Below, piece after piece: positions 1 to 64,000 of a DNA stretch of 64,000 bases (position 1 is the first letter of the stretch; each line of letters starts with the position of its first letter). The translations under genes and the position numbers were made by a program. The notes beneath the pieces were generated by a model. It was not told the DNA's origin and searched no databases. It saw only the letters and a list, made by a program, of their open reading frames with translations. The stretch spans positions 70,786 to 134,785 of the forward strand of contig DASYJF010000114.1 of assembly GCA_035996815.1 (NCBI GenBank). Reading direction: 5' to 3'. This stretch comes from Thermoanaerobaculia bacterium (GTDB lineage: Bacteria > Acidobacteriota > Thermoanaerobaculia > Gp7-AA8).

Positions 1-1
1 C

Positions 2-127
2 GTCTGGGATACGCAGGCGAATTTCGACCGCTTCGGCCAGACGCTGATGCCCATACTCCAGGAGCTCGGTATCGATCCCGGCACTCCCGAGTTCATCGAG
101 GCCCACAACTTCATCCGGGGCGCCTGA
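2..127 (+). CDS. 3' end of an upstream gene that enters the window (C-terminal 41 codons); product not identifiable
   Basis: Open frame from the window edge to TGA at 125-127. No diagnostic motif. Confidence 0.3.
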   Translation, partial: VWDTQANFDRFGQTLMPILQELGIDPGTPEFIEAHNFIRGA

Positions 128-767
128 CGGCGAGAGACGGCTTGCGGATCTTTCCAGCGAAGATCTCTCCGGCTCCGTCGATCGAGACGGCGGATCGCCG
201 AAGCGCTGATCGACGAAACACGGTACGACGTGACTCCTGCAGACGAGCTCGGAGTGGACCTCACATCCGTTTCACGCCGCGCCTTGCGCTATCGCGCCGA
301 GCGCGAGGCCACATCGAACGCGCCACGCGTGCGTGAAGCAAAGGCGATCGAAACCACCTGGCTGTAGCGACGGCGCATGGACCTTCGACGGCACGACGCT
401 GTGATTCCTCCGCGAGATCGCGACCGCCCCGCCGGACCGGCCGATGCCGTTGGTGTTGCGGGTGAAGCGGGTAGCCAAACGGTCGAGAACGCTACCCGTC
501 TCGGCACGACGGTGACCGCACCCGTTCGCCGATCGCGTCGAAGATAAGTTTCCAAAGCGAGCTGATGCTTAGCTTGGAATCGGAACTTGAATCCGCTCCG
601 CGAGCCGGCGGCGCTTCAGCATGCGTGGAATGGATAGACGATCTCCGCCATTTCGAAGACGTTGTCGAAGTTGAACAAGGGGTACTATAACCCCTTAACA
701 ATCGATGAAACGCTCGCTCGCGGCCTATCGCTTGCACGGTAAGCCATTGCAATTTTGAAGGGGAACG

Positions 768-998
768 ATGGTACAGAATGAAACGGTGGACCGCCGTGCG
801 ATTATCCTTACGTTGATCCGAAAGGGAGGACGGGCGTGTGCTGCGGATATTGCGAATGACCTTCCGCAACCGATCGCGGCAAGCAAACTCGTGCCCGTCG
901 TGGAAGCTCTTGCGGACGAGGGCGTCATCGAGCGGGTTTCGGAGGACTCCGGCCGCAAGTATGACGAAACGCAGACGGTCTACGCCTTGAAGTCCTGA
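768..998 (+). CDS. small (76 aa) putative winged-helix DNA-binding protein
   Basis: ORF preceded by a GAAGGGGAA Shine-Dalgarno-like motif. Short helical basic protein. Function inferred only from composition. Confidence 0.4.
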   Translation: MVQNETVDRRAIILTLIRKGGRACAADIANDLPQPIAASKLVPVVEALADEGVIERVSEDSGRKYDETQTVYALKS

Positions 999-1063
999 AA
1001 TCGGACCTCGGCCGACGTTCTGCGTCCCTTCCTCCGACGAACCCGACATCAACGCGCAGATCT

Positions 1064-1909
1064 ATGAATGCCTTTACGTCTGCGCTCCAAACATTCGACG
1101 TCGCGGAGATCGCGACGGGACTTGCTGCCGTCGTTGTGGTTCTGGCAGGTCTGGTCCTGCGATCAACGAATAGCAGGCGAAGTGCAAGCGGTTTCGTCTG
1201 GCCTGCGTTGCTGTTATTCAAGGGTCGTATCAGTCTCTGGATCGTAATTAAGACAACATTGGCGTTTGCCCTTCTTCATGCGGCGCGGCTCCACGGATCC
1301 GCTCTGAGCGTCCAGTTTCTCCTTGCCCTATCTCTGACAGCCGCACCGGAAGTGATTGAAGCATTCATCCCGGAGATTCAGAACGAGAAGGTCGCTCAAT
1401 TCGTCTTTCTTGCAATGCAACGAACCAACTTCAGTGTCATTCAACTTCTGAATGCCGGCATCACTCGTATACGGGAGCATGCGAATTACGACTGGCAGAA
1501 CCGCCGCGGTCAATGGCAGTTTGGCGTGAGCTCCGAAGAAGTTGGAAGACGCATTCGCATTCTCTACGAACAAAACAAACGCGAAATCGCCAATTCGCTT
1601 CGAAAACCGGATCTGCTCGCGTTTGACGCCGGGGTCGTACCTGCGCAGAAGTTCTACTTACTCATCGATTTTCTCGGACCGAAATGGCTGAACGCCGCTT
1701 TGCGCGAGTTCTCTGCAGACCCGGCGACTCCGATAACCATTGCATGGGACGGGAGCGAGCGACGCAGAGCGCAGGTACGTCAAGGCCACCCGCGCAGACG
1801 CCCAATTGACGACGCGAAACTTTGCGGACTAGTCTCACGCGGTCAGGCGTTTCCAGCGTATAACGCGTCACCCGCTGCTTCGGGCAACAAACGGATGAAG
1901 AAGAGTTAG
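1064..1909 (+). CDS. hypothetical membrane protein (281 aa), lower GC than surroundings
   Basis: Long ORF with N-terminal hydrophobic helices and no recognisable domain. GC is visibly lower than the flanks. Confidence 0.5.
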   Translation: MNAFTSALQTFDVAEIATGLAAVVVVLAGLVLRSTNSRRSASGFVWPALLLFKGRISLWIVIKTTLAFALLHAARLHGSALSVQFLLALSLTAAPEVIEAFIPEIQNEKVAQFVFLAMQRTNFSVIQLLNAGITRIREHANYDWQNRRGQWQFGVSSEEVGRRIRILYEQNKREIANSLRKPDLLAFDAGVVPAQKFYLLIDFLGPKWLNAALREFSADPATPITIAWDGSERRRAQVRQGHPRRRPIDDAKLCGLVSRGQAFPAYNASPAASGNKRMKKS

Positions 1910-2057
1910 TACGCGCGCGAGCGACCGAGGCTGGCCTCGATCGCAAAACCGTTCGCCATCCGCCGTCCTGTCCGAAACTTGCATACACTCGCCGAAGCCC
2001 CGTTGATGGCGGATGACGATCTCCACGCGATGATCGAACACAAAGGAGTACACGAAC

Positions 2058-2534
2058 ATGACACCGAAAAACACGATTTGCCTCTGGTACGACAAAGACG
2101 CGGTTGACGCGGCACGCTTCTACGCCGCCACCTTCCCGGATAGTGAAGTGACCGCGGTTCATGAGGCGCCTGATGACTATCCCGGCGGGAAGAAGGGCGA
2201 TGTACTGACCGTGGAATTCACCGTTTTCGGCATTCCCTGCCTCGGTCTCAACGGTGGTCCGATGTTCAAGCACAGCGAGGCCTTTTCGTTCCAAATTGCG
2301 ACGAACGATCAGGAAGAGACGGACCGCTACTGGAATGCGATCGTCGGCAATGGAGGAGAGGAAAGCCAATGTGGTTGGTGCAAGGATCGCTGGGGCCTCT
2401 CCTGGCAGATCACTCCCCGCGTGCTGACCGACGCGCTCGCGGCTGGTGGCGATGAGGCAAAGCGTGCCTTCGAAGCGATGATGCCGATGAAGAAAATCGA
2501 CGTTGCCACCATCGAGGCCGCGCGCCGAGGCTGA
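2058..2534 (+). CDS. VOC/PhnB-like protein (3-demethylubiquinone-9 3-methyltransferase domain family, COG2764-type)
   Basis: N-terminal LWYDKDA...FY motif and length typical of PhnB-like glyoxalase-fold proteins. AAGGAG ribosome-binding site 8 nt upstream of the ATG. Confidence 0.8.
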   Translation: MTPKNTICLWYDKDAVDAARFYAATFPDSEVTAVHEAPDDYPGGKKGDVLTVEFTVFGIPCLGLNGGPMFKHSEAFSFQIATNDQEETDRYWNAIVGNGGEESQCGWCKDRWGLSWQITPRVLTDALAAGGDEAKRAFEAMMPMKKIDVATIEAARRG

Positions 2535-2538
2535 CGAT

Positions 2539-3486
2539 TCAGCGTCGGGCTGAGCCAGCCGCATTTCCCCGCGCGACTGCCCGAGGCGTTCCGAACACGA
2601 GGCCTGTCTCGATCTCGGATGGCTTGCCGTCGACTATGTACGGTTTGAGTCGCCACGCTCGAAGAGCAGAGATGATGGCTTCGGACTGATCGGGGAAGGC
2701 GCTGAGGAGATGGACGTGCTTCACCCGCCCTTCGCCGTCGATGGTCACGCGGACCGGGATCGTGTTGAAGCGGCGCGTCGCCAGGTAAGGTTCGGTCTTC
2801 TCGATGACGTTGTCGCCGTGCGCGTAACCCTTCACGCAAAGCGGCGCATCACTTTCCTTCGCCAGGGAGATGCCGCTCATCGCCCGCTCGGCCGCATCGA
2901 GCGCCGCCTTGTCGCGGCCGGTGAAAGTGAACGTCAAGGCGTGGCATCGCGCGTCGGTTGAAAGTACGCGCCAATGGAGTCCGACAATCGGCGCTCCGTA
3001 TGCGACACGATAAAACGTCCGGCTGGCGATCTTCACCTCTTCCGGTCCACGCTCGATTTCGTACTGCGGCACGACTCCTCGGCGAAGAGAGGCCATCAAC
3101 TCCCTGGCCGACTGGGCGGCATTCGCACTGAAGAAGAGGTCCTGCGCCGACACCAGCACGTGGGCTTTCACTCTCTGCGGCTCGCGGTCCCAGAAGGCGA
3201 ATTGCGTCAGGACGTAGCTGCCGCCGTCGGACGGTGGAGGCCCCGCCGGCTCTTCAGTCCAGCCGGCGGGGATTGGATACGACAGGTTGAAATACGCGTT
3301 GTTGTAGCGGTCACCGGCCACCTTCCCTTCCTCCGGCAGCGGCGTCACCGAGTCGCTCGTGCCCGGCGTCGCCCCTTTGACGAGGATCACGCCGTGCGGA
3401 ACCACCGGAACCGTTCCCGCATCGACCGGCAGGCCGATGCAGATCGCGAACAGCGAGGAGAGAGAGTGCCTGGTGAGTCGCCACAT
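2539..3486 (-). CDS. secreted protein with C-terminal TonB-C (energy transducer) domain
   Basis: Signal-peptide-like N-terminus. C-terminal RVTIDGEGRV...LRAWRLKPYIVDGKP...GLVFG resembles the TonB C-terminal domain. Confidence 0.7.
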   Translation of the reverse strand: MWRLTRHSLSSLFAICIGLPVDAGTVPVVPHGVILVKGATPGTSDSVTPLPEEGKVAGDRYNNAYFNLSYPIPAGWTEEPAGPPPSDGGSYVLTQFAFWDREPQRVKAHVLVSAQDLFFSANAAQSARELMASLRRGVVPQYEIERGPEEVKIASRTFYRVAYGAPIVGLHWRVLSTDARCHALTFTFTGRDKAALDAAERAMSGISLAKESDAPLCVKGYAHGDNVIEKTEPYLATRRFNTIPVRVTIDGEGRVKHVHLLSAFPDQSEAIISALRAWRLKPYIVDGKPSEIETGLVFGTPRAVARGNAAGSARR

Positions 3487-3499
3487 AGTTCTCCCTTAC

Positions 3500-4936
3500 T
3501 TACAGTGAGCGCAGGAAGTTCAAAAGGTCCTGCTTCTCCGTATTCGCCAGAGCATTGAAGTTGAGCACCGCGGTATTGGCCTCGGAGCCGGTCGAGGAAT
3601 GCTGATCGATGGCCTTGAGAAGGTCGGGGGTCCGGCCATCGTGCAGGAGGAAGATCCGCTTCCCAAGTCCCCACAGCGGCGCCGTGCGGAACTGGTCGCC
3701 CCCCGCCGTTCCTTGCGAGACGTTGTCTGCCAGCTTGGACCCCATGTGATGAATCTCCAGGTCGCTGAACAGGTTCATCTTCTGATTGTCAAGGCTGGGC
3801 GTGATCGACGACGAGAACGAAGGGAACACGTTGTGATGGCAGACCTCGCATCCGATCTTGTTGAAGAACTCCTCCCCTTTCTTGATCGAGTCTGTCCCGC
3901 CCGGCGTGTCCGGCGATCTCTCCGGCGGAGCCAGGAGACGCATGAACATTGCGAACTGCACGGAGTCGCTCAACGTATCGATGGAGCCGACGTTGAAGTT
4001 CGTATGGTCCTCGGGCGTCGCATTGAGCTTGCACGGATTGGGAAGTCCCAGGACCCTCTCCTCTTCGGGCGTGGGATGCTCCTGGGTGAACAGCTCGTTG
4101 CTCACGCCCTGCTCGACGTTGTAGGCCTCACCGGCAAAAAGCTCCAACGACTTGTTCTGGGCCTTCCAGCCGAAGCGGGCGATCGTGCCGTCGTTGCCGT
4201 TGTGGTTGAACGTTCCGGCGATGCCGAAAGAATTGCTGGCTACTGACGCCTGGTACGACAGAAGGTCGGTCTCCTCGATGTTCTCGACGAGACCCCCTCC
4301 GAATAACGGCGTCGGAATGCGGAAGATGACGTTGTTGTGTGCGACAGCCGAGGCAAAATCGGGCTGGGAAATCACGGACGTCGTGCAGGGACCGGCGTCA
4401 CTGCGCCCGGCGATGGTGAAGAGGTCCTCGACCCCGCCGTTCGGCTGGCTGGGGATGGGATTGCCGGCCGAATCGGTAAAAAAGATGAAGCGAGCCTCAC
4501 GCACAGGGCCGCTGAGGGTGACGAACGAAGGCGGCAAGTTGACCGCGCCGTCCGCACCCGCGTCGACGATCTGCGGATTGACCGCGGGGCTGGTGCCGCC
4601 GGTGGCGGGGAAAGCGTGGCAACGGGCGCAGCCCATTGCATTGAAACGGGGGCCGAGCCCCTTGCCTTTCTCGCCGCGGATCGTTCCGTTGACGGAGTCG
4701 ACCTCCTCGAAGCGGGTCTTTGCGTCGTTGAAGAAGTTCAGGATCGTGATGGGATTGTTCGCCGCCACCGAGGCGAGCGGCCCGCCCGCTCCGGGCGGAC
4801 CACCGCGAATGCCCGGATCGGACTGAGAGAACGCCTGGAGAGCAAACAACAAGACACCGAGGGTAAGGACCGCTGTAGTGCGCGATTTCACACAGACCTC
4901 CTTGAAGGGTTGACATCTACGACCAGCCTTGGACAC
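3500..4936 (-). CDS. DUF1111-family di-haem cytochrome c peroxidase-like protein (thiol oxidoreductase-like)
   Basis: Two CxxCH haem-binding motifs (CARCH, CEVCHH) about 230 aa apart, signal peptide, about 480 aa. This architecture is typical of DUF1111. Confidence 0.8.
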   Translation of the reverse strand: MSKAGRRCQPFKEVCVKSRTTAVLTLGVLLFALQAFSQSDPGIRGGPPGAGGPLASVAANNPITILNFFNDAKTRFEEVDSVNGTIRGEKGKGLGPRFNAMGCARCHAFPATGGTSPAVNPQIVDAGADGAVNLPPSFVTLSGPVREARFIFFTDSAGNPIPSQPNGGVEDLFTIAGRSDAGPCTTSVISQPDFASAVAHNNVIFRIPTPLFGGGLVENIEETDLLSYQASVASNSFGIAGTFNHNGNDGTIARFGWKAQNKSLELFAGEAYNVEQGVSNELFTQEHPTPEEERVLGLPNPCKLNATPEDHTNFNVGSIDTLSDSVQFAMFMRLLAPPERSPDTPGGTDSIKKGEEFFNKIGCEVCHHNVFPSFSSSITPSLDNQKMNLFSDLEIHHMGSKLADNVSQGTAGGDQFRTAPLWGLGKRIFLLHDGRTPDLLKAIDQHSSTGSEANTAVLNFNALANTEKQDLLNFLRSL

Positions 4937-5109
4937 GCGGAAACTTCACTGGACTGCCGATGACGGGGACACGAGCGCTCGATGAACCAAATGCGGATTC
5001 GGCGGTGTTCATATGGCGTGCCAGACGAATGGAGAGGCGGCCTTAAATATCGAGCTCGACCGGTAGCGTCGCGCGCTACCGGGAGGACGAATTCGAACTT
5101 CCGCTCTCG

Positions 5110-5514
5110 CTATTCGGCGGAGCGATCGAGGTAGGCTTTGATTCTGGACCAGTACTGATCGCGCCAGGCCTGTTCGGTCTCAGGGATCAGGTCCTTCGGA
5201 ACGCCGCGATGCACCAGCACGAGCTCGGTCCCGCCATCAGCCGTTGGCGTCAGCGTCACCGCGGCCATCGAGAAGACACCCTCGGGGAATCGGCGGTGGC
5301 GCCAGGCCTGAACGATGCGCCGTCCGGGGACGAGGTCGACGTTGATCCCGGTGACATCACTCTCACCGATGGAGAACGTCCCTCCAACCTTCCCGCTGAT
5401 GATCGCCCGCTTGCCAGTGAACGCGCTGTGCTTCCGCGAGTCAGCCAGCAGATCGTAAACGGTCGCCGGATCGGCTTTGAACTTCACGCGCTGCTTGATG
5501 GTCTTGCACATGGC
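5110..5514 (-). CDS. SRPBCC / AHSA1 (activator of Hsp90 ATPase homologue)-like domain protein
   Basis: Residues from MCKTIKQRVKFKADPATVYDLLADSRKHSAFTG resemble Aha1/SRPBCC. The longer ORF to 5685 is low-complexity and AT-rich, so the internal ATG was chosen. Confidence 0.65.
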   Translation of the reverse strand, partial: AMCKTIKQRVKFKADPATVYDLLADSRKHSAFTGKRAIISGKVGGTFSIGESDVTGINVDLVPGRRIVQAWRHRRFPEGVFSMAAVTLTPTADGGTELVLVHRGVPKDLIPETEQAWRDQYWSRIKAYLDRSAE

Positions 5515-6054
5515 GTGGAAAGGTACTCGTGACGATGACCTGCTCAGAATAAGGATACAAAACATTCGTCCTAATACCGCGCAGGTCGAGGCGGAACGGC
5601 TGCGACAGCGTATCTCGCGGCACCTCTTCAACAGCGCGCTCGCGTCAGGTCGCCATCGCTCACTACACCGGGCATCTTCAAGCACTCAGGCGTCGTGCTC
5701 TCGCTTGACTGCGTCTCGTGCGATGGCTCTCGCCAGATCACTGAAGATCACCGCGTGCAGGGGGTAAAGGAGATACCGTAGAGAGCGCCGGCGAGACCAC
5801 GCGGCGACGCTGTTCGATGAATGCCGCGCATCACTCCATCGCGTTTCTGCCTCATGGGCGTCATCGAGCGCTGCCGACACAGCGTCGCGATACTGGATCG
5901 GCACGATCTGCGGCATAGGGTGCGCGCCCGCACCGTGTCGGCAAGTACGGGCTCGACGATTCCTTCGTGAGCATCGCGGTCGGCATCCATCTGTCGAAAT
6001 CCTGCAACGGCCGGACGCGCCGTACGGGCGCGCCCGGCCTACTGCATGGTTACC

Positions 6055-6600
6055 TCAAAACTGGGTCGTGGGTACCGGCGACGGCGCCGGGACGTGCGGC
6101 GGATCCGCTACCGTCCGGTGCTTCCGTCCGAAGCGGTTTGCTTTCCGCATCACTGCGACATGCGGAAGCAGAGCCGCGTGAGCCGGTGAGCGCACCAGAC
6201 TCTTGCTCACAGCGTACGTGAGCAACGCCGCTTCGCCGAGACGGTTGCGCCGCGTCAGGTTCGCCGAGGTGACGCCGCGCAGCATGGACCGCAGCTCGTC
6301 TTCCACCTTCGACCACCGTGCGGTCGTCTCCGCCTCCTGCTGCAGCTCCTCGGGCGTTCTTCCGACCACGCTCAGCACCACCGGAGATGCGCCGATGGCG
6401 TTGATTGCGGCTTGCGCAAACTCCGGATGCACATTGGCGGCGGGTTGGATCGCCCTCGCATCCGCCGCCGGCAGCTGCACGAATTCCGGGATCTGCTGGC
6501 GCAGCACGCGGAGCTGCTCCACGATCGATTCCGGCGTCATTACCGGGTCCCCTGCCGCCGCGGCGGCGTTCGTTTCACTAACTGCATTTTCGTTAGACAT
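6055..6600 (-). CDS. hypothetical protein, paralogue A of a duplicated unknown family (see 9600..10076)
   Basis: Strong AGGAAAGGAG ribosome-binding site before MSNENAV. The protein aligns along its length with the 9600..10076 product (shared ...RWSxVEDELxSMLRGVxxANLxRR... block and basic C-terminus). Confidence 0.55.
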   Translation of the reverse strand: MSNENAVSETNAAAAAGDPVMTPESIVEQLRVLRQQIPEFVQLPAADARAIQPAANVHPEFAQAAINAIGASPVVLSVVGRTPEELQQEAETTARWSKVEDELRSMLRGVTSANLTRRNRLGEAALLTYAVSKSLVRSPAHAALLPHVAVMRKANRFGRKHRTVADPPHVPAPSPVPTTQF

Positions 6601-7014
6601 GATGAAACTCCTTTCCTGCCCCGAAGGGCAAATGGTTATGGGACGGCGCTCGGGCTGAGTGCGCAGCTCGGACGCCGTTCCGGGATGGAACGTCTGAGCG
6701 CAACGTCGCAAACCGTTCGCTCGCCTGCCCCCACAGGCCGCGGACCTCGGGGGTTGTTATGTGGGTATGAGGCTGGAGGAGCTAACGCTCAACTCCACTT
6801 GGATCGGGGTCCTTCGCGCCTTGACACAAGCTCGAAGGACTCAGTACCTCATTCGAGTAACGGCCATTTACCACCGCCGTCTCTGGCTCAGGATTCGAGA
6901 CCCCTTGACTCAAGGATCTGCCTTTGCCTAACACAACAATATAGCTTCGTGATCACGGGATGTCAAGGGGGGTAGACGCTTTGGTAGTGGGGCAGTTTGA
7001 TGTTACGGGTTAGA

Positions 7015-7209
7015 TCAATGGCGAAAGATGGCATTCGCTACGCCAACGAACGCCACAGCCGCAGCAAGAAGAGCTAAGCCCGCCGCCTCGGGATGCCCCG
7101 TCCAACTTGAGGAAGCCAAAGCAAGAGCGGCAATACCCGCAGCCAAGGCGCCAAGGACCGCGCCACCTCCAACAGTTCTCGCTCTCGATACGTTATCCGT
7201 CGAGCTCAT
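7015..7209 (-). CDS. possible small (64 aa) two-helix membrane protein
   Basis: MSSTDNV...GGGAVLGALAAGIAALALA...LALLAAAVAFVGVA is hydrophobic and Gly/Ala-rich. There is no homology support. Confidence 0.25.
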   Translation of the reverse strand: MSSTDNVSRARTVGGGAVLGALAAGIAALALASSSWTGHPEAAGLALLAAAVAFVGVANAIFRH

Positions 7210-7330
7210 GATGCTTCCGCCCCACGAACATCCTACGCCTGTTGAACCCGTGCCGCTTTGCACTCGTTATCTGGGCAAGTTTCGCCTCATTCCCGGCGCG
7301 CGTTGCCTCGCGAATGGCGACGCGTGGTCT

Positions 7331-7504
7331 CGATATCAGGAACGTTCGCCACGACATTGAAAAAAATCAGTTCGAGACTGAGAACGCGTGCCTCGATCAT
7401 GACGCCGTTGTCGCTTCGTATTGACGTGCGTTCATGATGGAACGGGCCGTTTTCACTGTCGAAGTGATTTTTTTTCAATGTCGTGGCGAACGTTCCTGAT
7501 ATCG
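7331..7504. repeat. MITE-like element: perfect 36-bp terminal inverted repeats (CGATATCAGGAACGTTCGCCACGACATTGAAAAAAA / reverse complement) flanking a 102-bp core
   Basis: 7331-7366 is the exact reverse complement of 7469-7504. The inner ends are A7 and T7 runs. Confidence 0.8.
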
Positions 7505-7595
7505 AGCTGCACGTTTCTGATAGGGAAGTGAACGTTTCTGATATCGAGCTGCACGCTTCTGATATGGAAGCGAACGTTCCCTATGTTGAAGCTCC
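7488..7595. repeat. about 2.5 tandem copies of a 42-bp unit (GAACGTTYCTGATATCGAGCTGCACGYTTCTGATAKGGAAGY) reusing the inverted-repeat-arm motif
   Basis: Direct repeats begin inside the right inverted repeat of the MITE-like element. Each unit contains an internal 21-bp sub-repeat and a GATATC palindrome. Confidence 0.75.
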
Positions 7596-7780
7596 ATGGC
7601 GCGTTCATGAAGCGAATTCCGAAGTGATCCCGTCGGCGCGTGAAAAGAGCGCTGCGAATCAGTCAAATCGACAGTCCGACGTCGCCCTCCAGAACGGATG
7701 CCTTCAGCTGCGGGCGGCCGACTTCGAGTCCCTGCCTCTGTCATACGCGTAAGTTAAAGATTAGACAGGGCCGAAACCCT

Positions 7781-7872
7781 TGGCTGGGGAGGATTGCACG
7801 TATTCGAACCGCAGCGCTCGCGGATGTGGCTTGGATCAAAAGTAGGTGGCCGAGGCTGGGCCAACCTGCGCT
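7781..7872 (-). other. degenerate tRNA 3'-end-like fragment (ends ...GGTTCGAATACGTGCAATCCTCCCCAGCCA)
   Basis: A T-loop-like GGTTCGA and a CCCAGCCA tail are similar to the adjacent tRNA-Gln 3' end. No complementary acceptor 5' strand is present, so it is not a functional tRNA. Confidence 0.4.
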
Positions 7873-7887
7873 GGCGGCCGTGCCGCC

Positions 7888-7961
7888 TGGCTGGGAGACA
7901 GGGAGTCGAACCCCGATTGAGCGGTTCAGAGCCGCTTGTCCTACCATTGAACGATCTCCCA
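7888..7961 (-). tRNA. tRNA-Gln (anticodon CUG), CCA encoded
   Basis: The reverse complement folds as a cloverleaf: acceptor TGGGAGA/TCTCCCA, discriminator G, anticodon loop CUCUGAA, T-arm CGGGG-TTCGACT-CCCTG, then CCA. Confidence 0.8.
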
Positions 7962-8052
7962 GTGATGGCGGGCGGTGGATGCTACACGGCGCTCAACGCC
8001 TCGGTCAATGTCCTCATTCCGTGCGGTCGCGGACGGAGCCGTCCGCCGTTTC

Positions 8053-8412
8053 ATGCGACAATCGCCGGGCGAGGATGAGTCTGTGTTACCCGAGGTTTTT
8101 GAGTGTCCGCAGTGCCAGCGGCAGTTTGTTTTTGAGCTCGTCGAGAGCGCCGACGACCGCTCCATCTACTGCCCGCAGTGCAAGCGCTACCTCGGCGAGA
8201 AGGACCTCAACTTCATCCTCATTTCCGAGATCGAGGAGCTGACCGAGCGCCTCCGCTTCGAGCGCGAACGCCTCGAAAAGGACGAAGCCCTCTACTCGAT
8301 GTCCGACTGCGATGCGGAGCTGAAACTGTATGGCACCGAGGTCCACACCGTCGTCAGCATTCTTCGCAAGGCCGTGGCGGAGCTGGAAGCGCTGAAAGAA
8401 CAGTATCGCTAG
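8053..8412 (+). CDS. zinc-ribbon protein (CPQC...CPQC) with C-terminal coiled coil
   Basis: Two CxxC pairs 24 residues apart followed by a charged helical tail. Start is uncertain (ATG 8053 or GTG 8083). Confidence 0.5.
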   Translation: MRQSPGEDESVLPEVFECPQCQRQFVFELVESADDRSIYCPQCKRYLGEKDLNFILISEIEELTERLRFERERLEKDEALYSMSDCDAELKLYGTEVHTVVSILRKAVAELEALKEQYR

Positions 8413-8427
8413 GCCGCGAGAGTCGTG

Positions 8428-9603
8428 TCACCACGCAAGCACCAAGTGCTTTGCCAGGTAGTACCAGAGGCTGGCGGACGTGATCAGGATGAACCACCTT
8501 GCGGGCGCGGATGACGGGATGATCAGCGCGGCGCTGACCAGGAACGCGTCGGCGAAGATGCGCAGGAAGCCGTAGTCCTCAATCCAGATCGTGTGCGGCA
8601 GGATGGAAAAGAGGGCCAGGTATCCGACCCAGGCCAGCCGCCACTCCAGCGGCGCGCGCGTCCGCCGCCACACCAGCACGATGGCGATGACGACGCCGGC
8701 CAGGAACAGACTCTCGAGGAAGTAGAGACGCTCTTGGTGATCGCGGCGCATGGACGCGGCGGCCAGGAACCGCGCGTACTCGACGAAGGGCAACGCGCGA
8801 TCGGGTGCTCCGGCCCGGAGCGGCGTGACGCCCCAACACGCGGCCAGGACGATTTGCCAGAGCGCGTAGGCCGCCATCGGAAGCGCGAACATGACGGCGT
8901 CGATGCGGCGCTCGCGGCGCAGAAGTCGGTCGGCCAGCCAGACGGCGGCCAGTGCTACGGCCAGCAGCAGCGTCGTTTCCCGCGTCAGCACCGCAGCCGT
9001 GAGCAGCAGCGCGGCCGTCACGTTGCGGCGCGAGGCGGCGGCCCAGATCGCGCCCATCGCGAACGCGGCGGCGGCGATCTCGGACAGATCGCGCGAAAAC
9101 GTCAGCACGAATCCGGGATAGAGCGGCACGATCACGCCCCACATCGCGTGCAATCCGAACTTCTTCGCGAATGCTCCGCCGAAAGCGGCCATCGCCGCGG
9201 CAGCGAGGATGTTGACGATCACGAGTAGCCACGGAATCCATTTCACGCGGCCCAGCGACAACATCCAGACGATGAACGGATAACCGATCCGTTGCTGCCG
9301 GTACGGAGGGTTATCAATCCGGATCCCGTGCGCCGCCTGCACGCGCGTGAACGGATTGATAGCCAGTCGGTAGAACCAGATTCCGTCGTAGCCGCCGATC
9401 TTCGGGATCACGGTCAGCCCGGGCGGCACTTTCGAGGCATCGACGTTTTGTCCGCCGGCGATGACGAAGAGGGAAACGTCGCCTCCTCGGGTTCTAAGCA
9501 GCAGAACGAAAAAGGCGATGTAGCAGATCGCGATCACGATCGCCGGGGTGAGCGGCGAACCGGGATTCGATCGATCTCGAAGAATCGGGCGCAGGCTCCT
9601 CAC
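8428..9603 (-). CDS. polytopic inner-membrane protein (about 10-12 TM), possibly a GT-C-like glycopolymer/cell-surface biogenesis protein
   Basis: 391-aa ORF with many hydrophobic helices. GTG start overlaps the upstream stop (GTGA). Function is inferred from topology only. Confidence 0.7.
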   Translation of the reverse strand: MRSLRPILRDRSNPGSPLTPAIVIAICYIAFFVLLLRTRGGDVSLFVIAGGQNVDASKVPPGLTVIPKIGGYDGIWFYRLAINPFTRVQAAHGIRIDNPPYRQQRIGYPFIVWMLSLGRVKWIPWLLVIVNILAAAAMAAFGGAFAKKFGLHAMWGVIVPLYPGFVLTFSRDLSEIAAAAFAMGAIWAAASRRNVTAALLLTAAVLTRETTLLLAVALAAVWLADRLLRRERRIDAVMFALPMAAYALWQIVLAACWGVTPLRAGAPDRALPFVEYARFLAAASMRRDHQERLYFLESLFLAGVVIAIVLVWRRTRAPLEWRLAWVGYLALFSILPHTIWIEDYGFLRIFADAFLVSAALIIPSSAPARWFILITSASLWYYLAKHLVLAW

Positions 9604-10076
9604 TTCGTCTTGCCGGCGGCCTTCCTGCCCTTGCCGCGGATGTGGTTTACCCGCTTCATCTCCGCGAGGTGCGGGAGCAGGTGTTGAAACTCCTTCTTCC
9701 GGACCAGTTGGCGAACGACGGCGTAGATCTGCAGAACGGCGGTGCCGACGGCGTGACGGCGCTTGAGGTTTGCAGCGCTCACGCCGCGAAGCATCGACAT
9801 TAGTTCATCTTCGACGGCGCTCCAACGCTGGGCATCGTCCCGTTGTTGCCAGAAGTCTTCGACCGGCGCGCCGATGACGCTCGGCATGCGCGGATCCGCG
9901 CCGCCGGTAATGAGAGCGGCTTCCACGAATTCGGAATTGAGATGTGCTACGCGCGTCATCGAACGCGTCTGGCGAATGGTCAACTGCTGGAACTTCGGGA
10001 TGCGCGCCCGCAGCCGGCGAAGCTCCTCCACCAGCTCCGCGGGTTCAATCGGAGTGACTTCGGGATCATCGCTCAT
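9600..10076 (-). CDS. hypothetical protein, paralogue B of the duplicated unknown family; translationally coupled to the downstream membrane protein
   Basis: Aligns with the 6055..6600 product. Its stop overlaps the start of the 8428..9603 gene by 4 bp. Confidence 0.6.
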   Translation of the reverse strand: MSDDPEVTPIEPAELVEELRRLRARIPKFQQLTIRQTRSMTRVAHLNSEFVEAALITGGADPRMPSVIGAPVEDFWQQRDDAQRWSAVEDELMSMLRGVSAANLKRRHAVGTAVLQIYAVVRQLVRKKEFQHLLPHLAEMKRVNHIRGKGRKAAGKTK

Positions 10077-10189
10077 GACTCATGGAAGCGCGGCCCGGCC
10101 ACGAAGTCAAGAAAGGCGTCCTCGAAATGAGCTTGCGAGCGTACAGCAATGACAAAAGACACCCCCGACAAGGCGATTCGCTCACGGTG

Positions 10190-10531
10190 TTGATGTCGCC
10201 GGCATCAACGCCATGTCCGCCGCTGCACATTTTGATGTTCTGGAACATCAATCGATAGAGCCAGACCTCCTCTGTTGATGCGGGCTACATCAACAGACCA
10301 GGACGCGGTTGACCATTTTGATGGATGCCTGCATCAACATAGGCAGGGGGTCTTCAGTACTTGATGTCGGCGACTATTCGTTTGCTGTCGAAGGCATCAA
10401 CGCAGGCCTCGCGTGATCACCAATTTGATGTCATGGACATCAACGGGCGCAGTCTTCACGTGTCTTTTGATGTCGCAAACATCAAATGGAGTGAAGTCTG
10501 CCAAAGTGCTGCGCACGAAGGATGTTTGATG
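10190..10531. promoter_or_regulatory. array of about 7.5 dyad-symmetric sites TTGATG-N7/8-CATCAA at about 43-bp periodicity in a divergent intergenic region
   Basis: Dyads at 10190-10208, 10232-10251, 10275-10293, 10318-10337, 10361-10400 (long spacer), 10425-10443 and 10467-10485, plus a half site at 10526. Centre-to-centre spacing is 42-43 bp, or 53 bp around the long-spacer site. Confidence 0.7.
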
Positions 10532-10720
10532 CCCGCCGGAACCGCGGCACCTTTCGCGAAGCTTTGGAGTGCGGTGGCGATCGAGCCACCGCTTTGGGAG
10601 GGAGGGGGAAGCGTTCCCGTCGCGCGTACGCAAGCATCACATGCTGCGTATCGTCACCATTCCACCGCCCTCCCAAAGCGGCAGCTATGCCGCGCGCACT
10701 CCAAAGTGCTGCGCACGAAA
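10499..10720. repeat. interspersed structured repeat family E (CCAAAGTGCTGCGCACGAA ... GCTTTGGAGTGCGGTGGCGATCGAGCCACCGCTTTGGGAGGG), about 1.5 copies
   Basis: Near-identical to the reverse complement of 59805-59945. Contains internal inverted repeats. Confidence 0.75.
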
Positions 10721-10824
10721 ATTGTCTCATTCGCAGCTTCGCTCCTGACACGCAGACATCCCAATCCTCCTCGATCGCAATCCGCCGTAACTTTTCTCCT
10801 CCTCGGCGGTTTAATGGGCGATTC

Positions 10825-11358
10825 ATGGATCGCGCAATCGAAGAACGTGAGCGGCTGCTGATCGAGGCCGCACAGCAGGACCCGAAGCGGTTCGCGGAGT
10901 TGTACGAGGAGAACTTCGGGCGGGTGTGGGCGTTCGTGATCAGGCGGGTAGGTGAACGCTCGGTTGCGCAGGACATTACGTCCGAGGTGTTTCATCAGGC
11001 GCTGGCGAACGTGGGGCGATTCGAATGGCGCGGGCTGCCGTTCGCGGCGTGGCTGTATCGGATTGCGGCGAATGCGATCGCCGATCACTTTGCGAAATCG
11101 GCGCGCGAGCAGAGTACCGAGGCCGAGGTAACCGTACCGCCGCATGAGATCGAAGACATTGAGCGCCGCGCGTCGCTGTATCGCTTCGTCGATCGACTTC
11201 CGGCCGAGCAACGGCGCGTGCTGGTCATGCGGTTCGCCGAGGAACGAAGCATCCGCGAAATCGCATCGGTCATCGGACGGAGCGAAGGCGCGGTCAAACA
11301 ACTTCAATGGAGAGGCCTGCAGACGTTGCGGGCCCGAATGGGTACGAATCATGGCTGA
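10825..11358 (+). CDS. ECF-family RNA polymerase sigma factor (sigma-70 regions 2 and 4)
   Basis: ERERLLIEAAQQDP..FAELYEENFGRVWAFV (region 2) and a C-terminal EQRRVLVMRF..ERSIREIASVIGRSEGAVKQL helix-turn-helix (region 4). Confidence 0.9.
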   Translation: MDRAIEERERLLIEAAQQDPKRFAELYEENFGRVWAFVIRRVGERSVAQDITSEVFHQALANVGRFEWRGLPFAAWLYRIAANAIADHFAKSAREQSTEAEVTVPPHEIEDIERRASLYRFVDRLPAEQRRVLVMRFAEERSIREIASVIGRSEGAVKQLQWRGLQTLRARMGTNHG

Positions 11359-12358
11359 GCGCGATCTGATCGAACGGCTCGACGATGCGATCGAGGCCAT
11401 CCTGGCCGGTCGCCGCGATGGCCTCGCGATGGCCGAGCCGGAGTTGGCCACGCTGTTGATGGCCGTGGACGATCTGCGCGCGCTGCCCGATCCCGCATTC
11501 AAATCGCAATTGTTGGCGGAGCTGGTTCCGCCGATGGAGGATGAGATGACGACAACTGAATTTCCGTCGATCCGGCCGTATCTGCTCGTTCCCGATGCCG
11601 ACGGGATGATCGCTTTTCTGCAAAAGACGCTCGGCGCCGAGTTGCTGGGGCGCTATGCGGCACCGGACGGGCGCGTGATGCATGCGGCGATGCGTGTGGG
11701 CGACTCGCTGATCGAGATGGGTGAGCCGGAGTCCGGACCGAAGACAATGGCGTTGCACATCTACCTCGATGACGTAGATGGCGCATACGACCGTGCGCTC
11801 GCCGCGGGCGCGACCTCGACGCTGTCGATCACCGACCAGGCGTATGGCGATCGCGAAGGAGGCGTGAAGGATCGGTGGGGCAACGCGTGGTACCTGGCCA
11901 CGCATCAGGAGGAGGTCACGGAGGAGGAGTTGATGCAGCGCTTCGGCGGCGGCGGAACCAAGCCGGCGAAGCAGCCGGGCGTCGGTCCGCGTCCCGAGGG
12001 GTATCACACGGTGACGCCGTTCCTGCATGTACGCGGCGCGCGAAAGATGATCGCCTTCCTCGCCGATGCATTCGGCGGGACGACGGCGCACGTCACCGAC
12101 ATGCCGGACCGCGAAGTGGCACACGCCGCGGTGCGCATCGGCGATTCGCTGATCGAGCTCGGCGAAGCGCATGGCGAGTCGCAGCCGATGCCTGCGGCGA
12201 TCCACCTCTTCGTCGCCGATGTCGACTCGGTCTACGAGCGCGCGCTCCGCGCCGGAGCGACGTCAGTTGAGCCGCCCGCGGACAAGCCGTACGGCGAGCG
12301 GGGAGCGTTCGTGATCGATCCGTTCGAGAACCAGTGGTTCATTGCAACGGCGAAGTAA
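11351..12358 (+). CDS. anti-sigma-like N-terminal segment fused to tandem VOC/glyoxalase-fold (PhnB-like) domains
   Basis: ATG overlaps the sigma stop (ATGGCTGA). A helical N-terminal segment of about 65 aa is followed by two repeats of a VOC-like module (..MIAFLQKTLGAEL...DRWGNAWYLATH; ..MIAFLADAFGG...DPFENQWFIATAK). Confidence 0.75.
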   Translation: MAERDLIERLDDAIEAILAGRRDGLAMAEPELATLLMAVDDLRALPDPAFKSQLLAELVPPMEDEMTTTEFPSIRPYLLVPDADGMIAFLQKTLGAELLGRYAAPDGRVMHAAMRVGDSLIEMGEPESGPKTMALHIYLDDVDGAYDRALAAGATSTLSITDQAYGDREGGVKDRWGNAWYLATHQEEVTEEELMQRFGGGGTKPAKQPGVGPRPEGYHTVTPFLHVRGARKMIAFLADAFGGTTAHVTDMPDREVAHAAVRIGDSLIELGEAHGESQPMPAAIHLFVADVDSVYERALRAGATSVEPPADKPYGERGAFVIDPFENQWFIATAK

Positions 12359-12439
12359 CGGTTTCCGCGGAGACGCGGAGGCGCGGAGAAACCCGAGGAC
12401 GAATCGTCCGTAGCACCACCGACAAATCACGATCGAGGT

Positions 12440-14326
12440 GTGTTCATGCGGATGGTGCGAGTGGTAGTGGCGGTAGTAGTCGTCGCGCTGGCGTCGACGG
12501 CGGGCTTTGCGCAGTCGAAAGAGCGGGCGGACATTCCGGAGCAGTCGAAGTGGCGGCTCGCGGATTTGTATGCGAGCGACGAGGCATGGCGCGCGGCGAA
12601 GGACAAGCTCGTGGCGCGTATCCCCGAGGTGCAGAAGTACAAGGGGACGCTGGCGCAGTCGCCGCAGCAACTCGCGTCCGCGCTAGTGCTGCTCAGCGAT
12701 TTGAACAAGGAGTTTTCGCGCGTCTACGTTTACACGGGACTCATCGCTGACCAGGACACGCGCGTCGCGAAGTACCGCGCCATGAAGCAGGAGATGGATC
12801 AGCTCGGGTCATCGTTCGGCGCCGACACAGCATTCGTCGAGCCGGAGATTCTGAAGATCGATCGCACCACGATCGACGCGTTCATCGCGAAGGAGCCGAA
12901 GCTCGCGCCGTATACGTTCTACTTGCACGACCTGCTGCGTCGTCAGGCGCACACGCTGTCGGAGCCGGAGGAGAAAATCATCGCCGATGCGGGTCTGATG
13001 TCGTCCGCGCCGGGCGATGTCTACGGCGTCTTCACCAATGCCGACTTCCCGTTCCCGACCATCACGCTCGCCGACGGCACCACGCGAAAGCTCGACCTGG
13101 CCACGTTTTCCGTTTCGCGTTCGCTGCCGAATCGCGAGGATCGCAAGAAAGTCTTCGACGCATTCTTCGGCGCGCTCGGCGACTACCGCGGCACGATCGG
13201 TACTGCACTGAACGCGGAAGTTCAGAAGGATCTGTTCTACATGCGGGCGCGGAAGTATCCGACCATGCTCGACGCCGCGCTCGAGCCCGACTCGATCCCG
13301 ACCTCGGTCTACACGAAGCTGATCGACGGCGTGAACGCGAACCTGCCGACGTTCCATCGCTATCTGAACCTTCGCAAGCGGATGCTCGGTCTGAGCGATC
13401 TGCACTACTACGATCTCTACGCGCCGCTCGTGGCCAATACGAAGCTGGAGTACTCGCTCGACGAAGCGAAGAAGAACATCCTCGGCGCGGTCGCACCGCT
13501 CGGCACCGGCTACACGAGCGTCATCGAGCGCGCATTCAACGATCGCTGGATCGATCTCTATCCGAATGCCGGCAAACGCACCGGCGCGTATTCGAACGGC
13601 GGCGCGTACGACGTCCATCCGTTCATGCTCATCAACTACAACGGCCGCTACGACGACATGAGCACGGTCGCGCACGAGCTTGGCCACACGATGCAGAGCT
13701 ACTTCTCGAACAAGACGCAGCCGTATCCGACGGCCGGCTATCCGATCTTTGTGGCCGAGGTAGCGTCGACGTTCAATGAAGCGCTGCTGAATGACTACAT
13801 GCTCAAGCAGATCAAGGATCCGGCCACGCGGCTGTCGCTGCTCGGCAATTACCTGGAAGGCATGAAGGGCACCGTCTTCCGCCAGACGCAGTTCGCGGAG
13901 TTCGAATTGCGCATCCACCAGGCGGCGGAGAAGGGTGAGCCGCTGACCGGCGACACGTTCGACACGATGTACCTCGACATCGTGAAGCGTTACTACGGCG
14001 ACGACAAAGGTGTGTGCAAGGTCGACGACGTGGTGAAGCACGAGTGGGCGTACATCCCGCACTTTTACCGGACGTTCTACGTCTATCAATACGCGACGTC
14101 AGCGACGGCGTCCGCGGCGTTGTCGGAGAAGGTGATGTCCGGCGATGCAAACGCGACGAAGCGTTACCTTGCGTTCCTCTCCGCGGGCGGATCGAAGTAT
14201 CCGATCGATCTGCTGAAGGACGCGGGCGTGGACATGACGACGTCCGAGCCGCTCGACCTGACGATGAAGAAGATGAATCGCGTGATGGACGAGATGGAAG
14301 CGATTTTGAAGCAGATGGGGAAGTAG
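12440..14326 (+). CDS. pepF: oligoendopeptidase F (M3B family), secreted
   Basis: HELGH zinc-binding motif, about 628 aa, signal peptide. Overall M3B-like sequence. Confidence 0.85.
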   Translation: MFMRMVRVVVAVVVVALASTAGFAQSKERADIPEQSKWRLADLYASDEAWRAAKDKLVARIPEVQKYKGTLAQSPQQLASALVLLSDLNKEFSRVYVYTGLIADQDTRVAKYRAMKQEMDQLGSSFGADTAFVEPEILKIDRTTIDAFIAKEPKLAPYTFYLHDLLRRQAHTLSEPEEKIIADAGLMSSAPGDVYGVFTNADFPFPTITLADGTTRKLDLATFSVSRSLPNREDRKKVFDAFFGALGDYRGTIGTALNAEVQKDLFYMRARKYPTMLDAALEPDSIPTSVYTKLIDGVNANLPTFHRYLNLRKRMLGLSDLHYYDLYAPLVANTKLEYSLDEAKKNILGAVAPLGTGYTSVIERAFNDRWIDLYPNAGKRTGAYSNGGAYDVHPFMLINYNGRYDDMSTVAHELGHTMQSYFSNKTQPYPTAGYPIFVAEVASTFNEALLNDYMLKQIKDPATRLSLLGNYLEGMKGTVFRQTQFAEFELRIHQAAEKGEPLTGDTFDTMYLDIVKRYYGDDKGVCKVDDVVKHEWAYIPHFYRTFYVYQYATSATASAALSEKVMSGDANATKRYLAFLSAGGSKYPIDLLKDAGVDMTTSEPLDLTMKKMNRVMDEMEAILKQMGK

Positions 14327-14329
14327 ATT

Positions 14330-14465
14330 CGTTTGTTACGCGCGCCTCCGCGCGCGATTTGTGGCGGCCGCCTCCGCGGCCGCGGTGTCCTGGCAGGTCC
14401 CTCGAACCCCGCGCTGAGCGCGGGGCTGGATTGTTACGCGCGCCTCCGCGCGCGACGGCGAACGC
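14330..14465. repeat. interspersed repeat family B (GCGCGCCTCCGCGCGC / GGCCGCCTCCGCGGCC / GAGCGCGGGGCTGGATTG motifs)
   Basis: Shares long blocks with 36900-37140 in inverted orientation. Confidence 0.7.
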
Positions 14466-14478
14466 GCGCTTGCGCCCG

Positions 14479-14629
14479 GAGCGCTGGCGTCTCGCCGGCT
14501 GGCTCGGCGGCGTCCCGCCGCCGAATATGAGGCTTGCGCGGGCTTCGTGTCACCAGCGAATGTTGAGGGTTTCGCGGTCCGGCGGCGAGACGCCGCCGGG
14601 CCAGCCGGCGAGGACGCCAGCCCTCCATC
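14479..14629. repeat. MITE-like repeat family A (about 145 bp; terminal inverted repeats GAGCGCTGGCGTCTCGCCGGCTGGCTCGGCGGCGTCC ... GGCGAGACGCCGCCGRGCCAGCCGGCGAGGACGCCAGC)
   Basis: Copies are also at 21737-21880 and 42861-43005. A half copy lies at 18931-18965. They produce recurring ERWRLAGWLGG pseudo-ORFs. Confidence 0.8.
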
Positions 14630-14639
14630 GCTGGAAGAG

Positions 14640-15215
14640 CTACCCCGGAAACCGTCCGCGCCCGCCCATGCCGCCCCGTCCGCCGCGGCCTCCGTAGCCG
14701 CGGTTGGGGCGGTCGGTGTCGCGCCGTGAGGCGGTGATCGCGTTCTGCAGCGCGGTCCACTGTTGCTGGGTGAGGAGGGTGCGTTCCGAGGCGAGGAGTT
14801 GGACGCGGCGATCGAAGAGCGCATCGCGGATGCCGCGCAGACGCCCGCCGGCTCCGGTGATGTCAGCCGCCGCAGGCTGATTCGCTTCGACGGTTTGGCG
14901 TAGGTCGCGCGCGGCCACCATGCTGTCGCGCTCGAGCTTCGCGATCTCTCCGCTTTGTTCGCTGCTGACGCGATCGAGCGACGCTGTCTGATCGGGCGTG
15001 ACATTGACGGCGACGCTGATCCTGGGATCGTGCCACCAGTCGGATGGCGGCATCAGCTCAAGTCCGTCGCCGGCACCTTCCGTTCGGACGCCCGCGAACC
15101 CACCGCGGTCGCCTCCGCCGGGAGAGCCCTGCGGCGAACGGCGATCGCGATCGTCCATGTCCGATGTGCAGGCAGCGAGAACAACGAGAGCGAGAAGCGA
15201 AAGTGTGCGTTTCAT
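14640..15215 (-). CDS. periplasmic LTXXQ-motif protein (Spy/CpxP/ZraP family), lipoprotein-type signal peptide, Gly-Arg-rich tail
   Basis: LLALVVLAAC lipobox-like signal peptide. LLTQQQW matches the LTXXQ motif. Confidence 0.65.
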   Translation of the reverse strand: MKRTLSLLALVVLAACTSDMDDRDRRSPQGSPGGGDRGGFAGVRTEGAGDGLELMPPSDWWHDPRISVAVNVTPDQTASLDRVSSEQSGEIAKLERDSMVAARDLRQTVEANQPAAADITGAGGRLRGIRDALFDRRVQLLASERTLLTQQQWTALQNAITASRRDTDRPNRGYGGRGGRGGMGGRGRFPG

Positions 15216-15316
15216 GCGAACGAGGCTACGACCTCGGTCAGACTCCGTTGAAGCGGATGTGTGACGTTTGCCGTAAAATCCCCGCGGTCCACCAATCCGG
15301 CAGAAACGAGGTATAT

Positions 15317-16396
15317 ATGCGATCGATGATCGGCGCTGTTCTCTCCCTCTTCATGGCCACGGCGGTATTGGCGCAGTGGGAGCCGCCGGATGAGGTGAAG
15401 CGTCCGCCTGATGACGGCGGCGCGCCGTATGTCTACTACGCGCATTCGTACTTCAAAGAGAACCCTAAAGTGGCGGGCCTCGACGACCGCATTTCCATTC
15501 ACGTGCAGAACTTCGAAACCCTCCTGAAGCAGGTCAACGGCAACTGCCAGGGCATCGTGCTCTTTCTCGACGGCATGCCGATCAAAGCGGACAAGGCGGA
15601 ATCGTGTGATCGGTTGGCAGGACACGTTCGCTATCGCCTGCTGCGCGACAAGGATGAAAAAGAAGACGAAACGGCCTGGCACTCGCTCCTCGGAAGACCC
15701 GAGGGCTGGACGCGTACGACCGACGTCAGCGTAGGCGCCGACCGGCAGTTCTCGGCCCGCAGCAGCGCCCGCATTGATCTGGAAGTCATCCCCAAACCGC
15801 AATTTCTCTTGTTTCTGGCGTTGCTGTTCCTGGCGTTGGCCATCTTCATCTATCTCTGCCGGACGACGAGCCTTGTGCGCAGCGGAACCCATCCCGTCCC
15901 GCATGAGCGGCCGTACTCGCTCTCTCTCTTTCAGATGTCGTTCTGGTTCTTCCTCGTGATCGCCGCCTATGTCTTCATGTGGCTGATCAACGATGAGCTG
16001 GACACCATCACCGAGTCCGTTCTCGGTCTCATCGGCATCGGCGCCGCGACGGCGCTCGGGGCGGCACTCATCGACAACAAGAAAACCGCTCCGGGGCCGG
16101 AAGAGCCGGGCGGAAAGTCGGAGGGCTTCCTCAATGACGTGATGAGCGATCCGACGGGAGTCAGTCTGCACCGTTTCCAGATGTTCGTCTGGACCCTGGT
16201 GCTCGGAGTGATCTTCTGCGTCTCGGTCTACAACAGCCTGGAGATGCCGCAGTTCAGCGCGACTCTTCTCGGCCTGATGGGCATCAGCTCCGGCACGTAC
16301 CTCGGCTTCAAAGTTCCGGAAAAACAAGGCAGCGACACACCGCCCGGCGCGACGAACCCATCTCCGGAGCCGGAGCCGAAGGCACCGCCGACGTAG
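15317..16396 (+). CDS. hypothetical membrane protein with a periplasmic N-domain and a C-terminal 4-TM region
   Basis: GAGG ribosome-binding site and signal peptide MRSMIGAVLSLFMATAVLA. Hydrophobic helices in the C-terminal half. No recognisable domain. Confidence 0.6.
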   Translation: MRSMIGAVLSLFMATAVLAQWEPPDEVKRPPDDGGAPYVYYAHSYFKENPKVAGLDDRISIHVQNFETLLKQVNGNCQGIVLFLDGMPIKADKAESCDRLAGHVRYRLLRDKDEKEDETAWHSLLGRPEGWTRTTDVSVGADRQFSARSSARIDLEVIPKPQFLLFLALLFLALAIFIYLCRTTSLVRSGTHPVPHERPYSLSLFQMSFWFFLVIAAYVFMWLINDELDTITESVLGLIGIGAATALGAALIDNKKTAPGPEEPGGKSEGFLNDVMSDPTGVSLHRFQMFVWTLVLGVIFCVSVYNSLEMPQFSATLLGLMGISSGTYLGFKVPEKQGSDTPPGATNPSPEPEPKAPPT

Positions 16397-16439
16397 GTCG
16401 ATTCCGCTTCAGAAAATAATGATCGCCAGGATGCGACGA

Positions 16440-16799
16440 CTACGAATCGAGCAATTCGAGAATCGCCGTCAGTTCCCGCTTCACATCGCCGAGCGCTTTT
16501 GATACATCCTTCGACGAAGACGCAACAGGCGCGGCGACCTCAGAGACCGGCGCGGACATCTCGATATCCAACTTCTTCTTGGCGCCGGCGATCGTGAAGC
16601 CCTCGGAGTAGAGGAGCTGCTTGATGCGCAGGATGATGTCGATCTCGCGACGGGTGTAGAGGCGCTGGCCGCCGCCGCTCTTGTTCGGCGCGAGCGGCGG
16701 AAACTCCGTCTCCCAGTAGCGGAGGACGTACGGCTGTACCTCGGCCATCTTGCAGACTTCGCCGATCTTGTACAGCCGCCCCTCGTCGTCGACAGGCAT
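16440..16799 (-). CDS. MerR-family transcriptional regulator
   Basis: YKIGEVCKMAEVQPYVLRYWETEF is the MerR helix-turn-helix signature. A coiled-coil tail follows. Confidence 0.8.
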   Translation of the reverse strand: MPVDDEGRLYKIGEVCKMAEVQPYVLRYWETEFPPLAPNKSGGGQRLYTRREIDIILRIKQLLYSEGFTIAGAKKKLDIEMSAPVSEVAAPVASSSKDVSKALGDVKRELTAILELLDS

Positions 16800-16819
16800 C
16801 GGCGCGATTATAGGCGGCG

Positions 16820-17866
16820 TTACTCCGTCCCGAATGCGACCGCGCCTGCGCCGTCCGTTTCGATCTTCCCTTCGATCTCGTTGAACAGTCCGACCGAGGC
16901 CGCGAAAACGTCGTCGACGGAGATCTCGTTCATGCAGCCGTGGTGTATGAGCGGGCACTCGCGTTTGTAGCAGGGCTGGCAGGCGAACGGTTTGCGGACC
17001 ACGCGCGAAGCGCCGGGAATGACCGTGCGATCGGGATCGGTCGGGCCGAAGATCGACACCGAGGGGATGGCGAGGGCGGTGGCGAGATGAAGAGGACCGC
17101 TGTCGTTCGTGACGACGACGGAGCAGTGCGAAATGGCGGCAGCGAGATGCAGCACGTCACCGTCATCGCCGATGATCGGCAGGCCGCTCGTCGACGCCGA
17201 AATTGCCTCGGCCTGATGCCGTTCGCCGGGACTGGTGAGCAGGACGACGGAGAAGCCGGCCGCGCGAAGGCGCTCTGCCAGCTCGCCGTAGCGCTGATCG
17301 CCCCAATGTTTGGCGCGGCCGTAAAGTCCGCCCGCGTGCAGACCGAAGAGCGGCTCGTCGAGTCGAACGCCGGCATCGCGCATCAGCCGTCCGGCGCGCT
17401 CGCGCACGTGCAGCGGAATGGTCATCGTCGGAATCTCATCGACGACGCGCGGCGCGTTCATCGCGGCGAGCAGCATCGAGTAATCGTCGAGCTGATGGCC
17501 GCGCGATGGGTCGGGACGGACGCCGTGCGTGAGCAGCATTCCGCGCGCGTCAGTCGAGTAGCCCCAACGTTCGCCAATGCCGGCCGCGAAGGCGACCATC
17601 GCCGCGCGGAACGAGTTCGGGAGGATTACGGCGCGGCGGAAACGTCCCGCTTTCAGCATGCGGATGCGCTCGCGCGTATCGCCGTTCCACGGAATGACGC
17701 TGCGGAAGATGCCGGCCGAGGCGAGGAGGGAGGCGATGTGTTCCGGCGCGGCCACGGTGATGCCACCTTCGCCGCGGAAGCGATGGTAGAGCGCGCGGTA
17801 GGTGGGAAGCGCGAGGACGTTGTCTCCGACCCAATTGAGGCCGACTACGACCGTCTCACTGGCCAT
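16820..17866 (-). CDS. lipopolysaccharide heptosyltransferase (GT9 family, WaaC/WaaF-like)
   Basis: GT9-like sequence over the full length (about 350 aa). Lies in an operon with lipid A/Kdo genes. Confidence 0.8.
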   Translation of the reverse strand: MASETVVVGLNWVGDNVLALPTYRALYHRFRGEGGITVAAPEHIASLLASAGIFRSVIPWNGDTRERIRMLKAGRFRRAVILPNSFRAAMVAFAAGIGERWGYSTDARGMLLTHGVRPDPSRGHQLDDYSMLLAAMNAPRVVDEIPTMTIPLHVRERAGRLMRDAGVRLDEPLFGLHAGGLYGRAKHWGDQRYGELAERLRAAGFSVVLLTSPGERHQAEAISASTSGLPIIGDDGDVLHLAAAISHCSVVVTNDSGPLHLATALAIPSVSIFGPTDPDRTVIPGASRVVRKPFACQPCYKRECPLIHHGCMNEISVDDVFAASVGLFNEIEGKIETDGAGAVAFGTE

Positions 17867-18788
17867 CTGATGTTTCGCTTTCGATTTCACCCGGCGCGTT
17901 CCCCTTCCAGCGGTCGTGCATCCACAACCATAACTCCGGGCGAGCTGCGATACGGCGGGAAATGACGTCGTTGATGCGCGCGGTGAGCGCCTCGGCGTTC
18001 TTCTCGTCGCTACTCAGTTGGTCGATCCGGATCGGTTCCTCGAACTCAAGACGGTGCCCGGTTGAGGCCGGAATGCAAAAACCGAACACAATCGCAGATT
18101 CCTGCCGCAACGCCATTTTTGCGGGAGCGTCAGTGGTCCACGCGGGACGGCCGAGAAAGGGCACGAGGATGCCCTCGCGCGGCTGCACGGCTTGATCCGG
18201 AAGAAGGATGACCACGCCCTTCTGCTGCAGTGCTTTGAGCAGCGGGCGAGCGGCACGCTGGCGGTCCACGACGTTCACACCCGTGCGCGCCCGAAGACGA
18301 ACGAGGTCGCGCTCGAGGAGGTCGTTGTCGAGCGGGCGCGCCACGGTGTGGACGTTCTTCACGTGCGCCATGACCGCCAGCCCGGCGATCTCCCAGCCCC
18401 CGTAATGCGCGCTGAGGAGGAGGACGCCGCGGCCGAGGGCGATCGCGTCCTGCAGGACTTCGGGGTTGGCGAAAAGACAGTAAGCGGGAATCTCTTCGAC
18501 CGGCACGTGCTGCATGCGAATCGTTTCCAGCGCCTCGCGGCCGAAGTGGCGCCAGCATTCATCGATGATGCGCCGCCGCTCGGCGTCACTCTTCTCCGGA
18601 AACGTCGCAGCGATGTTGCGCATGGCCAGCCGGTCGCGGCCGCGCAGGACGTGGCGCGCAAGTGCGCCGATGCGCGTTCCCCATCGGCGCAGCGCCGCTT
18701 CCGATCCGGCGCGGACCGCGCGCGCTGCGGCGCGATACAGAACGTATTCGACGCGCTGCAACAGCGCGTTCTTGCGGCGTCGGCTCAT
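17856..18788 (-). CDS. lysophospholipid/lipid A biosynthesis acyltransferase (LpxL/HtrB-like, LPLAT superfamily)
   Basis: LpxL-family length and sequence; HxxxxD-type acyltransferase block around LLSAHYGGWE (H, no D at +5). Confidence 0.8.
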   Translation of the reverse strand: MSRRRKNALLQRVEYVLYRAAARAVRAGSEAALRRWGTRIGALARHVLRGRDRLAMRNIAATFPEKSDAERRRIIDECWRHFGREALETIRMQHVPVEEIPAYCLFANPEVLQDAIALGRGVLLLSAHYGGWEIAGLAVMAHVKNVHTVARPLDNDLLERDLVRLRARTGVNVVDRQRAARPLLKALQQKGVVILLPDQAVQPREGILVPFLGRPAWTTDAPAKMALRQESAIVFGFCIPASTGHRLEFEEPIRIDQLSSDEKNAEALTARINDVISRRIAARPELWLWMHDRWKGNAPGEIESETSDGQ

Positions 18789-18796
18789 AGAAGTTC

Positions 18797-19038
18797 AGTG
18801 GACTAGTGGATCAGTAGATTAGTGGATTAGTAGGTCGGTGATCGGGCGATTGGTAGACGCTGAATCCGAGAAGAAGTCACGGGTAATACCCAATGGCCTT
18901 GCCTTAATTAGTTTTCGATGCTCGCGGCTGGAGCGCTGGCGTCTCGCCGGCTGGCTCGCCTGCGCAAACGCTTACGTTAAGGCCATTGCGGGTAATACCG
19001 AAGCTCCTGATCTACTAATCCACTAATCTACGAATCCA
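18797..19038. repeat. composite nested inverted-repeat structure: outer arms of repeat family D, inner 25-bp inverted repeats, central half copy of repeat A
   Basis: 18797-18840 is complementary to 19011-19038. 18881-18908 is approximately complementary to 18977-19000. 18931-18965 matches the repeat-A arm. Confidence 0.7.
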
Positions 19039-19865
19039 CTGAGTTTCTCGAGGATTTCGGGCTCGATGATCATCTCCGCGGCGATGGCGATGATGTCACG
19101 GTCATCAATCTTCACCGCGTCTTTTTCAGTCGTCACGATGGCCTCGGCGCCGGCGGTTGCGGCCGATGCTTTGATCGACGCGATGTCGGCGGCGGTGTAG
19201 CGATGATGGTCGCGAAAGCTTCTTGTTCCGATCACGTTCAGCCCGTTCGCGCGCAACGACGCGAAGAACTGTTCGTTGTCAGCGAGTCCGGCGAAGGCGA
19301 AGATGCGGCGTCCCGTCAATTCCTCCGGTACGACGAGTCGCAGGCGGCGTTGAATGACGAAATCGGCGTCCGCGAGCGCGGAGCGGCCTTCGCGCATGAT
19401 GCCGCCGCGCGTATCGATGACGACGTCGATGTCGCGGGCGAGCTGCAGGTGCTGGAAGCCGTCGTCGAGGATGAATACGTCGCACTCATTCACGTTTAAA
19501 AACTGAACAGCATTGTGATAACGCTTTGATCCGACAATTACGTCTATATTTTTCAGCTTGCTTTTCAACAGCACCGGTTCGTCGCCGAACTTCGCGGCAT
19601 CGAGCGACGTGACCAGGCCCGAAGCGTTGCCGGCGCGTCCGTAACCGCGCGTCAGCACGGCTACACGGAAGCCGCGCTTTTCGAGATAGCGGGCGATGGT
19701 GATGACCGCAGGCGTCTTCCCGGCGCCGCCGGCAGCGAGGTTGCCGACCGAGATCACCGGCCGCGGGAGGCGCTTGCTCTTCAAGATGCCGCGACGGTAC
19801 AGCGCGCGGCGCAGCCGGTTGACGCCGCGCCAGAGGAACTCGATCGGTTTGAGGAGGAGCGTCAC
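19023..19865 (-). CDS. lpxK: tetraacyldisaccharide 4'-kinase
   Basis: P-loop GNLAAGGAGKTP and LpxK-like sequence. GTG start overlaps the waaA stop (GTGA). Confidence 0.85.
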   Translation of the reverse strand: MTLLLKPIEFLWRGVNRLRRALYRRGILKSKRLPRPVISVGNLAAGGAGKTPAVITIARYLEKRGFRVAVLTRGYGRAGNASGLVTSLDAAKFGDEPVLLKSKLKNIDVIVGSKRYHNAVQFLNVNECDVFILDDGFQHLQLARDIDVVIDTRGGIMREGRSALADADFVIQRRLRLVVPEELTGRRIFAFAGLADNEQFFASLRANGLNVIGTRSFRDHHRYTAADIASIKASAATAGAEAIVTTEKDAVKIDDRDIIAIAAEMIIEPEILEKLSGFVD

Positions 19866-21109
19866 GCCAGCAACTCGAGGATGCGTGCCGCGGTCCGCGC
19901 CGATGCGCCGCGGTTCTGTTCCACGGTCGCCCGCGCGCGCCCACTCATGTCGCGTTGTGCGGCATCGTTCTCGAACATGCGCGATGCGAAGTCGAAGACC
20001 TCGGCAGCAGTCTTCGCCTCGACCGCGCCGCCGTCGCGCAGGAAGACGCCGGCGATCTCGCGGAAGTTGGACATGTGCGGTCCGAAGCAAACGGGCACGC
20101 CCGCAGCAGCCGGCTCGATCGGATTGTGCCCGCCGGTAGGTACCAAACTTCCGCCGACGAACGCCGCCGTAGCGAAGCGGTAGATTTTCGACAACTCGCC
20201 GAACGTGTCGAGGAGCAGGACGTCGGCGGTTCCGTCGCTCCAGTCGCTGCGGCGCGCGAAGCGAATCTTCGCAGCCGCGAGCAGCTCCGCTACGATCTGG
20301 AAGCGCTCCGGTTTGCGTGGCGCGATGACGACGAATGGGTTCTTCTCGCCGACGAATCGCTCCAACTCGCCGATCATCGCCTCATCTTCGCCCTGCATCG
20401 TCGAGCCGAGGACCAGGACTTTGCGTCCGGCGATGAGTGCTTCGAGCCGCGGCGCGATTTCCAGCGGCCGTTCGTCAGGAACGTAGTCGAACTTCACGTT
20501 GCCGCTGGTTTCGACGATCTCCGGCGGCGCGCCGATTTCGATGAAGCGTTCGCGGTCCGTTTCCTCGCGCGCAAGGATGCGGTCGTACTGCCGCAGCACC
20601 GGCGCGACGAACCGGCGCAGGAATCGGTAGCGCGGAAACGAGCGATCAGAGATCCGGCCGTTCGCCAGCAGCATTCGCACGCCGGCCGCGCGCGAAAGGC
20701 GCGTCGCATTCGGCCAGATCTCCGTTTCCAACGTCGCGAAAACGCGCGGGCGATGCTGTCGCAAGAAACGTTTCACGCTCGCCGAGAAGTCGAACGGGAA
20801 GTACGTAACCGTCGCCGACGGAAAGAGCCGGCGCGCCTGCGCCTGACCGGTGATCGTTGTGGTTGTAATCACGATCGTCGTCGACGGACGCTCGCGAAGA
20901 ATCTCGTCGGCCACCGGCCGCGCCGCCAGCGTTTCGCCAACCGACACCGCGTGAATCCACAGATCGTGCGCGGCCGCCGGCGTTTTGTATAACCCCATCC
21001 GCTCGGGAAAGTTGATCAGGTACTTTCCCCGCAGCATGCCGGCGACGATGACGTACGGCAACATCGCGATCGCCGCGAGGTAGAGCAGCACGTCGTAGAG
21101 GACGAACAC
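19862..21109 (-). CDS. waaA: 3-deoxy-D-manno-octulosonic acid (Kdo) transferase
   Basis: HAVSVGE motif and overall similarity to E. coli KdtA. GTG start chosen at VFVLYDVLLYL by alignment to the KdtA N-terminus. The longer ORF to 21670 was judged to be upstream overrun. Confidence 0.85.
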   Translation of the reverse strand: MFVLYDVLLYLAAIAMLPYVIVAGMLRGKYLINFPERMGLYKTPAAAHDLWIHAVSVGETLAARPVADEILRERPSTTIVITTTTITGQAQARRLFPSATVTYFPFDFSASVKRFLRQHRPRVFATLETEIWPNATRLSRAAGVRMLLANGRISDRSFPRYRFLRRFVAPVLRQYDRILAREETDRERFIEIGAPPEIVETSGNVKFDYVPDERPLEIAPRLEALIAGRKVLVLGSTMQGEDEAMIGELERFVGEKNPFVVIAPRKPERFQIVAELLAAAKIRFARRSDWSDGTADVLLLDTFGELSKIYRFATAAFVGGSLVPTGGHNPIEPAAAGVPVCFGPHMSNFREIAGVFLRDGGAVEAKTAAEVFDFASRMFENDAAQRDMSGRARATVEQNRGASARTAARILELLA

Positions 21110-21193
21110 GGCGCGAATGATAGTCGGGAGGACGGTTCGCGCGGAGCACGCGGAGAGGCGGGGAAAAGCCGAGACGGCGATATACTTCCCGCC

Positions 21194-21703
21194 ATGCCTA
21201 CAGAGAACAACATCGTCTTTGGTCCGAACGCGAAGTCGTCTGATGTGACGCCGTATTCGCTCGGCGTTCTGCGCGATGTCATGACCGCCGCCAACGTCGC
21301 GAAGCTGACCATCTCCAGCACGCAGCGGAGCCCGGCCGATCAGGCGCGAGTGATGTTCAACAACCTCGAGACGCAGGGCATCGCGGCGCAGCGCCGGCTC
21401 TACAAGGCGCCCGGGCAGGCGGTCATCGACGTCTACGAGGCCGGCAAAGCCGCGGGGAAAACGTCCGACGCGATCAAGGCGGAGATGACCGCGAAGATCA
21501 ACGAGCTCGGTCCGATGAACGTCTCCCATCACGCCGCCGATCCGAAACTGCTCAACGTCTTCGATGTTGCGCCGTCGTCGGTAGCGGACGTGAACGCGTT
21601 CCAAGCTGCGGCGAAAAAAGACCCGCGCGTTTCGAAGTTCCTGACGCCGCCGAACGATCCCGGACTTCACTTCGAGATCCCGCAGCCGGGCGACGGCGAG
21701 TAA
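21194..21703 (+). CDS. hypothetical protein (169 aa)
   Basis: Clean ORF of balanced composition, divergent from waaA. No recognised domain. Confidence 0.4.
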   Translation: MPTENNIVFGPNAKSSDVTPYSLGVLRDVMTAANVAKLTISSTQRSPADQARVMFNNLETQGIAAQRRLYKAPGQAVIDVYEAGKAAGKTSDAIKAEMTAKINELGPMNVSHHAADPKLLNVFDVAPSSVADVNAFQAAAKKDPRVSKFLTPPNDPGLHFEIPQPGDGE

Positions 21704-21736
21704 GACCTGTCTTAACTTAAACTTAAGCGCGCAACG

Positions 21737-21880
21737 GAGCGCTGGCGTCCTCGCCGGCTGGCGCGGCTGCGTCCTCGCTGCCGAACCGGCAAACCCTCAA
21801 ATTTCGCTGATAACACCACGTCTGCGCAAGCCTCCCATTCGGCAGCGGGACGCAGCCGAGCCAGCCGGCGAGACGCCAGC
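21737..21880. repeat. MITE-like repeat family A copy
   Basis: Terminal inverted repeats match those of 14479-14629 and 42861-43005. Confidence 0.8.
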
Positions 21881-21950
21881 GTTCCGGCCTCCAACGCGCG
21901 CGAAAGTTAGTTAGTGAGCCTCGGGCAACCAACGCTGCCGGCCGTGCCGG

Positions 21951-23012
21951 CTACGCGCGGTACAGCGCGGCGCCCCAGTGCAGGCCGGAGCCGAGGGCGG
22001 TGAAGCAGACCAGCATCCCGGGTTTGATGCGGCCGTCGGCGACGCACTCGTGGTAGAGGATCGGCAGCGTGCCGGCGGTCGTGTTGCCGTAGCGTTCGAT
22101 GTTGTGCGGCACGCGGTCGGGTCCGAGGCCAAGCTGTTTGGCGACGCCTTCGACGATGCGCAGGTTGGCTTGATGAATCAGGAGCACGTCGATGTCGGAC
22201 ACGCTGACAGCTGACGCCGCGCAGACCTCGCGCACCGACTCCGGCATCTTGGAAAGCGCCTGACGAAAGACCTCGCGGCCGTCCATGTCCGGGATGATGT
22301 CGCCGTCGTCGATCTGCTGGTGCGTCACGAACGGACGCAGGCGGAATCCGATGCCGCGCGTGTAGAGCGCTTCGATGTTCGAGCCGTTCGTGTAGAGCTT
22401 CGAGGCCAGAAATCCGCGGCCGTTATCGTCCATCGCCTCGATGACGACCGCGCCTGCGCCGTCGCCGAAGAGCACGACGCGGTCGCGGATCTTCGTGTTG
22501 TCCTCGCGCTCCTTGGCAGTGACCTCGCGATCCTCAAGACCGATGGTCGTATCCCAGCCGTTCTGCCACGGCATGAACGGCGTGTGGACATCGCCGCCGA
22601 TCAGCAGGATGCGCGCGTACTTGCCGCTGCGGATCAGCGAGTCGGCGAGGTCGAGGCCGTAGAGAAAACCGGAGCACTGCTGGCGGATGTCGAACGCCGG
22701 CATCGACTCGCGAAAGCCCATCTTCGCCTGCACGACCGGACCGTTGCCTGGAAAGAAATGGTCGGGCGTCATCGTGGCGAAGATCAGCGCGTCGATGTCA
22801 TCCTGCGTCCGGCCCGCCGCCTTCATCGCCGCCTCGGCTGCGATCATGCCGAGGTCCGAGGATGACTGGCCGGGATCGGCATAGTGGCGTTGCTTGATGC
22901 CGCTACGCGTTTGAATCCACTCGTCACTCGTATCCATGATGCGGGCGAGTTTCTCGTTCGGAACGACGTTCTTCGGGATGCCGATCCCGCTGCCGGTGAT
23001 CACGCTTTTCAT
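21951..23012 (-). CDS. 3-oxoacyl-ACP synthase III family protein (KAS III/FabH-like) with an internal insertion
   Basis: Thiolase-fold KAS III sequence including the active-site Cys region (QQCSGF). An extra charged segment of about 20 aa (DREVTAKEREDNTKIRDR) sits in the middle. Confidence 0.8.
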   Translation of the reverse strand: MKSVITGSGIGIPKNVVPNEKLARIMDTSDEWIQTRSGIKQRHYADPGQSSSDLGMIAAEAAMKAAGRTQDDIDALIFATMTPDHFFPGNGPVVQAKMGFRESMPAFDIRQQCSGFLYGLDLADSLIRSGKYARILLIGGDVHTPFMPWQNGWDTTIGLEDREVTAKEREDNTKIRDRVVLFGDGAGAVVIEAMDDNGRGFLASKLYTNGSNIEALYTRGIGFRLRPFVTHQQIDDGDIIPDMDGREVFRQALSKMPESVREVCAASAVSVSDIDVLLIHQANLRIVEGVAKQLGLGPDRVPHNIERYGNTTAGTLPILYHECVADGRIKPGMLVCFTALGSGLHWGAALYRA

Positions 23013-23071
23013 GGATGAGAGAGCATACACGGCTCGCTGCTTGCTTCTCCGAGCCGTAATCGGAGGTTCAC

Positions 23072-23407
23072 ATGAAACGACTCACCACATTCGCGATCGC
23101 TCTTCTGGCGTTCGCGTGCATGCAGAAGCAGCCGGACGGAACGTATCGCGTTACCAACGACACGTCGGACGCCGCGAAGAAGGCGCATGACAACGCCGTC
23201 AAATCGGGCGATCAGATCAACAAAGCGACCGAGGACCTGGGCAAGTCCGACGCCGTGCAGAAGATGAAGAACGGATCAGTCGAATTGGGCCGCGGCGTCA
23301 AAGAAGGACTCGGCCAGGTCGCGCAGAAGGCGGGCGCCGGTCTGCAGAAAGCAGGCAAGAAGGCGGAGGATGATGTGAAGAACAAGGACGCGAAGACCAA
23401 TCATTGA
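23072..23407 (+). CDS. small secreted lysine-rich lipoprotein
   Basis: GGAGG ribosome-binding site, signal peptide with LAFAC lipobox, low-complexity K/A/G-rich body. Confidence 0.5.
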   Translation: MKRLTTFAIALLAFACMQKQPDGTYRVTNDTSDAAKKAHDNAVKSGDQINKATEDLGKSDAVQKMKNGSVELGRGVKEGLGQVAQKAGAGLQKAGKKAEDDVKNKDAKTNH

Positions 23408-23431
23408 TAAAGAATTGGTAGTCTCCGCGTC

Positions 23432-24763
23432 ATGACGCGGCGCTTCATCTCTCTTTTTCTTGTGCTGCTGACCCTTCCGGCCTCGCTCGCCCTTGCGCAG
23501 AAGGCGCAACCGGAGCCACCTCCGCCTACCGCGGAGGTGCGATCGGCGATGGTCGACAGCGTGCGAAGCGCCCTGCTCACGTACTACGTTTTCCCCGACG
23601 CCGGAAAGTCGATGGCAGCGCACCTGGAGCGGCAATTGCGCGCTGGGGCATACGACACCGTCGTCACCGGTAACGCGCTTGCAGCCGCGATCACGCGCGA
23701 CCTTTCGACGGTCCAAAAAGATGCGCACCTGCGGATCGCCTACGATCCAGAAGAAGCGCGGCGCATTGCCGACACCTCGGTGCACGAGTCGCACGACAAC
23801 CTGCCGAGGGACCGGAAGAACAACTTCAACTTCCGGACGGCGCGGATCCTGCCGGGCAACATCGGTTACCTGGAGTTCACCCAGTTCGCCGAGCCCAATG
23901 CGGAGTCGCGCCGGGTCGTGCGCGCGGCGATGCAGTTCGTCGCCAATACCGACGCGCTCATCCTGGACTTGCGCGAGAACCGGGGCGGCAGCGCCGAGAT
24001 GGGAAATGAGATCGCCAGCTACTTCGTCAACAGCCGGGCTCATTGGAGCGATTCGTACAACCGGCTGACCGACAAGTGGACCGAGGGCTGGATCGAGAAT
24101 CGGCCGGAGATCACCGGAGGCATCCAACTGGCGATGCCGGTCACGGTGCTCACCAGCAACTGGACGTTCTCCGCCGCAGAAGGACTGGCGTACGGACTCA
24201 AATACGGCCGCCAGGCGCGGATCGTAGGTCAGTCATCCGCGGGCGGAGCGCATGTGTTGCGGCGCGTTGACCTGGGCAACGGTTTCGTTGGCTTCATTCC
24301 GTACATCCGATCGGCGAACACGGTGACAAAGACGGATTGGGAAGGAACAGGAGTCACTCCCGACGTTCCGGCGGACAAGCCAAACGCATTGCTCAAGGCG
24401 CAGGAGGCGATCTTCGCCGGCCGGCTCGCGGCCACCAAGGACAGTGCGCAGATCGGCGCGATCAACTGGGCGATCAACGAAGCGCGCGCTGTTTCGCTCG
24501 ATGTCGACGTGCCAGTCAACCTGCTCGATCAGTACGCCGGCCGGTTCGAAGAGTATGCCTTCTCGGTGAAGGGCAACCGGCTGTACAGCGTCAACAAGTC
24601 ACGGAATGACAAGACGGATAAGTTGACTGCAATCACGCAGATGCTGTTCCAGATCGACCAGGAATCGCAAGTCGAATTCGTCCGCGGTGCAGGAGGTGCC
24701 GTCAACAGCATCCGGCTGCTCTGGAACGACGGCTTTGTAGACACCATCGCGCGAGCGAAGTGA
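23432..24763 (+). CDS. S41-family peptidase (C-terminal processing / tail-specific protease-like)
   Basis: LDLRENRGG S41 signature, signal peptide, about 440 aa. Confidence 0.85.
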   Translation: MTRRFISLFLVLLTLPASLALAQKAQPEPPPPTAEVRSAMVDSVRSALLTYYVFPDAGKSMAAHLERQLRAGAYDTVVTGNALAAAITRDLSTVQKDAHLRIAYDPEEARRIADTSVHESHDNLPRDRKNNFNFRTARILPGNIGYLEFTQFAEPNAESRRVVRAAMQFVANTDALILDLRENRGGSAEMGNEIASYFVNSRAHWSDSYNRLTDKWTEGWIENRPEITGGIQLAMPVTVLTSNWTFSAAEGLAYGLKYGRQARIVGQSSAGGAHVLRRVDLGNGFVGFIPYIRSANTVTKTDWEGTGVTPDVPADKPNALLKAQEAIFAGRLAATKDSAQIGAINWAINEARAVSLDVDVPVNLLDQYAGRFEEYAFSVKGNRLYSVNKSRNDKTDKLTAITQMLFQIDQESQVEFVRGAGGAVNSIRLLWNDGFVDTIARAK

Positions 24764-24816
24764 GCGAACAGAAAAGCGCAATACCGCGCGCGTTACGATG
24801 TTCTATCCTCCGCACG

Positions 24817-34522: not shown

Positions 34523-35281
34523 TCAGCGCGGAATGAAGAGGAGCAGGTCGAGGCTGAACGTGACGCGCATCGGCTCCACGCGTTCGATTTCGCGCGGCCG
34601 GTAGATCGAAAGCAGAACGTCGTGGACGGCGTCGCGATCGAGGTCGTCGGTCGTCGTCGCACGGTGCTGATCGATGAAGGCGAAGTCGTTCGCGAATGTT
34701 TCGATGGTGCGCTGCACACGATCGCGTCCCGCGCCGCGCAGCTCGACGAGATCGTCCGGCGCAGGGATGGCGACGAGAAGTTTTCCATCGTCGCGAAGCA
34801 CGCGCCGGAACTCGCTGCTGTTCATGCGCGCCGTGATGGTTAGCACGCGCGTGAACGTGGCGTCGCCGTACGGAATGAAGCGATCGGCGTTCGCCACGAT
34901 CCATTCGCAATCGGGATAACGCTTCGCAGCGGCTTCGATCGCGAGGAGAGAGATATCGACGCCGTGCGCATCGCAGTCGAGCGAGCCGAGGTAGAAGCCG
35001 TCGCCGCAGCCGGCGTCGAGGACGACATCGTCCGATTTGACGTTCGCCATCGTCTTGATCGCATCCAGCAAAGGCGAAGTCACGCCGCGATCGTGCAGAC
35101 GACGCCGTGCCGTCACCGCATCCGCCGTATCGCCGGGCTGTTTCGATCGCCGGTCCTGCGGCTGCAGCAGGTTGATGTAACCGCTGCGCGCGACGTCGAA
35201 TGAATGGCCGCGCGCGCAGATCACGCGTCGCTCCTCGCGCACGAGCGGCTGGTGACACGTGCGGACGGTGCAGAGCAACAT
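34523..35281 (-). CDS. rlmA: 23S rRNA (guanine745-N1)-methyltransferase RlmA-like (zinc-finger plus class I SAM methyltransferase)
   Basis: CxxC..C..H N-terminal zinc finger (LLCTVRTCHQPL...ICARGHSFD..GYINLL) and SAM-binding LDAGCGDGFY. Aligns with E. coli RlmA. Confidence 0.85.
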   Translation of the reverse strand: MLLCTVRTCHQPLVREERRVICARGHSFDVARSGYINLLQPQDRRSKQPGDTADAVTARRRLHDRGVTSPLLDAIKTMANVKSDDVVLDAGCGDGFYLGSLDCDAHGVDISLLAIEAAAKRYPDCEWIVANADRFIPYGDATFTRVLTITARMNSSEFRRVLRDDGKLLVAIPAPDDLVELRGAGRDRVQRTIETFANDFAFIDQHRATTTDDLDRDAVHDVLLSIYRPREIERVEPMRVTFSLDLLLFIPR

Positions 35282-35299
35282 GGCAACTACAATTGAATC

Positions 35300-36898
35300 A
35301 TGCACCGTTCCACGCGGCGCCTCCTCTGGCTCGTCGCGGGTCTGCTCCTGTTTCTGATTGCCTCGGCGTTGCTCTATCAGGCGGGCATGGCGCGGCTGGA
35401 AGGAAAGCCGCGCACGTTCTGGGACAGTTTCGAGTGGTCGGCCGAAACGCTGAGCACAACCGGCTACGGCGCCGACAGCCATTGGCGGCATCCGGCCATG
35501 GTGGTGCTGGTGGTCGTCGTGCAGTTCGCCGGCGTCTTTCTCGTCTTCCTGATCGTGCCGATTTTTCTGGTGCCGTTTCTCGAAGAACGATTCGAGCGCC
35601 GCGTGCCGCGCATCGCGCCCAAGATGGCCGATCACGTGATCGTCTATCGCTACGGACCAACGGTGGAGACGCTGCTGCAAAATCTGGCCGCGCACGACGT
35701 TGCCTCGATCGTCGTCGAGACCGACGAAAGCGCGGCGCGTGCCGTGCTCGAGCGAGGACTGCCGGCCGTTTTCAGCCGCGCCGAGGAGGACGCGCTCGAT
35801 GTGTGCCGGCTGCCGTTTGCGCGCGCGCTCGTTGCGAACGGACGCGACGAAGAAAACGCCGCGCTGATTCTGCGCGCCCGGCAGATGGGGTTTCGCGGCG
35901 AGATCTTCGCTTTCGTCGAAGAGCCGGCGCATCGGAAGCCGATGGAGCTGGCCGGCGCGACGGCCGCGTACACGCCGCGGCATATCGTCGCGGCAGCGCT
36001 GGCAGCGCACGCGAGCGATCGAATCAGTCCGCGGTTGCCAGGCGCCGAGGATCTTCCACTCGAACGGCGCGAAATCCGCGTCGCCGCAACGAGTCCGCTG
36101 GCCGGTCTCACGCTCGCTGCATCGAACCTCGGCGCGGCCAGCGGCGCGATCGTGGTCGGCCAATGGATTCGCAACCGGCTCCACGCGCGCTGCGATGCGG
36201 CGATGGTGATCGAGCCGGGCTCGATTCTGGAGATCGTCGGTGACACCGCCTCGCTCGATCGCGCCGCGGCGATGATCGGCAGCAACTTCCTTCGACGCAG
36301 CGGTCCATATCTGATCGCCGGATTCGGCGAAGTCGGCCGGAAGGTCCATGAGCTGCTCACCGATGCCGGCGAGGAAGTGCGCGTCGTCGAACGGCGGTCC
36401 GCGCCCGGCGTCGACATCGTCGGCAACGTACTCGATTCCTCGGTGCTGCAACGCGCGTCGCTGCACGAATGTCGCGCCGTCGTTCTGGCGCTGGACAGCG
36501 ACGACGCGACATTGTTTGCAACCGTCATCGCGCGAGACGCCGCGCCGGACGTACCGGTGATCGCACGCGTCAATCACTCGCGCAACATCGACAACATCTA
36601 CCGCGCCGGCGCCGACTTCGCCCTCTCCATCAGCGACATCTCCGGCGAGATGCTCTCCTCGCGCCTTCTCGGTCACGTCGCGCGCTCGCGCGACGAGCAC
36701 CGCCGCGTGGAACGTTTCGCCGCGCGTTCGACCCGCGCGCTGCGTGATGTCGGCTTGCGTAAGCAGGGCTGTTCGTTGCTCGCGATCGAGCGCGACGGCG
36801 CGTTCGTGTCTGCGACGGCGGACATGGTTCTGCAAATCGGAGATCAACTCTACGTTTGCGGAGCTGCCGACGCGGTGCGGGAAGTGGATTTGTCCTGA
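35300..36898 (+). CDS. 2-TM potassium channel with tandem RCK (TrkA-N/TrkA-C) domains (MthK-like)
   Basis: K+ selectivity filter TLSTTGYGAD. Two transmembrane helices. Two Rossmann-like RCK segments (AGFGEVGRKV...). Confidence 0.9.
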   Translation: MHRSTRRLLWLVAGLLLFLIASALLYQAGMARLEGKPRTFWDSFEWSAETLSTTGYGADSHWRHPAMVVLVVVVQFAGVFLVFLIVPIFLVPFLEERFERRVPRIAPKMADHVIVYRYGPTVETLLQNLAAHDVASIVVETDESAARAVLERGLPAVFSRAEEDALDVCRLPFARALVANGRDEENAALILRARQMGFRGEIFAFVEEPAHRKPMELAGATAAYTPRHIVAAALAAHASDRISPRLPGAEDLPLERREIRVAATSPLAGLTLAASNLGAASGAIVVGQWIRNRLHARCDAAMVIEPGSILEIVGDTASLDRAAAMIGSNFLRRSGPYLIAGFGEVGRKVHELLTDAGEEVRVVERRSAPGVDIVGNVLDSSVLQRASLHECRAVVLALDSDDATLFATVIARDAAPDVPVIARVNHSRNIDNIYRAGADFALSISDISGEMLSSRLLGHVARSRDEHRRVERFAARSTRALRDVGLRKQGCSLLAIERDGAFVSATADMVLQIGDQLYVCGAADAVREVDLS

Positions 36899-36899
36899 G

Positions 36900-37140
36900 G
36901 CCGCTGCAAGCGGGCGTGGTCGCGCGCGGAGGCGCGCTTAAGAATGCAGCCCCGCGCTCTGCGCGGGGTTTGGTAAGCCGCCCGAATGCGGCGGCCGCGG
37001 AGGCGGCCGCCACACGGTTCGCGCGGCACGAGCATTTTGTAGTGGCCGCCTCCGCGGCCACGAACTTTCTTCACACCGGTTTCCCCCGCGCAGAGCGCGG
37101 GGCTGGATTGCGGAGCGCGCCTCCGCGCGCGACCGATTTG
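36900..37140. repeat. interspersed repeat family B copy (inverted relative to 14330-14465)
   Basis: Shared GCGCGCGGAGGCGCGC / GGCCGCGGAGGCGGCC / CAGAGCGCGGGGCTGGATTG blocks. Confidence 0.7.
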
Positions 37141-37200
37141 GGGCGAGGTTGAGATACGCAACCGGCCCGGACCTTGCTCTGAACGCCGCAGGAGGACGTG

Positions 37201-37467
37201 ATGAACGTCAAATCGCCGACTCACCAGACGCTGAAGCGATTGATTCCGCCGCTAACGGTGTGGGCCATCGGCAAGATTCTCGAGACGCCTCGCGTCAAGG
37301 GCAGCGTGATGCAGTTGGACGGCGTCGCGTACAAACAGCGGCATAACGCGGCGCGGTCGATCAAGCGCAGCGTGAAGAACGCGAAATCGAATTCCTCCTG
37401 GCTCGCCGCCGGCGCCGCAGCGATCGTCATCGGCCTCGGGTTGATGACGAAGGCGACGCGGAAGTGA
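37201..37467 (+). CDS. small protein with C-terminal TM helix (DUF4235-like, commonly found next to yihY)
   Basis: AGGAGG ribosome-binding site 6 nt upstream. C-terminal WLAAGAAAIVIGLGL helix. Family assignment is from memory of genomic context, not a motif. Confidence 0.5.
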   Translation: MNVKSPTHQTLKRLIPPLTVWAIGKILETPRVKGSVMQLDGVAYKQRHNAARSIKRSVKNAKSNSSWLAAGAAAIVIGLGLMTKATRK

Positions 37468-37473
37468 CATCCG

Positions 37474-38541
37474 CTACGGCGTGAATAGCTTCTTCATCGA
37501 TTTCACCAACACGATCGTCGCGCTGATGCCGCCGACCAGTGCGCCGATCAACAGTCCGGCCACGCCTCCCGCGGCCATCTTCGCAATCCCTGCTCCGCCG
37601 CCGCCTTTCGACGGCGCGGTCTTGTAGACGACCACCGGCTTGGCGACAGGCGCCGGCGTCTGTTCCTCTTTCTCCTTCGCGGTCCGCTTCGCGTCGGCTT
37701 CCGCTTTCAGGCTGCCGTGCGAGCGCGCGTAGACCTGCGTGAATTCAGCGCCGAAGAGGAGGATCTGTGCGGAGTAGTAGACCCAGAGCAGGACCAGGAC
37801 TAGCGAGCCGGCCGCGCCGAAGCTCGATCCGACCGCGCTCTTCGCGAAGTAGATGCCGAGCGCAAACTTGCCGAGTACGAAGAGGATCGACGTCAGCGCC
37901 GCGCCGAGCCAGACGTCGCGCCATTCGATTTTCAAATCGGGAAGAAGCCGGAAGATCCCGGCCATCAGCACCGTGATCACGCAAAACGAGAACGCCATCT
38001 CAACGATGTGCCAGAGCGCTTCGCCGCCGGGAAGGTGGCTGCCGGCGTACTTGCCCATCGCGGCAATGGCGGTGTCGATCACAAGCGAAACCAGGAGCAG
38101 GAAGCCGAGGCCGAAGACCATGGCGAAGGAAAGGAAACGGTCCTTGACCATTCCCATGATTCCGCGCCCTTCTTTCGGCTTCACATCCCAGATCGTGTTG
38201 AGCGCGTCCTTGAGCTGACCGAAAACGCCAGACGCACCGAAGAGCAGGGTCACGATGCCGAGGATCGTGGCGATCATGCCGCTCTTCGGCTTGGCGGCGT
38301 TCTTCACCATGTCCTGCACGCCCGCGGCAGTGTTGGCTCCGAGCACGCCGTGGAGCTGCTCGAAAATCTTGTTCTGCGCGGCGTCGTGTCCGAAAACCAG
38401 GCCGGCGATGGCGATGACGATCAACAGCAGCGGCGCCAGCGAAAAGATCGTGTAGTAGGCCAGCGCCGCGCCGAGGCGCGGCACTTTGTCCCCGCTGAAT
38501 TCGTTGATGGTTTGTTTGAAAAGTCCCAGGTATTTCTTCAT
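37474..38541 (-). CDS. YihY/BrkB-family inner membrane protein
   Basis: GAALAYYTIFSLAPLL N-terminal signature and 6-TM topology of the YihY (formerly ribonuclease BN-annotated) family. Confidence 0.85.
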   Translation of the reverse strand: MKKYLGLFKQTINEFSGDKVPRLGAALAYYTIFSLAPLLLIVIAIAGLVFGHDAAQNKIFEQLHGVLGANTAAGVQDMVKNAAKPKSGMIATILGIVTLLFGASGVFGQLKDALNTIWDVKPKEGRGIMGMVKDRFLSFAMVFGLGFLLLVSLVIDTAIAAMGKYAGSHLPGGEALWHIVEMAFSFCVITVLMAGIFRLLPDLKIEWRDVWLGAALTSILFVLGKFALGIYFAKSAVGSSFGAAGSLVLVLLWVYYSAQILLFGAEFTQVYARSHGSLKAEADAKRTAKEKEEQTPAPVAKPVVVYKTAPSKGGGGAGIAKMAAGGVAGLLIGALVGGISATIVLVKSMKKLFTP

Positions 38542-38586
38542 CTCTCGCTCCGAAAACAGATGTGCGGAGCAATGGATGTACCCGGT

Positions 38587-39060
38587 CTACTTCGGCATGT
38601 CGGAGTTGAAGATGTCGTCGACTGCCCACCACCGTCCATTCGATTTCTTCCAGAGCACCATGTACTTGCCGGCGTCTTTGATGGCTTGGCCGCTGGCGGG
38701 ACGAAGCGACAAATCGTAGCGGCCCGTCTCGACGGCGACGTCGCTGGAAGGCTGCGTCACGGTCTCGCTGGTCAGCGCGAGATCGACCGAACCGGTCGCG
38801 AGAAAGCCGGTCCAGAACTGCTGGATGGCGTCTCGTCCGCGCAACGCAGGCATATTCGGAGCCATGACTACGGCGTCGGGCGCGTAGAAGTTGTTGATCA
38901 ACGTTTGGGCATTTCCAGCGCGTGCGTTCGCCGCGAAATCGGCGTTGGCGCGGCGGATGGCGTTCTCGGCGTCACCGGCCGAATACTCCAAGGAGATGCG
39001 TGGGGATGAAGAACAAGCGGTGAGAATTGCGGCAGTGGTTGCCAAAATGAATCGCTTCAT
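38587..39060 (-). CDS. lipoprotein with SnoaL-like/DUF4440 (NTF2-fold) domain
   Basis: LTAC lipobox. FYAPDAVVMAPN...W..F...G is the NTF2-like pattern. A paralogue lies at 56416..56844. Confidence 0.6.
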   Translation of the reverse strand: MKRFILATTAAILTACSSSPRISLEYSAGDAENAIRRANADFAANARAGNAQTLINNFYAPDAVVMAPNMPALRGRDAIQQFWTGFLATGSVDLALTSETVTQPSSDVAVETGRYDLSLRPASGQAIKDAGKYMVLWKKSNGRWWAVDDIFNSDMPK

Positions 39061-39118
39061 GGCTCCTCCTTCGATGGATTACGGCGCCCAATGACGCGTG
39101 GATGACTACAATAGCGCC

Positions 39119-39547
39119 ATGCGCTCCCAACGTTCTGCTCTTGCGGCCGCTCTTCTCGCCGTCGTCATCGCTTGCCACAGTCCGACGTCGCCGACGGATG
39201 GCAAGGCGGGATCGGCAGGATCGGGAGAACACGGCCGGCTTTCGGGCGTCGTCACGATCGGTCCGAATTGTCCCGGCCCGCAGAACGACAGCAATCCATG
39301 TCCGACGCAGCCGTCCGCATACGCGGCGCGGAAGATCCAGGTGTGGGACGCGGCCAAGAAGAATTTGCTCTTCACGGTCGATATCGATTCGCAGGGGAGC
39401 TACCTGATCGATCTGACGCCTGCGACCTACATGATCGACGTGAAGGCGGCCGCAATGGACCACACGCTCGATCTGCCGAAGGTGGTCGACATTCACGCGA
39501 ACACGGTTACCCAGGTGGACGTGAACATCGACACCGGGCTGCGATAG
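39119..39547 (+). CDS. lipoprotein with carboxypeptidase-regulatory-like beta-sandwich domain
   Basis: Signal peptide with VIAC lipobox. GVVTIGPNCPGP...VWDAAKKNLLFTVDIDSQGSY resembles a CarbopepD_reg/Big-like fold. Confidence 0.5.
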   Translation: MRSQRSALAAALLAVVIACHSPTSPTDGKAGSAGSGEHGRLSGVVTIGPNCPGPQNDSNPCPTQPSAYAARKIQVWDAAKKNLLFTVDIDSQGSYLIDLTPATYMIDVKAAAMDHTLDLPKVVDIHANTVTQVDVNIDTGLR

Positions 39548-39615
39548 AAGCCTCGCAGGAAGCACAAAAAGGCCGGCATTACGCCGGCCTTTGTTGTCGC
39601 CGCGATCCGTGCCGC

Positions 39616-39891
39616 CTAAGCCTTCAGGTGCTTGCTGACCAGAGCAGTCATCTCGAACATCGAGACCTGCTTCTTGCCGTTGAAGATCTTCAGCAGCTTG
39701 TCGTCTGCGTTGATCATCCGCTTGTTGGTCTGGTCCTGAAGGCCGTTCGCCTTGATGTAGTCCCAAACCTTCTTGGTGATCTCGCTGCGCGGCATCGGGT
39801 TGCTGCCGACGATTGCCGCCAGATCGCTGCTCGGAGTTACTAACGCGGACAGCCCGCTGCCGCCGCTCTTCTTCTTGCTTGATGTCGCCAT
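39616..39891 (-). CDS. SWIB/MDM2-domain protein
   Basis: LSALVTPSSDLAAIVG...MPRSEITKKVWDYIKANGLQD matches the SWIB domain consensus. Confidence 0.8.
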   Translation of the reverse strand: MATSSKKKSGGSGLSALVTPSSDLAAIVGSNPMPRSEITKKVWDYIKANGLQDQTNKRMINADDKLLKIFNGKKQVSMFEMTALVSKHLKA

Positions 39892-40060
39892 TCGTTTGTT
39901 CCTCTCCTACTACGTTTTCGCGCGATTGTGCTCTACCGCACTCTCCGCGTCAAACGTCGATTTTCGGTGTGTATGCCGAAAGTCATGATGCGGACCCCGT
40001 TCTTCCTGCACATGCGGTGCCTCTCTCGCACGCCTAGATTGGGCGCCGAAGGAGATACCG

Positions 40061-40768
40061 ATGCACCAACAACCTCTCGTACGACTGCTCGACGTGACGC
40101 GAACCTATCCGCTGGGCCGCGTGAACGTGCGCGCGCTGACCGGCGTCTCGCTCGACATTGACCGCGGCGATTTTCTGGCGCTGGCGGGCCCGTCCGGCAG
40201 CGGCAAGACCACGCTGCTCAACCTCATCGGCTGTATCGACAAGCCGGACTCCGGACGGATTCTGATCGATGGAGTCGACGTCACGCCCGTTCCGCTCCAC
40301 CGTCTGGCAGCCACGCGACGCGACACACTCGGCTTCATTTTTCAGACCTTCAATCTGATTCCGGTGCTGACGGCGTACGAGAACGTCGAGTACCCGCTGC
40401 TGCTCCAGCATGTGCCGGCAGTGCAACGCCGCAAGCGCGTGCTCGATTGGCTGGAGCAGGTCGGACTGAGCGATCAGGCGCGCCAGCGTCCGGATCAGCT
40501 TTCCGGCGGACAGCGGCAGCGCGTGGCCATCGCGCGGGCGATGGCCGGCCAGCCGAAACTCGTCCTGGCCGACGAGCCGACCGCGAATCTCGACTCCGTC
40601 ACCGCCGCGAAGATTCTGGATTTGTTGGAAACGCTCAACGCCCGAACCCGCTGCACCTTCATCTTTGCCACGCACGATCCGGCGTTGATGTCGCGCGCCC
40701 AACGCTGCGTGCGCATGCACGATGGAGCGCTCGTAGACGAACCGCTGCTCGAAGCGCGCGCTTCCTAA
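40061..40768 (+). CDS. ABC transporter ATP-binding protein (LolD/MacB-like)
   Basis: Walker A GPSGSGKTT, signature LSGGQRQR, Walker B LVLADEPT. Confidence 0.9.
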   Translation: MHQQPLVRLLDVTRTYPLGRVNVRALTGVSLDIDRGDFLALAGPSGSGKTTLLNLIGCIDKPDSGRILIDGVDVTPVPLHRLAATRRDTLGFIFQTFNLIPVLTAYENVEYPLLLQHVPAVQRRKRVLDWLEQVGLSDQARQRPDQLSGGQRQRVAIARAMAGQPKLVLADEPTANLDSVTAAKILDLLETLNARTRCTFIFATHDPALMSRAQRCVRMHDGALVDEPLLEARAS

Positions 40769-40778
40769 AGGAACCGAC

Positions 40779-41993
40779 ATGCTCACCAAACTTGCCCTTC
40801 GCAACGTCTTCCGCAACCGCCGCCGCTCGGCCATCACGCTGCTCGTCATCGTCTTCGGCGCGGTCGGTCTGATCCTCTTCGGCGGCTACAAAGCCATCAC
40901 CTTCCACGGCCTGCGCGAGAGCACTATCCGCAACCGGCTGGGACATCTGCAGATCTACAAAGCCGGGTTTGAGCGCGCCGAGGCCAAGAAGCCGCTCGAA
41001 TACGGATTGGAGGATGTCGCGCAACTCCGGCGCGCCATCCAGTCGGATAAGCGAGTGCGCATGACCACCGCCCAGATCACGCTCATGGGTCTGGTCAGCA
41101 ACGGCGACAAGTCCGAAACGTTCATGGCTACCGGCGTCGAGCCGAAAGAGGACAAGGCCATGAATGCGCAGCGCCTCGTCTCCGGCACCGATCTCCCCGC
41201 CAACGAATCTGACGCCGTCATCCTCGGGCGCGGTCTTGCCGCATCGATGCACGCGAAGCCCGGCGATTACCTGACGCTGATGTCGACGACGACTTCAGGC
41301 TCGCTCAACGCGATCGACGTGCGCGTGGCCGGCATTTTCATGAGCGGCGTGAAGGAGTATGACGACCGCGCCATCAAGATGCCGCTGGCCGGCGCGCAGC
41401 AACTGCTCCAGACAACGAAGGTCGAGCGGCTGCTGGTCATGCTCAATGACACCGACGACACCGCCTCCGTCCGCGCGGACCTCACCACGCTCTTCGCGAA
41501 GAATCATTGGGCCCTGGAGATGAAGGATTGGTCGCAGCTCGCGACCTTCTACCACCAGGTCGTGGCGCTCTATAACGGCATCTTCGGCTTCATCGGGATG
41601 GTCGTCTTCGCGATCGTGATTTTCAGCGTCGCCAACACGATCGTGATGTCCATTTTCGAGCGGACGCGCGAGATCGGCACGATGATGGCCATCGGCACGA
41701 CGCGAGCGCGCATTTTGAGACTCTTCCTGGCCGAGGGGCTGATGATTGGCGTGATCGGCGGCGTGGCCGGGCTGCTGTTTGGCTTCGGCATCTCCAACCT
41801 CATCAACCGCGTGCACATCATGCTTCCGCCGCCGCCCGGCTACACGCAGGGCTACCCGCTGCGCGTGATGCTGCAGCCCGGCATCCTCATCACCGCCTTC
41901 CTCATCGCCGTCATCACCTCGACGCTGTCGTCGATCCTCCCCGCGCTCAAAGCGTCGCGGCTGAAGATCGTTGATGCGCTGGGACATATCTGA
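40779..41993 (+). CDS. ABC transporter permease, FtsX/LolC/LolE-like
   Basis: N-terminal TM, large periplasmic loop, C-terminal FtsX-like 3-TM bundle. Confidence 0.85.
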   Translation: MLTKLALRNVFRNRRRSAITLLVIVFGAVGLILFGGYKAITFHGLRESTIRNRLGHLQIYKAGFERAEAKKPLEYGLEDVAQLRRAIQSDKRVRMTTAQITLMGLVSNGDKSETFMATGVEPKEDKAMNAQRLVSGTDLPANESDAVILGRGLAASMHAKPGDYLTLMSTTTSGSLNAIDVRVAGIFMSGVKEYDDRAIKMPLAGAQQLLQTTKVERLLVMLNDTDDTASVRADLTTLFAKNHWALEMKDWSQLATFYHQVVALYNGIFGFIGMVVFAIVIFSVANTIVMSIFERTREIGTMMAIGTTRARILRLFLAEGLMIGVIGGVAGLLFGFGISNLINRVHIMLPPPPGYTQGYPLRVMLQPGILITAFLIAVITSTLSSILPALKASRLKIVDALGHI

Positions 41994-41995
41994 AT

Positions 41996-42106
41996 TGGGA
42001 GTGGGGAGTTGGGGGTGGGGAGTGGGAGCAGACCCCGGCGTGAGGCGCGTGCGCTGTTGATTTTGCCTCTGCTGCCACACCCCACACCCAACTCCCCATA
42101 CCCCGG
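41996..42106. repeat. G-tract/C-tract hairpin repeat family C (GGGAGTGGGGAGTTGGGGGTGGGGAGTGGGAG ... CCACACCCCACACCCAACTCCCCATACCCC)
   Basis: Imperfect inverted repeat with at least 6 consecutive G3-5 tracts. A second copy is at 48714-48800. Confidence 0.8.
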
Positions 42107-42114
42107 AGAAAAAA

Positions 42115-42825
42115 ATGAAACGACTCATTGCCCTCGCATTTCTCTTCGCCCTGCCGTTGATCGCTGACGAGAAAGCCGCATCCGTCCTGGCGCGCGCCGA
42201 CGTCTTCCGCAATCCGATCGAGAGCTTCTCCGTCGACGTCGAGCTGACCTCATTCGCAACCGGCGGGAAAACTGACACGTCGCGCTTTCGGGTCTTCGGA
42301 AGAGGGAGTGACCGAAGCGTCGTCGAGTTCACCTTTCCGCAGACGGAGAAGGGCAAGTACCTGCTGATGCTGCGCGACGCGATGTGGATCTACATCCCGA
42401 CCGCCAGCCGGCCGATCCGCATCTCGCCGTTGCAACGGCTCATGGGACAGGCCTCGAACGGCGATGTGGCGCGCACGAGTTTCACCGTCGATTACAACGC
42501 GACAGCGGTGGCCGAGGATGGCGACGCATTCGTCATCGACCTCGTGGCCAAGGATCCATCCGTCGCCTACAACCGCGTGCGGCTGTGGATCGACAAGCAG
42601 TCGTACGAGCCGCGCCGTGCGGACTTTTACGTCGTCTCCGGAAAATTGATCAAGCGCGCAACCTACAAGGCGTACGGAACGATGGCAGGCCGGCGCGTGG
42701 TGACGGAGATCGAGATCGACGATCTGCTGCGCCCGGGCAACCGCACTGTGATGCGCTACGCGAACCTGACGCCAAAAGAAAACGCCGAGAAGATGTTCAC
42801 GAAGGACGCGCTGGGCAAATGGTAA
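42115..42825 (+). CDS. outer-membrane lipoprotein-sorting (LolA-fold-like) protein
   Basis: Signal peptide and size and context typical of the family. Follows the LolD/LolC-like ABC pair. Confidence 0.7.
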   Translation: MKRLIALAFLFALPLIADEKAASVLARADVFRNPIESFSVDVELTSFATGGKTDTSRFRVFGRGSDRSVVEFTFPQTEKGKYLLMLRDAMWIYIPTASRPIRISPLQRLMGQASNGDVARTSFTVDYNATAVAEDGDAFVIDLVAKDPSVAYNRVRLWIDKQSYEPRRADFYVVSGKLIKRATYKAYGTMAGRRVVTEIEIDDLLRPGNRTVMRYANLTPKENAEKMFTKDALGKW

Positions 42826-42860
42826 AGCGATCGCCGATCGTGGCGCGCCGTTGGCGGCTG

Positions 42861-43005
42861 GAACGCTGGCGTCTCGCCGGCTGGCTCGGCGGCGTCCTCG
42901 CCGCCGAAGGGGAGGCTTGCGCAGGCGTTGCGGTATCAGCGAATGTCGAGGGTTCGGCGGTTCGGCGGCGAGACGCCGCCGAGCCAGCCGGCGAGGACGC
43001 CAGCG
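42861..43005. repeat. MITE-like repeat family A copy
   Basis: Terminal inverted repeats match those of 14479-14629 and 21737-21880. Confidence 0.8.
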
Positions 43006-43010
43006 CTCCG

Positions 43011-44090
43011 TTGCGCAAAATCGCCGTTGGCGCGTTCATCTTCATGGTCGCCACGACATCGTTGCGTGCCGAAACCTTCAAATTCTTCGGCTCCGCCGGC
43101 GCGGAATGGCAACTCACGCCCGCCAACGCCGCGTCGACATTGAACCCGCGCAACATTGCCGGCCTGCCGTACAGCAGCGGCTCCGGCGATGCCGTCGCCT
43201 CCCTCGACGCCGCGCCCGACAGCCGCGCGTGGAAGTTCCACCTCAAGCTGCGCGGCGATGCCGCCGAGGGTGGAGCGGAGCGGGCGGATGTCGGCGAAGC
43301 ATTCGTACAGCTCAATCCGAAACCGTGGCTCGACGTCACCATCGGACGCGTCATCGAAACGTGGGGCACCGGCTACGCCTGGAATCCGACCGCGTTCGTC
43401 AGTCCGAAAAAGAATCCTGCCGATCCGTCGGACCGCCGCTCCGCGAATGTCGGTGTGGACATGATCCGCACCGATCTTTTCATCCGCGGCACGAACGTTT
43501 CGCTCTACGCGCTGAATGACGGAGCCGTGGCAGGACGCGTCTACCGCCTCATTGCCGGCACCGACGTTTCGCTGCACTTTCGCCGCGACAGCGACGGCAC
43601 GCAGCAAGGCATCAGCGCCGCGCGCGTTTTCGGAGATGCCCTCGAACTGCACGGCGAGATCGCGCGGCGTCATGGACTGATCGGCGGCCAGTACACGTTC
43701 CGCGGAAACATCAACGTCGTCGCGGAGCTGTACCACGGCGGCGATGGACTCGACGAAAACGCGTTCCGTGCCTTTCGATCGGCCGCCGATTTCGCACACG
43801 ACGCCCAGACCTTTCGCGCGATCAACGCCGCCTATTCGCCGCTGCGCATGGCGCGCAACTACGGCTTCATCCGCGTCGACGTCCCGCACGACAAACTCGA
43901 CGTCGAGCTGATCGCCATCACGAATCTTCGCGACGGATCGCTGCTCGCGCGCGCTACGCTGTCGCTTCGCGTGCGTCCCAACGTCAGCATCTACGCCATC
44001 GACACCGAATTCGCCGGCGCGCGCGGCAGCGAGCTGTCGTACATGCAGGTGCGCCGCGTGACCACCGCCGGCGCGCGGGTGTATTTCTGA
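43011..44090 (+). CDS. putative outer-membrane beta-barrel protein
   Basis: Signal peptide (FIFMVATTSLRA). Alternating amphipathic beta-strand-like segments. C-terminal aromatic residue (..ARVYF). TTG/ATG start uncertain. The ORF part upstream (42384-43010) lies in the repeat and was rejected. Confidence 0.55.
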   Translation: MRKIAVGAFIFMVATTSLRAETFKFFGSAGAEWQLTPANAASTLNPRNIAGLPYSSGSGDAVASLDAAPDSRAWKFHLKLRGDAAEGGAERADVGEAFVQLNPKPWLDVTIGRVIETWGTGYAWNPTAFVSPKKNPADPSDRRSANVGVDMIRTDLFIRGTNVSLYALNDGAVAGRVYRLIAGTDVSLHFRRDSDGTQQGISAARVFGDALELHGEIARRHGLIGGQYTFRGNINVVAELYHGGDGLDENAFRAFRSAADFAHDAQTFRAINAAYSPLRMARNYGFIRVDVPHDKLDVELIAITNLRDGSLLARATLSLRVRPNVSIYAIDTEFAGARGSELSYMQVRRVTTAGARVYF

Positions 44091-44095
44091 ACGCG

Positions 44096-45211
44096 ATGAA
44101 CGTGAACGAACAGAAGATGAAGTGGGTCGGGGTTCTGACTTGGATCATCGTCGCGATCCCGAGCGTGCTCTGGCAGGCGCAGTACCGCTCGCTGGTCGGG
44201 CCGCGCGCGGCGCTGTTGTTCACCGCCTTCATCGTTTTCATCATCGCCTTCATTTTTGGTACGCGGCCGGGTTGCGGCACCCCGACGAAGATTTCGATGC
44301 TCGTCGTCGAAACGCTTGCGGCGTACGTCTGCATCTCGATGCAGCCCACCGGCTTTCAACCCGTACTGCTCGTCATCATCGCCGCGCAGCTCGGCGCCTA
44401 CCGGCCGCGCGTCGCCATCATCGCCATCGCGATCAACTGCATCTCCCTCGGCATCATCGTTTCGGCCACCGACGGTTCGCCGGTCATCTACGCGCTCGTC
44501 TACTTTGCGTTTTCACTCTTCTCGCTTTTCTCGATGCACGTCGCGCATTCGGAGATGGAGGCGCGGAAGTCGCTGGCCGAGGCCAATGCGGAGCTGCGCA
44601 TGACCACTGAGCTGCTCGAGATCAGCAGCCGTACCTCGGAACGCCTCCGCATCGCCCGCGATCTCCACGATCTCCTCGGACATCACCTCACGGCGCTGAG
44701 CCTCAATCTCGAAGTGGCCGGCCATCTCGCCTCGGGCGACGCGAAGGAGTCGATCGAGAAGAGCAAGTCGATTGCGAAGCACCTCCTCGCCGACGTTCGC
44801 GACGTCGTCAGCCGTCTTCGCAATGACGAACCGGTCGATCTGACGTCGTCGCTCGAATCATTGCGCGATGTGATCGTCGCGCCGTCGCTCCATCTCGACT
44901 TTCCGGGCGAGCTCGCCGTCGCCGATGCGAACATCGCGGAAGTGGCGCTGCGAACGGTGCAGGAAATCGTGACGAACGCGGTCCGCCACTCCGGGGCCCG
45001 CAATCTCTGGCTGAACCTCGGCACGGCCGATCACACTCTGTCGATCGATGCCCGCGACGACGGCGTCGGCGCCGACAACATCAGCTTCGGCAACGGCCTC
45101 CTCGGCCTTCGCGAGCGCGTGCAGCAGGCGCGCGGAACGTTCGAGGTGACGTCGATGCGCGGCCGCGGCTTCTCGCTCCACGTGACGCTTCCGCTCGGAG
45201 CCGCCGCGTGA
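44096..45211 (+). CDS. sensor histidine kinase, NarL-type (HisKA_3 + HATPase_c), polytopic N-terminal sensor
   Basis: H-box RIARDLHDLLGHHLTAL and ATPase N/G boxes (NAVRHSGA...GNGLLGLRERV). Confidence 0.85.
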   Translation: MNVNEQKMKWVGVLTWIIVAIPSVLWQAQYRSLVGPRAALLFTAFIVFIIAFIFGTRPGCGTPTKISMLVVETLAAYVCISMQPTGFQPVLLVIIAAQLGAYRPRVAIIAIAINCISLGIIVSATDGSPVIYALVYFAFSLFSLFSMHVAHSEMEARKSLAEANAELRMTTELLEISSRTSERLRIARDLHDLLGHHLTALSLNLEVAGHLASGDAKESIEKSKSIAKHLLADVRDVVSRLRNDEPVDLTSSLESLRDVIVAPSLHLDFPGELAVADANIAEVALRTVQEIVTNAVRHSGARNLWLNLGTADHTLSIDARDDGVGADNISFGNGLLGLRERVQQARGTFEVTSMRGRGFSLHVTLPLGAAA

Positions 45212-45849
45212 TCCGCATCTGCATCGTCGAAGATCAGACCATCGTCCGCCAGGGTCTGCGCAGCCTGCTCGCGCTCGTGCCCGACATCGAAGTCGTCGCC
45301 GAGGCCAGTGACGGCGAGGAAGCGGTCGAGGTGATCGAGCGCGAGAAGCCGGACGTCGTCCTGCTCGACCTGCGCATGCCGAAACTCGACGGCGTCGGCG
45401 TCCTGCGCACGCTGCGCGAACGCAACGCCGCGCGCCCGACGCTGATCCTGACGACGTTCGACGACGACGCGATTTTGTTCGAAGCCGTCCGCGCTGGCGC
45501 GAAAGGCTGGTTGCTGAAGGACGTTTCGCTCGAACGCCTCGCCGGCGCAATCCGCACGCTCGCCGACGGAGGCACCTGCATCGAACCGGTCATCACCGAA
45601 CGGATCATGCGCGCGCTGGAAAAGAGCGATTCGTCATTCGAATCCGCCGACCTCCCCGAGCCGCTCACCGACCGCGAACGAACCATCCTCCGCCTCCTCG
45701 CCGGCGGTTACAGCAATCACGAAATAGGAGAGTTGCTGAACATCACCGAGGGAACGGTTAAGAATCACATCTCGAATCTGCTGTCGAAGCTGGGCGTGCG
45801 CGATCGAACGCGCGCGGTGTTGCGGGCGATTGATCTAGGTGTGATTTAG
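45208..45849 (+). CDS. response regulator, NarL/LuxR family
   Basis: Receiver D54 context (VVLLDLRMP). C-terminal LuxR helix-turn-helix (LTDRERTILRLLAGGYSNHEIGELLNITEGTVKNHI). Confidence 0.9.
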   Translation: MIRICIVEDQTIVRQGLRSLLALVPDIEVVAEASDGEEAVEVIEREKPDVVLLDLRMPKLDGVGVLRTLRERNAARPTLILTTFDDDAILFEAVRAGAKGWLLKDVSLERLAGAIRTLADGGTCIEPVITERIMRALEKSDSSFESADLPEPLTDRERTILRLLAGGYSNHEIGELLNITEGTVKNHISNLLSKLGVRDRTRAVLRAIDLGVI

Positions 45850-46052
45850 CCAGGCATCAATGAGCACGAACACTCTTGCCGGGGTCGATCGGTACTTTTC
45901 CCGTCTAACCCTGCTCGCACATCTGTGGCCTTGGCACTTGAGTGCAATGCACGCAGATTCGCGGTGCGGACGCTCAGTCACGCGTTCGTGACCGTCGGTA
46001 CATAGCGTGGACCGGTCGTAACGGACTGCAAGACAATGGGTTACACGACGAG

Positions 46053-46575
46053 GGACGTCACGTCCCACGGTGTGTGACGTCGCGCCCCGCGGTGCGGGCG
46101 TCGCGTCACACAGTGTGTTACGTCGCGCCCCGCGGTGCGGGCGTCGCGTCACACAGTGTGTTACGTCGCGCCCCGCGGTGCGGGCGTCGCGTCACACAGT
46201 GTGTTACGTCGCGTCCCGCGGTGCGGGCGTCGAGTCACACAGTGTGTTACGTCGCGTCCCGCGGTGCGGGCGTCGCGTCCCACGGTGTGTTACGTCGCGT
46301 CCCGCGGTGCGGGCGTCGAGTCACACAGTGTGTTACGTCGCGTCCGGCGGTGCGGGCGTCGCGTCCCACGGTGTGTTACGTCGCGTCCCGCGGTGCGGGC
46401 GTCGAGTCACACAGTGTGTTACGTCGCGTCCCGCGGTGCGGGCGTCGAGTCACACAGTGTGTTACGTCGCGTCCCGCGGTGCGGACGTCGGGTCCCCACG
46501 GTGTGTGACGTCGCTTCCCGCGGTGCGGAGGTCGCGTCCCACGGTGTGTGACGTCGCGTCCCGCGGTGCGGGCGC
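46053..46575. repeat. 43-bp minisatellite, about 12 tandem units (GTGTGTTACGTCGCGCCCCGCGGTGCGGGCGTCGCGTCACACA and variants), each unit hairpin-capable
   Basis: Exact 43-nt period counted. Unit variants differ at 2-4 positions. No unique spacers. Confidence 0.9.
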
Positions 46576-46694
46576 CCTGGCTGCGCGACAAGCACGTCAT
46601 CTTGCTCGAACTGAATCGACCGTCGATTCACGTTCGATGGTGCGCCGCGCGGCCTGATCAAAGACTTCCGGCCCGAACTGCCGCTGTTGATCCG

Positions 46695-47690
46695 CTACTG
46701 AAGCCGGAAATTCACGGTCACCGTGTAGTACACATCGATCGGCTCGCCCCGGACCGTGGCGGGGCGGAAGTGCCACTGGCTGACGGCATCGCGAGCGGCG
46801 TCGCCGAGGCCGTAGGGGAGATCGCGGATGACTTCGACGTTGTCGATGGTCCCATCGCGGCGGACGATCCCGCGGACGACGACAGGCCCCTGGATCCCGG
46901 CGCGGCGCGCCATCATCGGATAGCGCGGTACGACGCGATCGGTCTCCTCCGGCTGCGTTCCGCCAGCCGGCACCGCGGAGTAAACGCCGCCGTTATCCGT
47001 CGCTACATGCACCGGGGCTGGCGCGGTTTCGGTGGGCGGCTGCGGCTCGCTTTCCGGCGGCGAGGCGGCGGATGTCGTCGCAGCGGTGTCGGTCGCAGTC
47101 GTATCGGTATGGACTTCGACCTGACGCGTTCCGGCGGAACTGACATCGATCGCATCAACATCGGCGTAGGCGATCTGGTTGTCGTGAGCGAGCGCGTAGA
47201 AATCGTGGTCGCGCGTGTAGACCTTCACCTGCGTCTCCGCGGACAGCTCGCCGATGATCGGATAGAAGATGCCCGGGCCGGCGTAGAGCGGCGTGCGCGC
47301 GCTGACGATGGCGTTGAGCGCCGGCAGCTTGCGGATCGTTTCGTAGCGCGCCAGGCGGCGCTCGCGCTCGGATGTCCGCTCCAGCGAGTTGCGCTCCGCC
47401 CAGCCGGTCATGCCGTCGTCGTCCTGCACGCGAACCCATGCGCCGCGGTCTTCGAGCACGATGAGCTTCTCGCCGTTGGTCGCGGTTGCGACGACGGGCG
47501 AATTCGCCGTCGGCTGCGTGCGGAGCCGGAGACGTAGCGCAAGCACCGACAGGTTTTCCGATGTGGGCGGCGGCGCGTCGTCGTGTTTTCCGCTGCGCAG
47601 AATCAGCAGCGCCAGCAGCGCGAAAAAAATCACGCCGAGGATGATGACGACGGTCAGGCCGCGCGTGTGCCGGGTTTGTGCGTCAGGCAT
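46695..47690 (-). CDS. TonB-family protein (N-terminal TM, SH3-like middle domain, Pro-rich linker, TonB-C domain)
   Basis: N-terminal transmembrane helix. C-terminal VVPRYP..ARRAGIQGPVVVRGIVRRDGTIDNVEVI..P.GL is the TonB-C signature. Confidence 0.8.
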   Translation of the reverse strand: MPDAQTRHTRGLTVVIILGVIFFALLALLILRSGKHDDAPPPTSENLSVLALRLRLRTQPTANSPVVATATNGEKLIVLEDRGAWVRVQDDDGMTGWAERNSLERTSERERRLARYETIRKLPALNAIVSARTPLYAGPGIFYPIIGELSAETQVKVYTRDHDFYALAHDNQIAYADVDAIDVSSAGTRQVEVHTDTTATDTAATTSAASPPESEPQPPTETAPAPVHVATDNGGVYSAVPAGGTQPEETDRVVPRYPMMARRAGIQGPVVVRGIVRRDGTIDNVEVIRDLPYGLGDAARDAVSQWHFRPATVRGEPIDVYYTVTVNFRLQ

Positions 47691-47781
47691 GTGGTAGTGG
47701 ATTACTGGACGAGTAGATTAGTGGATTAGGAAATCGCTTCGTGCCTCTTCTAATCTACTAATCCACTGATCACGAATCTAC
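47691..47781. repeat. repeat family D hairpin (GTGGTAGTGGATTACTGGACGAGTAGATTAGTGGATTAGG ... CTAATCTACTAATCCACTGATCACGAATCTAC)
   Basis: Inverted repeat between the argF stop and the TonB start. Same family as 18797-19038 and 60915-60995. Confidence 0.75.
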
Positions 47782-48698
47782 TTCTTCATCAACACGTACA
47801 TGATCGCCTTCTGCACGTGCAGCCGGTTTTCGGCTTCGTCGTAGATGACTGATTGCGGCGAGTCGATGACCTCGCCCGCCACTTCCTCGCCGCGATGTGC
47901 GGGGAGGCAGTGCATGAAGATGGCGTCCTTCTTCGCGAGCGACATCACCCGCGAATCGACCATCCATCCTTCGAAGTCTTTCTGTCGTTTCTGCGCTTCC
48001 GCTTCCTGACCCATCGACGCCCAGACGTCCGTCTCGACGACGTCGGCGTCGCGCACCGCTTCTTCGATGGACGTGGTGATGGTGACTTTCGTGCCGGCGT
48101 AGTCGGCGTCGCCCTGCGATTGCGCGATGATCATCGGATCGGGCGCGTAACTCGGCGGTGTGGCGATGGAGATGTGCATCCCCACTTTCGACGCACCGAA
48201 CATCAGCGAGTGGGCCATGTTGTTGCCGTCGCCGATGTAGGCGAGCTTGCGGCCTTTGAGATCGCCGAGGCGCTCCCAGGCGGTGAAGTAATCGGTCATG
48301 GCCTGCATCGGATGCGAGAGATCGGTCAGTCCGTTGATGACCGGCACGCTCGAATACTCAGCCAGCTCCGTGACCGTCTTGTGCGCGAAGGTGCGGGCCA
48401 TGATGCCGTCGACGTAGCGGGATAGGACTTTCGCACTGTCGTAAATCGGCTCGCCGCGTCCGATCTGAATGTCGCGCGACGAAAGAAAAAGCGCGTGGCC
48501 GCCCATCTGGAACATCCCTACTTCGAAGGAGACGCGCGTGCGGGTCGACGATTTCTCGAAGATCATCGCCAGCGTCTTTCCCTTCAGCGCGTCGCGGTAC
48601 TTCTCGCGATTCGCCTTCATGTCGCGCGCGATCTCGAAGATCTCGCGAACCTCGTCAGCGGAGTAGTCGTGAATTTCGATGAAGTCTTTATGCCTCAT
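47778..48698 (-). CDS. argF: ornithine carbamoyltransferase
   Basis: STRTR carbamoyl-phosphate motif and HCLP motif. OTCase length. Confidence 0.85.
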   Translation of the reverse strand: MRHKDFIEIHDYSADEVREIFEIARDMKANREKYRDALKGKTLAMIFEKSSTRTRVSFEVGMFQMGGHALFLSSRDIQIGRGEPIYDSAKVLSRYVDGIMARTFAHKTVTELAEYSSVPVINGLTDLSHPMQAMTDYFTAWERLGDLKGRKLAYIGDGNNMAHSLMFGASKVGMHISIATPPSYAPDPMIIAQSQGDADYAGTKVTITTSIEEAVRDADVVETDVWASMGQEAEAQKRQKDFEGWMVDSRVMSLAKKDAIFMHCLPAHRGEEVAGEVIDSPQSVIYDEAENRLHVQKAIMYVLMKK

Positions 48699-48713
48699 TG
48701 CGGTGCGGATTGT

Positions 48714-48800
48714 ATGGGAGTGGGAGTAGGGAGTGGGAGACCCGAGGTGGTTTGCTGTTGTTGCCTATCTCCCACTCCCCATCCCCCACGCCCCACTCCC
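48714..48800. repeat. G-tract/C-tract hairpin repeat family C copy
   Basis: GGGAGTGGGAGTAGGGAGTGGGAGA ... TCTCCCACTCCCCATCCCCCACGCCCCACTCCC. Confidence 0.8.
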
Positions 48801-49538
48801 GGTTTCGTGGACGCGTCCATCCTCGACGAGCTTGATGAGATGTGCCGCGATCTGAATCTCCGCCGCTCCGTGAAGCCGCGGATCGAGAACGGGATAAATG
48901 CGCTGCCGCATCGATGCCGCCGATGTCGCGCCGTTCGCGACCGCGTCGAGCAGTTGGTTTTCTCGTTCGAGACGGTGGGCAAGATATTGCTCAATCAAGG
49001 TGACGGCATCATCGCGCGTCGGTCCGTGCGCGGGGAAAATTCGTTTCGGATTGTGCGTGAGCAGCAGCCGCAGAGAGTCCATGTAATCGCGCATCGATCC
49101 GTCCGGCGGAAAGATCGCGGTCGTCCCCTCGCCGAGGACGGTGTCGCCGGTGAAGAGATCGCCGGCTGAGGTCAGAAAGCAAACGTGTTCGGCAGTGTGT
49201 CCCGGCGTCGCGATCACTTCGAGGGTTTCATCCTCGATCGCAATCGTGTCGCCGCCGGCGATGCGATGATCGACGAGCGTGTCATCGAGTACGCCGCGCG
49301 GCGCAAGGATTCGTGCGCCGGTTATTCTCTTCAGCGGCACCGCCGCCGGCGCGTGATCGGCATGCCGATGCGTGATCAGAATCGTCGTCAGTCTCGGCAT
49401 TGCCATTCGAATCGCTTCGATGTGCGAATCGATCGCAGGACCGGGATCGATGATCGCTGACTCGCCGAGCAGATACGTCCGCGTTCCACTCAACGTGAAC
49501 GGGCCCGGATTCGGAGCGGTGATGTCGCGAATGATCAC
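48765..49538 (-). CDS. MBL-fold metallo-hydrolase
   Basis: THRHADH motif. Its C-terminal about 12 codons run into the G-tract hairpin repeat. Confidence 0.8.
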   Translation of the reverse strand: MIIRDITAPNPGPFTLSGTRTYLLGESAIIDPGPAIDSHIEAIRMAMPRLTTILITHRHADHAPAAVPLKRITGARILAPRGVLDDTLVDHRIAGGDTIAIEDETLEVIATPGHTAEHVCFLTSAGDLFTGDTVLGEGTTAIFPPDGSMRDYMDSLRLLLTHNPKRIFPAHGPTRDDAVTLIEQYLAHRLERENQLLDAVANGATSAASMRQRIYPVLDPRLHGAAEIQIAAHLIKLVEDGRVHETGSGAWGMGSGR

Positions 49539-50236
49539 GGCAGGATAATTTTCTTCTTTCCGTCTTCGACCACGAGCACCGGACGCGTCGCCGGCACATC
49601 CACTCCTCGGCGCGACGCCAGCAACTCCTCGGCTGCGCTGAATCCGGCAAGCGCTTCGAGGTTCTTCTGCGTCGGAAAAACGATCTGCAGTTTCTCGATT
49701 GCCTCGGCCGGCGGAATCCAGATTACTTCGACCGCTTCGACGTTTTCCGCCGAGGCGATGGCGCTGCGGTCGACGGCAGCGAGGAAAAAGTACGTGTCGA
49801 ATCGCTTCGGAACGCCGACCGGCGTAATCCAGCGCGAGGTCCAGACGAGTTTGTCGAGATCGAGCGGCGATTCGTCGATGAGCGACGCGAACGTGATCTC
49901 GCCGGCCAACAGCGCGCGGCGTTTTTCATCGGCGCCGACGAGCGGAGCGCCGAGCCAGATGCCGCTCTCTTCGAACAACTCGCGTGCTGCAGCGACGCGC
50001 ATCGTCGCGAGCTCCGTTCCATCGCCAAGATTGTGATCGGAATGTTCGACGACGCCGCCGGGAAAGACCCACGCGTCCGGCACGAATGACGACTTCGAAT
50101 GACGCCGAATCATCAGCACTTCCAGCGGCGAATCGCGCAACACGATCACGCTCGCGGCGGGAATCGGCGGCACCTCGGCTGCATCGCCGGCTCCGCGCGG
50201 GAGCTGGCGGTCGGAGACGTTGTGTGAAGTCGTCAT
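49535..50236 (-). CDS. NUDIX hydrolase
   Basis: Nudix box G..E....AAARELFEESG. Confidence 0.8.
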   Translation of the reverse strand: MTTSHNVSDRQLPRGAGDAAEVPPIPAASVIVLRDSPLEVLMIRRHSKSSFVPDAWVFPGGVVEHSDHNLGDGTELATMRVAAARELFEESGIWLGAPLVGADEKRRALLAGEITFASLIDESPLDLDKLVWTSRWITPVGVPKRFDTYFFLAAVDRSAIASAENVEAVEVIWIPPAEAIEKLQIVFPTQKNLEALAGFSAAEELLASRRGVDVPATRPVLVVEDGKKKIILP

Positions 50237-50248
50237 GGCAGTACGACT

Positions 50249-50662
50249 CTACTTCGAGACCAGCGCCGCAGGGCGGAAGGCAATCTCCGGAAACGCTTTC
50301 AACAGCGCAGCGTCGAAGGTAGCAAGCGGGAGGTGCTCACGAGCTGCCAGCTCGACAAACAGCGTGTCGTAAACGGCGACCTTGGAGAGATGCGCGCGAA
50401 CCAGCGCACCCTGCCACAGGGTGTGGATCGGGACGACGTGAATGCCCAGGCCCCACGCCAACGTCAGCCGGTTCACAGCGTCATCGACACTGAGAATCTG
50501 GTGACGAGTTGCCATCCAGATAGCATTGGCAAATTCCGCCTCCCAGAGCGCAGGAGCCCAGGCTTCATCCAGCAGAGCCATAAACTCCCGAGTTTCTTGA
50601 ATGAACGGCTCTGTGCCGAGGACGAAATAGGCGATGACGTTCGTATCGACGACGGCGTTCAC
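50249..50662 (-). CDS. vapC: PIN-domain ribonuclease toxin of a type II toxin-antitoxin pair
   Basis: N-terminal VVDTNV (PIN Asp) followed by conserved acidic residues. 4-bp overlap with the upstream antitoxin. Confidence 0.8.
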   Translation of the reverse strand: MNAVVDTNVIAYFVLGTEPFIQETREFMALLDEAWAPALWEAEFANAIWMATRHQILSVDDAVNRLTLAWGLGIHVVPIHTLWQGALVRAHLSKVAVYDTLFVELAAREHLPLATFDAALLKAFPEIAFRPAALVSK

Positions 50663-50886
50663 GAACGACCGAATCCGATCCAGGCGTCAACCTCTTTGAC
50701 AGTGGGTCGCCGTGTCTGCCGCGCCCATCCTGCTTCGATCTGCGCCAGCACAGACCGCCGTTCCGCGAGATGTGCTTCCAGCACCTCGCGCAGCTCCTGC
50801 TCCATGGAATGGCGCCGGCTCCGCGCCAGAGCCTTGAGAGACTTGACGACTTGATTCGGGACGTTGCGAATGGTGAGTGTCGGCAT
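50659..50886 (-). CDS. vapB: ribbon-helix-helix/FitA-like VapB antitoxin
   Basis: MPTLTIRNVPNQVVKSLKALA is a typical FitA/VapB N-terminus. Overlaps vapC. Confidence 0.7.
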   Translation of the reverse strand: MPTLTIRNVPNQVVKSLKALARSRRHSMEQELREVLEAHLAERRSVLAQIEAGWARQTRRPTVKEVDAWIGFGRS

Positions 50887-50937
50887 CGCTGCTCCGTGCA
50901 GGCACTATGCTAGCAAATTCAGCCGATATTCAGTTCG

Positions 50938-51312
50938 TCAGCACTTCCCCTGCCAGCCCACCCACTCCTCGCCGCCGGGTCCGCGTTCCTTCTTCCAGAT
51001 CGGGACGGTCTCTTTGATGCGATCGATCATCATCCGGCACGCCTCAAACGCCTCGGCGCGATGCGGCGACGCGGTCACGATCGCGATCGATGAATCGCCG
51101 ACGATGAGTTGCCCGAGGCGATGCATAACGGCAACCGCAACGTCGGCGTACGCACTCCGCACCTCATCGACGATCTTCGCAATCTCCTTCTCTGCCATCG
51201 GCCGGTAGGCGTCGTAGAAAATCGACTCGACCGCCTTACCCTCGTGGTGATTGCGTACGACGCCTTCGAACAGCACGTACGCACCGTCGGACGGACGCAT
51301 CACGCGCTTCAC
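50938..51312 (-). CDS. moaE: molybdopterin synthase catalytic subunit
   Basis: Aligns with E. coli MoaE (FEGVVRNHH...HRLG.L..GD..V.V..S.HR..AFEA). No in-frame ATG/GTG/TTG was found upstream of GTG 51312 and the conserved N-terminus continues to the preceding stop, so the true start may use a rare codon (CTG/ATT). Confidence 0.75.
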   Translation of the reverse strand: MKRVMRPSDGAYVLFEGVVRNHHEGKAVESIFYDAYRPMAEKEIAKIVDEVRSAYADVAVAVMHRLGQLIVGDSSIAIVTASPHRAEAFEACRMMIDRIKETVPIWKKERGPGGEEWVGWQGKC

Positions 51313-51357
51313 GAGCGCGGCGGCATCGATCGGATCGTCAGTCAGATAAGAAATGCG

Positions 51358-52047
51358 TCACCTCTTCAGCGGTCGATCGTGCGCCGGCCGCGGCGTCGAA
51401 GAGACGATCTCGACGCCTGCTTCGCCGCGACGTCCCGCGCCGCCGCGCCGCGCTTTTTCCAGCGTCATCAGAAATCCGAACGCGGGATCTTTGAACTGGA
51501 GATGCCGCAGCATGCTCCAGTGTTTGCGCACGTAGCGCTGCAGAAAATCGAGCACGTGCCCGAGGCTGATGATGCGGCAGGGTGGCACAGGAGCGCCGGG
51601 CGGAAAAGAGCCGAAGGCGATCAGGCGAATCGCGAAACCGGACGGCAGTGTGGCCGATCCATGTTCGAGGAGATCCGCGACGACGGGATCGCTGTCGATG
51701 GTCGAATCGCCGAGGCGGCTGATCACGGTCTTCAGGATTTCGGGATTGCGCGCGCCGCTGTTGATGCCGACGCGTCCTTCCTTCACCTCACCGATCACCA
51801 TGTCAATTCCATCGGGCGGCACGCCGAGGCCAGGATCGATGTCGCTCATGTCGAGAGCGCGCGGTGCACGCTTCGGCGAGCTCGCCGGCGACGGCAACCC
51901 GGACGGAAACCGGAAGGCGAGGACGTCGATGTCGGTCAGCGTGCGGAAGCCGTTGCGTCCCGCGGCCGCGATGATCGGATACTCGGCGGAAGTGAAATAC
52001 CCATTGAGCTGCAGATACGCCTGAACGAGGGCGACGGCGTGGTCCAT
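51358..52047 (-). CDS. hypothetical protein with possible PD-(D/E)xK nuclease-fold motifs
   Basis: TDIDVLAF ... DMVIGEVKEG pattern (D ... ExK about 40 aa apart). Confidence 0.45.
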   Translation of the reverse strand: MDHAVALVQAYLQLNGYFTSAEYPIIAAAGRNGFRTLTDIDVLAFRFPSGLPSPASSPKRAPRALDMSDIDPGLGVPPDGIDMVIGEVKEGRVGINSGARNPEILKTVISRLGDSTIDSDPVVADLLEHGSATLPSGFAIRLIAFGSFPPGAPVPPCRIISLGHVLDFLQRYVRKHWSMLRHLQFKDPAFGFLMTLEKARRGGAGRRGEAGVEIVSSTPRPAHDRPLKR

Positions 52048-52058
52048 GGCGCAATGAT

Positions 52059-52270
52059 AGTGGTTAGTGGCCAGTGGTTAGTGGCCAGTGGTCAGGAAGG
52101 CAATGAGTGGTCAACTGGCGACGGTGAGGTAGGAATGAGCGGTTAGTCGCCGGTGAAGGGCGCGATCATCATCACTGACCACTGACCACTGACCACTGAC
52201 CACTGACCACTGACCACTGACCACTGACCACTGGCCACTGACCACTGGCCACTAACCACTGGCCACTAAC
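52059..52270. repeat. long imperfect inverted repeat whose right arm is an octamer microsatellite (CCACTGAC) of about 8 units plus GGCCACTAACCACT variants
   Basis: Left arm 52059-52097 (GTGGTTAGTGGCCAGTGG...) is complementary to the right arm 52173-52270. It lies in the divergent region between the 51358..52047 gene and ykgJ. Confidence 0.85.
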
Positions 52271-52294
52271 AACTACTTCCCGTACACTCTCGCC

Positions 52295-52654
52295 ATGGGC
52301 TCCTACGACTGCACGAAGTGCCCCGCGTACTGCTGCAGCTACACGCGGATCATCGTCAACAAACGCGATCTGACTCGCCTGGCGAAGCACTTCGACGTCG
52401 ATGTCGAAGTCGCGAAAAAGCGCTTCACGAAAGTCGTCGAAGGCGAGCAGGTTCTTCGTCATCAGAAGGACAAGATTTACGGCAGCGTCTGCATGTTTCT
52501 CGACATCAAAGAGCGGCGCTGCACGATCTACAACGCGCGGCCCGGCGTCTGCCACGAGTATCCCGACTTCAAGCGCTGCGGGTACTATGACTTCCTGAAA
52601 TGGGAGCGGACGCAACAGGACGATGAGAAGTTCATCCCGCTGACGTGGAAGTAG
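52295..52654 (+). CDS. YkgJ-family cysteine-cluster protein
   Basis: [10 protein letters not shown]-terminal cluster plus downstream Cys/His residues (C..C.EY....C). About 120 aa. Confidence 0.8.
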
Positions 52655-52683
52655 GCGCAACTAGTTATTTGTTCATTGTCCGC

Positions 52684-53649
52684 ATGAGCCGGGTACTCGC
52701 CTGCGCCGTGTTGTTCATCGCACTGCCTGTGCTTGCGCAGAGTGTGGTCGCGCCGATGTCGGAGTCAGTCTCCGTCGGCTACGTGATGATTCCCTTCACG
52801 GTCCTCGGCGATCACGGACGTCCCATCACGGACCTGCGCAACGCTGAGGTCAACCTGACGGTCGATGGCGCGCCGGTGCGCAGCGACATGTTCGAGAAGT
52901 CGCAGAACGCGCCGGTCTCCTTCACGATCCTGCTCGACGGCTCCGGCTCGATGGCGCTGGCGGGAAAGATGGATTCGGCGTTCGCGGCGATCGGAGCGCT
53001 CATCGGTCATCGCCGTCCTGGCGATGACTTCGCGCTGTACGTTTTTGCGGAGTCGCAAGCAGTCGAAGTCGCGCCGTTCTCCGAGAATCCGAACGACATC
53101 ACGCGCGCTCTCGGTCACGTCAAGCCGTACGGCAAGACCGCGTTCTTCGACGCACTGGCGACAATGCCGGAGCGCAGCAAACTGGGACGCAATCCGTCGC
53201 GCGCGATCATTCTGCTCAGCGACGGCATCGATAACGCCTCGTCGCTCACGCGCGGCGCGCTGGCGCAGCAGCTTCAGGGCATCTCCGTTCCGATCTACTC
53301 ACTCGGACTGCGTGAGCCGGAGCAGCCGATCGACAGTAAGAAGCGTCCGCGCGAGGACCTGTCCGATATCGGACTGCTCAACGAAGTAGCCACACTTACG
53401 GGCGGAAAGCTCTACCTCGGAAACACGCCGCAGCAGATCGCGGAAGCCGTCTCGCACATCGAAGACGACCTCCGCGCGCAGTACCTGATCGGGTTCGCCC
53501 CCACGGGAAAAGGTGCAGTAAAGTACCGCACGATCTCGCTGAAACTCGCGGGACGCGCGCGCGCCGTCCGGGTCCGCGCGGGGTACCTCGGCACCGAACC
53601 TCCCATGGTCGCCTCCCGAAATAAACAGACGGAAAGGAAGGGAAGTTAA
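52684..53649 (+). CDS. secreted von Willebrand factor A (VWA) domain protein
   Basis: Signal peptide and MIDAS motif LLDGSGSM. Confidence 0.8.
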   Translation: MSRVLACAVLFIALPVLAQSVVAPMSESVSVGYVMIPFTVLGDHGRPITDLRNAEVNLTVDGAPVRSDMFEKSQNAPVSFTILLDGSGSMALAGKMDSAFAAIGALIGHRRPGDDFALYVFAESQAVEVAPFSENPNDITRALGHVKPYGKTAFFDALATMPERSKLGRNPSRAIILLSDGIDNASSLTRGALAQQLQGISVPIYSLGLREPEQPIDSKKRPREDLSDIGLLNEVATLTGGKLYLGNTPQQIAEAVSHIEDDLRAQYLIGFAPTGKGAVKYRTISLKLAGRARAVRVRAGYLGTEPPMVASRNKQTERKGS

Positions 53650-54291
53650 ATGAAGCAGACGATTGCAATCCGCATCCTCACGGCCACGGCGTTGGCCGCC
53701 ACCCTCGGCGCATGCGCGACGTCGAAATCGGTCGATCAGAAGATCGCCGACGCGCAGGCCCAGACCAGCAAGAAGGTCGAGTCGGTCGAAGGGCAGGTCG
53801 AAGATCTGCAGAACAAGCAGAAGGCCACCGACACGCACCTCCAGCAGAACGACGCTGCCATCGCCCAGCTGAGCACCGAGGCGAAGGACGCTCTCAAACG
53901 CGCCCAGGACGCCGGTGTGCTGGCGAAGGGGAAAGTCGTTTTCCAGCAGACGTTCAAGGAAGACCGCATCAAGTTCAAGGTCGGTTCCTACGAGTTGAAC
54001 AAAGACGGCCAGGCCGCGCTCGATGACTTCGCCGGCAAGGTGAAGGCGCTCAACGAGCAGTACTACATCGAGATTCAGGGCCACACGGACGACACCGGCC
54101 GCCGCAAACTGAACGACGAGCTCGGCGAACGCCGCGCCGACGAAGTCCGTCGCTACCTCTCCCGCGGCGCCCAGCTCCCACTCAACCGCATGTCGACGAT
54201 CTCCTACGGCGACACGCTGCCAGTAGGGACGAACAAGACGCGCAAAGGCCGCGCGGAAAATCGGCGGGTTGTGATCGTAGTTCTCGAGTAA
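53650..54291 (+). CDS. OmpA-family lipoprotein with N-terminal coiled coil (Pal/OmpA-like peptidoglycan-binding)
   Basis: LGAC lipobox. C-terminal OmpA-like motif (..ELGERRADEVRRYL.. ..GDT.P...N.TR.GRAENRRVVIVV). Starts 1 nt after the VWA stop. Confidence 0.85.
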   Translation: MKQTIAIRILTATALAATLGACATSKSVDQKIADAQAQTSKKVESVEGQVEDLQNKQKATDTHLQQNDAAIAQLSTEAKDALKRAQDAGVLAKGKVVFQQTFKEDRIKFKVGSYELNKDGQAALDDFAGKVKALNEQYYIEIQGHTDDTGRRKLNDELGERRADEVRRYLSRGAQLPLNRMSTISYGDTLPVGTNKTRKGRAENRRVVIVVLE

Positions 54292-54363
54292 ACCTTTTTC
54301 ACGCGGAGACGCGGGGACGCGGAGAAAACCTCCGCGAGCTCCGCGGCTCCGCGTGAAACGTTT

Positions 54364-54921
54364 TCAGGCCAGTTCGACGCCTTCGTAGATGTTCGCCAAC
54401 TGCACATCAATATCGACGTCGGAGAGGCGGACGATGCCTGCCCGCGAATCCACGATCTCCTGCGACCACGATCCGCTACTCCCCAAACGGCGGTGCTCAA
54501 CGCTGATGGACGTCTGCTCGATCAACAGGTAGTGACGAAGCGTCGGGATCGATCGATAGAGATCGAACTTTTCTCCGCGGTCATAGTTGCGAGTCGAATC
54601 GGACACCTCAACGATCACGATCGGCGTGCTGATCGTCTCAGCTTCGTTGCCGACCTTCGGTCCGCAGATGATCGAGGCATCCGGATAGGTGTAGAGGCCG
54701 GACGGCGTGCTCACGCGCATGTCGCTACCGAACGCTTCGCAGGATGAGCCGGTGAGGGCGGCGTCGAAGAGTTTGAGGACATTGCGGCTGATGCGATTGT
54801 GGCCTGCGGAGCCGCCTGCCATGACGTAGATCTCGCCATTGAAGTACTCCAGTTTGACTTCGATGCCTCGCTGCAACGACAAGTAGTCATCGAGCGTGTA
54901 CTGCCTGCGCGTTTGCTGCAC
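54364..54921 (-). CDS. Uma2-family (DUF820) PD-(D/E)xK-fold endonuclease
   Basis: Size (185 aa) and conserved E/D/ExK-like pattern (LEYFNGEIYVMAG ... IVIVEVSD) typical of Uma2. Confidence 0.75.
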   Translation of the reverse strand: MQQTRRQYTLDDYLSLQRGIEVKLEYFNGEIYVMAGGSAGHNRISRNVLKLFDAALTGSSCEAFGSDMRVSTPSGLYTYPDASIICGPKVGNEAETISTPIVIVEVSDSTRNYDRGEKFDLYRSIPTLRHYLLIEQTSISVEHRRLGSSGSWSQEIVDSRAGIVRLSDVDIDVQLANIYEGVELA

Positions 54922-54992
54922 CGCGTCATTCTACGCTCGGGGGCCTAGAGCTTTCGCGTGATTGTGTACACGGTGGTGTACAATCTCTCATC

Positions 54993-55259
54993 GTGAAAAC
55001 CACAACCATCCGCGAATTCCGCAGCAACGTCGCAAAGCTGATCGACAGCGACGAGTCCGTACTTGTCACGAAGCACGGCAAGCCAGCTGCCGTCCTCTAT
55101 CCGCTTCGCGATCCCTCAAAGATCCCGTTGGAGGTTCGGCGGAAGCTGTATCTCGCGCTCACAGAAGATATCGCGAAGCAACTTGACGCCAAGGGCATCA
55201 CCGAGGAAGACATCGAGCGTGACTTTGCCGAATATAAGAAGCGTCGCCGCCGACAGTAA
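54993..55259 (+). CDS. Phd/YefM-family antitoxin
   Basis: MKTTTIREFRSNVAKLIDSDESVLVTKHGKPAAVL is the Phd/YefM N-terminal signature. Confidence 0.75.
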   Translation: MKTTTIREFRSNVAKLIDSDESVLVTKHGKPAAVLYPLRDPSKIPLEVRRKLYLALTEDIAKQLDAKGITEEDIERDFAEYKKRRRRQ

Positions 55260-55638
55260 CGTTTTGCTTTCCGCCGTCGAAGGAAGGGCCGCCCGACGCG
55301 TCCTGCACAAGACCGGACTCGTTGTCGTAACGACGGAGGAGAACGTCGCCGAAGTGCTCACCTATCTACCGGAGTTCGTAGGCCGTACGGGATTCTCCGA
55401 AGAGAGGCTGCATCAAATCTTCGCGGCGCTGCCAATCGAGATTTTCCCCAAGGCTGCGTATGCAAGTCACCTATTTCAGGCGCGATCACTGCTTGCTGCC
55501 CGCGATCCCGATGACGTTCCGCTCGCGGCGCTGGCGTTGAAGCTCGACATCCCGGTTTGGTCGAACGACCGTGACTTCGATGGCTTCCCGACCGGGGTAT
55601 ATCCCACAGCAAAACTCATCAAAGTCCTCGGCGTCTAG
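55225..55638 (+). CDS. PIN-domain toxin partner of the Phd/YefM antitoxin
   Basis: VAADSNVLLSAV (PIN Asp), ..WSNDRDF (distal acidic residues). Overlaps the antitoxin 3' end. A TTG start is assumed. Confidence 0.65.
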   Translation: MPNIRSVAADSNVLLSAVEGRAARRVLHKTGLVVVTTEENVAEVLTYLPEFVGRTGFSEERLHQIFAALPIEIFPKAAYASHLFQARSLLAARDPDDVPLAALALKLDIPVWSNDRDFDGFPTGVYPTAKLIKVLGV

Positions 55639-55642
55639 CGAA

Positions 55643-56389
55643 TTACTCGAACGTCGCCACGACCGGCGCGTGGTCGCTCGTTCCGATTTCGCGGAATGAC
55701 GGGCACGACACCGCGCGCTTCGCGAGTGACTCGCTGGCCAGCACGTAATCCAATCGCCAGCCAATGTTGCGTTGGCGGAGATTGCGCCAGGGCGCCCACC
55801 AGGTGAAGTAGTCGTCTGCGTCGGGGTAGAGCTTGCGGCCGACGTCGACCAGGCCTTCGGCGATCATCACTTCGAGGAGGTCGCGCTCCTCGGGGCGCTG
55901 ACCGATGATGTTCGGTTTGCGCTCTTTCGGATGCACATCCATGTCCGTCCGCGCAACGTTGTAGTCGCCGCAGATGACGAGATTCAGTCCCTGCTCGCGA
56001 TGCATGCGCGCGTAGGCGATGAGCGAATTCATGAACGCGATTTTGGCCGCGTAATCTTTGCCGCCGTTCGGGACGTAGACCGATGCGAAGACCGTATCGC
56101 CGGCGCGCGCTTCGACGATGCGCGTCTCGTGATCGAAATCCGGATGCGTGAACTTCGGCTCCTCGGGAAACGTTTCGCGGCGCATGTGCAGCGCGACGCC
56201 GGAGTACGCGGCGGCGCCGTGCCAGTAGCACCAGTAATCGCCGAGGTTGCAGATCGACTCGGGGACCTGCGCGATGGAGGCTTTGATCTCCTGGAGACAG
56301 ATCACGTCCGGCTGCGTGGTGGCAACCCACTCCTGAAACTGCGTCTCACGAGCGCGGATCCCATTGACATTCCAAGTAGCGATTTTCAT
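55643..56389 (-). CDS. xthA: exodeoxyribonuclease III
   Basis: IATWNVNG, LQEIK, GDYNV, SDHAPV motifs of the EEP/Xth family. Confidence 0.9.
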   Translation of the reverse strand: MKIATWNVNGIRARETQFQEWVATTQPDVICLQEIKASIAQVPESICNLGDYWCYWHGAAAYSGVALHMRRETFPEEPKFTHPDFDHETRIVEARAGDTVFASVYVPNGGKDYAAKIAFMNSLIAYARMHREQGLNLVICGDYNVARTDMDVHPKERKPNIIGQRPEERDLLEVMIAEGLVDVGRKLYPDADDYFTWWAPWRNLRQRNIGWRLDYVLASESLAKRAVSCPSFREIGTSDHAPVVATFE

Positions 56390-56415
56390 GCGGCGCAGAT
56401 TCTACGCAGTTGTGC

Positions 56416-56844
56416 TCAATCCGGATCGCCGGTATCGAAGAGCACCTTCCACGTGCCGTCCGGCTGTTTTTCCCAGACGGTCATGTACGTGCCTTCGCGC
56501 GTTTTGCCGCCGACGACAGCGCTGTACCGGCCCCACGTGTAGCCGAGTTTTCCGCCACGGGAGATTTCGGCGCGCGCCGGTTCCCACGACAGCGTGAAGC
56601 CGCTCGCGAATGCCGCCAGCATGTTGTCGCCGATCTCCTGCGGTCCGTTGAGCATCCGGCCGCCGTTGGCCGGCTTCACGGCGTTCGGAGCCATGAACTC
56701 CTGCCACGCGAGATGGCCGCGCGCCGCCGATTGCTTCGCAAATTCACGGTCGCGCTGCATGAGCACATCGGCATTCGGTGCGCTTTGCGTCGTCGTTGCG
56801 CAAGCGGCGAGGAAGAGGAGGGCGATTGCGATAAGTCGTTTCAT
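56416..56844 (-). CDS. lipoprotein with SnoaL-like/DUF4440 (NTF2-fold) domain, paralogue of 38587..39060
   Basis: LAAC lipobox. ATGA overlap with the upstream permease stop. Confidence 0.6.
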   Translation of the reverse strand: MKRLIAIALLFLAACATTTQSAPNADVLMQRDREFAKQSAARGHLAWQEFMAPNAVKPANGGRMLNGPQEIGDNMLAAFASGFTLSWEPARAEISRGGKLGYTWGRYSAVVGGKTREGTYMTVWEKQPDGTWKVLFDTGDPD

Positions 56845-57887
56845 TGCCAGCGGAACACTTTCAATCCGATCATGAATGTCACCAGGCCCCACGCGGCCAG
56901 TAGTGCCAGCTTTCCGGCAATCTGAGGAAGGGTGGCGGCATCATTGATGACTGCACGCAACGCGTCGTTGAGCAACGTCAGCGGCAGCAAACGGATGAAC
57001 GGCTTCACCGAATCGGGGAAGCGTTCGTACGAGAAGAAGACGCCGGAGCAGAGCCACATCGGCATCATGATGAAGTTCATCAAGCCGCTCACGGCTTCGA
57101 TCGTACGAGCGCGCGATGCAGTCAGGAGGCCGATCCCGGAGAAGCTGAAGCCGCCGATGATGCAGAGCATCGCGAGCAGAAGGATCGATCCGTTCACGCG
57201 CACGCCGAAAACGAGCCAGCCGAAGACGACCAGCACCGTCACCTCGATCAGGAGCCAGATCAACCGCGACAGAAACTGCGCGAGCAGGAAGTCGGTCTTG
57301 CGCATCGGCGTGGCCACGAGGCGCTTGAGCAGCTTCTTCATGCGCGCGTTGGCGATGGTGAAGCCCATGCTCCACATCCCGGTGCCCATCAGGTTCATGC
57401 CGAGGAGGCCTGGGATGAGGAAGTCGATGTAGCGCGCGCCCTGCTCGTGAACGCGCTCCTCGCGCGTGACGATGATGTCGCGGCGTCCGGCGGCGATCTG
57501 CAGCGCATCGTCCGCTTCGCGGCGCGCGCTCTGCGCATCGGGGCGCGTGGCGTCGAAGCGAAAGAGGACGGCGTCGGCTCCTTCGATCAGCAGCGATACT
57601 TTGCCGCGGCGCAATGCGTCGCGCGCATCCGGCTCACTCATGATGCTCGGCAGGAGCACCGGCGATTTCTGAAGCGCAGCGAGGCGTTGCGCGGCGTTGG
57701 GTCCGGCCACGACGGCGACCGGCACCCGATCGGGCGGCTTCTCGCGGAATGCGAAGCCGAGGGCGAGCGCGAGGATCAGCGGAAATCCGAAGACCCAGAA
57801 GAGCGCTTCGCTTTCGCGGACGAACTCCTTCGTTCGCGTCACGGCCAACTCGATGATCGCCGGCCGGATGCGCGTTTTCTCAGGCAT
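56841..57887 (-). CDS. ABC-2 type transporter permease
   Basis: Six hydrophobic helices, ABC-2 membrane domain pattern. Confidence 0.85.
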   Translation of the reverse strand: MPEKTRIRPAIIELAVTRTKEFVRESEALFWVFGFPLILALALGFAFREKPPDRVPVAVVAGPNAAQRLAALQKSPVLLPSIMSEPDARDALRRGKVSLLIEGADAVLFRFDATRPDAQSARREADDALQIAAGRRDIIVTREERVHEQGARYIDFLIPGLLGMNLMGTGMWSMGFTIANARMKKLLKRLVATPMRKTDFLLAQFLSRLIWLLIEVTVLVVFGWLVFGVRVNGSILLLAMLCIIGGFSFSGIGLLTASRARTIEAVSGLMNFIMMPMWLCSGVFFSYERFPDSVKPFIRLLPLTLLNDALRAVINDAATLPQIAGKLALLAAWGLVTFMIGLKVFRWQ

Positions 57888-58800
57888 CGCGAAGCTCCCT
57901 TCCTGTGAGCGACACGAAGAGATCCTCGAGCGACGCCTCGTGCGTCGATAGCGACACCAGTTTCGCGCCTTCCTTCTCCACAGCCGCGATCAACTGCGGC
58001 ACGGCCTCAGCTAGCGAATGGACGCGCAGCAGCCACCCGCCTTTGTGCGCGCTCGCACCGGCGCACGCATCGATCGCCGTGACAACATTCTCCGGAAGCG
58101 GCGGCTCGCTGGTGAACTCGATCACGTTGCGCGCTTCCAACTTCGCGATCAGATCGGACGGCGTGCCGAGGGCGATGAGATGGCCGTGATCGACGATCGC
58201 CACGCGGTCGCAGAGGCGTTGCGCCTCCTCCATGTAGTGCGTGGTCAGCAGCACCGTCCCGCCCTTGACCCGAAAGCGCTGCACGATGTCCCACAACTGC
58301 AGCCGGCTTTGCGGATCGAGGCCGGTAGTCGGCTCGTCGAGAAAGAGCACGTCCGGATTGCCGACCAGCGCGCACGCGACACCGAGCCGCTGCCGTTGAC
58401 CGCCGGAAAGTTTGCCGACGCGCGCATCACGCTTCTCATCGAGCGAGAGATCGCGCAGTAAATCCTCGGGGTCGTAGCCGTCGCGATAAAACGACCGGAA
58501 GAGCCGCACGGTCTCGAACACGGTGAGCTTCTCGGTGAGCTGTGTTTCCTGCAGTGAGATTCCGATCCGCTCGCGGAGCTCGCGTTCATGCGAGCGCCAG
58601 TCGAGCCCGAGGATTTCCACGTCGCCGGAGTCCGGCTTGGTCAAGCCTTCCAGGATTTCGATCGTTGTCGTTTTGCCCGCGCCGTTCGGCCCGAGGAGGC
58701 CGAAACATTCGCCGCTGGCAACGGAGAGATCGAGCCCGTCCACCGCTTTCACGCCGGCGAAGTACTTGCGCAGATTGCGGCAGGCGATAACGTCGGCCAT
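57880..58800 (-). CDS. ABC transporter ATP-binding protein (ABC-2/DrrA-like)
   Basis: Walker A GPNGAGKTT, LSGGQRQR, Walker B LFLDEPTTGLD. Start set at MADVIACRNL. Confidence 0.9.
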   Translation of the reverse strand: MADVIACRNLRKYFAGVKAVDGLDLSVASGECFGLLGPNGAGKTTTIEILEGLTKPDSGDVEILGLDWRSHERELRERIGISLQETQLTEKLTVFETVRLFRSFYRDGYDPEDLLRDLSLDEKRDARVGKLSGGQRQRLGVACALVGNPDVLFLDEPTTGLDPQSRLQLWDIVQRFRVKGGTVLLTTHYMEEAQRLCDRVAIVDHGHLIALGTPSDLIAKLEARNVIEFTSEPPLPENVVTAIDACAGASAHKGGWLLRVHSLAEAVPQLIAAVEKEGAKLVSLSTHEASLEDLFVSLTGRELRDA

Positions 58801-58829
58801 GGACGGGAGACGATACACTTTCCGCCGAC

Positions 58830-59777
58830 ATGCGCGCCATCGTGTTCGATGAATCGACGATGTCCATCGGCGAGGTGCCATCGCCGCCGATGGCCTCCGA
58901 CGAACTGCGTATCCGCGTTCGCGCAACGGCGGTGAATCGCGCCGATGTGCTGCAGCGTGAAGGGGGCTATCCGCCTCCTCCCGGCGCCTCGCCAATCCTC
59001 GGACTCGAATGCGGGGGCGAGGTCATTGAAATCGGAGCGGATGTTCGCGGCTGGAACCTTGGCGATCGCGCGCTGGCGCTGCTCGCCGGCGGCGGATATG
59101 CCGAGGAGGTCGTCGTTCATCACGGTTCGGCGATGCATGTCCCGGACGCGCTCACCGACGTTGAAGCCGGCGCGATGCCGGAAGTGTTTCTTACCGCGTA
59201 TCTGAATGTATTCGAACTCGCGCGTGCGCGTGCAGGCGAAACGCTGCTCATTCACGGCGGCGGCAGCGGCGTCGGCACCGCGGCGACGACACTTGCCAAG
59301 CTGGCCGGTCTGCGCGTCGTCGTCACCGCCGGTTCGCGTGAGAAATGCGAGCGCTGCCTCGCGCACGGCGCGGATGTGGCCATCAATTACAACGAGGAGG
59401 AGTACGTCGAACGCGCACGCGGCGCGAACGTGATCCTCGATCACATCGGCGCCAAGTACCTGCCGCGCGATCTGGAATGCCTCGCTCTCGGAGGCCGCGT
59501 GGTGATCATCGGCTCGATGGGCGGCCCGGGCTCGATCGACTTGAACGTGAACGCACTGCTCTCGAATCGGCAGCAGATCATCGGATCGACGTTGCGGGCA
59601 CGGTCAGTCGGGGAGAAAGCATCGATCGTCGCATCCTTCGTCGCTCGCTTCGGTGACGACCTACGCGGAGGCCGCATCCGTCCGGTCATCGATCGGATCT
59701 TCGACCTCGCCGACGCTGACGAGGCGCATCGCGCGATGAAAGAGGATCACTTCGGCAAGATCGCGCTGCGGGTGTGA
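58830..59777 (+). CDS. NAD(P)H:quinone oxidoreductase / zinc-independent MDR-superfamily dehydrogenase (Qor-like)
   Basis: GGGSGVG nucleotide-binding motif. MDR fold over the full length. Confidence 0.85.
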   Translation: MRAIVFDESTMSIGEVPSPPMASDELRIRVRATAVNRADVLQREGGYPPPPGASPILGLECGGEVIEIGADVRGWNLGDRALALLAGGGYAEEVVVHHGSAMHVPDALTDVEAGAMPEVFLTAYLNVFELARARAGETLLIHGGGSGVGTAATTLAKLAGLRVVVTAGSREKCERCLAHGADVAINYNEEEYVERARGANVILDHIGAKYLPRDLECLALGGRVVIIGSMGGPGSIDLNVNALLSNRQQIIGSTLRARSVGEKASIVASFVARFGDDLRGGRIRPVIDRIFDLADADEAHRAMKEDHFGKIALRV

Positions 59778-59804
59778 AAGGCGCGGATCGCCGCGTTTGC
59801 CCCC

Positions 59805-59945
59805 CTCCCAAAGCGGTGGCTCGATCGCCACCGCACTCCAAAGCTTCGCGAAATGTGCCTCGGGCGGCGCTCAGATCGAAGCTTTCGTGCGCAGCACTTT
59901 GGAGTGCGCGCGGCGACGAGCCGCCGCTTTGGGAGGGCGGGTGGA
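59805..59945. repeat. repeat family E copy (inverted relative to 10499-10720)
   Basis: Reverse complement matches 10499-10607 and 10660-10720 almost base for base. Confidence 0.75.
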
Positions 59946-59985
59946 ATCAGTGATGCTCCGCAGGAGGTGATACGTGCGCCGAAAC

Positions 59986-60630
59986 CTAAGCGCCACACCG
60001 CTTCGTGCGCATCAGCATGCGCGCGATGCCTGGCAGTTTGTCGGTGTGATCGGGAAGCTTCGGATCGGCGGCAAGCAGCGCGTTCACGGTGTCCTGCTGG
60101 CAATGGAAGACCGTGAAACGATCGATGTCCGGCACGCCGGAGCGAGCCAGGTCGAGGGCGGTGATGCCGTCGCTGGCGGCGAGGCGCGGGTTGGCTTTGT
60201 GCGCGAGGAGAATCTTCACGATATCGGTGTAGCCGTAGCCGGCAGCCAACATTAATGGTGTGGTTCCGTGCGGATCGGCGTTGTTTGGATTCGCGCCGGC
60301 GTTGAGCAGCGCCGTGACGGAAGCCGGCTGCGACTTGTGGACGGCGTGCAGCAACGGCGTCCAGGAGTTCACCGCCGTGTCGGCCACATTCGGATTCGCG
60401 CCGCGGCTGGTGAGGAAGCGGATCATCTCCACGCTGCCTGCTCGCGCGGCGGCGATCAGCGGCGTGTAGCCGGCCGAATCGTGTCCGTTCGGATCGAGGC
60501 CGGCGTCGAGCATGCGCTTCATGCCGGCGATGTCGCCGGCGGACGCGGCCGCCGCGGCGGGAGAGTGCGGACCGTAGTGACAGGCGATGGTGACGGTGAC
60601 GTAGAGGATGAGCACGGCGAGGCGTCGCAT
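59986..60630 (-). CDS. secreted ankyrin-repeat protein (about 5 ANK repeats)
   Basis: Repeated G.TPL..AA..G......LL..GA.PN units. N-terminal signal peptide. Confidence 0.8.
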   Translation of the reverse strand: MRRLAVLILYVTVTIACHYGPHSPAAAAASAGDIAGMKRMLDAGLDPNGHDSAGYTPLIAAARAGSVEMIRFLTSRGANPNVADTAVNSWTPLLHAVHKSQPASVTALLNAGANPNNADPHGTTPLMLAAGYGYTDIVKILLAHKANPRLAASDGITALDLARSGVPDIDRFTVFHCQQDTVNALLAADPKLPDHTDKLPGIARMLMRTKRCGA

Positions 60631-60747
60631 GCCATCAAGATGCATCCGTCGCCGAACAATGTCGAGTACTTTATGAAACTAAGCGAAATAGTTCGCGGAC
60701 CGCTGCGTTTAACCGTGCTCCAACGCAGTCTTCAACACGGGAGAACT

Positions 60748-60906
60748 ATGCCTGACCAGAAAGCACATGAGGTACTTCGGAAGCACAACATCTCGCTCGA
60801 AGACGTGAGGGAACGCCGCACCACACTGCATCACCTTCGTCATATCGTCCACGCCGAGGAGCTCCCTTTCGACGTGTTCAAAGCAATCGTCAAACTGCGG
60901 CGGTAG
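60748..60906 (+). CDS. possible small (52 aa) protein
   Basis: GGGAGA ribosome-binding site 6 nt upstream of the ATG. Lower GC. Followed by the repeat-D hairpin. Competes with an antisense 91-aa ORF (60709..60984). Confidence 0.3.
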   Translation: MPDQKAHEVLRKHNISLEDVRERRTTLHHLRHIVHAEELPFDVFKAIVKLRR

Positions 60907-60914
60907 AAGCCAGT

Positions 60915-60995
60915 CGGTTAGTGGATTAGTAGATTCGTGGATCAGGAACGCGTGGTTTTCCGGATCGACGAATCTACTGATCACTAATCCACTGC
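60915..60995. repeat. repeat family D hairpin copy
   Basis: CGGTTAGTGGATTAGTAGATTCGTGGATCAG ... CGAATCTACTGATCACTAATCCACTG. Confidence 0.75.
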
Positions 60996-61043
60996 TTCTC
61001 CCGCTACAATGTCCCGCTCATTCCGCCCGGGGGGACCTCGACT

Positions 61044-63119
61044 TTGCCGTTTCGCGACGATGCTCAGCGCCTGATCGACCAAAAGAAATTCGACGAGCTC
61101 GAGTCCCTCTGGATGTCGCAGCTCGACCGCGACCCGAGCGACGTCGACTCGTTCATCACCACTGCCCGCGTGCTCCGCAAGTCGGAGCAGCGCACGCAGT
61201 CCGACACGCTTCTCGGCCTCCTCTCCGACACGCTGCTGGAGAAGAAGTTGTGGCCGCTGCGGCTGCAGGTGCTGAAGGAGCTCGGCCGCCTCTCGAAACA
61301 TCCCGCCACGCTGCGGCCGCAGATCGAGCAGGCGCTTCGCGGCGCGCACGGGACGCATAAGAACTTCCAGCGCGTCTACGAGTTCGCCGGCTTCGCCGAG
61401 CCGACCAGCAATCCGGTCGAGAAGGCGGAGAAGATCGAGACCTGGCTGAAGTACGACGAAGGGGAGATGTACTTCATGGCCGGCCGTGGTGCCGGCATCG
61501 TCACGGAGCTGAATCCCGACCTCGGCATCGCGCGTCTCGATTTCGAAAAAGACAAGCGTGTGCCGGTTCCGATCGGCGCGGCAGCCAAGTACCTCACTCC
61601 GCTTCCGGCTGGGCATGTGCTTCGCGAAAAGTTCAGCGACGGCGAAGCGCTGCGCGCCGAGGCGAAGAAATCGCCCGCGGCGGTGTTCGCGCGCATCCTG
61701 CAGAGTTTCGGACGTCCGATGCAGATGGGCGAAGTGCGCGACGCCGTCATCGGCATTGTCCCCGAGGAGAAGTGGAGCTCGTGGTGGACGGCGGCGCGGA
61801 AGAATCCGCAGATCGTAATCAGCGGCAGCGGCGCCAAGGCTACGTATGCCTGGAGCGCGTCGACCGGCGCGGCTGACGAAGCGATCAAGCGCGCCTTCGA
61901 TCGGGCCGATCCGAAAGGGAAGCTCGACCTCGCGCGGAAGCACAGCGCGCGCAGCAAAGATCTGGCGGATTACATCTCCGAAAAGCTGGCGTCCGAGGCC
62001 GCGAGGCTTGCGCCGCGCGATCCGGCGACGGCGTGGCAGATTGCTGCGACACTCGAGTCACTGCCCGGCGCGTACACGGCGTTGCTCGACCCGAAGTCGC
62101 TTATCACCGGGCCGCTCGCGTCGCGCGTCATCGTCGCCGTCACCGACAAAACGCTGCGCGAGCGCGCGCTCGGGCAAGTCCGTGATCTGAATCCCGACTG
62201 GCCGAAGGTCTACAGCGAAGTCTTCTTCCTCGACGAAGACCCGCGCATCCTCTCGGTCATCATCAACTCGCTGGAAGAGTCGGGGAACAAAGAGCTGCGC
62301 GACCGGCTCATCGACGAAACGCTGCGCTACCCGCGCCGCCATCCGCGCGCGTTCTACTGGTTCGCCAAGCAGCTCAACGAGCAGGAGACGCTGTCAGAGA
62401 AAGCGAACTACACCCTGTTGTTCCAGATCGTCGACGCCATCAGCTCCGATGAATTCTCAGCAGTTCGCGCGAAGCTGAAAGAGATGTTCGATCACGGCGG
62501 TCTCGCGCTGCGCATCATCATGGGCGTCGCCAACGAAGAAGGCGCGCGCAAGCTCGTCGAAACGATCGACCGCTACGGCGCGATCGAGGAGTACCGTCGC
62601 GAGACCGCGAAGGGCGCGGCGCTGATGAAGTTCCCGCAGCTTCGCGAGCCTGAGGCCGAGCCGGTGTACGCGACTGCGCAGTCGCTCGATCAGAAGCGCG
62701 CCGAGCTGACGAACCTCAAGACGGTCGAGATTCCGGCGAACTCGCGCGCGTTGCAGGCAGCGCGCGAGATGGGCGATCTTCGCGAAAACTTCGAATACAA
62801 AGCCGCTCGTGCTCGCGCCGAATATCTTTCGGCGCGCGTCGGTGAGCTGGCCTCGGAGATTTCGCGCGTTCAGGTTCTGAATCCCGATCAGGTCGACACG
62901 TCGATCGTTCGCGTCGGAACGAAAGTCGCGCTCGCGAACGGCGACGAACGCCGCGAAGTGACGATCCTCGGGCCGTGGGAATCCGCGCCGGAGCACGGCG
63001 TCTACTCGAATCAATCCGACGTCGCCAAAGCGCTCCTCGGCCACGCGACTGGCGATCTGGTGACGTTCATGGGCAACGATTACCAGATCGAATCGATCCG
63101 CATGTGGGCGGACGCGTAG
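61044..63119 (+). CDS. large (691 aa) protein with C-terminal GreA/GreB-like module (coiled-coil finger plus FKBP-like domain)
   Basis: C-terminal about 150 aa: ..AAREMGDLRENFEYKAARARAEYLSARVGEL... VQVLNPDQ...VRVGTKVAL....VTILGPWESAP is GreA-like. The N-terminal 530 aa are unassigned. Confidence 0.8.
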   Translation: MPFRDDAQRLIDQKKFDELESLWMSQLDRDPSDVDSFITTARVLRKSEQRTQSDTLLGLLSDTLLEKKLWPLRLQVLKELGRLSKHPATLRPQIEQALRGAHGTHKNFQRVYEFAGFAEPTSNPVEKAEKIETWLKYDEGEMYFMAGRGAGIVTELNPDLGIARLDFEKDKRVPVPIGAAAKYLTPLPAGHVLREKFSDGEALRAEAKKSPAAVFARILQSFGRPMQMGEVRDAVIGIVPEEKWSSWWTAARKNPQIVISGSGAKATYAWSASTGAADEAIKRAFDRADPKGKLDLARKHSARSKDLADYISEKLASEAARLAPRDPATAWQIAATLESLPGAYTALLDPKSLITGPLASRVIVAVTDKTLRERALGQVRDLNPDWPKVYSEVFFLDEDPRILSVIINSLEESGNKELRDRLIDETLRYPRRHPRAFYWFAKQLNEQETLSEKANYTLLFQIVDAISSDEFSAVRAKLKEMFDHGGLALRIIMGVANEEGARKLVETIDRYGAIEEYRRETAKGAALMKFPQLREPEAEPVYATAQSLDQKRAELTNLKTVEIPANSRALQAAREMGDLRENFEYKAARARAEYLSARVGELASEISRVQVLNPDQVDTSIVRVGTKVALANGDERREVTILGPWESAPEHGVYSNQSDVAKALLGHATGDLVTFMGNDYQIESIRMWADA

Positions 63120-63142
63120 CGCGGCTACAATCGCCGCTCCCG

Positions 63143-63787
63143 ATGGATCGTCGTCCTCTCAAGACGCGCGAGCGCGGCTGGGCGAAAGCGCTGGCGGCGA
63201 TGCTGGTCCGTGCGAGGATCAGTCCGAACGCGATTTCCGTCTTCAGCGTCGTCTTCGCCCTCGGCGCGGCGGCCGCGTTCATCGCCAGTCGCAACGCCGA
63301 GGGCGTGCAGCGGGTCGTGCTGCTGATCGCTGCGGCGATCTGCATTCAGCTCCGGCTCCTCTGCAACATGCTCGACGGGATGGTCGCGGTGGAGGGGAAG
63401 ATGGCGTCGAAGACCGGCGACATCTTCAACGAGCTGCCTGACCGCATCGCCGATCCGCTGATCATCGTTGCCGCCGGCTACGCGATCATCCGCTTCTACA
63501 CACTCGGTCCCACGTTCGGATGGCTGGCGGGATTGCTGGCGGTGATGACCGCGTACGTCCGCGTGCTGGCCGGCTCCGTCCGCGCGAAGCAGGATTTCGT
63601 CGGACCGATGGCCAAACCGCACCGCATGGCCACGCTGACGTTCGCGGCGATCGTCGACGCCATCGCCGGCTATCTCCGCTTCCGCGATTACGCGCTCATG
63701 CTCGCTCTGATCGTGATCATCCTCGGCACGATCGTCACGATGATCCGCCGCACGCGACGGATGGCCGCGGAGTTGGAGTCGCGTTGA
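63143..63787 (+). CDS. CDP-alcohol phosphatidyltransferase family protein
   Basis: Conserved D(x2)DG(x2)AR...G(x3)D(x3)D-like block (NMLDGMVAVEGKMASKTGDIFNELPDRIADP). Polytopic membrane protein. Confidence 0.8.
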   Translation: MDRRPLKTRERGWAKALAAMLVRARISPNAISVFSVVFALGAAAAFIASRNAEGVQRVVLLIAAAICIQLRLLCNMLDGMVAVEGKMASKTGDIFNELPDRIADPLIIVAAGYAIIRFYTLGPTFGWLAGLLAVMTAYVRVLAGSVRAKQDFVGPMAKPHRMATLTFAAIVDAIAGYLRFRDYALMLALIVIILGTIVTMIRRTRRMAAELESR

Positions 63788-64000
63788 GAAAATTCGTCGC
63801 GAAGGGCGTGGCCGGCATTGCGCGCCTTCTCGCCGGCGGCAACGTGCGCCGCGTCGGTTTCACGCCCGACGAGCGGCAGCGCATCTACTTCGCGAATCAC
63901 ACCAGTCATCTCGACTTCGTCCTGGTCTGGGCCGCGCTTCCGCCGCGGCTGCGCGCGATGACGCGCCCGGTCGCGGCGAAGGATTACTGGGATCGCGCAG
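63784..64000 (+). CDS. 1-acyl-sn-glycerol-3-phosphate acyltransferase-like (PlsC family), 5' part; continues beyond the window
   Basis: HxxxxD motif FANHTSHLDFVL. TTG start overlaps the previous stop (TTGA). Confidence 0.6.
   Translation, partial: MRKFVAKGVAGIARLLAGGNVRRVGFTPDERQRIYFANHTSHLDFVLVWAALPPRLRAMTRPVAAKDYWDRA

Follow-up and report, generated by a model that had tools for sequence, protein, structure and literature searches.

A 21- to 22-Nucleotide Periodic Repeat Array Upstream of an Orphan Gene Family in Soil Bacteria

Gene A and the repeat array in the window

Gene A lies at positions 6055 to 6603, on the minus strand, of the 64-kb window, by which we mean the whole stretch of DNA that was analyzed. 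It encodes an orphan protein of 182 residues and is the family-wide partner of the repeat array described here. The AF2 model of the gene A product was all-helical, and no match to this predicted fold was found in the PDB or BFVD. The protein could not be assigned to a Pfam, NCBIfam, PHROG, or PADLOC family; neither its sequence nor its predicted fold was of the ribbon-helix-helix/ParB type or of any other recognizable DNA-binding fold or family. A tblastn search for homologues in 72,556 plasmids and 50,697 phages returned none. The gene A protein family comprises 782 clusters at 50% identity, and a short paralogue of gene A is designated gene B.

Upstream of gene A, a sigma-70-type promoter was located at 6938 to 6966 on the minus strand (TTGACA-17-TATATT, 11 of 12 matches). 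A −35 TTGAC with a −10-like hexamer 17 to 18 nt away occupied the same place in six other loci (L010, L014, L015, L017, L018, and L026). Between promoter and gene is a conserved, structured 5′ leader of ∼330 nt (6604 to 6937, minus strand), for which nucleotide identity to relatives was 80 to 82% where the gene A proteins were 77 to 82% identical. RNAalifold analysis of the leader from 21 loci yielded 54 base pairs, 26 of them with compensatory changes, and the leader matched no Rfam family. The original prediction, made from the DNA alone, had reported a dip in GC content and no convincing gene in this region. The dip is real (0.49 to 0.56 across 6750 to 7800 versus 0.60 to 0.69 in the flanks), and A7 and T8 runs are present. 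The second statement is largely correct, although 6604 to 6966 is the gene A promoter and leader. A doubtful 65-codon ORF (7015 to 7212, minus strand, GC3 of 0.53) lies between the promoter and the repeats.

The perfect inverted repeat that had been predicted around a 102-bp core was confirmed, with arms of 38 nt rather than 36 nt: positions 7329 to 7366 and 7469 to 7506 are 100% complementary and are separated by 102 nt. The left arm spans ∼1.8 units of the promoter-proximal (left) array and has an A7 run at its end. This array is short and degenerate in the window; its outer degenerate units (7300 to 7328, GCGTTGCCTCGCGAATGGCGACGCGTGGT) align with a conserved block, CCCGGCGCG..GCCTCGCGAAyGGCGA, at the start of the left array of L010, L014, L015, and L026. 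The core (7367 to 7468) holds the inner left and right units, which pair imperfectly (74%) about an apex at 7417/7418. It forms an imperfect palindrome (7360 to 7402 against 7432 to 7474, 74%) whose center, near 7417, is common with that of the arms, and the CGTAT at 7417 to 7421 is an apex motif conserved in the clade.

The last 19 nt of the right arm are the start of the first of five tandem 21-nt units that make up the distal (right) array (7488 to 7592). These units alternate between an a type and a b type (GAACGTTYCTGATATCGAGCT and GCACGYTTCTGATAKGGAAGY, respectively); a repeat search placed four of them 21 nt apart at 7488, 7509, 7530, and 7551, and the fifth, at 7572, is degenerate. Farther out, the degenerate outermost units (7593 to 7640, ..GCGTTCATGAAGCGAATTCCGAAGTGATCCCGTC) keep the 21-nt register of the array and are similar to the CATTCGCGAAGCAGCC-type units on the outside of the arrays in L014, L017, and L018. 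TRF reported a period of 21 (3.6 copies, 7490 to 7565) and a period of 42 (2.3 copies, 7486 to 7580, 88% matches, score of 162), which bears out the earlier description of 42-bp tandem repeats built from two 21-bp subrepeats. The further statement that every copy carries GATATC was wrong, as this hexamer occurs only at 7332, 7498, and 7540, in the left arm and the two a-type units. The core motif ACGYTYCTGATA occurs five times without mismatch in 7334 to 7564 and a sixth time, with a single mismatch, at 55233; the number expected from shuffles was 0.59, and none of 100 shuffles reached six.

A tRNA-Gln(CTG) gene (7888 to 7961, minus strand) has its 3′ end ∼295 nt from the last repeat unit, as originally noted. 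The proposal that this 3′ end once served as attB, with the repeats as arm-type sites, was not supported. A tRNA gene of any kind was nearby in only 1 of 43 further gene A loci, no second att copy was found (TGGCTGGGAGACAGGGA occurs once in the window, even with three mismatches allowed), and no integrase was found among the 10 ORFs scanned (492 to 10076). The adjacency of tRNA-Gln is incidental. The 3′ end of tRNA-Gln is nevertheless a genuine hot spot for integration. In L009, this site holds a 3.8-kb island bounded by a 17-nt direct repeat of the tRNA 3′ end, and the repeat array lies outside that island. A replication-origin remnant, the other suggestion, has no positive support, with no Rep-type gene, no DnaA box, and a chromosomal context.

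Conservation of the array across the gene A family

The same element is present upstream of gene A in L009, the gene A of which is 98% identical to that in the window. The L009 arms are complementary at 36 of 38 positions, with one C>T change per arm; the core is identical at 101 of 102 positions, and there are nine units instead of five, the extra units being two additional 43-nt double units. At 99% identity, the 102-nt core is about as conserved as the leader and more conserved than gene A itself (97.4%). A diverged quasi-palindrome of 21-nt units occupies the same place in L010, L014, L015, L017, L018, L021, L022, and L026, and L018, L022, and L026 have near-perfect in-register arms of their own. 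In the clade of the window, the units lie in two arrays of opposite orientation, which together make up a long quasi-palindrome. Every relative with sufficient upstream DNA had a homologous periodic array at the equivalent position.

Periodicity was assessed across 51 nonredundant gene A loci from soil metagenomes, likely of Thermoanaerobaculia. The best autocorrelation lag was 21/22, 41 to 44, or 63 to 67 in 47 of the 51 loci, compared with 17% of 418 control segments. TRF found 51 arrays in the zone 300 to 1,100 nt upstream of gene A (51.6 kb in total), all but one of them with a period of 20 to 22 or a multiple (50 of 51; the exception had a period of 27). Only six such arrays were found in the remaining 405 kb of the loci scanned by TRF, so that the upstream zone is ∼65-fold enriched. 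The arrays extend up to 17 to 18 copies (L044, L064, and L090). The near-identical L030, L032, and L045 carry 12.5, 13.7, and 14.7 copies; in lineages such as these, the array consists of 12 to 17 unidirectional, nonpalindromic units that have no pairing partner.

Unit sequences are lineage specific; at least 12 unit families were distinguished, and no universal core motif was found across them. A unit consists of a conserved block of 12 to 14 nt followed by a variable stretch of 7 to 9 nt. The units form 6-bp stem-loops in L044; in some lineages there are perfect palindromes without a loop (CTCTTGCAAGAG or CTCTTCGAAGAG), a form more in keeping with double-stranded DNA and a dimer than with a hairpin. 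Loci that keep the periodicity have gene A proteins as little as 46% identical. Array and gene A are inherited together. The period of the array persists while the sequence of its units is replaced, and the number of copies shifts rapidly.

Most arrays start ∼0 to 130 nt upstream of the −35 element. The window and L009 have ∼220 extra nt, including the doubtful small ORF, between array and promoter, and their arrays start ∼330 nt upstream of the −35 element, which is far for a classical operator. The paralogue A′ in the window (9600 to 10076) has its own seven TTGATG-N6-8-CATCAA palindromes, spaced 42 to 44 or 63 nt apart. A second large array with ∼21.5-nt periodicity (46056 to 46574) separates two convergent genes and has no gene A in its vicinity; thus, such arrays are not strictly tied to promoters. 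Gene callers repeatedly placed spurious ORFs on these arrays, and assemblies break there.

Alternative explanations for the array

Two explanations invoke mobility. The perfect 38-nt inverted repeats, the short noncoding core, and the AT-richer intergenic DNA near a tRNA gene had suggested a MITE or other nonautonomous transposable element with terminal inverted repeats of 36 to 38 bp. The arms are not termini, however, as homologous repeat units continue beyond them on both sides, and the flanks (GCGTGGT followed by CTCGATATC on the left and GATATCGAG followed by CTGCACG on the right) hold no direct repeat, reading GTGGT on one side and CTGCA on the other. No further copy of the arm turned up in the 64-kb window, among 185,579 species-representative genomes, or in collections of viruses, plasmids, and phages. 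The 19-mer common to both arms gave eight single matches, in unrelated phyla, in the same species genomes, which is close to our own estimate of the chance level, and all related matches among 99 loci fell in the gene A upstream zone. No relative showed an empty site. With a single copy in the window, no target-site duplication, and orthologous loci that keep the same structure by a conserved gene, the MITE reading is effectively refuted. The lack of other arm copies in all that was searched, together with the same structure at orthologous loci, is the outcome that the original prediction had named as grounds for its own rejection. It is also unlikely, though less so, that the array is the iteron or arm-site block of an integrated, formerly mobile module comprising the array, promoter, leader, and gene A, with or without gene B. 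The array would then be the replication origin or recombinase-loading region of a small module that was formerly a circle, and gene A or B would encode an initiator or accessory factor. The module does occur in at least four genomic contexts among close relatives. In L010, L024, and L015, it has a complete xerC-like integrase gene on one side and, on the other, a decayed remnant of the 3′ part of that gene (residues ∼167 to 297, 84% identical, beginning ∼110 to 220 nt beyond the array), as would be expected had a Campbell-type insertion taken place. In L018, as in the window, the array is directed toward the 3′ end of a tRNA gene; two paralogous modules lie within 4 kb in the window, and iteron plasmids show the same succession of iterons, promoter, and gene. 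However, the module encodes no Rep-type or winged-helix protein, gene A is absent from the plasmids and phages searched, and no DnaA box (≤1 mismatch) lies within 18 kb of the repeats. The setting is chromosomal, among lipopolysaccharide and housekeeping genes (lpxK, waaA, a lipid A acyltransferase gene, a fabH-like gene, and PepF in the window), and relatives are on contigs of 1.2 to 6.6 Mb. The rarity of tRNA genes at other loci and the lack of a second att copy and an integrase in the window also argue against it, and the xerC-SNF2 synteny is common to several species, so any insertion would be old. As to a partition centromere, no ParA, ParM, or TubZ NTPase gene adjoins gene A in the window or in annotated relatives.

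Three further explanations were considered. We regard neutrality as improbable; on this view, slippage and template switching would maintain a functionless, hypermutable tandem repeat or quasi-palindrome at a fragile site between genes. The copy number of the array does differ among nearly identical genomes (5 units in the window and 9 in L009; 12.5, 13.7, and 14.7 in the trio above), unit sequences drift freely, and the left array has decayed in the window. A neutral array would nevertheless be expected to vanish or shift its period; therefore, persistence of the periodicity at the same position in 47 of 51 loci, over gene A identities down to 46% and with ∼65-fold enrichment, counts against neutrality, as does a core better conserved than gene A between the window and L009. 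We are more doubtful still of a structured noncoding RNA or protein sponge, which would form a hairpin of ∼180 to 340 nt in the clade and runs of small stem-loops elsewhere, such as those of the L044 units. Both strands fold far below shuffles (−171.5 and −150.8 kcal/mol, z of approximately −10), but good folding is a property of any palindrome, and the 11 clade members showed no consistent strand preference (strand energy difference of −36 to +6 kcal/mol). Both C>T differences between the window and L009 arms are G·U compatible on the plus strand, the apex motif CGTAT is conserved, and the near-perfect arms of L018, L022, and L026 would also fit selection for a hairpin. In an ungapped scan (free end gaps let gapped alignments slide), however, in-register complementarity was barely above register-shifted complementarity (0.67 versus 0.63 in L017 and 0.57 versus 0.52 in L014), and the unidirectional units of L030, L032, and L045 have nothing to pair with. 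No promoter or terminator brackets the array, and none of the distal promoters in L030, L044, and L064 was convincing. In an Rfam search, only the tRNA reached the gathering score, with nothing credible at an E value of ≤5 in 6500 to 7900. The conserved property, a 21- to 22-nt period, belongs to the DNA helix. Finally, a gene encoding 7-residue repeats (such as ..NVSDIEL HVSDREV..) might be considered because 21 nt equals 7 codons, gene callers predicted ORFs over the homologous region in L009, L011, L014, and L015, and frames of 112 to 177 codons are open in L010, L014, and L015. The frames are broken in the window, L009, L017, and L018, though; L009 differs by two insertions of 43 nt each, a length not divisible by 3, and many lineages have periods of 22 or 43 nt. 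Frames are open on both strands because the units lack stop codons, callers picked different strands in different genomes, and GC3 was 0.38 to 0.62 compared with 0.72 to 0.85 in real genes. The coding reading is likewise effectively refuted.

A putative phased protein-binding array and its known counterparts

The reading that we prefer, with a probability of about one-half, is that positions 7300 to 7640 hold one local form of a conserved cis-acting element. The element would be a helically phased set of protein-binding sites, akin to iterons or operators, with the gene A promoter as its target. Each unit would be a binding site with ∼12 to 14 conserved bp, and the two-turn spacing would align all of these putative sites along the same helical face. 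On them, a sequence-specific protein may load cooperatively and control transcription from the gene A promoter in the manner of operators, enhancers, or iterons. Because the unit sequences are lineage and paralogue specific, the binder probably coevolves in cis, and the products of gene A and gene B are the obvious candidates. The perfect 38-nt arms would be the in-register part of two inverted arrays, recently homogenized, perhaps, by intramolecular template switching or gene conversion between the arms of the quasi-palindrome, and so would not be transposon ends. As a description, the term “iteron-like” in the original prediction survives: the array is phased, tandem, lineage specific, spaced by about two helical turns, and upstream of a promoter.

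Known arrays resemble it to various degrees. On Pptx, BvgA~P binds as six dimers, 22 bp apart on a single face of the helix, and the final dimer adjoins the −35 element (PMC7250471). The BvgA~P arrays of Pfha and Pptx have a two-turn 22-bp spacing on one face and run upstream from −35; single sites in them are weak or divergent and are filled cooperatively (PMC7250471). The gene A arrays would resemble them in this geometry and mode of occupancy. They differ in that the known cases have 3 to 6 sites compared with up to 18 here and in that the window array is ∼330 bp from the −35 element. Helical-turn spacing is found in the gene A arrays, and proximity to −35 is found in most relatives, though not in the window or L009. 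In the parC site of plasmid R1, as described, the iterons to which ParR binds lie in two sets of five, around the par promoter (PMC2241845). Like the gene A arrays, partition sites such as parC and sopC are long regular arrays with helical-phase spacing, next to or overlapping a promoter. They are bound cooperatively by a small cis-encoded protein, whereas such binding is our proposal for the gene A array. The sopC site of F has 12 repeats of 43 bp, each with a short inverted repeat, and this length matches the 42- to 43-nt superperiod seen here in the a/b units of the window, the A′ palindromes, and the array at 46 kb. In contrast to parC and sopC, the gene A array has no adjacent ParA, ParM, or TubZ NTPase gene.

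The iterons of theta plasmids include the seven 22-bp repeats of the R6K gamma origin, the 17-mers at 22-bp spacing of RK2 oriV, the four 22-bp repeats of pPS10, and the 19-mers of P1 and F. They too are tandem direct repeats with an approximately two-turn period directly upstream of the promoter of the adjacent gene, often with an inverted partial copy nearby; their copy number varies, and their sequences are replicon specific and coevolve with the binder. The gene A locus differs in having no Rep_3/winged-helix initiator and in having a 330-nt structured leader between promoter and gene, and a search near the repeats found no DnaA box or recognizable unwinding element; its arrays are chromosomal, with more than one module per genome and up to 18 copies. 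MITEs and REPIN/BIME elements share inverted repeats, the potential for long hairpins, and a location in intergenic noncoding DNA. The window element, in contrast, is not dispersed or multicopy, lacks a target-site duplication and empty sites, is inherited with one gene family, and has its inverted repeat internal to a periodic array. Intramolecular template switching is the process of quasi-palindrome correction, which can account for the conversion of imperfect inverted arrays to a perfect 38-nt repeat in one lineage. It is a mutational process and not a function, and it may have acted on the window arms.

A bolder proposal, which we put forward tentatively as possible though rather unlikely, is that gene A, with gene B, and the array make up an undescribed, self-contained chromosomal “iteron-like” module whose small all-helical protein, of a new fold family, polymerizes on its own array. 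This lineage-specific array, of as many as 18 repeats of two helical turns each, would precede the promoter and structured leader RNA of the module, and protein and array would coevolve as Rep-iteron or ParR-parC pairs do. The module might serve as an autoregulatory nucleoprotein switch of a new kind, or it might be a mini-replicon or segregation unit that Acidobacteriota have domesticated.

A literature search found no description of these arrays. What began as an odd palindrome near a tRNA gene has become a family-wide rule: the orphan gene A family is almost always preceded by a periodic, fast-evolving array, a conserved promoter, and a structured 330-nt leader. Its hosts are abundant and poorly studied soil bacteria, probably Thermoanaerobaculia (Acidobacteriota). 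Long arrays of two-turn-spaced sites are known mainly from plasmid origins and centromeres; if they are a stable feature of a chromosomal gene, they would provide a tractable system for studying cooperative protein-DNA assembly and the coevolution of a protein with its sites, and the link to the array would offer a handle on the function of this orphan family.

Repeat structure upstream of gene A

A repeat search of the window identified a 38-nt inverted repeat (7329-7366 and 7469-7506) with 100% complementarity and a 102-nt spacer. The original prediction of perfect arms around a 102-bp core was therefore upheld, except that the arms are 38 nt rather than 36 nt in length. The core was itself self-complementary at 74% (7360-7402 with 7432-7474) and shared its center with the arms. 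Tandem repeats detected by TRF at 7486-7580 had periods of 21 (3.6 copies) and 42 (2.3 copies; 88% matches, score of 162), in agreement with the predicted 42-bp unit composed of two 21-bp subrepeats. In the 21-nt register, five units started at 7488, 7509, 7530, 7551, and 7572, of which the fifth was degenerate. Five exact occurrences of the 12-nt core sequence of the unit, ACGYTYCTGATA, lay inside 7334-7564, and one more, with one mismatch, at 55233 (six matches found, 0.59 expected; 0 of 100 shuffles reached six). GATATC, thought to be carried by every copy, was present only at 7332, 7498, and 7540, while the predicted dip in GC content was observed (0.49 to 0.56 across 6750-7800).

The gene nearest to the repeats, gene A (6055-6603, minus strand), encodes a 182-residue hypothetical protein; searches of Pfam, NCBIfam, PHROGs, and PADLOC yielded no match. 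Homologues were recovered from soil metagenomes, the few named ones belonging to Thermoanaerobaculia MAGs. Clustering at 50% identity divides the family into 782 clusters, and every member is a small stand-alone protein. The all-helical AlphaFold2 model (pLDDT of 82) contained one helix of 53 residues as well as a disordered tail of basic character; it gave no fold match in PDB or BFVD and no sequence-profile match in PDB. In many loci gene A is directly followed by gene B (126 residues; e.g., L010, 6620-7000), a distant paralogue of its C-terminal half with a common DPEHA-LIPHV-MR motif; neither the window nor L009 nor L014 has gene B.

A near-consensus sigma-70 promoter for gene A was predicted at 6966-6938 (minus strand; TTGACA-17-TATATT), and relatives have a -35 TTGAC and a -10-like hexamer 17 to 18 nt away at the same alignment position. 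The leader of ∼330 nt between promoter and ATG (6604-6937, minus strand) is as conserved as coding sequence (80 to 82% nucleotide identity across species and 99% to L009). Folding of 21 loci yielded 54 consensus pairs, 26 of them with compensatory changes, and the leader ends in a UGCCC-UUCG-GGGCA hairpin immediately before the ribosome-binding site. Since it matched no Rfam family, the leader is a candidate new cis-regulatory RNA. In most loci the array starts ∼0 to 130 nt upstream of the -35 element. The window and L009 have an extra 220 nt between promoter and array; the window array, besides lying farther from the promoter, has partly decayed. Within this insert is a 65-codon ORF (7015-7212, minus strand), absent from other clade members, whose predicted product is small and has two hydrophobic helices. 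Its low GC3 (0.53) and its differences from L009 (about 8 substitutions, 5 of them nonsynonymous) make it a doubtful gene.

A periodic array is inherited with gene A

The contig of the closest relative, L009 (gene A protein 98% identical), aligned with window 5970-7718 at 91% identity in gapped blastn and contained the same element. By segment, identities were 97.4% (gene A), 99.1% (leader), 99.0% (102-nt core), and 93% (tandem units). The arms of L009 match at 36 of 38 positions because each carries one C>T change, and L009 has nine units versus five in the window, a difference made up of two 43-nt insertions.

A more distant set of loci (L010/L011, L014, L015/L016, L017, and L018/L019; gene A 77 to 82% identical) resembled the window over a stretch that begins immediately beyond the gene A stop codon and extends to about 6930-6970 (80 to 82% nucleotide similarity), followed by weaker matches to 7283-7571. 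The upstream regions of all these loci share one architecture: a left array of ∼21-nt units (GCCTCGAnATTGAAAACGnnn), a center with a conserved CGTAT(T/C) motif, and a right array of reverse-complement units (CGAAGCnnnCGTTTTnAATnT). Window 7300-7640 is this structure, with a short, irregular left half-array and a right half-array of ∼10 units, and the perfect 38-nt arms are the stretch over which in-register left and right units now have the same sequence. Other loci have in-register near-perfect stretches of their own with different sequences (41 nt with ≤2 mismatches in L018, 33 nt in L022, and 28 nt in L026). Overall, complementarity in register was only a little above that in registers shifted by one unit (0.67 versus 0.63 in L017; 0.57 versus 0.52 in L014).

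A metagenome scan with a 30-sequence gene A alignment yielded 80 further loci. The zone from 300 to 1,100 nt upstream of gene A added up to 51.6 kb, in which TRF detected 51 arrays; 50 of these had a period of 20 to 22, 42 to 44, 63 to 66, 84 to 85, 127 to 129, or 151, and one had a period of 27. Outside this zone, six arrays of period 20 to 22 were present in the other 405 kb of these loci, three of them just beyond the zone limits and still upstream of gene A, and the enrichment in the upstream zone was roughly 65-fold. In an alignment-free test, the lag from 8 to 69 with the highest self-match was determined for the upstream zone of 51 nonredundant loci and, as controls, for 418 segments of these loci. 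Lags of 21 or 22 scored highest in 27 loci, 41 to 44 in 14, and 63 to 67 in 6 (47 of 51 loci); best lags of the controls were spread evenly over multiples of three, with 17% in that lag set (1.7% at z ≥ 3.5). Some arrays were long and highly regular; these included 18 units of GAGTCGTTCGCAATCGACTCA (L044), ∼17 units of a 22-mer built on CTCTTGCAAGAG or CTCTTCGAAGAG (L064), and 14 to 17 unidirectional units of CGTTTGACATTAGCGGCGCGC (L030). At least a dozen unit families were distinguished, linked to one another by chain-like similarity, and no universal core was found among the families compared while the period was kept; thus, position and period are conserved rather than sequence. These results show that gene A and a 21- to 22-bp-periodic array upstream of its promoter are inherited together and that the sequence and copy number of the array turn over rapidly.

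Mobile, coding, and RNA alternatives

The element had been read as a MITE or as the remains of an integrative element that used the tRNA-Gln 3' end as attB. Arm copies elsewhere and target-site duplications were sought, and none were found in the sequences covered. In the 64-kb window, which represents the source genome in these searches, an 18-mer common to the arms and one of the two alternating unit types was confined to the array site, and no target-site duplication was present in the flanks. Neither blastn of 7280-7640 against 72,556 plasmids and 50,697 phage records nor two IMG/VR pattern searches (iteron pair and arm) gave a match. When 185,579 species-representative genomes were searched with a 19-mer from both arms and the same units, eight unrelated genomes matched, among them members of Bacteroidota, Nitrospirota, and Bacillota and an archaeon. 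None matched twice, and we estimate eight matches to be about the chance number for a pattern of such length. No relative with an empty site was found; L009 and the more distant relatives carry the same architecture upstream of gene A. The MITE reading was rejected, and we consider the element a vertically inherited, gene A-linked feature (probability of roughly 0.9). The tRNA-Gln(CTG) gene (7888-7961, minus strand) is a separate matter. In L009, a 3.8-kb island (618-4419) encoding an AraC-type regulator, a short-chain dehydrogenase, an aldo-keto reductase, and a 98-residue ORF, in which no integrase was found, lies between tRNA-Gln and the array, inserted at the tRNA 3' end. It is flanked by a 17-nt direct repeat, TGGCTGGGAGACAGGGA, equal to the tRNA 3' end; therefore, this end is a genuine integration site, as proposed, but the array lies outside the island and is present with or without it. 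The window is the empty site for this island; window 7723-7790 resembles its tRNA-proximal end (74% identity) and carries a degenerate att-like TTGGCTGGGGAGGA, with the tRNA copy at 7888-7904. Among 43 further gene A loci, one contained a tRNA; in L018, tRNA-Val lies ∼50 nt from the array. That array, gene A, and gene B together form an integrated mini-replicon or element is unlikely but is kept alive by two observations: genomic contexts of the module vary among relatives, and in L010, L024, and L015 the block lies between a full-length xerC-like integrase gene and a degraded copy of that gene's 3' region (residues ∼167 to 297, 84% identical) that starts ∼110 to 220 nt beyond the array, an arrangement resembling what an old Campbell-type insertion into the 3' portion of this gene would leave. 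However, neither a Rep-like gene nor a nearby DnaA box was found, gene A has no homologue in the 72,556 plasmids or 50,697 phages, and the contexts are clearly chromosomal. The frameshifted fragment and the full tyrosine recombinase gene have the same orientation (L010, 4618-5011 and 7106-8008) and also occur in L024, L015/L016, and L040.

Gene callers placed ORFs across the array in L009, L011, L014, and L015, on differing strands. Stop-free frames exist on both strands solely because the units lack stop codons, and in the window, L009, L017, and L018 these frames are interrupted. Indels between array versions are 43 nt, many lineages have 22- or 43-nt periods, and GC3 of the array frames is 0.38 to 0.62 versus 0.72 to 0.85 for real window genes; a coding function was rejected. 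The array also folds into a long hairpin on both strands (z of about −10), but any palindrome must do so. There was no consistent strand advantage across 11 clade members, unidirectional arrays such as that of L030 are unable to form such hairpins, loopless perfect palindromes such as CTCTTGCAAGAG are more in keeping with a dimer and double-stranded DNA than with a stem-loop in RNA, and no promoter/terminator pair bracketing the arrays was found. An RNA function is therefore very improbable.

Related arrays and a possible mechanism

The window contains a paralogue, A' (9600-10076, minus strand; 45% identical to gene A), preceded at 10188-10487 by seven TTGATG-N6-8-CATCAA palindromes spaced by 42, 43, 43, 44, 63, and 42 nt. 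These have the same two- or four-turn phasing as the gene A arrays with a different site, and a divergent sigma-70-family gene (about 10826-11358) shares this region. The gene downstream of A' (8428-9603, minus strand), which overlaps its stop codon, matched the NCBIfam AZOBR_p60025 family cell surface glycopolymer formation protein (148.4 bits, just below the 150-bit cutoff), the only functional hint near either paralogue. Other simple repeats in the window are CACTGAC (13.6 copies, 52173-52267) with an adjoining AGTGGTTAGTGGCC-type run (52059-52155) and two 16-nt repeats ∼200 nt apart (18795-18833 and 19010-19040) near lipid A acyltransferase and lpxK genes.

The two-turn period of the gene A arrays would place the conserved 12- to 14-bp block of every unit on one helix face. 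Plasmid Rep proteins, as cooperative DNA binders, use such one-face geometry on iterons. The perfect arms would be best explained by template-switch homogenization, a known mutational process, between inverted arrays. A putative binder, for which gene A or gene B is a candidate, probably coevolves in cis, because unit sequences are lineage and paralogue specific. The cooperative binder ParR uses the one-face geometry on parC (PMC2241845). BvgA~P is another such binder: six of its dimers are placed at 22-bp spacing, reaching the -35 element of Pptx (PMC7250471), and the 21- to 22-bp unit spacing of the gene A arrays is similar. Judged from sequence, this combination of a phased array, a cis-evolving binder, and template-switched arms has about an even chance of being correct.

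A second, much larger array (46056-46574) is built from a 43-nt unit repeated 12 times (93% identity; periodicity of 21.5 nt), with alternating 22- and 21-nt subunits and palindromic cores GTCACACAGTGTGTTAC and CCCGCGGTGCGGG; spurious ORFs cross it. It lies between the 3' ends of an operon encoding a HisKA_3 kinase and a NarL/LuxR-type response regulator (44096-45849) and a convergent TonB_C/SH3 gene (46695-47690), and gene A was not found near it. Because this array is not promoter linked, the array class may have roles besides promoter control.

Follow-up and report, generated by a model that had tools for sequence, protein, structure and literature searches.

In the DNA of a Thermoanaerobaculia bacterium, a gap of 749 bp between the start of a minus-strand gene for a small basic protein (p158) and a plus-strand ECF sigma factor gene holds a regular series of short dyads of the form TTGATG-N7/8-CATCAA. 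The locus raises the question of what such a series is for: whether the dyads are bound by a protein or are a repeat of some other kind and, if they are bound, by which protein and on behalf of which gene. A sequence-only reading of this DNA had proposed a cooperative multi-operator for a helix-turn-helix protein, placed in front of the sigma/anti-sigma operon. Throughout, "the window" means the whole stretch of 64,000 nucleotides that was analysed; related lineages are given by L numbers and homologues of p158 by P numbers.

Sites and geometry of the array

A pattern scan of the window returned exactly six perfect TTGATG-N7/8-CATCAA dyads, all in the array (Table 1) and with no further copy elsewhere in the 64 kb, against a chance expectation of 0.01 from 100 dinucleotide shuffles. 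The flanking genes are placed as the sequence-only reading had described them, and its count of seven full perfect dyads needs one amendment: six are perfect and the seventh (dyad 5) carries a single mismatch. Dyad 5 is perfect in the near-identical strain contigs L007, L008 and L010, and we therefore treat it as a genuine site with a point mutation in the window strain. What had been taken for one variant with a 28-bp centre (10361-10400) resolves into two elements, an in-phase half site and dyad 5 itself; the half site is decaying in L010 (TCGATG) and has gone from L012 by a 21-bp deletion. The half site that had been assigned to the array at 10526 sits inside a MITE-like insertion and thus outside the array. 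This insertion is a hairpin element of ~200 bp bounded by the 19-bp direct repeat CCAAAGTGCTGCGCACGAA; it is missing in L007 and duplicated in L008, where the second copy reads TTTGACG at the half-site bases.

Centre-to-centre distances between successive dyads in the window are 42.5, 42.5, 43.5, 63.5, 43 and 42 bp, with dyad units of 19-20 bp and linkers of 22-24 bp. The distances are multiples of ~21.5 bp, so that the 42-43-bp spacing described earlier stands as a common multiple and not as a strict 43-bp period (63.5 bp occurs once). Open reading frames set across the array by metagenome gene callers are not conserved in relatives and are probably spurious.

Table 1. Features of the window around the dyad array, with positions counted from the first nucleotide of the window.
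Feature	Position	Strand	Composition	Remarks
Paralogue of p158	6103-6600			44% identical to p158
p391, polytopic membrane protein	8428..9603	-		overlaps the p158 stop codon; probably co-transcribed
p158, 158-aa basic all-helical protein, unnamed family	9600..10076	-		candidate array-binding protein
Putative sigma-70-type p158 promoter	10082..10110	-	-35 TTGACT (10105-10110), 17-nt spacer, -10 TTCCAT (10082-10087)
Dyad 1, nearest p158	10190..10208		TTGATG-tcgccgg-CATCAA (N7)	exact match; centre same in 85% orthologue L012
Dyad 2	10232..10251		TTGATG-ttctggaa-CATCAA (N8)	exact match; L012 counterpart has an N7 centre
Dyad 3	10275..10293		TTGATG-cgggcta-CATCAA (N7)	exact match; unit lost from L012 by a 22-bp deletion
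Dyad 4	10318..10337		TTGATG-gatgcctg-CATCAA (N8)	exact match
In-phase half site or remnant	10361..10374		TTGATGTCGGCGAC	43 bp past dyad 4, 21 bp ahead of dyad 5
Dyad 5	10382..10400		TTGCTG-tcgaagg-CATCAA	one arm mismatch; perfect TTGATG in L007, L008, L010 and L012
Dyad 6	10425..10443		TTGATG-tcatgga-CATCAA (N7)	exact match
Dyad 7, distal	10467..10485		TTGATG-tcgcaaa-CATCAA (N7)	exact match; one 42-bp unit deleted here in L010
Direct repeats bounding the MITE-like element	10501 and 10701		CCAAAGTGCTGCGCACGAA
ECF sigma gene	10825-11358	+		followed by a protein with two VOC/glyoxalase domains, then an M3 peptidase

Selection on the arms and conservation of phasing

Between the window and L012, which encodes an 85% orthologue of p158, the arms are 97.4% identical, the centres 81% and the linkers 62.6% (arms against linkers, Fisher P = 1e-9), which bears out the earlier impression that the arms are conserved and the linkers free. 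Every indel within the array in the same comparison measures +/-1 bp or 21/22 bp; in the spacer DNA on its flanks, indels of other sizes occur. The array of strain L010 is one 42-bp unit shorter than that of the window.

In the metagenome collection the dyad pattern matched 57 stretches. Nine of them were kept as true arrays; the remaining 48 were unrelated tandem repeats, of low GC or within coding sequence, whose centres were identical or whose period was different. Each of the nine arrays has 8-11 dyads and a GC content of 0.58-0.67; their centres vary, and their spacings fall on multiples of ~21.5 bp. The motif is thus not restricted to this locus, and the window array is one of a family of arrays in Thermoanaerobaculia. 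When 75 dyads from 9 independent arrays are pooled, the 12 positions of the arms show essentially no variation, in contrast to centres (N7 in 30, N8 in 45) and linkers, and the flanks give a weak wider consensus, cgTTGATG...CATCAAcg. The 66 inter-dyad intervals all equal n x 21.5 +/- 0.3 bp, where n is 1 (19 intervals), 2 (38), 3 (8) or 4 (1). With two helical turns (~21.5 bp) per unit, every site falls on one face of the DNA, as the sequence-only reading had described for the window, and this helical phasing is kept across lineages.

The arrays of L027, L078 and L019 are nearly perfect tandem repeats. Arrays would accordingly grow and shrink by units of 21/22 or 42/43 bp, with unit duplication expanding them and subsequent ageing retaining the contact bases alone, as may have happened in the window.

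Repeats without a binding function, and folded strands

A neutral minisatellite, or a selfish repeat of REP or MITE type without sequence-specific function, is one way to read such a series, given that tandem and inverted repeats abound in these genomes and that copy number differs between strains. Concerted evolution would, however, homogenise whole units and not 12 arm bases alone, and the arms persist where linkers have fallen to 63% identity and across proteins that are ~50% identical. The array is also a single locus in the 64 kb, and a two-dyad pattern found no related array in ~185,000 species-representative genomes (the source lineage is not among them), so that it is probably not a generic REP element of the dispersed kind for which a check had been proposed. 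Three matches in that collection were unrelated: tandem duplications in Chamaesiphon and in a Bacteroidia MAG, both apparently coding, and a 23-bp hairpin triplet in Massilia. Like REP and BIME elements, the array is a cluster of palindromes in intergenic DNA; unlike them it appears not to be dispersed, has no RAYT and has too short a unit. We consider a neutral or selfish repeat extremely unlikely.

CRISPR arrays have fully conserved direct repeats of about 23-47 bp and unique spacers of about 26-72 bp. Here, by contrast, conservation is limited to 6+6 arm bases, the linkers recur from strain to strain with differences that arise by point mutation, and there is no cas gene (no Cas family among the Pfam annotations within +/-10 kb). 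The constraint on the arms, the conserved phasing and a motif that is apparently no genome-wide REP together uphold the view that these are repeated protein-binding sites and neither a transposed repeat nor a CRISPR array.

Each unit could also form a 6-bp stem with a 7-8-nt loop, and the array might then work as hairpins in RNA or in extruded or single-stranded DNA, for example as a structured leader, an sRNA or sites for a hairpin-binding enzyme. Variable loop length would be more natural for hairpins than a variable centre is for a rigid dimer, and the array region folds marginally better than shuffles (z = -2.2). Against this, no covariation was seen at arm-flanking and centre positions and no excess complementarity (inner pairs P about 0.4), and the left-arm variants TCGATG, TAGATG and TGGATG are frequent yet never compensated, the partner base being A in 75/75 dyads. 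Short, AT-rich stems speak against hairpins as well, as does a spacing fixed at ~21.5 bp, for which RNA offers no rationale; the predicted -35 elements lie downstream of the arrays, and Rfam gave no match on the array. Function as hairpins is very unlikely on these grounds, and we hold with good confidence that the array consists of protein-binding sites on duplex DNA.

The array follows the p158 gene

Contigs encoding p158 homologues were retrieved and nine homologue lineages, the window excluded, were sampled by protein. An array phased at ~21 bp lies directly upstream of the gene in 4 of the 9 (L012, L017, L076 and L078). The same association was seen from the DNA side, where p158-family genes near arrays were located by profile search of six-frame translations: among six lineages with TTGATG arrays found by DNA pattern alone, three (L019, L044/L046 and L058) have the array directly upstream of a p158-family gene. 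The distance from array to gene is 50-180 bp in 8 lineages, and about 190 kb of related DNA contains only about 3 such arrays away from p158 genes.

The same dyad array precedes p158 homologues at 85%, 55% and about 50% identity, at a distance of 50-120 bp and mostly with no sigma gene nearby. In L012 six dyads, spaced at 42 or 63 bp, lie upstream of the p158 homologue, L017 (55% homologue) has seven dyads with no sigma gene nearby, and the 12-dyad array of L019 is flanked by two very divergent p158-like genes (23% identity). A sigma gene adjoins the array only in the close clade of the window, L007 and L012; it is absent in L017, L058, L044, L019 and L061, and the first four of these carry the array upstream of a p158 homologue.

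These observations bear on the earlier proposal that the array is primarily a multi-operator control region of the ECF sigma/anti-sigma operon. The close clade suits that proposal, since there the array lies in the divergent region that it shares with the sigma gene, and in L012 no more than about 108 bp separates the distal dyad from the sigma ATG. Apart from the arrays with no sigma gene nearby, it has against it that the window tolerates the ~200-bp MITE-like insertion between array and sigma gene, with the array undisturbed, and that the sigma gene keeps a conserved element of its own within about 45 nt of its ATG. Primary control of the sigma operon is therefore most improbable; the array follows the divergent p158 gene and not the ECF sigma operon.

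The linkage to p158 genes is not obligatory. Orphan TTGATG arrays in L029, L037 and L061 lie between convergent genes, with no p158 gene within about 3 kb; they are placed between the 3' ends of yidD and of a vapBC pair or an IS4-type transposase. The TTGATG array of L033 is also without a p158 gene, and the array region of L027 is cut by the contig end. Homologues with no array include P0006 (82% identity, L014), P0012, P0082, P0205 and the window paralogue of p158. The existence of both orphan arrays and paralogues without an array suggests action in trans for some pairs.

Distant homologues and other repeats

The TTGATG dyad goes with the clade of p158 proteins of at least 50% identity. Two more distant homologues, sampled blind, have arrays of another repeat in the equivalent position. 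P0043 (34% identity, L076) is preceded by ~9 units of 21 bp, each GTCGCG-N4-CGCGAC with an A-rich linker, in an array that abuts a TTGCGC-N18-TATATA element; P0221 (35% identity, L078) is preceded by 14.6 copies of GGAACACAGTGCGTCACGGCC, a 21-bp repeat, in an array that runs up to TTGACA-N17-TAGCTT. All three repeat types (TTGATG, GTCGCG and GGAACACAGTGCGTCACGGCC) share the ~21-bp period. The 84%-identical orthologue of P0221, P0205 (L080), has the same leader with just one GTGCGTC proto-site, which argues that arrays are gained and lost quickly. The match of protein to repeat is imperfect, in that the divergent proteins of L019 flank an array of TTGATG type.

Another trans-acting factor, for instance a nucleoid-associated protein or a global regulator, might bind the arrays, with p158 genes as its frequent targets or neighbours. 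The orphan arrays, which lie between convergent genes and at a distance from p158 genes, would agree with this, as would further 21/43-bp arrays in these genomes that are not beside p158 genes, the lack of a known DNA-binding fold in p158, and the zinc-ribbon genes that adjoin the array or p158 in L058, L044 and L014. No other gene, however, recurs beside the arrays: the zinc-ribbon gene is missing in L017, L019, L061, L027 and the clade of the window, and as a candidate binder it was rejected for this inconsistent co-occurrence. The repeat also changes where the p158 homologue is distant, which a single global factor does not predict. We judge another factor unlikely, if the least unlikely of the alternatives to p158.

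p158, its operon and its promoter

Exhaustive profile search placed 557 clusters at 50% identity in the p158 family, every named member of which is a "hypothetical protein" of a Thermoanaerobaculia MAG. Proteins identical to those of the window occur on soil-metagenome contigs, and one source labels them as proteins of a Thermoanaerobaculia (Acidobacteriota) MAG. As far as the sequence collections go, the family is known only from Thermoanaerobaculia soil bacteria. The p158-p391 pair is kept in L007, L008 and L012, and p391 resembles the AZOBR_p60025 family of cell-surface glycopolymer formation proteins (NCBIfam, 148.4 bits against a curated cut-off of 150).

An AlphaFold2 model of p158 computed from a 75-sequence alignment is all-alpha with a pLDDT of 93.2 (56 when 10 sequences were used), with helices at residues 12-25, 34-44, 48-60, 64-68, 72-124 (53 residues) and 128-148. 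Neither p158 nor longer members of its family matched Pfam, NCBIfam or PDB sequences, and none of the 75 aligned members did so consistently. The model had no significant fold match in the PDB or BFVD, with no ribbon-helix-helix, HTH or winged-helix structure among the results. Nothing pointed to the MerR, SufR-like or NarL-type regulators that had been named as candidate binders, or to a helix-turn-helix protein in general, p158 itself being without a recognisable HTH. The family is basic (median pI 9.7) with a Lys/Arg-rich tail, and its conserved residues are Arg20, Arg23, Arg84, Trp85, Arg106, Arg107 and Arg126. Helix 34-44 is the most conserved helix within the TTGATG clade (0.88) and the least conserved across the family (0.39), and it reads (I/V)RQxxSMxRVA with TTGATG arrays, TLDAKSIRPAA with GTCGCG arrays and RSERQLLRRRA with GGAACAC arrays. 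This makes the helix a lead as a candidate specificity determinant.

Upstream of the p158 gene, the element TTGAC(T/A)-N17/18-TTCCAT-N5/6-ATG is conserved in the window, L012, L058 and L044. A generic sigma-70 promoter scan called nothing in the gap, and the promoter in Table 1 was proposed from this conservation across lineages. Its -10 ends 5 nt before the ATG in the window (5-6 nt across lineages), from which we infer a leaderless p158 mRNA. Arrays end 35-80 bp upstream of the -35-like TTGAC(A/T) of the p158 gene, or abut it, and do not overlap it. The distance from the centre of the proximal dyad to the -35 is about 45, 45, 65.5 and 89.5 bp in four lineages, so that phase is loosely kept in what are too few data.

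Comparison with known array systems

Iterated sites upstream of a small-protein gene are found, as here, at R1 parC/ParR, pBtoxis tubC/TubR, TP228 parH/ParG and the pSM19035 omega heptads; in such loci the small protein binds the sites cooperatively, and the complex doubles as an operator of its own operon (PMC2241845, PMC6009700). In contrast to plasmid partition loci, there is no partner NTPase at the window locus and the downstream gene of the p158 operon encodes a polytopic membrane protein. The sites also differ from plasmid centromeres in being chromosomal, and in being 19-20-bp dyads with non-conserved linkers and not contiguous iterons, and p158 differs from plasmid partition proteins in having no ribbon-helix-helix or winged-HTH fold match. 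ParB of pCXC100 is likewise without a DNA-binding motif detectable by sequence (PMC3074162).

With the F-plasmid sopC locus the window array has the 43-bp dyad register in common: sopC consists of 12 direct repeats of 43 bp, and a SopB dimer binds the inverted repeat inside each (PMC3177203). In sopC, however, conservation covers all 43 bp of the unit and the inverted repeat has 16 bp, whereas here conservation is limited to the arms and the quantum is 21.5 bp; SopB is a ParB-type HTH protein with SopA as its partner, and here there is no ParA or ParB. Iteron arrays adjoin the autoregulated gene of their binding protein. In the iterons of theta plasmids (RepA, pi, TrfA), repeats lie about two helical turns apart, with the proteins on one face (PMC4980987). 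The window array shares with them the two-turn spacing and the position beside the gene of the candidate binder; iterons, however, are direct repeats bound by winged-helix Rep monomers and accompanied by DnaA boxes and an AT-rich element, whereas TTGATG arrays are dyads without these.

With these likenesses in view, the array could stem from a mobile replicon, integrated or former, as its centromere-like or iteron element; p158 would be a centromere-binding or initiator-like protein, and the function would be partition or replication and not gene control. Iterated sites directly upstream of a gene for a small binding protein and ~21.5-bp phasing like that of iterons fit such an origin, and so do the toxin-antitoxin modules and IS elements near several arrays and the tRNA-Gln gene 2 kb away. 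The neighbourhood points elsewhere: there is no ParA, ParM or TubZ NTPase or Rep gene within +/-10 kb, and LPS-core genes within 10 kb (KdtA, LpxK, a lipid A acyltransferase and a heptosyltransferase) indicate a chromosomal setting. No DnaA box was found within 15 kb and no GC-skew switch, and the minimum GC over 60-bp windows is 0.47, with no AT-rich unwinding element; for want of these three features the reading as a replication origin or iteron was rejected. Searches for p158 or the array gave no match in 72,556 plasmids and 50,697 phage genomes, on which ground a plasmid or phage origin was rejected, and IMG/VR returned only an unrelated giant-virus repeat. We consider descent from a mobile replicon decidedly unlikely.

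Phased dyad operators with cooperative occupancy and a steep dose response are familiar from lambda CI at OR and OL, from Fur or DtxR polymerisation and from MetJ met-box arrays. Those systems have 2-5 sites that overlap the promoter, whereas here 6-12 sites extend over 250-400 bp, all upstream of the -35. Operators upstream of the factor's own promoter, as in an autoregulated multi-operator transcription factor, are a feature that the p158 arrays do have. The array is not a member of the parC/tubC, sopC or iteron families, because it has no NTPase or Rep partner and no origin features, is chromosomal, is conserved in the arms alone and is paired with a protein that matches no ribbon-helix-helix, HTH or winged-helix fold; its architecture nevertheless works like plasmid centromere and operator arrays. 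Literature searches on the motif and on tandem repeats in Thermoanaerobaculia found nothing.

Proposed model

On balance we favour, with moderate confidence, the reading in which p158-family proteins bind the dyads, all on one face of the DNA, upstream of a leaderless-type promoter. The adjacent p158 would most likely be the sequence-specific binder of the double-stranded array, with one unit, presumably a dimer, per TTGATG-N7/8-CATCAA dyad. Bound neighbours on the same face could touch, giving a cooperative filament or a nucleoprotein complex with wrapped DNA just upstream of the -35 of the p158(-p391) promoter, and the most likely output would be dosage-sensitive autoregulation of the p158(-p391) operon. 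The array, the selection on its arms, the phasing and the linkage to p158-family genes are observed; it is from the linkage that we infer binding by p158, and its oligomerisation and the transcriptional output are likewise proposals.

For p158 as the binder speak the selection on the arms, the phasing, the linkage to p158 and not to the sigma gene, and a repeat that changes with the protein; the position of the arrays near a -35-like element, the basic pI with conserved arginines and the Lys/Arg-rich tail are in keeping with it. Against it count the lack of a recognisable DNA-binding domain, PDB match or fold match, the orphan arrays, the close homologues with no array and the imperfect match of protein to repeat. 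Centres of 7 and 8 bp side by side, which are unusual for a rigid dimer, count against it too, and because the arrays lie upstream of the promoter and not over it, any regulation could have either sign.

A wider proposal, which we regard as possible though rather doubtful, is that the p158 family is a class of proteins, so far unrecognised, that bind DNA sequence-specifically by a new fold made up wholly of helices and polymerise on fast-evolving two-turn arrays. Paralogues would then read different repeats (TTGATG dyads, GTCGCG dyads and GGAACACAGTGCGTCAC units), some orphan arrays would act in trans, and the arrays would be lineage-specific Thermoanaerobaculia scaffolds for gene dosage control, silencing or centromere-like chromosome organisation.

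Significance for Thermoanaerobaculia

The pairing of a lineage-specific, conserved cis-array with a protein family that has no name suggests a kind of protein-DNA array not described before, in a class of poorly studied and largely uncultured Acidobacteriota. Gene calls that run across such arrays would be corrected, and the 21.5-bp quantisation offers a natural model for the evolution of same-face cooperative filaments. The hypothesis is testable in vitro with synthetic genes and DNA, so that no culture is needed. If p158 binds the arrays, about 550 "hypothetical" clusters would gain a function, and the family would provide a new DNA-binding fold, the categorically new part of the proposal, with a readable code in which each of three repeat types already has a protein clade of its own.

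Intergenic region between p158 and the ECF sigma gene

The main array of phased TTGATG-N7/8-CATCAA dyads, which lies upstream of the gene for p158 (a basic, uncharacterised protein and candidate binder of the array), is separated from the sigma gene by an inserted MITE-like element. L007 lacks this element and L008 carries at least two copies of it; both are contigs of near-identical strains. Rfam searches returned weak matches of the element to plant miRNA precursor families, which are explained solely by the long hairpin. Two ORFs called by metagenome gene callers run across the main array and the element; both are probably spurious, as neither has a Pfam match or is conserved in L007 or in L012 (the 85% orthologue contig).

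The ECF sigma gene extends into the beginning of the gene for a protein with two VOC/glyoxalase domains, which occupies the place expected for an anti-sigma factor. Within ~45 nt of the sigma ATG, the motif GTAAC...TTTAAT is conserved in the window, L007 and L012 and may represent an ECF-type promoter whose leader is very short. Upstream of the p158 homologues in L078 and L080, one segment is highly conserved between the two contigs, though the rest of their upstream regions differs; it might correspond to either a structured leader or a short ORF.

Features in the window and related contigs (L-numbers)
Feature	Location	Details
p158 paralogue	window 6103-6600, minus	181-aa metagenome call; 44% identical to p158 (tblastn)
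Predicted membrane ORF	window 7018-7209	64 aa; in ~880 bp upstream of paralogue
Array, ACGTTYCTGATATCGAGCTGC	window 7486-7580; also 7326-7345; 7354-7372 with 7465-7485	21/42-bp period
Zinc-ribbon genes	L058 913-1335; L044 994-1413; L014 3041-3379; window 7975-8412	
ECF sigma gene and overlapping 335-aa protein gene	window 10825-12358	
Conserved segment	L078 3700-4000; L080 3750-4000	~260 nt; between putative promoter and p158 homologue start
MITE-like hairpin element	window 10501-10720	~200 bp; bounded by direct repeat CCAAAGTGCTGCGCACGAA
58-aa called ORF	L004 9258-9434 = window 10082-10258	
165-aa called ORF	L004 9540-10037 = window 10364-10861	
Tandem heptamer/octamer blocks	window 18797-19040; 41997-42104; 47695-47782; 48715-48800; 52058-52267	Intergenic
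Tandem array	window 46056-46574	12 copies of 43-bp unit; 93% match
Repeat CTCCCGGAGGTCGTTAACAGC	L037 2076-2450	21 bp; 18 copies
Three tandem hairpins, TTGATG-N7-CATCAA	L002 5897-5961 (Massilia sp. PDC64)	23-bp period

Small zinc-ribbon proteins were repeatedly found near p158 genes. In L058 and L044 a PF13453-like zinc-ribbon protein is encoded immediately upstream of the array, in L014 at a distance of 2.6 kb, and in the window clade an unrelated 145-aa zinc-ribbon protein follows the membrane protein p391. The co-occurrence is incomplete, with such proteins absent beside some arrays.

Other repeats and a possible pairing in trans

The window also holds an unusual class of repeat, in which each heptamer or octamer block is followed by its reverse-complement block, a pair that would give long imperfect hairpins (for example AGTGGATT/ATCCACTA, GGGAGTG/CCACACC and CACTGAC x 13.6). 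The hairpin triplet of Massilia sp. PDC64 is unrelated to the main array, the arm match being coincidental; it lies directly after a stop codon and resembles a REP or terminator cluster. In L037 a Spy/CpxP-like gene and hutU converge, and the array sits between their 3' ends; thus arrays that do not adjoin p158 genes also show a ~21-bp period in these genomes.

The p158 paralogue has no dyad array within the ~880 bp that precede it. The array at 7486-7580, which lies ~900 bp upstream of the paralogue, has a partial copy in inverted orientation and is flanked by an inverted repeat; it occurs again at L008 5670-5762 in a different neighbourhood, adjoining DarT/Macro and an IS1-type transposase.

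One neighbour of the array at 46056-46574 is the 3' end of a NarL-type response-regulator gene (45208-45849), the other that of a TonB/SH3 gene (46695-47690). The array's unit consists of two ~21.5-bp halves, both with CGTCGCGTC followed by a short palindrome, and its GTCGCG core is similar to that of the L076 array upstream of a p158 homologue. As the window paralogue shares the helix 34-44 motif (a helix that differs between array types) with this L076 homologue, the paralogue and the 46056-46574 array might, speculatively, be paired in trans.

What the first reader, a model, noticed from the sequence alone, without database searches (positions are those of the whole stretch)
10825..12358. 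ECF sigma factor translationally coupled to an anti-sigma-like segment fused to tandem VOC (PhnB/glyoxalase-fold) domains
Seen directly. The sigma stop and the downstream ATG overlap (ATGGCTGA at 11351-11358), which suggests translational coupling; classically that position holds the cognate anti-sigma factor. The downstream product has a helical N-terminal segment of about 65 aa (LIERLDDAIEAILAG...LATLLMAVDDLRALPDP) reminiscent of anti-sigma N-terminal sigma-binding domains, but with no Zn-anti-sigma HxxxCxxC motif. It is followed by two VOC-fold modules of the PhnB type. Inference: a cytoplasmic anti-sigma factor whose release could be gated by ligand or metal binding in the VOC domains, which typically chelate a metal or bind small electrophiles and antibiotics. 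A second, single-domain PhnB-like gene sits at 2058-2534. I am not aware of this fusion as a characterised anti-sigma class; that is not a database result.
Basis: partly seen in the sequence, partly recalled or inferred. Interest (0 to 1): 0.65.

Follow-up and report, generated by a model that had tools for sequence, protein, structure and literature searches.

The report
Sigma factor with VOC-fused anti-sigma partner
A soil-bacterium sigma factor gene is always followed, with overlapping stop and start codons, by a gene for a short helical segment (probably the sigma-binding brake) fused to small-molecule-binding VOC domains, and a conserved internal ribosome-binding site suggests the same gene also makes a brake-less copy of those domains.

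Summary
An ECF sigma gene (10825-11358) overlaps by 8 nt (ATGGCTGA) a 335-aa gene (11351-12358). That gene encodes a 60-aa three-helix N-terminus plus two VOC/glyoxalase domains.

The pair is a conserved two-gene cassette, mainly in Acidobacteriota:
- 74 of 74 evaluable VOC-side loci carry the orthologous sigma upstream, and 69 keep the same 8-nt overlap.
- All 69 evaluable sigma-side metagenome loci carry the N-terminal module downstream.
- Close VOC paralogues without the N-terminus have no sigma.
- The same sigma family also pairs with N-terminus + transmembrane helix + TonB_C proteins, the usual anti-sigma layout.
- A conserved ECF-type promoter (CGTAAC-N17-GTTTA) precedes the sigma.

The N-terminus is therefore very probably a new anti-sigma domain. 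It has no Pfam or PDB similarity.

One feature is new here. A strong Shine-Dalgarno sequence plus a Met codon sits at the N-terminus/VOC junction in about 85-90% of members, maintained by rare AGG/AGA codons. This predicts a second, short VOC isoform, as in TipAL/TipAS.

Sigma binding, ligand gating and the short isoform are all untested. I rate it a new variant of a known kind, interest about 0.7.

The parts
10786..10815 (+). ECF-type promoter: -35 CGTAAC (10786-10791), 17-nt spacer, -10 GTTTAAT (10809-10815). It ends 9 nt before the sigma ATG, so the leader is very short or absent.
   Evidence: CGTAAC is present upstream of sigma in 58 of 75 loci against 3.9 expected from shuffles. Aligned instances show CCGTAAC(C/T)TTT-N12-13-(C/G)GGTTTA. 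A fuller promoter pattern (-35 CGTAAC-like, spacer, -10 GTT) occurs only once in the 64-kb window. In 660 kb of related loci, 65 of its 73 matches lie directly upstream of sigma. No sigma-70-type promoter is found in this region.
10825..11358 (+). ECF (group IV) sigma factor gene, 177 aa, sigma2 + sigma4 only
   Evidence: Pfam Sigma70_r2 and Sigma70_r4. TIGR02937 sigma70-ECF scores 86.7 bits, above its cutoff of 42.9. The best specific model is TIGR02952 (BldN family) at 126.5 bits, below its cutoff of 206.45. The closest solved chain is BldN, 6DXO_A, E=1.1e-24.
11351..11358 (+). 8-nt overlap ATGGCTGA: start codon of the downstream gene inside the last codons and stop of sigma (translational coupling)
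   Evidence: Seen directly. The same -8 overlap occurs in 69 of 74 genome loci and, once the ATG is taken as the start, in most of 69 metagenome loci. The start codon has only a weak Shine-Dalgarno (family mean duplex energy -5.0 kcal/mol).
11351..12358 (+). Gene for the 335-aa candidate anti-sigma / VOC protein
11351..11530 (+). N-terminal three-helix module (residues 1-60), the candidate sigma-binding (anti-sigma) domain. Family consensus: MAxRxLxEQLDxAVxAxL...DxxLAxLxxIAxxLRxLPRxxFKAxLKADL.
   Evidence: Conserved across variants with 1-5 VOC domains. Translated under purifying selection: codon-position differences are 299/173/588. Present whenever the sigma is adjacent and absent otherwise. 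Also found fused to TM + TonB_C after the same sigma family. AF2: three helices, pLDDT about 50 in the full protein and 77 when modelled alone.
11536..11548 (+). Internal Shine-Dalgarno GGAGG (11536-11540), 5-nt spacer, in-frame ATG (11546-11548, Met66) at the N-terminus/VOC junction. Predicted start of a 270-aa VOC-only isoform.
   Evidence: Genome set: 61 of 75 genes have a linker Met and 2 more a GTG. Median anti-SD duplex energy is -9.0 kcal/mol against -2.7 for 622 other in-frame Mets (Mann-Whitney p=8e-30). Arg codons just upstream are AGG/AGA in 66 of 70 cases, against 359 of 3537 elsewhere. Replicated in metagenome loci: 60 of 64, -8.7 vs -2.8 kcal/mol, p=5e-31. Close relatives L086-L088 encode a VOC protein of about this short length, with no sigma and no N-terminal module; in L086, where the sequence was read, it starts at this Met.
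11570..11905 (+). VOC (glyoxalase/bleomycin-resistance fold) domain 1, residues 74-185
   Evidence: Pfam PF00903. AF2 pLDDT >90 with beta-alpha-beta-beta-beta x2 topology. Best PDB sequence hit is TioX, 3ITW, E=3.8e-5.
12011..12352 (+). VOC domain 2, residues 221-334
   Evidence: Pfam PF00903/PF18029. AF2. The whole tandem resembles two-domain glyoxalase I and similar folds (Foldseek E=3e-13, TM 0.57-0.67).
12361..12382 (+). GC-rich hairpin just after the stop codon, with no T-tract; possible operon end
   Evidence: Minimum free energy -19.1 kcal/mol, z=-2.0 against shuffles. The consensus scan finds no canonical intrinsic terminator. This is weak evidence.

Best explanation
This is a self-contained, autoregulated ECF sigma / anti-sigma cassette.

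Proposed mechanism:
1. The sigma factor (177 aa) transcribes its own operon from a CGTAAC-N17-GTTTA promoter.
2. The 335-aa partner is translated by coupling to sigma through the 8-nt stop/start overlap. Its N-terminal three-helix segment of about 60 aa binds sigma and holds it inactive.
3. The cytoplasmic tandem VOC domains act as sensor and effector. They bind, and perhaps detoxify or sequester, a small molecule such as an electrophile, a DNA-damaging or intercalating natural product, or a metal. Occupancy, modification or turnover of the protein releases sigma.
4. A strong internal ribosome-binding site and Met codon at the domain junction produce a second product, VOC domains without the sigma-binding segment. 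This rises with operon induction and removes the inducer, closing a negative feedback loop. The design resembles TipAL/TipAS.

Shown here:
- The gene anatomy.
- The near-absolute co-occurrence of sigma and N-terminal module, and the conserved overlap.
- The promoter.
- Reuse of the N-terminal module in a membrane-anchored (TM + TonB_C) partner.
- Nucleotide-level selection for the internal SD + start.

Inferred:
- Physical sigma binding and inhibition (about 0.8).
- Use of the internal start (about 0.65).
- Ligand gating through the VOC domains, and the identity of the signal (about 0.4).
For: Linkage
- From the VOC side, 76 of 80 genome loci have the orthologous sigma (50-91% identical) ending at VOC start +4. 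The exceptions are contig edges or VOC proteins that lack the N-terminus.
- 69 of 74 parsed loci keep the 8-nt overlap.
- From the sigma side, all 69 evaluable metagenome loci have the N-terminal-motif ORF next, and 62 of 65 with enough room have VOC domains.
- No other neighbouring gene is conserved. The sigma has no extension.

The N-terminus is specific to sigma linkage
- VOC paralogues 62-65% identical but lacking it sit next to PspA or other genes with no sigma.
- One apparent exception, P0070, was a mis-called start.
- Relatives 85-92% identical have lost sigma and the N-terminus as one block, cut at the domain junction.

The N-terminus is modular
- The same N-terminal motif precedes a TM helix and a TonB_C domain in proteins encoded after a sigma 58-64% identical to this family. 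That locus has the same promoter and the same 8-nt overlap.
- This is the canonical anti-sigma layout.

Structure
- The N-terminus forms three helices of low confidence when unbound, joined by a disordered linker to well-folded VOC domains.
- The closest solved sigma, BldN, is held by a three-helix anti-sigma, RsbN.

Co-evolution
- Sigma distances track N-terminus distances better than C-terminal VOC distances (r=0.66 vs 0.55; partial r=0.54 vs 0.37).

Autoregulation
- Conserved promoter.

Output is VOC proteins
- Extra genes driven by the same promoter, or located downstream, are single-domain VOC proteins or a YjbR protein.

Internal start
-.
- The amino-acid contexts vary widely (MEDEM, ERRASM, KEQAM, QWRSSM, GGKKRM and others) while the SD core is kept.

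Precedents
- ChrR is a soluble anti-sigma with a small-molecule/metal-binding beta-fold sensor.
- TipAL/TipAS are two products of one gene from alternative starts.
Against: - There is no sequence or fold similarity between the N-terminus and any known anti-sigma domain: Pfam on 44 members, PDB profile search, Foldseek.
Binding is therefore not shown in any way.
- An exhaustive profile search found the N-terminus almost only on VOC proteins. The membrane variant is a small minority: six representative clusters, including short fragments.
- The canonical VOC metal ligand on strand beta1 is absent (Pro76/Tyr77). No ligand can be named.
- About 10-15% of members, mostly 3-4-VOC forms from Binatia-like genomes, lack the internal SD/start. 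The short isoform cannot be essential to the mechanism.
- SD-like sequences inside genes can have other explanations.
- The mirror-tree difference is modest and confounded by phylogeny.
Confidence: 0.6

Rival explanations
1. The partner is an anti-sigma, but the VOC domains do not sense anything. Fusing the sigma-binding segment to the operon's own enzyme or binding protein only makes sigma activity report the amount of VOC protein (product feedback). Induction would come from elsewhere, for example proteolysis of the disordered N-terminus and linker, or another unlinked factor.
For: - The VOC tandem is functional on its own in relatives that lack sigma and the N-terminus.
- The number of VOC domains varies from 1 to 5, which is odd for a tuned sensor.
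- The N-terminus and linker are predicted flexible or disordered.
- The membrane variant shows the N-terminus works with a quite different C-terminal part.
Against: - In known soluble anti-sigmas the attached domain is the sensor (ChrR cupin domain).
- No protease or partner gene is conserved nearby.
- Strong conservation of VOC pocket-region residues in sigma-linked members fits either reading.
Confidence: 0.2
2. The VOC protein is only a co-transcribed effector of the sigma regulon. Its N-terminal extension has another role, such as oligomerisation or localisation, and sigma is controlled transcriptionally or by an unlinked anti-sigma.
For: - The N-terminus has no similarity to any anti-sigma domain.
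- VOC proteins are established outputs of ECF regulons, for example the SigG/ECF56 regulons.
- The operon is autoregulated.
Against: - The N-terminus is present only when sigma is adjacent, and the two are lost together.
- The 8-nt coupling is conserved.
- The N-terminus is reused on a TM-TonB_C protein after the same sigma. This is hard to explain by a VOC-specific structural role.
- An autoregulated minimal ECF sigma with no inhibitor would run away.
Confidence: 0.08
3. The N-terminal segment binds sigma but acts positively, as a chaperone, stabiliser or co-activator needed for sigma activity, not as an inhibitor.
For: - Linkage and coupling show association only, not its sign.
- No homology anchors the function.
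Against: - Every characterised gene at this position with this layout (cytoplasmic helical N-terminus, then TM or sensor domain) is an inhibitor.
- The membrane-anchored variant would hold sigma at the membrane.
Confidence: 0.05
4. For the sub-claim only: the SD-like element plus Met at the junction is not an initiation site. It would be either a relic of the ancestral stand-alone VOC gene or a programmed translational pause at the domain boundary.
For: - The element sits at a fusion junction, and stand-alone VOC genes exist.
- 10-15% of members lack it.
Against: - A relic would decay. Instead the SD core is kept across classes and phyla by rare AGG/AGA codons (94% and 76% here, against about 10% elsewhere) in many different amino-acid contexts, always 5-8 nt before an ATG or GTG.
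- A pause site would not need the start codon.
Confidence: 0.2

Closest known systems
[quoted passage not shown]
   Same: Cytoplasmic two-part anti-sigma with an N-terminal helical sigma-binding part and a C-terminal small beta-fold domain of a metal/small-molecule-binding superfamily. It is encoded next to its ECF sigma.
   Different: ChrR's N-terminus is a class I, zinc-binding (HxxxCxxC) domain. Here there is no Cys or His and no profile match. The sensor fold is VOC, not cupin, and is repeated 1-5 times. An internal start codon is conserved here.
RsbN-BldN (Streptomyces; ECF121): class III anti-sigma domain
   Same: BldN is the closest solved relative of this sigma (6DXO_A, E=1.1e-24), and the best NCBIfam model is the BldN family. 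RsbN binds through three helices and has no similarity to other anti-sigmas. The N-terminus here is also three helices.
   Different: The sigma scores below the BldN-family cutoff (126.5 < 206.45). The PDB profile search (E<=10) returned no anti-sigma chain of any kind, RsbN included. RsbN is a membrane protein reported only in Streptomyces. Structural equivalence could not be tested.
TipAL/TipAS (Streptomyces): minimal autoregulated drug-sensing system with two products from one gene
   Same: One autoregulated gene gives a long regulatory form and, from an internal start, a short form made only of the ligand-binding domain, which acts as a sink. The conserved internal SD + Met here predicts the same logic.
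   Different: TipAL is a MerR-type DNA-binding activator, not an anti-sigma. Its binding domain is the TipAS fold, not VOC. The two products are demonstrated for TipA and only predicted here.
VOC-fold drug-binding and detoxifying proteins (for example TioX and the bleomycin-resistance protein family) and VOC members of ECF regulons
   Same: The best PDB sequence hit of VOC domain 1 is TioX (3ITW, E=3.8e-5) and of domain 2 a 'glyoxalase/bleomycin resistance protein' (4HC5). Glyoxalase-domain proteins are outputs of SigG/ECF56 regulons.
   Different: Those proteins are stand-alone effectors with no sigma-binding extension. Similarity here is at superfamily level only (13-18% identity in fold matches). 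No ligand is known.

Membership tests
ECF (group IV) sigma-70 factors | Sigma2 and sigma4 domains only, with no sigma1.1 or sigma3; matches the ECF superfamily model | tested here: met
   Pfam Sigma70_r2 + Sigma70_r4/r4_2 in 177 aa. TIGR02937 scores 86.7 bits against a cutoff of 42.9.
BldN family (TIGR02952) / ECF121 | Score above the curated equivalog cutoff | tested here: not met
   126.5 bits against a cutoff of 206.45. It is the closest model and BldN is the closest PDB chain, but this sigma is not a member.
A named ECF group of the 2021 classification (Casas-Pastor et al.) | Assignment by the ECF-group HMMs, and the group's known regulator | not testable with these tools
   The group HMMs and supplementary tables are not available. 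The main text mentions no VOC/glyoxalase partner. It also states that soluble anti-sigmas without similarity to known ones could not be detected.
Class I anti-sigma domain / zinc anti-sigma (zf-HC2) | HxxxCxxC motif; profile match to zf-HC2 or related anti-sigma families (RskA, RsdA_SigD_bd) | tested here: not met
   Residues 1-65 contain no Cys or His. No Pfam or NCBIfam hit at E<=1. None of 44 family N-termini hits any anti-sigma family at E<=10.
Class III anti-sigma domain (RsbN type) | Three helices, with alpha1-alpha2 on sigma4 and a long alpha3 between sigma2 and sigma4; homology to RsbN | tested here: inconclusive
Sigma / anti-sigma functional pair | Cognate genes adjacent and co-transcribed, and co-inherited across genomes | tested here: met
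   74 of 74 and 69 of 69 evaluable loci in the two directions. The 8-nt overlap is kept in 69 of 74. The pair is lost together.
Sigma / anti-sigma functional pair | Physical binding that inhibits sigma activity | not testable with these tools
   Needs an experiment or a multimer prediction.
Sigma / anti-sigma functional pair | The sigma-binding domain is modular: the same domain is joined to different sensor or anchor parts | tested here: met
   The N-terminal motif occurs with VOC x1-5 and with TM + TonB_C after the same sigma family, with the same promoter and overlap.
VOC (vicinal oxygen chelate / glyoxalase-bleomycin resistance) superfamily | Paired beta-alpha-beta-beta-beta modules; Pfam Glyoxalase clan match | tested here: met
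   PF00903 scores 88.1 bits against a cutoff of 20.6, in two stretches. The AF2 topology agrees. Foldseek matches two-domain glyoxalases.
PhnB family proper (PF06983, 3-dmu-9_3-mt) | Match to PF06983 | tested here: not met
   No PF06983 hit at E<=1. The separate gene at 2058-2534 does match (E=5.6e-49). JGI's 'PhnB protein' label is a source-given name, not a PF06983 match.
VOC metalloenzymes (glyoxalase I type) | His/Glu metal ligands on strands beta1, beta4, beta5 and beta8 | tested here: inconclusive
   His111 and His136 are invariant, but the beta1 position is Pro76/Tyr77. Metal binding can be neither shown nor excluded.
TipA-like dual-isoform sensor/sink design | In-frame internal start with its own ribosome-binding site at the boundary of the ligand-binding domain | tested here: met
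   SD + ATG/GTG in 63 of 75 and 60 of 64 members, with strong statistical and codon-usage support.
TipA-like dual-isoform sensor/sink design | Both protein products are actually made, with the short one in excess | not testable with these tools
   Needs proteomics, ribosome profiling or a western blot.

The most novel reading that the evidence does not exclude
This would be a previously unrecognised class of cytoplasmic anti-sigma factor, widespread in soil Acidobacteriota and neighbouring phyla. A new three-helix sigma-binding domain is fused to 1-5 VOC domains. One gene encodes both the sigma-holding sensor (full length, made by coupling to sigma translation) and, from a conserved internal ribosome-binding site, the free VOC protein that binds or destroys the inducer. 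It would be a sigma-factor version of the TipAL/TipAS minimal resistance circuit.
Probability: 0.4. Interest if true: 0.8.

Novelty: new variant of a known kind. Interest (0 to 1): 0.7.

Why it matters
- ECF sigma/anti-sigma pairs are a major bacterial signalling system. Soluble anti-sigmas that resemble no known anti-sigma domain are invisible to current classifications, as the authors of the 2021 classification say themselves.
- This family is large: 722 clusters at 50% identity matched the N-terminal profile. It is also tightly defined and annotated everywhere only as 'VOC family' or 'PhnB' protein.
- If confirmed it adds three things: a new anti-sigma domain, a new cytoplasmic sensor fold for sigma control, and an unusual two-products-from-one-gene feedback design.
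- The cassette is tiny (promoter + 2 genes, about 1.6 kb) and apparently self-contained. That makes it easy to test in a heterologous host and attractive as an orthogonal small-molecule-responsive switch.
- Finding its inducer could reveal which soil toxin or antibiotic these abundant, mostly uncultured bacteria defend against.

Tried and rejected
- Complex prediction. I built a paired alignment of sigma + Gly/Ser linker + N-terminus (A6).
- Word-indexed search with the N-terminal profile. It returned only short fragments of the same family and was uninformative. The exhaustive HMM search was the useful one.
- Literature. Searches for ECF/anti-sigma with glyoxalase, VOC, PhnB or Acidobacteria, and for internal translation starts in anti-sigma genes, found no description of this pairing. 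The supplement of the ECF reclassification is not held, so group assignment could not be checked.
- A regulon in the window. The promoter pattern occurs only once in 64 kb. The PF06983 PhnB gene at 2058-2534 is not linked.
- Conserved neighbours beyond the pair. Clustering of flanking ORFs over 75 loci found none beyond clade-level synteny, apart from an extra single-VOC gene downstream in 15 loci.
- Apparent counter-examples. P0070 (no N-terminus but a sigma upstream) is a mis-called start. P0162, P0168, P0186 and P0240 (motif in mid-protein) are ORFs extended upstream in the wrong frame.
- Mirror-tree correlation. It goes in the expected direction but is too confounded by phylogeny to weigh much.
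- Search for a cultured host. The named sources for homologues are all metagenome-assembled genomes.
Full report
**1. The observation**

- An ORF from ATG 10825 to TGA 11356-11358 encodes a 177-aa protein with Sigma70_r2 and Sigma70_r4 and nothing else.
- It passes the ECF superfamily model, TIGR02937 (86.7 bits, cutoff 42.9).
- Its best specific model is the BldN family, TIGR02952, but the score is below the cutoff (126.5 < 206.45).
- The next ORF starts at ATG 11351, inside ATGGCTGA, so stop and start overlap by 8 nt. It runs to 12358.
- Its 335-aa product has two Glyoxalase/VOC domains (PF00903, E=7.5e-25; residues 78-180 and 227-328).
- Its N-terminal 70 residues match no Pfam or NCBIfam family and contain no Cys or His.
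- AlphaFold2 with a 33-sequence alignment models both VOC domains at pLDDT >90. Residues 2-18, 25-43 and 48-58 form three helices at pLDDT about 50, followed by a disordered linker.
- Modelled alone, the N-terminus reaches pLDDT 77 with the same three helices.

Two small corrections apply. Pfam does not place the domains in the PhnB family proper (PF06983). The gene at 2058-2534 is a true PF06983 protein but has no detectable link to this operon.

**2. Is the pairing real?**

The best homologues are 93% identical and come from Thermoanaerobaculia (Acidobacteriota). About 3000 database clusters match.

From the VOC side:
- I fetched 80 genome loci.
- 76 have an orthologous sigma, 50-91% identical, ending 4 nt after the VOC start. 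The other four are contig edges or VOC proteins without the N-terminus.
- Of 74 parsed pairs, 69 keep the same 8-nt ATGnnTRA overlap, although the VOC proteins have diverged to 38% identity.
- Hosts include several acidobacterial classes plus Binatia, Methylomirabilota and Dormibacterota genomes.

From the sigma side, in an independent collection of 80 metagenome loci:
- All 69 loci with at least 200 nt downstream carry an ORF with the N-terminal motif directly after sigma.
- 62 of 65 loci with enough room have VOC domains.

No other neighbouring gene is conserved beyond clade-level synteny. The conserved unit is therefore promoter + sigma + partner.

**3. The N-terminal segment follows sigma, not the VOC fold**

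- The motif (MAxRxLxEQLDxAVxAxL ... LAxLxxIAxxLRxLPRxxFKAxLKADL) is conserved in members with one to five VOC domains.
- It evolves as coding sequence. Differences at codon positions 1, 2 and 3 number 299, 173 and 588.
- VOC-tandem paralogues 62-65% identical to the window protein but lacking the segment sit next to PspA or other genes and have no sigma.
- One apparent exception, P0070, turned out to be a mis-called start.
- Contigs 85-92% identical to the window (L086-L088) keep the same flanking genes: the Zn-ribbon gene upstream and the M3 peptidase downstream.
- For L086, a nucleotide alignment shows that it lacks window 8413-11560. The missing stretch holds two upstream genes, sigma, and codons 1-65 of the partner. 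Its VOC gene starts at the linker Met.
- L087 and L088 show the same gene order with a 270-aa VOC gene and no sigma.
- Since more distant relatives have the full cassette, this looks like a loss. Sigma and the N-terminus went together, cut at the domain junction.

**4. The strongest argument: modular reuse**

- An exhaustive HMM search of 1.84 billion representatives with the N-terminal profile found 722 clusters.
- Nearly all long hits are VOC proteins.
- A small group (P0277, P0233, P0229 and fragments) has the same N-terminus followed by a conserved ILPTLFG..YPVHRGNF motif and a transmembrane helix.
- The locus of P0277 (L170) has, directly upstream, a sigma 58-64% identical to this family. 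It also has the same CCGTAAC promoter and the same 8-nt overlap.
- Downstream of the TM helix there is a Pro-rich stretch and a TonB_C domain, displaced by a frameshift in that contig.
- A second locus (L171) shows the sigma4 end upstream.

A cytoplasmic helical N-terminus, one TM helix and a periplasmic domain, encoded after an ECF sigma, is the textbook anti-sigma layout. The same sigma family therefore uses one N-terminal module with two different C-terminal parts. That is how anti-sigma domains behave.

**5. Promoter**

- CGTAAC is present upstream of sigma in 58 of 75 loci, against about 4 expected.
- Aligned, the element is CCGTAAC(C/T)TTT, 12-13 nt, (C/G)GGTTTA, that is GTAAC-N17-GTTTA, an ECF-type promoter.
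- In the window it lies at 10786-10815 and ends 9 nt before the ATG, so the leader is very short or absent.
- It is the only instance of the pattern in 64 kb.
- In 660 kb of related loci, 65 of 73 pattern matches are directly upstream of sigma.
- Most of the remaining eight lie further upstream of sigma on the same strand. In two cases examined, they precede an extra single-domain VOC gene (L042) and a YjbR gene (L068) placed ahead of sigma.
- Fifteen loci have a further single-VOC gene just downstream.

The operon is thus autoregulated, and the output visible in these loci consists mainly of VOC proteins.

**6. A feature not noticed before: an internal start**

The disordered linker holds a Met (Met66; ATG 11546-11548) preceded by GGAGG (11536-11540).

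In the 75 genome loci:
- 61 genes have such a linker Met and two more have GTG.
- The median anti-Shine-Dalgarno duplex energy upstream is -9.0 kcal/mol, against -2.7 for 622 other in-frame Met codons.
- 85% of linker Mets are at or below -6 kcal/mol, against 14% of the others (Mann-Whitney p=8e-30).
- Arg codons in the six preceding positions are AGG/AGA in 66 of 70 cases, against 359 of 3537 elsewhere in these GC-rich genes.

The independent metagenome set repeats this: 60 of 64, -8.7 vs -2.8 kcal/mol, p=5e-31, and AGR in 52 of 68 vs 178 of 1640.

The amino-acid contexts differ widely (MEDEM, ERRASM, KEQAM, QWRSSM, GGKKRM and others) while the SD core and its spacing are kept. Selection therefore acts on the nucleotides. 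A relic of an ancestral gene start would have decayed, and a pause site would not need the start codon.

By contrast the annotated start of the partner has a weak SD (family mean -5.0 kcal/mol), as expected for coupled re-initiation.

I infer that the gene yields two products. One is the full-length protein, in step with sigma. The other is a VOC-only protein of about 270 aa, the form that L086 encodes as its whole gene and that L087/L088 match in length. Ten to fifteen percent of members, mostly 3-4-VOC forms, lack the element, so it is common but not obligatory.

**7. How it most likely works**

- Sigma and the full-length partner are made together, and the three-helix N-terminus holds sigma (inferred, about 0.8).
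- The VOC domains bind a cytoplasmic small molecule, and this, or the resulting modification or turnover, frees sigma (inferred, about 0.4).
- Free sigma drives the operon. The internal start then supplies free VOC protein that binds or destroys the inducer and shuts the system down (inferred, about 0.5-0.65 for use of the start).

What hints exist about the signal are weak:
- The best PDB sequence hits are TioX and a bleomycin-resistance-type protein.
- The fold matches are two-domain glyoxalases.
- A YjbR gene is co-regulated in one clade.

The canonical beta1 metal ligand is missing, although His111 and His136 are invariant.

**8. Comparison with what is known**

- The closest architecture is ChrR, an N-terminal anti-sigma domain plus a cupin sensor. 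ChrR's N-terminus is a zinc-binding class I domain. That membership test fails here.
- The closest sigma is BldN, whose anti-sigma RsbN also binds through three helices and resembles nothing else. The sigma is below the BldN family cutoff, no similarity to RsbN was detected, and the structural comparison could not be made.
- The two-isoform logic parallels TipAL/TipAS, in a different regulator class.
- The 2021 ECF reclassification does not mention a VOC partner in its main text. It states that soluble anti-sigmas without similarity to known ones would have been missed.
- Literature searches found no description of this pairing.
- All public names are generic.

**9. Verdict**

The anti-sigma reading is strongly supported by comparative genomics, though not by homology or any binding evidence. 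The ligand-gating idea remains a hypothesis.

The finding gains a conserved promoter, a membrane-anchored sister architecture and a probable second gene product. It is a new variant of a known kind of system, and it is compact and easy to test.

Noticed in passing
window 8413-11560 (compared with L086 2489-2507; L087 and L088 show the same gene order): A 3.15-kb stretch present in the window is absent from a contig about 90% identical (L086). The stretch holds two minus-strand genes (8428-9603, a 391-aa hydrophobic protein, and 9600-10076, 158 aa; neither has a Pfam hit), the sigma gene and codons 1-65 of the partner. In L086 the Zn-ribbon gene abuts a VOC gene that starts at the linker Met. 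L087 and L088 have the same gene order by gene calls.
   Followed up: partly
window 10809-10827: The -10 element GTTTAAT ends 9 nt before the sigma ATG and there is no Shine-Dalgarno, so the sigma mRNA is probably leaderless or nearly so. In 14 loci (the window, ten Thermoanaerobaculia loci, and L014, L016) the start of GTAAC lies exactly 38 nt upstream of the sigma ATG. Other clades instead have a longer leader with GGAGA and a TTG or GTG start.
   Followed up: partly
window 7891-7961 (-): A tRNA gene (Rfam RF00005, 57.5 bits), about 450 nt from the left edge of the 3.15-kb indel. It is the only Rfam match in the whole window.
   Followed up: no
It has no cassette promoter and no evident link to the sigma operon.
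   Followed up: yes
window 12440-14326 (+): An M3 oligoendopeptidase F-like gene (Peptidase_M3 + M3_N) with a hydrophobic N-terminus lies 80 nt downstream of the VOC gene. It keeps this position in close relatives whether or not they have sigma, so it is probably not part of the cassette.
   Followed up: partly
L170 3001-4091: The membrane-type partner (N-terminal motif + TM + Pro-rich region) loses sense after about residue 230. A clean TonB_C-like domain reads in another frame at 3804-4091. This is probably a frameshift error in that assembly, so the true protein would be N-terminus-TM-TonB_C.
   Followed up: partly
L042 2718-3346; L068 2898-3295; L079 2646: Extra copies of the CGTAAC-N17-GTT promoter lie upstream of sigma. 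They precede an added single-domain VOC gene (L042; promoter copies at the equivalent position also in L043 and L076) or a YjbR-family gene (L068). The copy at L079 2646 has no obvious ORF behind it.
   Followed up: partly
L044 5155-5625 and 14 other loci: A further single-domain VOC gene lies on the same strand roughly 250 nt downstream of the partner gene in 15 loci. It may belong to the same transcript.
   Followed up: partly
window 2539-4936 (-): A TonB_C-containing protein (2539-3486) lies next to a di-haem oxidoreductase/peroxidase-like protein (3500-4936; PF06537, E=3.6e-28).
   Followed up: no
window 10077-10785: An intergenic region of about 700 nt lies between the divergent 158-aa gene and the sigma promoter. 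It has no Rfam match and no sigma-70-type promoter by the simple scan.
   Followed up: no

Follow-up and report, generated by a model that had tools for sequence, protein, structure and literature searches.

A dispersed hairpin repeat of Thermoanaerobaculia that probably belongs to the REP/REPIN type

A 64,000-nt stretch of DNA from a Thermoanaerobaculia bacterium (GCA_035996815.1, DASYJF010000114.1:70786-134785; hereafter the window, with a G+C content of 62.6%) contains a GC-rich palindromic repeat, family A, at a density of 3.5 copies per 64 kb, and the question that it raises is whether this repeat is a MITE, a REP-like element or a local duplication. The original prediction called the family MITE-like, with a REP-like nature as the alternative, and placed it at four sites; the sequence at these sites is as described, and comparison with 81 related elements allowed us to refine the boundaries. 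Copy 1 (14478-14626, plus strand; arms ~14478-14525 and ~14579-14626, spacer ~14526-14578) has on one side the stop codon of a PepF-like gene (14326) and on the other that of a minus-strand 191-aa gene (14640). Copy 2 (21736-21885, minus strand) separates two convergent genes, one encoding 169 aa (stop at 21703) and the other FabH-like (stop at 21951), and copy 3 occupies 42860-43009 on the plus strand, its 150 nt corresponding to 50 codons. All three are full head-to-head dimers, whereas the fourth site (18930-18964, plus strand) holds an arm-only copy, or singlet, made of the terminal unit GGAGCGCTGGCGTCTCGCCGGCTGGC and a truncated second hairpin.

The relatedness of these copies is beyond what base composition produces: the 21-mer GCTGGCGTCTCGCCGGCTGGC occurs exactly four times in the window compared with 0.01 occurrences expected from dinucleotide-preserving shuffles, and copy 3 is 88% identical to copy 1 and to copy 2 over the full length, including the core. 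The full copies are small (149-150 nt) and non-coding, and their inverted arms of ~47 nt exceed the 10-15 bp taken as the minimum for terminal inverted repeats; across the 81 elements the palindrome is mostly one C/G pair longer, with C at position -1 in 67/81 and G at position +1 in 65/81. Folding predictions with DNA or RNA parameters give each full copy a hairpin whose stem measures ~47 bp, at z-scores of -9.2 to -12.7. Copy 2 had been described as inverted in its core only. However, one arm contains GCGTCTCGCC and the other GGCGAGGACGCC, and because this asymmetry is swapped in copy 2 together with the core, the entire element is inverted relative to copies 1 and 3.

Comparison of the arms revealed how the repeat is built. 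Its smallest building block is a GC-rich hairpin motif of 23 nt, GGCTGG-NNCGNN-GGCGTCYCGCC, and an arm, or monomer, consists of two such units in tandem (~48 nt), a periodicity seen within the arm of copy 3 (42855-42903, plus strand), where hp1, GCTGGCG-TCT-CGCCGGC, is followed by hp2, TCGGCGGCG-TCCT-CGCCGCCGA. The terminal unit begins with an unpaired (C)GGAGC tag (GGAG or GGAA, then C across the family), followed by the 7-bp stem GCTGGCG/CGCCGGC with a TCT loop and a fixed T.G mismatch. This hp1 is practically invariant, partly owing to the way in which the compared arms were selected, and its T.G (U.G) pair is present in 100 of 101 distinct arms; sister families have G-C (A2, with GGAGCGCGGGCGTCCCGCCCGC) or C-G at this position. 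The second unit, hp2, combines a constant loop, GCGTCYCGC, with a variable stem of 8-10 bp, in which 67 alignment cells changed on both sides of the stem compared with 18.7 +/- 3.3 in shuffled controls (0/500). Examples of compensatory change are C-G to T-A, G-C to A-T via G.T, and C-G to G-C or A-T. Thus, hp2 keeps its hairpin shape while its sequence drifts, and the hairpins are under constraint. A separate, recurrent and coordinated stem change converts G-C to T.T (GGCTGCG..CGCTGCC; alignment columns 33/44) in 17-18 of 101 arms with many different outer stems, distinguishes the orthologous singlets of two species (L070 7259 and L074 7500) and makes two GCWGC pentamers, 10 nt apart, out of GCSGC.

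The ~150-bp elements of the window are head-to-head dimers of this monomer, with the tags facing outward around a conserved spacer of ~53 nt, a layout that allows a single strand to fold into the one long hairpin predicted above. Two spacer families are conserved across species, one of ~35 nt (GGTTACCAGCGAATGTTGGGAGTCTTGCCGG) and the ~53-nt window type, which contains the ~35-nt one, whereas other arm pairs surround unrelated DNA (L010, L099 and L106), so that elements total 70-209 nt. Adjacent termini form 84 head-to-head, 7 tail-to-tail and 12 head-to-tail pairs, with spacers that are conserved in head-to-head but variable in tail-to-tail pairs. A further 84 termini have no partner inside 260 nt, and many of these are true singlets that give way directly to unrelated sequence. 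Tail-to-tail singlets are retained at an orthologous site in two species (L070 and L074).

To determine whether the repeat is dispersed or merely duplicated locally, we conducted a genome census as an exact-match scan with one genome per species. It returned at least 112 family A loci in at least 14 assemblies; among the matches listed were 12 assemblies of Thermoanaerobaculia, one of Acidobacteriota and one, a single contig, of Gemmatimonadaceae. The metagenome-assembled genome (MAG) JADGNY01 by itself holds at least 44 loci with at least 107 termini and at least 38 full elements, on separate contigs. The family is therefore not limited to the copies seen in the window, and the expectation of a dispersed family was borne out. 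Among the loci listed, the best other-species matches of the window copies are full length at 89-93% identity, which equals or exceeds the 88% between copies inside the window. An exact-match search of viral and phage contigs and a blastn search of plasmids both came back empty. As to the host, homologues of the window's LolA-like protein at 80-81% identity belong to Thermoanaerobaculia bacterium MAGs, and the sole long nucleotide match between the window and the fetched genome loci is one gene, 78.6% identical, in a Thermoanaerobaculia MAG. Family A is common to many uncultured soil Acidobacteria of the class Thermoanaerobaculia. The original prediction also held that the density in the window would mean hundreds of copies genome-wide; the orthologous 490 kb of close relatives contain only four elements of family A proper, all at one orthologous site. 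We found no description of the family in the literature on repeats in Thermoanaerobaculia or Acidobacteria.

Next, we compared the sites themselves, using 79 orthologous loci around the WaaA gene taken from metagenomes. At the site of copy 2, the junction between the 169-aa and FabH-like genes, a strain 98% identical to the window has, like the window, 247 nt there, including copy 2, whereas ten relatives, among them the closest ones (88-90% WaaA identity), are empty, with the two stop codons 0-10 nt apart. Locus L145 has a different, shorter family A element at this site and L121 an unrelated palindrome; the latter is a member of a repeat family, CTTTGGAGTGCGGTGGCG...CCACCGCTTTGGGAGGG, that forms inverted pairs in the window at 10542-10720 and 59800-59941. 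The site of copy 1, the junction between the PepF-like and 191-aa genes, is empty in one relative (L140), with a 3-nt gap, and is occupied by unrelated hairpin elements in others. Upstream of WaaA, orthologous family A elements are present in four lineages at lengths of 149, 126, 103 and 103 nt, differing by whole 23-nt units, and other lineages have A2, remnants or other hairpins there. These comparisons show that copies are gained, lost and remodelled. This part of the original prediction received support: presence/absence polymorphism is evident at the site of copy 2. Overall, family A is dispersed, its copies come and go between related lineages, and its arms gain and lose 23-nt units.

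Such behavior could be that of a classical MITE. An element of this kind derives by deletion from a DDE-type insertion sequence, relies on its long terminal inverted repeats for cut-and-paste or copy-paste transposition and leaves target-site duplications. The size of ~150 bp, the lack of coding capacity, the inverted ends of ~47 nt, the dispersal and the insertion polymorphism are all consistent with this explanation. However, direct repeats flanking the 81 elements were at the level of permuted controls for k = 2-8 in all 16 offset combinations, with none at k of at least 6, and there is therefore no target-site duplication. An 11-nt direct repeat around copy 3, CGCCGTTGGCG, was considered as one and rejected, because the family has none and removing the 182 nt concerned breaks the reading frame. 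Moreover, true singlets, tail-to-tail pairs and variants in the number of 23-nt units are frequent, and unrelated DNA separates the two inverted monomers in L010, L099 and L106. Loci totalling 0.8 Mb were inspected for widely spaced inverted termini, and none of these enclosed an insertion sequence with family A ends (CGGAGCGCTGGCG...). The one long interval, 3 kb in L050, was rejected as a parent element because its genes are pilT-like and membrane-protein genes and none encodes a transposase. Elsewhere, inversely oriented termini without a partner lie only ~0.4 kb apart, which is too short for a transposase. We therefore consider a classical MITE highly unlikely: the name in its strict sense does not fit a family in which 81 elements lack target-site duplications, the examined DNA contains no autonomous element with the same termini, and singlets, tail-to-tail pairs and unit variants are common. 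The term MITE-like is correct only loosely.

The singlet also speaks for the MITE explanation. As the original prediction had noticed, this half copy sits within a nested structure, which we can now describe as the singlet inside an element B, and B inside the loop of a hairpin made of 8-nt arrays. Element B (18891-18988, 98 nt) has inverted ends CAATGGCCTT.../...AAGGCCATTG and is bounded by a 10-nt direct repeat, GGGTAATACC (18881-18890 and 18990-18999), of which L158, L122 and L127 have a single copy without an insert. B looks like a true MITE insertion, and its possession of an A singlet means that some A copies do move within a MITE-like carrier. Some family A elements in other genomes are also bounded by B ends, and part of the spread of the family could thus be hitch-hiking. 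We nevertheless rejected B (ends CAATGGCC...) as the true ends of family A: B termini number only 11 compared with 245 A termini, and family A is therefore not simply the interior of B. The outer hairpin (18781-19044), which surrounds both B and the singlet and is located in the gap between LpxK and LpxL, consists of inverted 8-nt tandem arrays, AGTGGATT/AGTAGATT at 18781-18853 and their complements at 19004-19044. In relatives this gap holds arrays of other units (GTTGTCG, CAGAGAT, CACTGAC and others) or no array.

Several other repeats were observed in the window. Hairpins of inverted 8-nt arrays (AGTGGATT/AGTAGATT facing AATCTACT/AATCCACT) also lie at 47688-47771 and 60904-60982, and inverted 7-nt arrays lie at 52058-52291, with 13.6 units of CACTGAC (52173-52267) facing AGTGGTTAGTGGCC units (52059-52095). 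A 43-nt tandem repeat (46056-46574; 12 units, 93% matches), the unit of which, CGTCGCGTCACACAGTGTGTTACGTCGCGTCCCGCGGTGCGGG, has two small palindromes, fills a gap without a JGI gene call between a response regulator and a TonB_C/SH3 protein. A palindromic family, CCCCGCGCWGAGCGCGGGGCTGGATTG...CGCGCGCCTCCGCGCGCGAC, is located immediately upstream of copy 1 (14333-14465) and again 22 kb off (36910-37134). A perfect 38-nt inverted repeat (7329-7366 and 7469-7506, with 102 nt between its arms) continues from the second arm into 21/42-nt tandem repeats, ACGTTTCTGATATCGAGCTGC (7486-7580), in a relatively AT-rich region ~300 nt from a minus-strand tRNA gene (7891-7961). Finally, G-rich inverted repeats, GGGAGTGGGGAGTTGGGGGTGGGG and its complement, lie just upstream of the LolA-like gene (41997-42103) and 6.7 kb away (48769-48800).

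We then asked where the elements lie relative to genes. Gaps holding full elements comprised 19 convergent, 36 tandem and 4 divergent ones compared with 72, 273 and 70 among background gaps, so that by these crude GC3-based gene calls convergent gaps are enriched (19/59 versus 72/415; odds ratio 2.26, p = 0.012) and elements are rare in divergent gaps (4 versus 70, p = 0.054). In tandem gaps the spacer was oriented sense to the co-directional genes in 11 cases and antisense in 10, that is, without bias. The claim that all window copies sit in short gaps beside stop codons holds for copies 1 and 2, which lie between convergent genes, but not for copy 3, which begins 35 nt past the stop of the LolA-like gene and lies in frame within the former 5' coding end of the next gene. 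In-frame copies are also known from A2 (CCTG-GGAGCGCGGGCGTCCCGCCCGC...GCGGGCGGGACGCCCGCGCTCC-CAGG, ~74 nt), which we observed at an orthologous position within a membrane-protein gene (L133 1322-1395, L139 6991-7064, L146 1381-1454 and L147 7031-7104), where it encodes ...PGSAGVPPAVL...ARRAGRPRSQG... and the reading frame remains open. Overall, family A prefers gene 3' ends and has no strand bias, and in-frame copies in coding DNA are possible.

A preference of this kind might also be expected of a host-selected, non-mobile hairpin that serves as a bidirectional transcription stop, insulator, stabilizer of mRNA 3' ends or protein-binding site, is spread and made uniform by recombination or gene conversion and is kept by selection. 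Consistent with this explanation are the enrichment between convergent and depletion between divergent genes, the compensatory changes that maintain hp2 pairing and the retention of the tail-to-tail singlets of L070 and L074. Further, at four orthologous junctions nearly every lineage has some hairpin, the families being unrelated, and the element upstream of WaaA lies between a stop codon and a conserved stretch containing TATGAT. However, the three window copies, when inspected as Rho-independent terminators, have the hairpin but no T/U run in the sequence that follows (ATCGCTGG, GTTGCGCAAAATC and GGCCTCCAAC), and family A elements are therefore not canonical intrinsic terminators. Some lineages have no element at all, their stops being 0-10 nt apart, and in-frame copies also occur inside coding DNA. 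A window copy finds its closest match in another species, not in the genome that carries it, and spacers are conserved between species; both observations point to copying of whole elements. Gene conversion, in addition, cannot make a copy where none existed. Overall, we regard a purely host-selected, immobile element as unlikely.

That family A encodes a small structured RNA or acts as a cis-regulatory RNA, with transcription from one strand, is barely credible. The predicted structure is indeed very stable, and G.U pairs are found on one strand of both hp1 and hp2. However, in Rfam 15 the only family in the window is a tRNA, and at the gathering or E-value threshold nothing meaningful was returned for family A; the best score for the element, 41 bits compared with a gathering score of 268, came from a generic microRNA-precursor hairpin model, and such far-sub-threshold hairpin matches occur on both strands. 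The spacer is randomly oriented with respect to its neighbors (11 to 10), length and spacer vary widely (70 to 209 nt), and dozens of copies are present per genome.

The position of copy 3 affects gene annotation. In relatives, the gene after the LolA-like gene starts with an ATG that overlaps the LolA stop (ATGGTAA) and encodes a product of 357-374 aa. In the window, the same ATG, at 42819, opens a reading frame that passes in frame through copy 3, and the JGI gene call, taken from the metagenome contig Ga0372940_0000050 (122,913 bp), which holds the window in reverse orientation, is 423 aa. A likely new start, TTG at 43011, lies after copy 3 and precedes an intact signal peptide (LRKIAVGAFIFMVATTSLRA/ETFKFF), and copy 3 is therefore probably not translated now. 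At the exact place of copy 3, loci L198 (~3750-3790) and L200 have a 22-nt stretch resembling an A terminus, GGACCGCCGGCGGCTCGCCGGC, which is translated as RRLDRRRLAG within the n-region of the signal peptide that the gene following the LolA-like one encodes. This stretch could represent a remnant or else a favored target site; L199 and L201 lack any such sequence at this place. The pollution of automated annotation anticipated in the original prediction is thus real, given the inflated 423-aa call, but modest, since among 5.8 billion entries of the protein database only 8 short hypothetical proteins match the family A translation. In practical terms, the repeats distort gene calls, through that inflated call and the short "hypothetical proteins", and break assemblies, as two contigs from other samples terminate within copy 2.

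The original prediction suggested a cognate transposase of the IS200/IS605 type or of another kind. A six-frame scan of 1.89 Mb for HUH and YxxxNP motifs detected no Y1/HUH reading frame beside any family A unit, and tblastn of E. coli RayT and IS200 TnpA sequences against all loci matched only a frameshifted RayT in L095. RayT genes do exist in the clade, but at each of the five places examined (L095, L203, L204/L205 and L206-L208) the flanking REP is a different one, of the type GTGGCACAGACA-NNNN-TGTCTGTGCC. Specifically, the RayT of L095 (5864-6291, frameshifted) and those of L203, L204 and L206 (~10001-10510) are flanked on both sides by (A)TGTGGCACAGACA-CTCT-TGTCTGTGCC REPs, and the fetched homologues of the L095 RayT, inspected together with their flanks, all carry a GGCACAGACA-type REP and none carries family A. 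The expected partner was thus not borne out at these places. The REP of the RayT type was also observed in the PepF/191-aa junction of L133.

Taken together, the reading that fits best is the alternative named at the outset. Family A is a short imperfect palindrome that occurs as singlets and mostly head-to-head dimers with conserved spacers, that inserts without target-site duplication and that is located chiefly on the downstream side of genes, in gaps between ORFs that converge or run in one direction (by crude gene calls; the window copies fit this pattern). It is probably, therefore, a REP/REPIN-type (BIME-like) repeat of Thermoanaerobaculia (Acidobacteriota), best described as a new family of a familiar kind with compound arms, REP-like in behavior rather than a classical MITE. 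Several observations count against this reading. The tag is none of the published variants (GYAG, GYRG, GTRG, GTMG, GTGG; CGTC/TGTC/CCTC; PMC3733652), and no RAYT gene flanked by family A was present among the loci sampled. The monomer, ~48 nt with two hairpins, exceeds the 20-40 nt of a classical REP, and pairing does not explain the G-C to T.T change at one stem position.

If the REP/REPIN reading is right, family A copies would spread as non-autonomous DNA by way of a single-stranded hairpin intermediate, which a trans-acting enzyme recognizing the invariant tagged terminal hairpin, probably an HUH/Y1 protein of the RAYT kind, would handle. The copies would be tolerated and might even be useful, as a hairpin at transcript 3' ends could stop or stabilize transcripts arriving from either side. 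A broader proposal, which we put forward as quite doubtful, is that family A and its sister families (A2 and others, with a GGAGC tag and a GCNGGCG-TCY-CGCCNGC hairpin) may form a REP-like superfamily of Acidobacteriota, mobilized by a non-RayT enzyme or by a transposase-free route, and that hosts may draw on interchangeable, mutually unrelated mobile hairpins as bidirectional terminators that lack a U tract; the latter part is suggested by the different hairpin families that lineages carry at the same orthologous junctions. The quick turnover of unrelated hairpins at such junctions could in any case serve the study of transcription termination in this phylum. Family A is a repeat family, without a published description that we could find, from a class of soil Acidobacteria that is little known and mostly uncultured. 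It is also a clean case of REP-style organization in which no RayT was found next to the repeats, in genomes that possess a RayT-REP system of other sequence. It thereby sharpens the question of how "orphan" REPs spread.

Finally, we compared family A with known systems. The BIMEs of E. coli and the RIMEs of Rhizobium are mosaics in which palindromic units alternate in orientation and are joined by conserved linker motifs; they are located between genes at gene ends, and BIMEs bind gyrase, IHF and Pol I. Family A is like them in its mosaic organization, gene-end position and variable unit number, without a sequence relation. An integron attC site was considered and rejected: there is no one-directional cassette array, and the flank GTTGCGC, on reading, does not fit GTTRRRY. 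Classical MITEs such as the Correia elements share with family A the size, long terminal inverted repeats, non-coding nature, dispersal and insertion polymorphism. However, the definition of a MITE includes target-site duplications (PMC11602168), which family A lacks, no parent insertion sequence was found in the loci searched, and half elements are common, as is variation in architecture. Rickettsia palindromic elements (RPE; cited in PMC3733652) are likewise palindromic repeats able to sit in frame within ORFs, and the apparent counterparts here, judged from sequence, are copy 3, which adds 50 codons to an annotated ORF, and the A2 in the membrane-protein gene; unlike RPE, family A copies are mostly intergenic.

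The closest likeness is to REPs and REPINs (Bertels & Rainey 2011, PMC3116915; Di Nocera et al. 2013, PMC3733652), which, like family A, are tagged short imperfect palindromes with an unpaired conserved tag at one end, occur as singlets and as inverted dimers that may form a single long hairpin, show G.T pairs and complementary variants in their stems, produce no target-site duplication, lie mainly downstream of genes, in convergent or unidirectional gaps, with occasional in-frame copies near ORF N termini, and persist across related species. REP dimers in particular have been described as singlets and mostly head-to-head pairs with conserved head-to-head and variable tail-to-tail spacers (PMC3733652). 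Family A differs in its GGAG(C) tag, which is not GTAG/CGTC, in its tandem two-hairpin monomer with variable unit number and in that no adjacent RAYT was found. CGTC REPs have stems of 8-9 bp that begin with A/T pairs and loops of 4-5 nt, whereas family A has all-G/C stems with CGTC within the loop region. TIRYTs are RAYT-like genes flanked by long inverted repeats that are not REPs, some of which are double palindromes, and an Acidobacteria group of them has been named (PMC3733652); no TIRYT-like gene was seen beside family A. CGTC REPs, for their part, form abundant REP dimers without a known dedicated transposase (PMC3733652), and by analogy it is these REPs, together with the TIRYT repeats, that the situation of family A appears to resemble.
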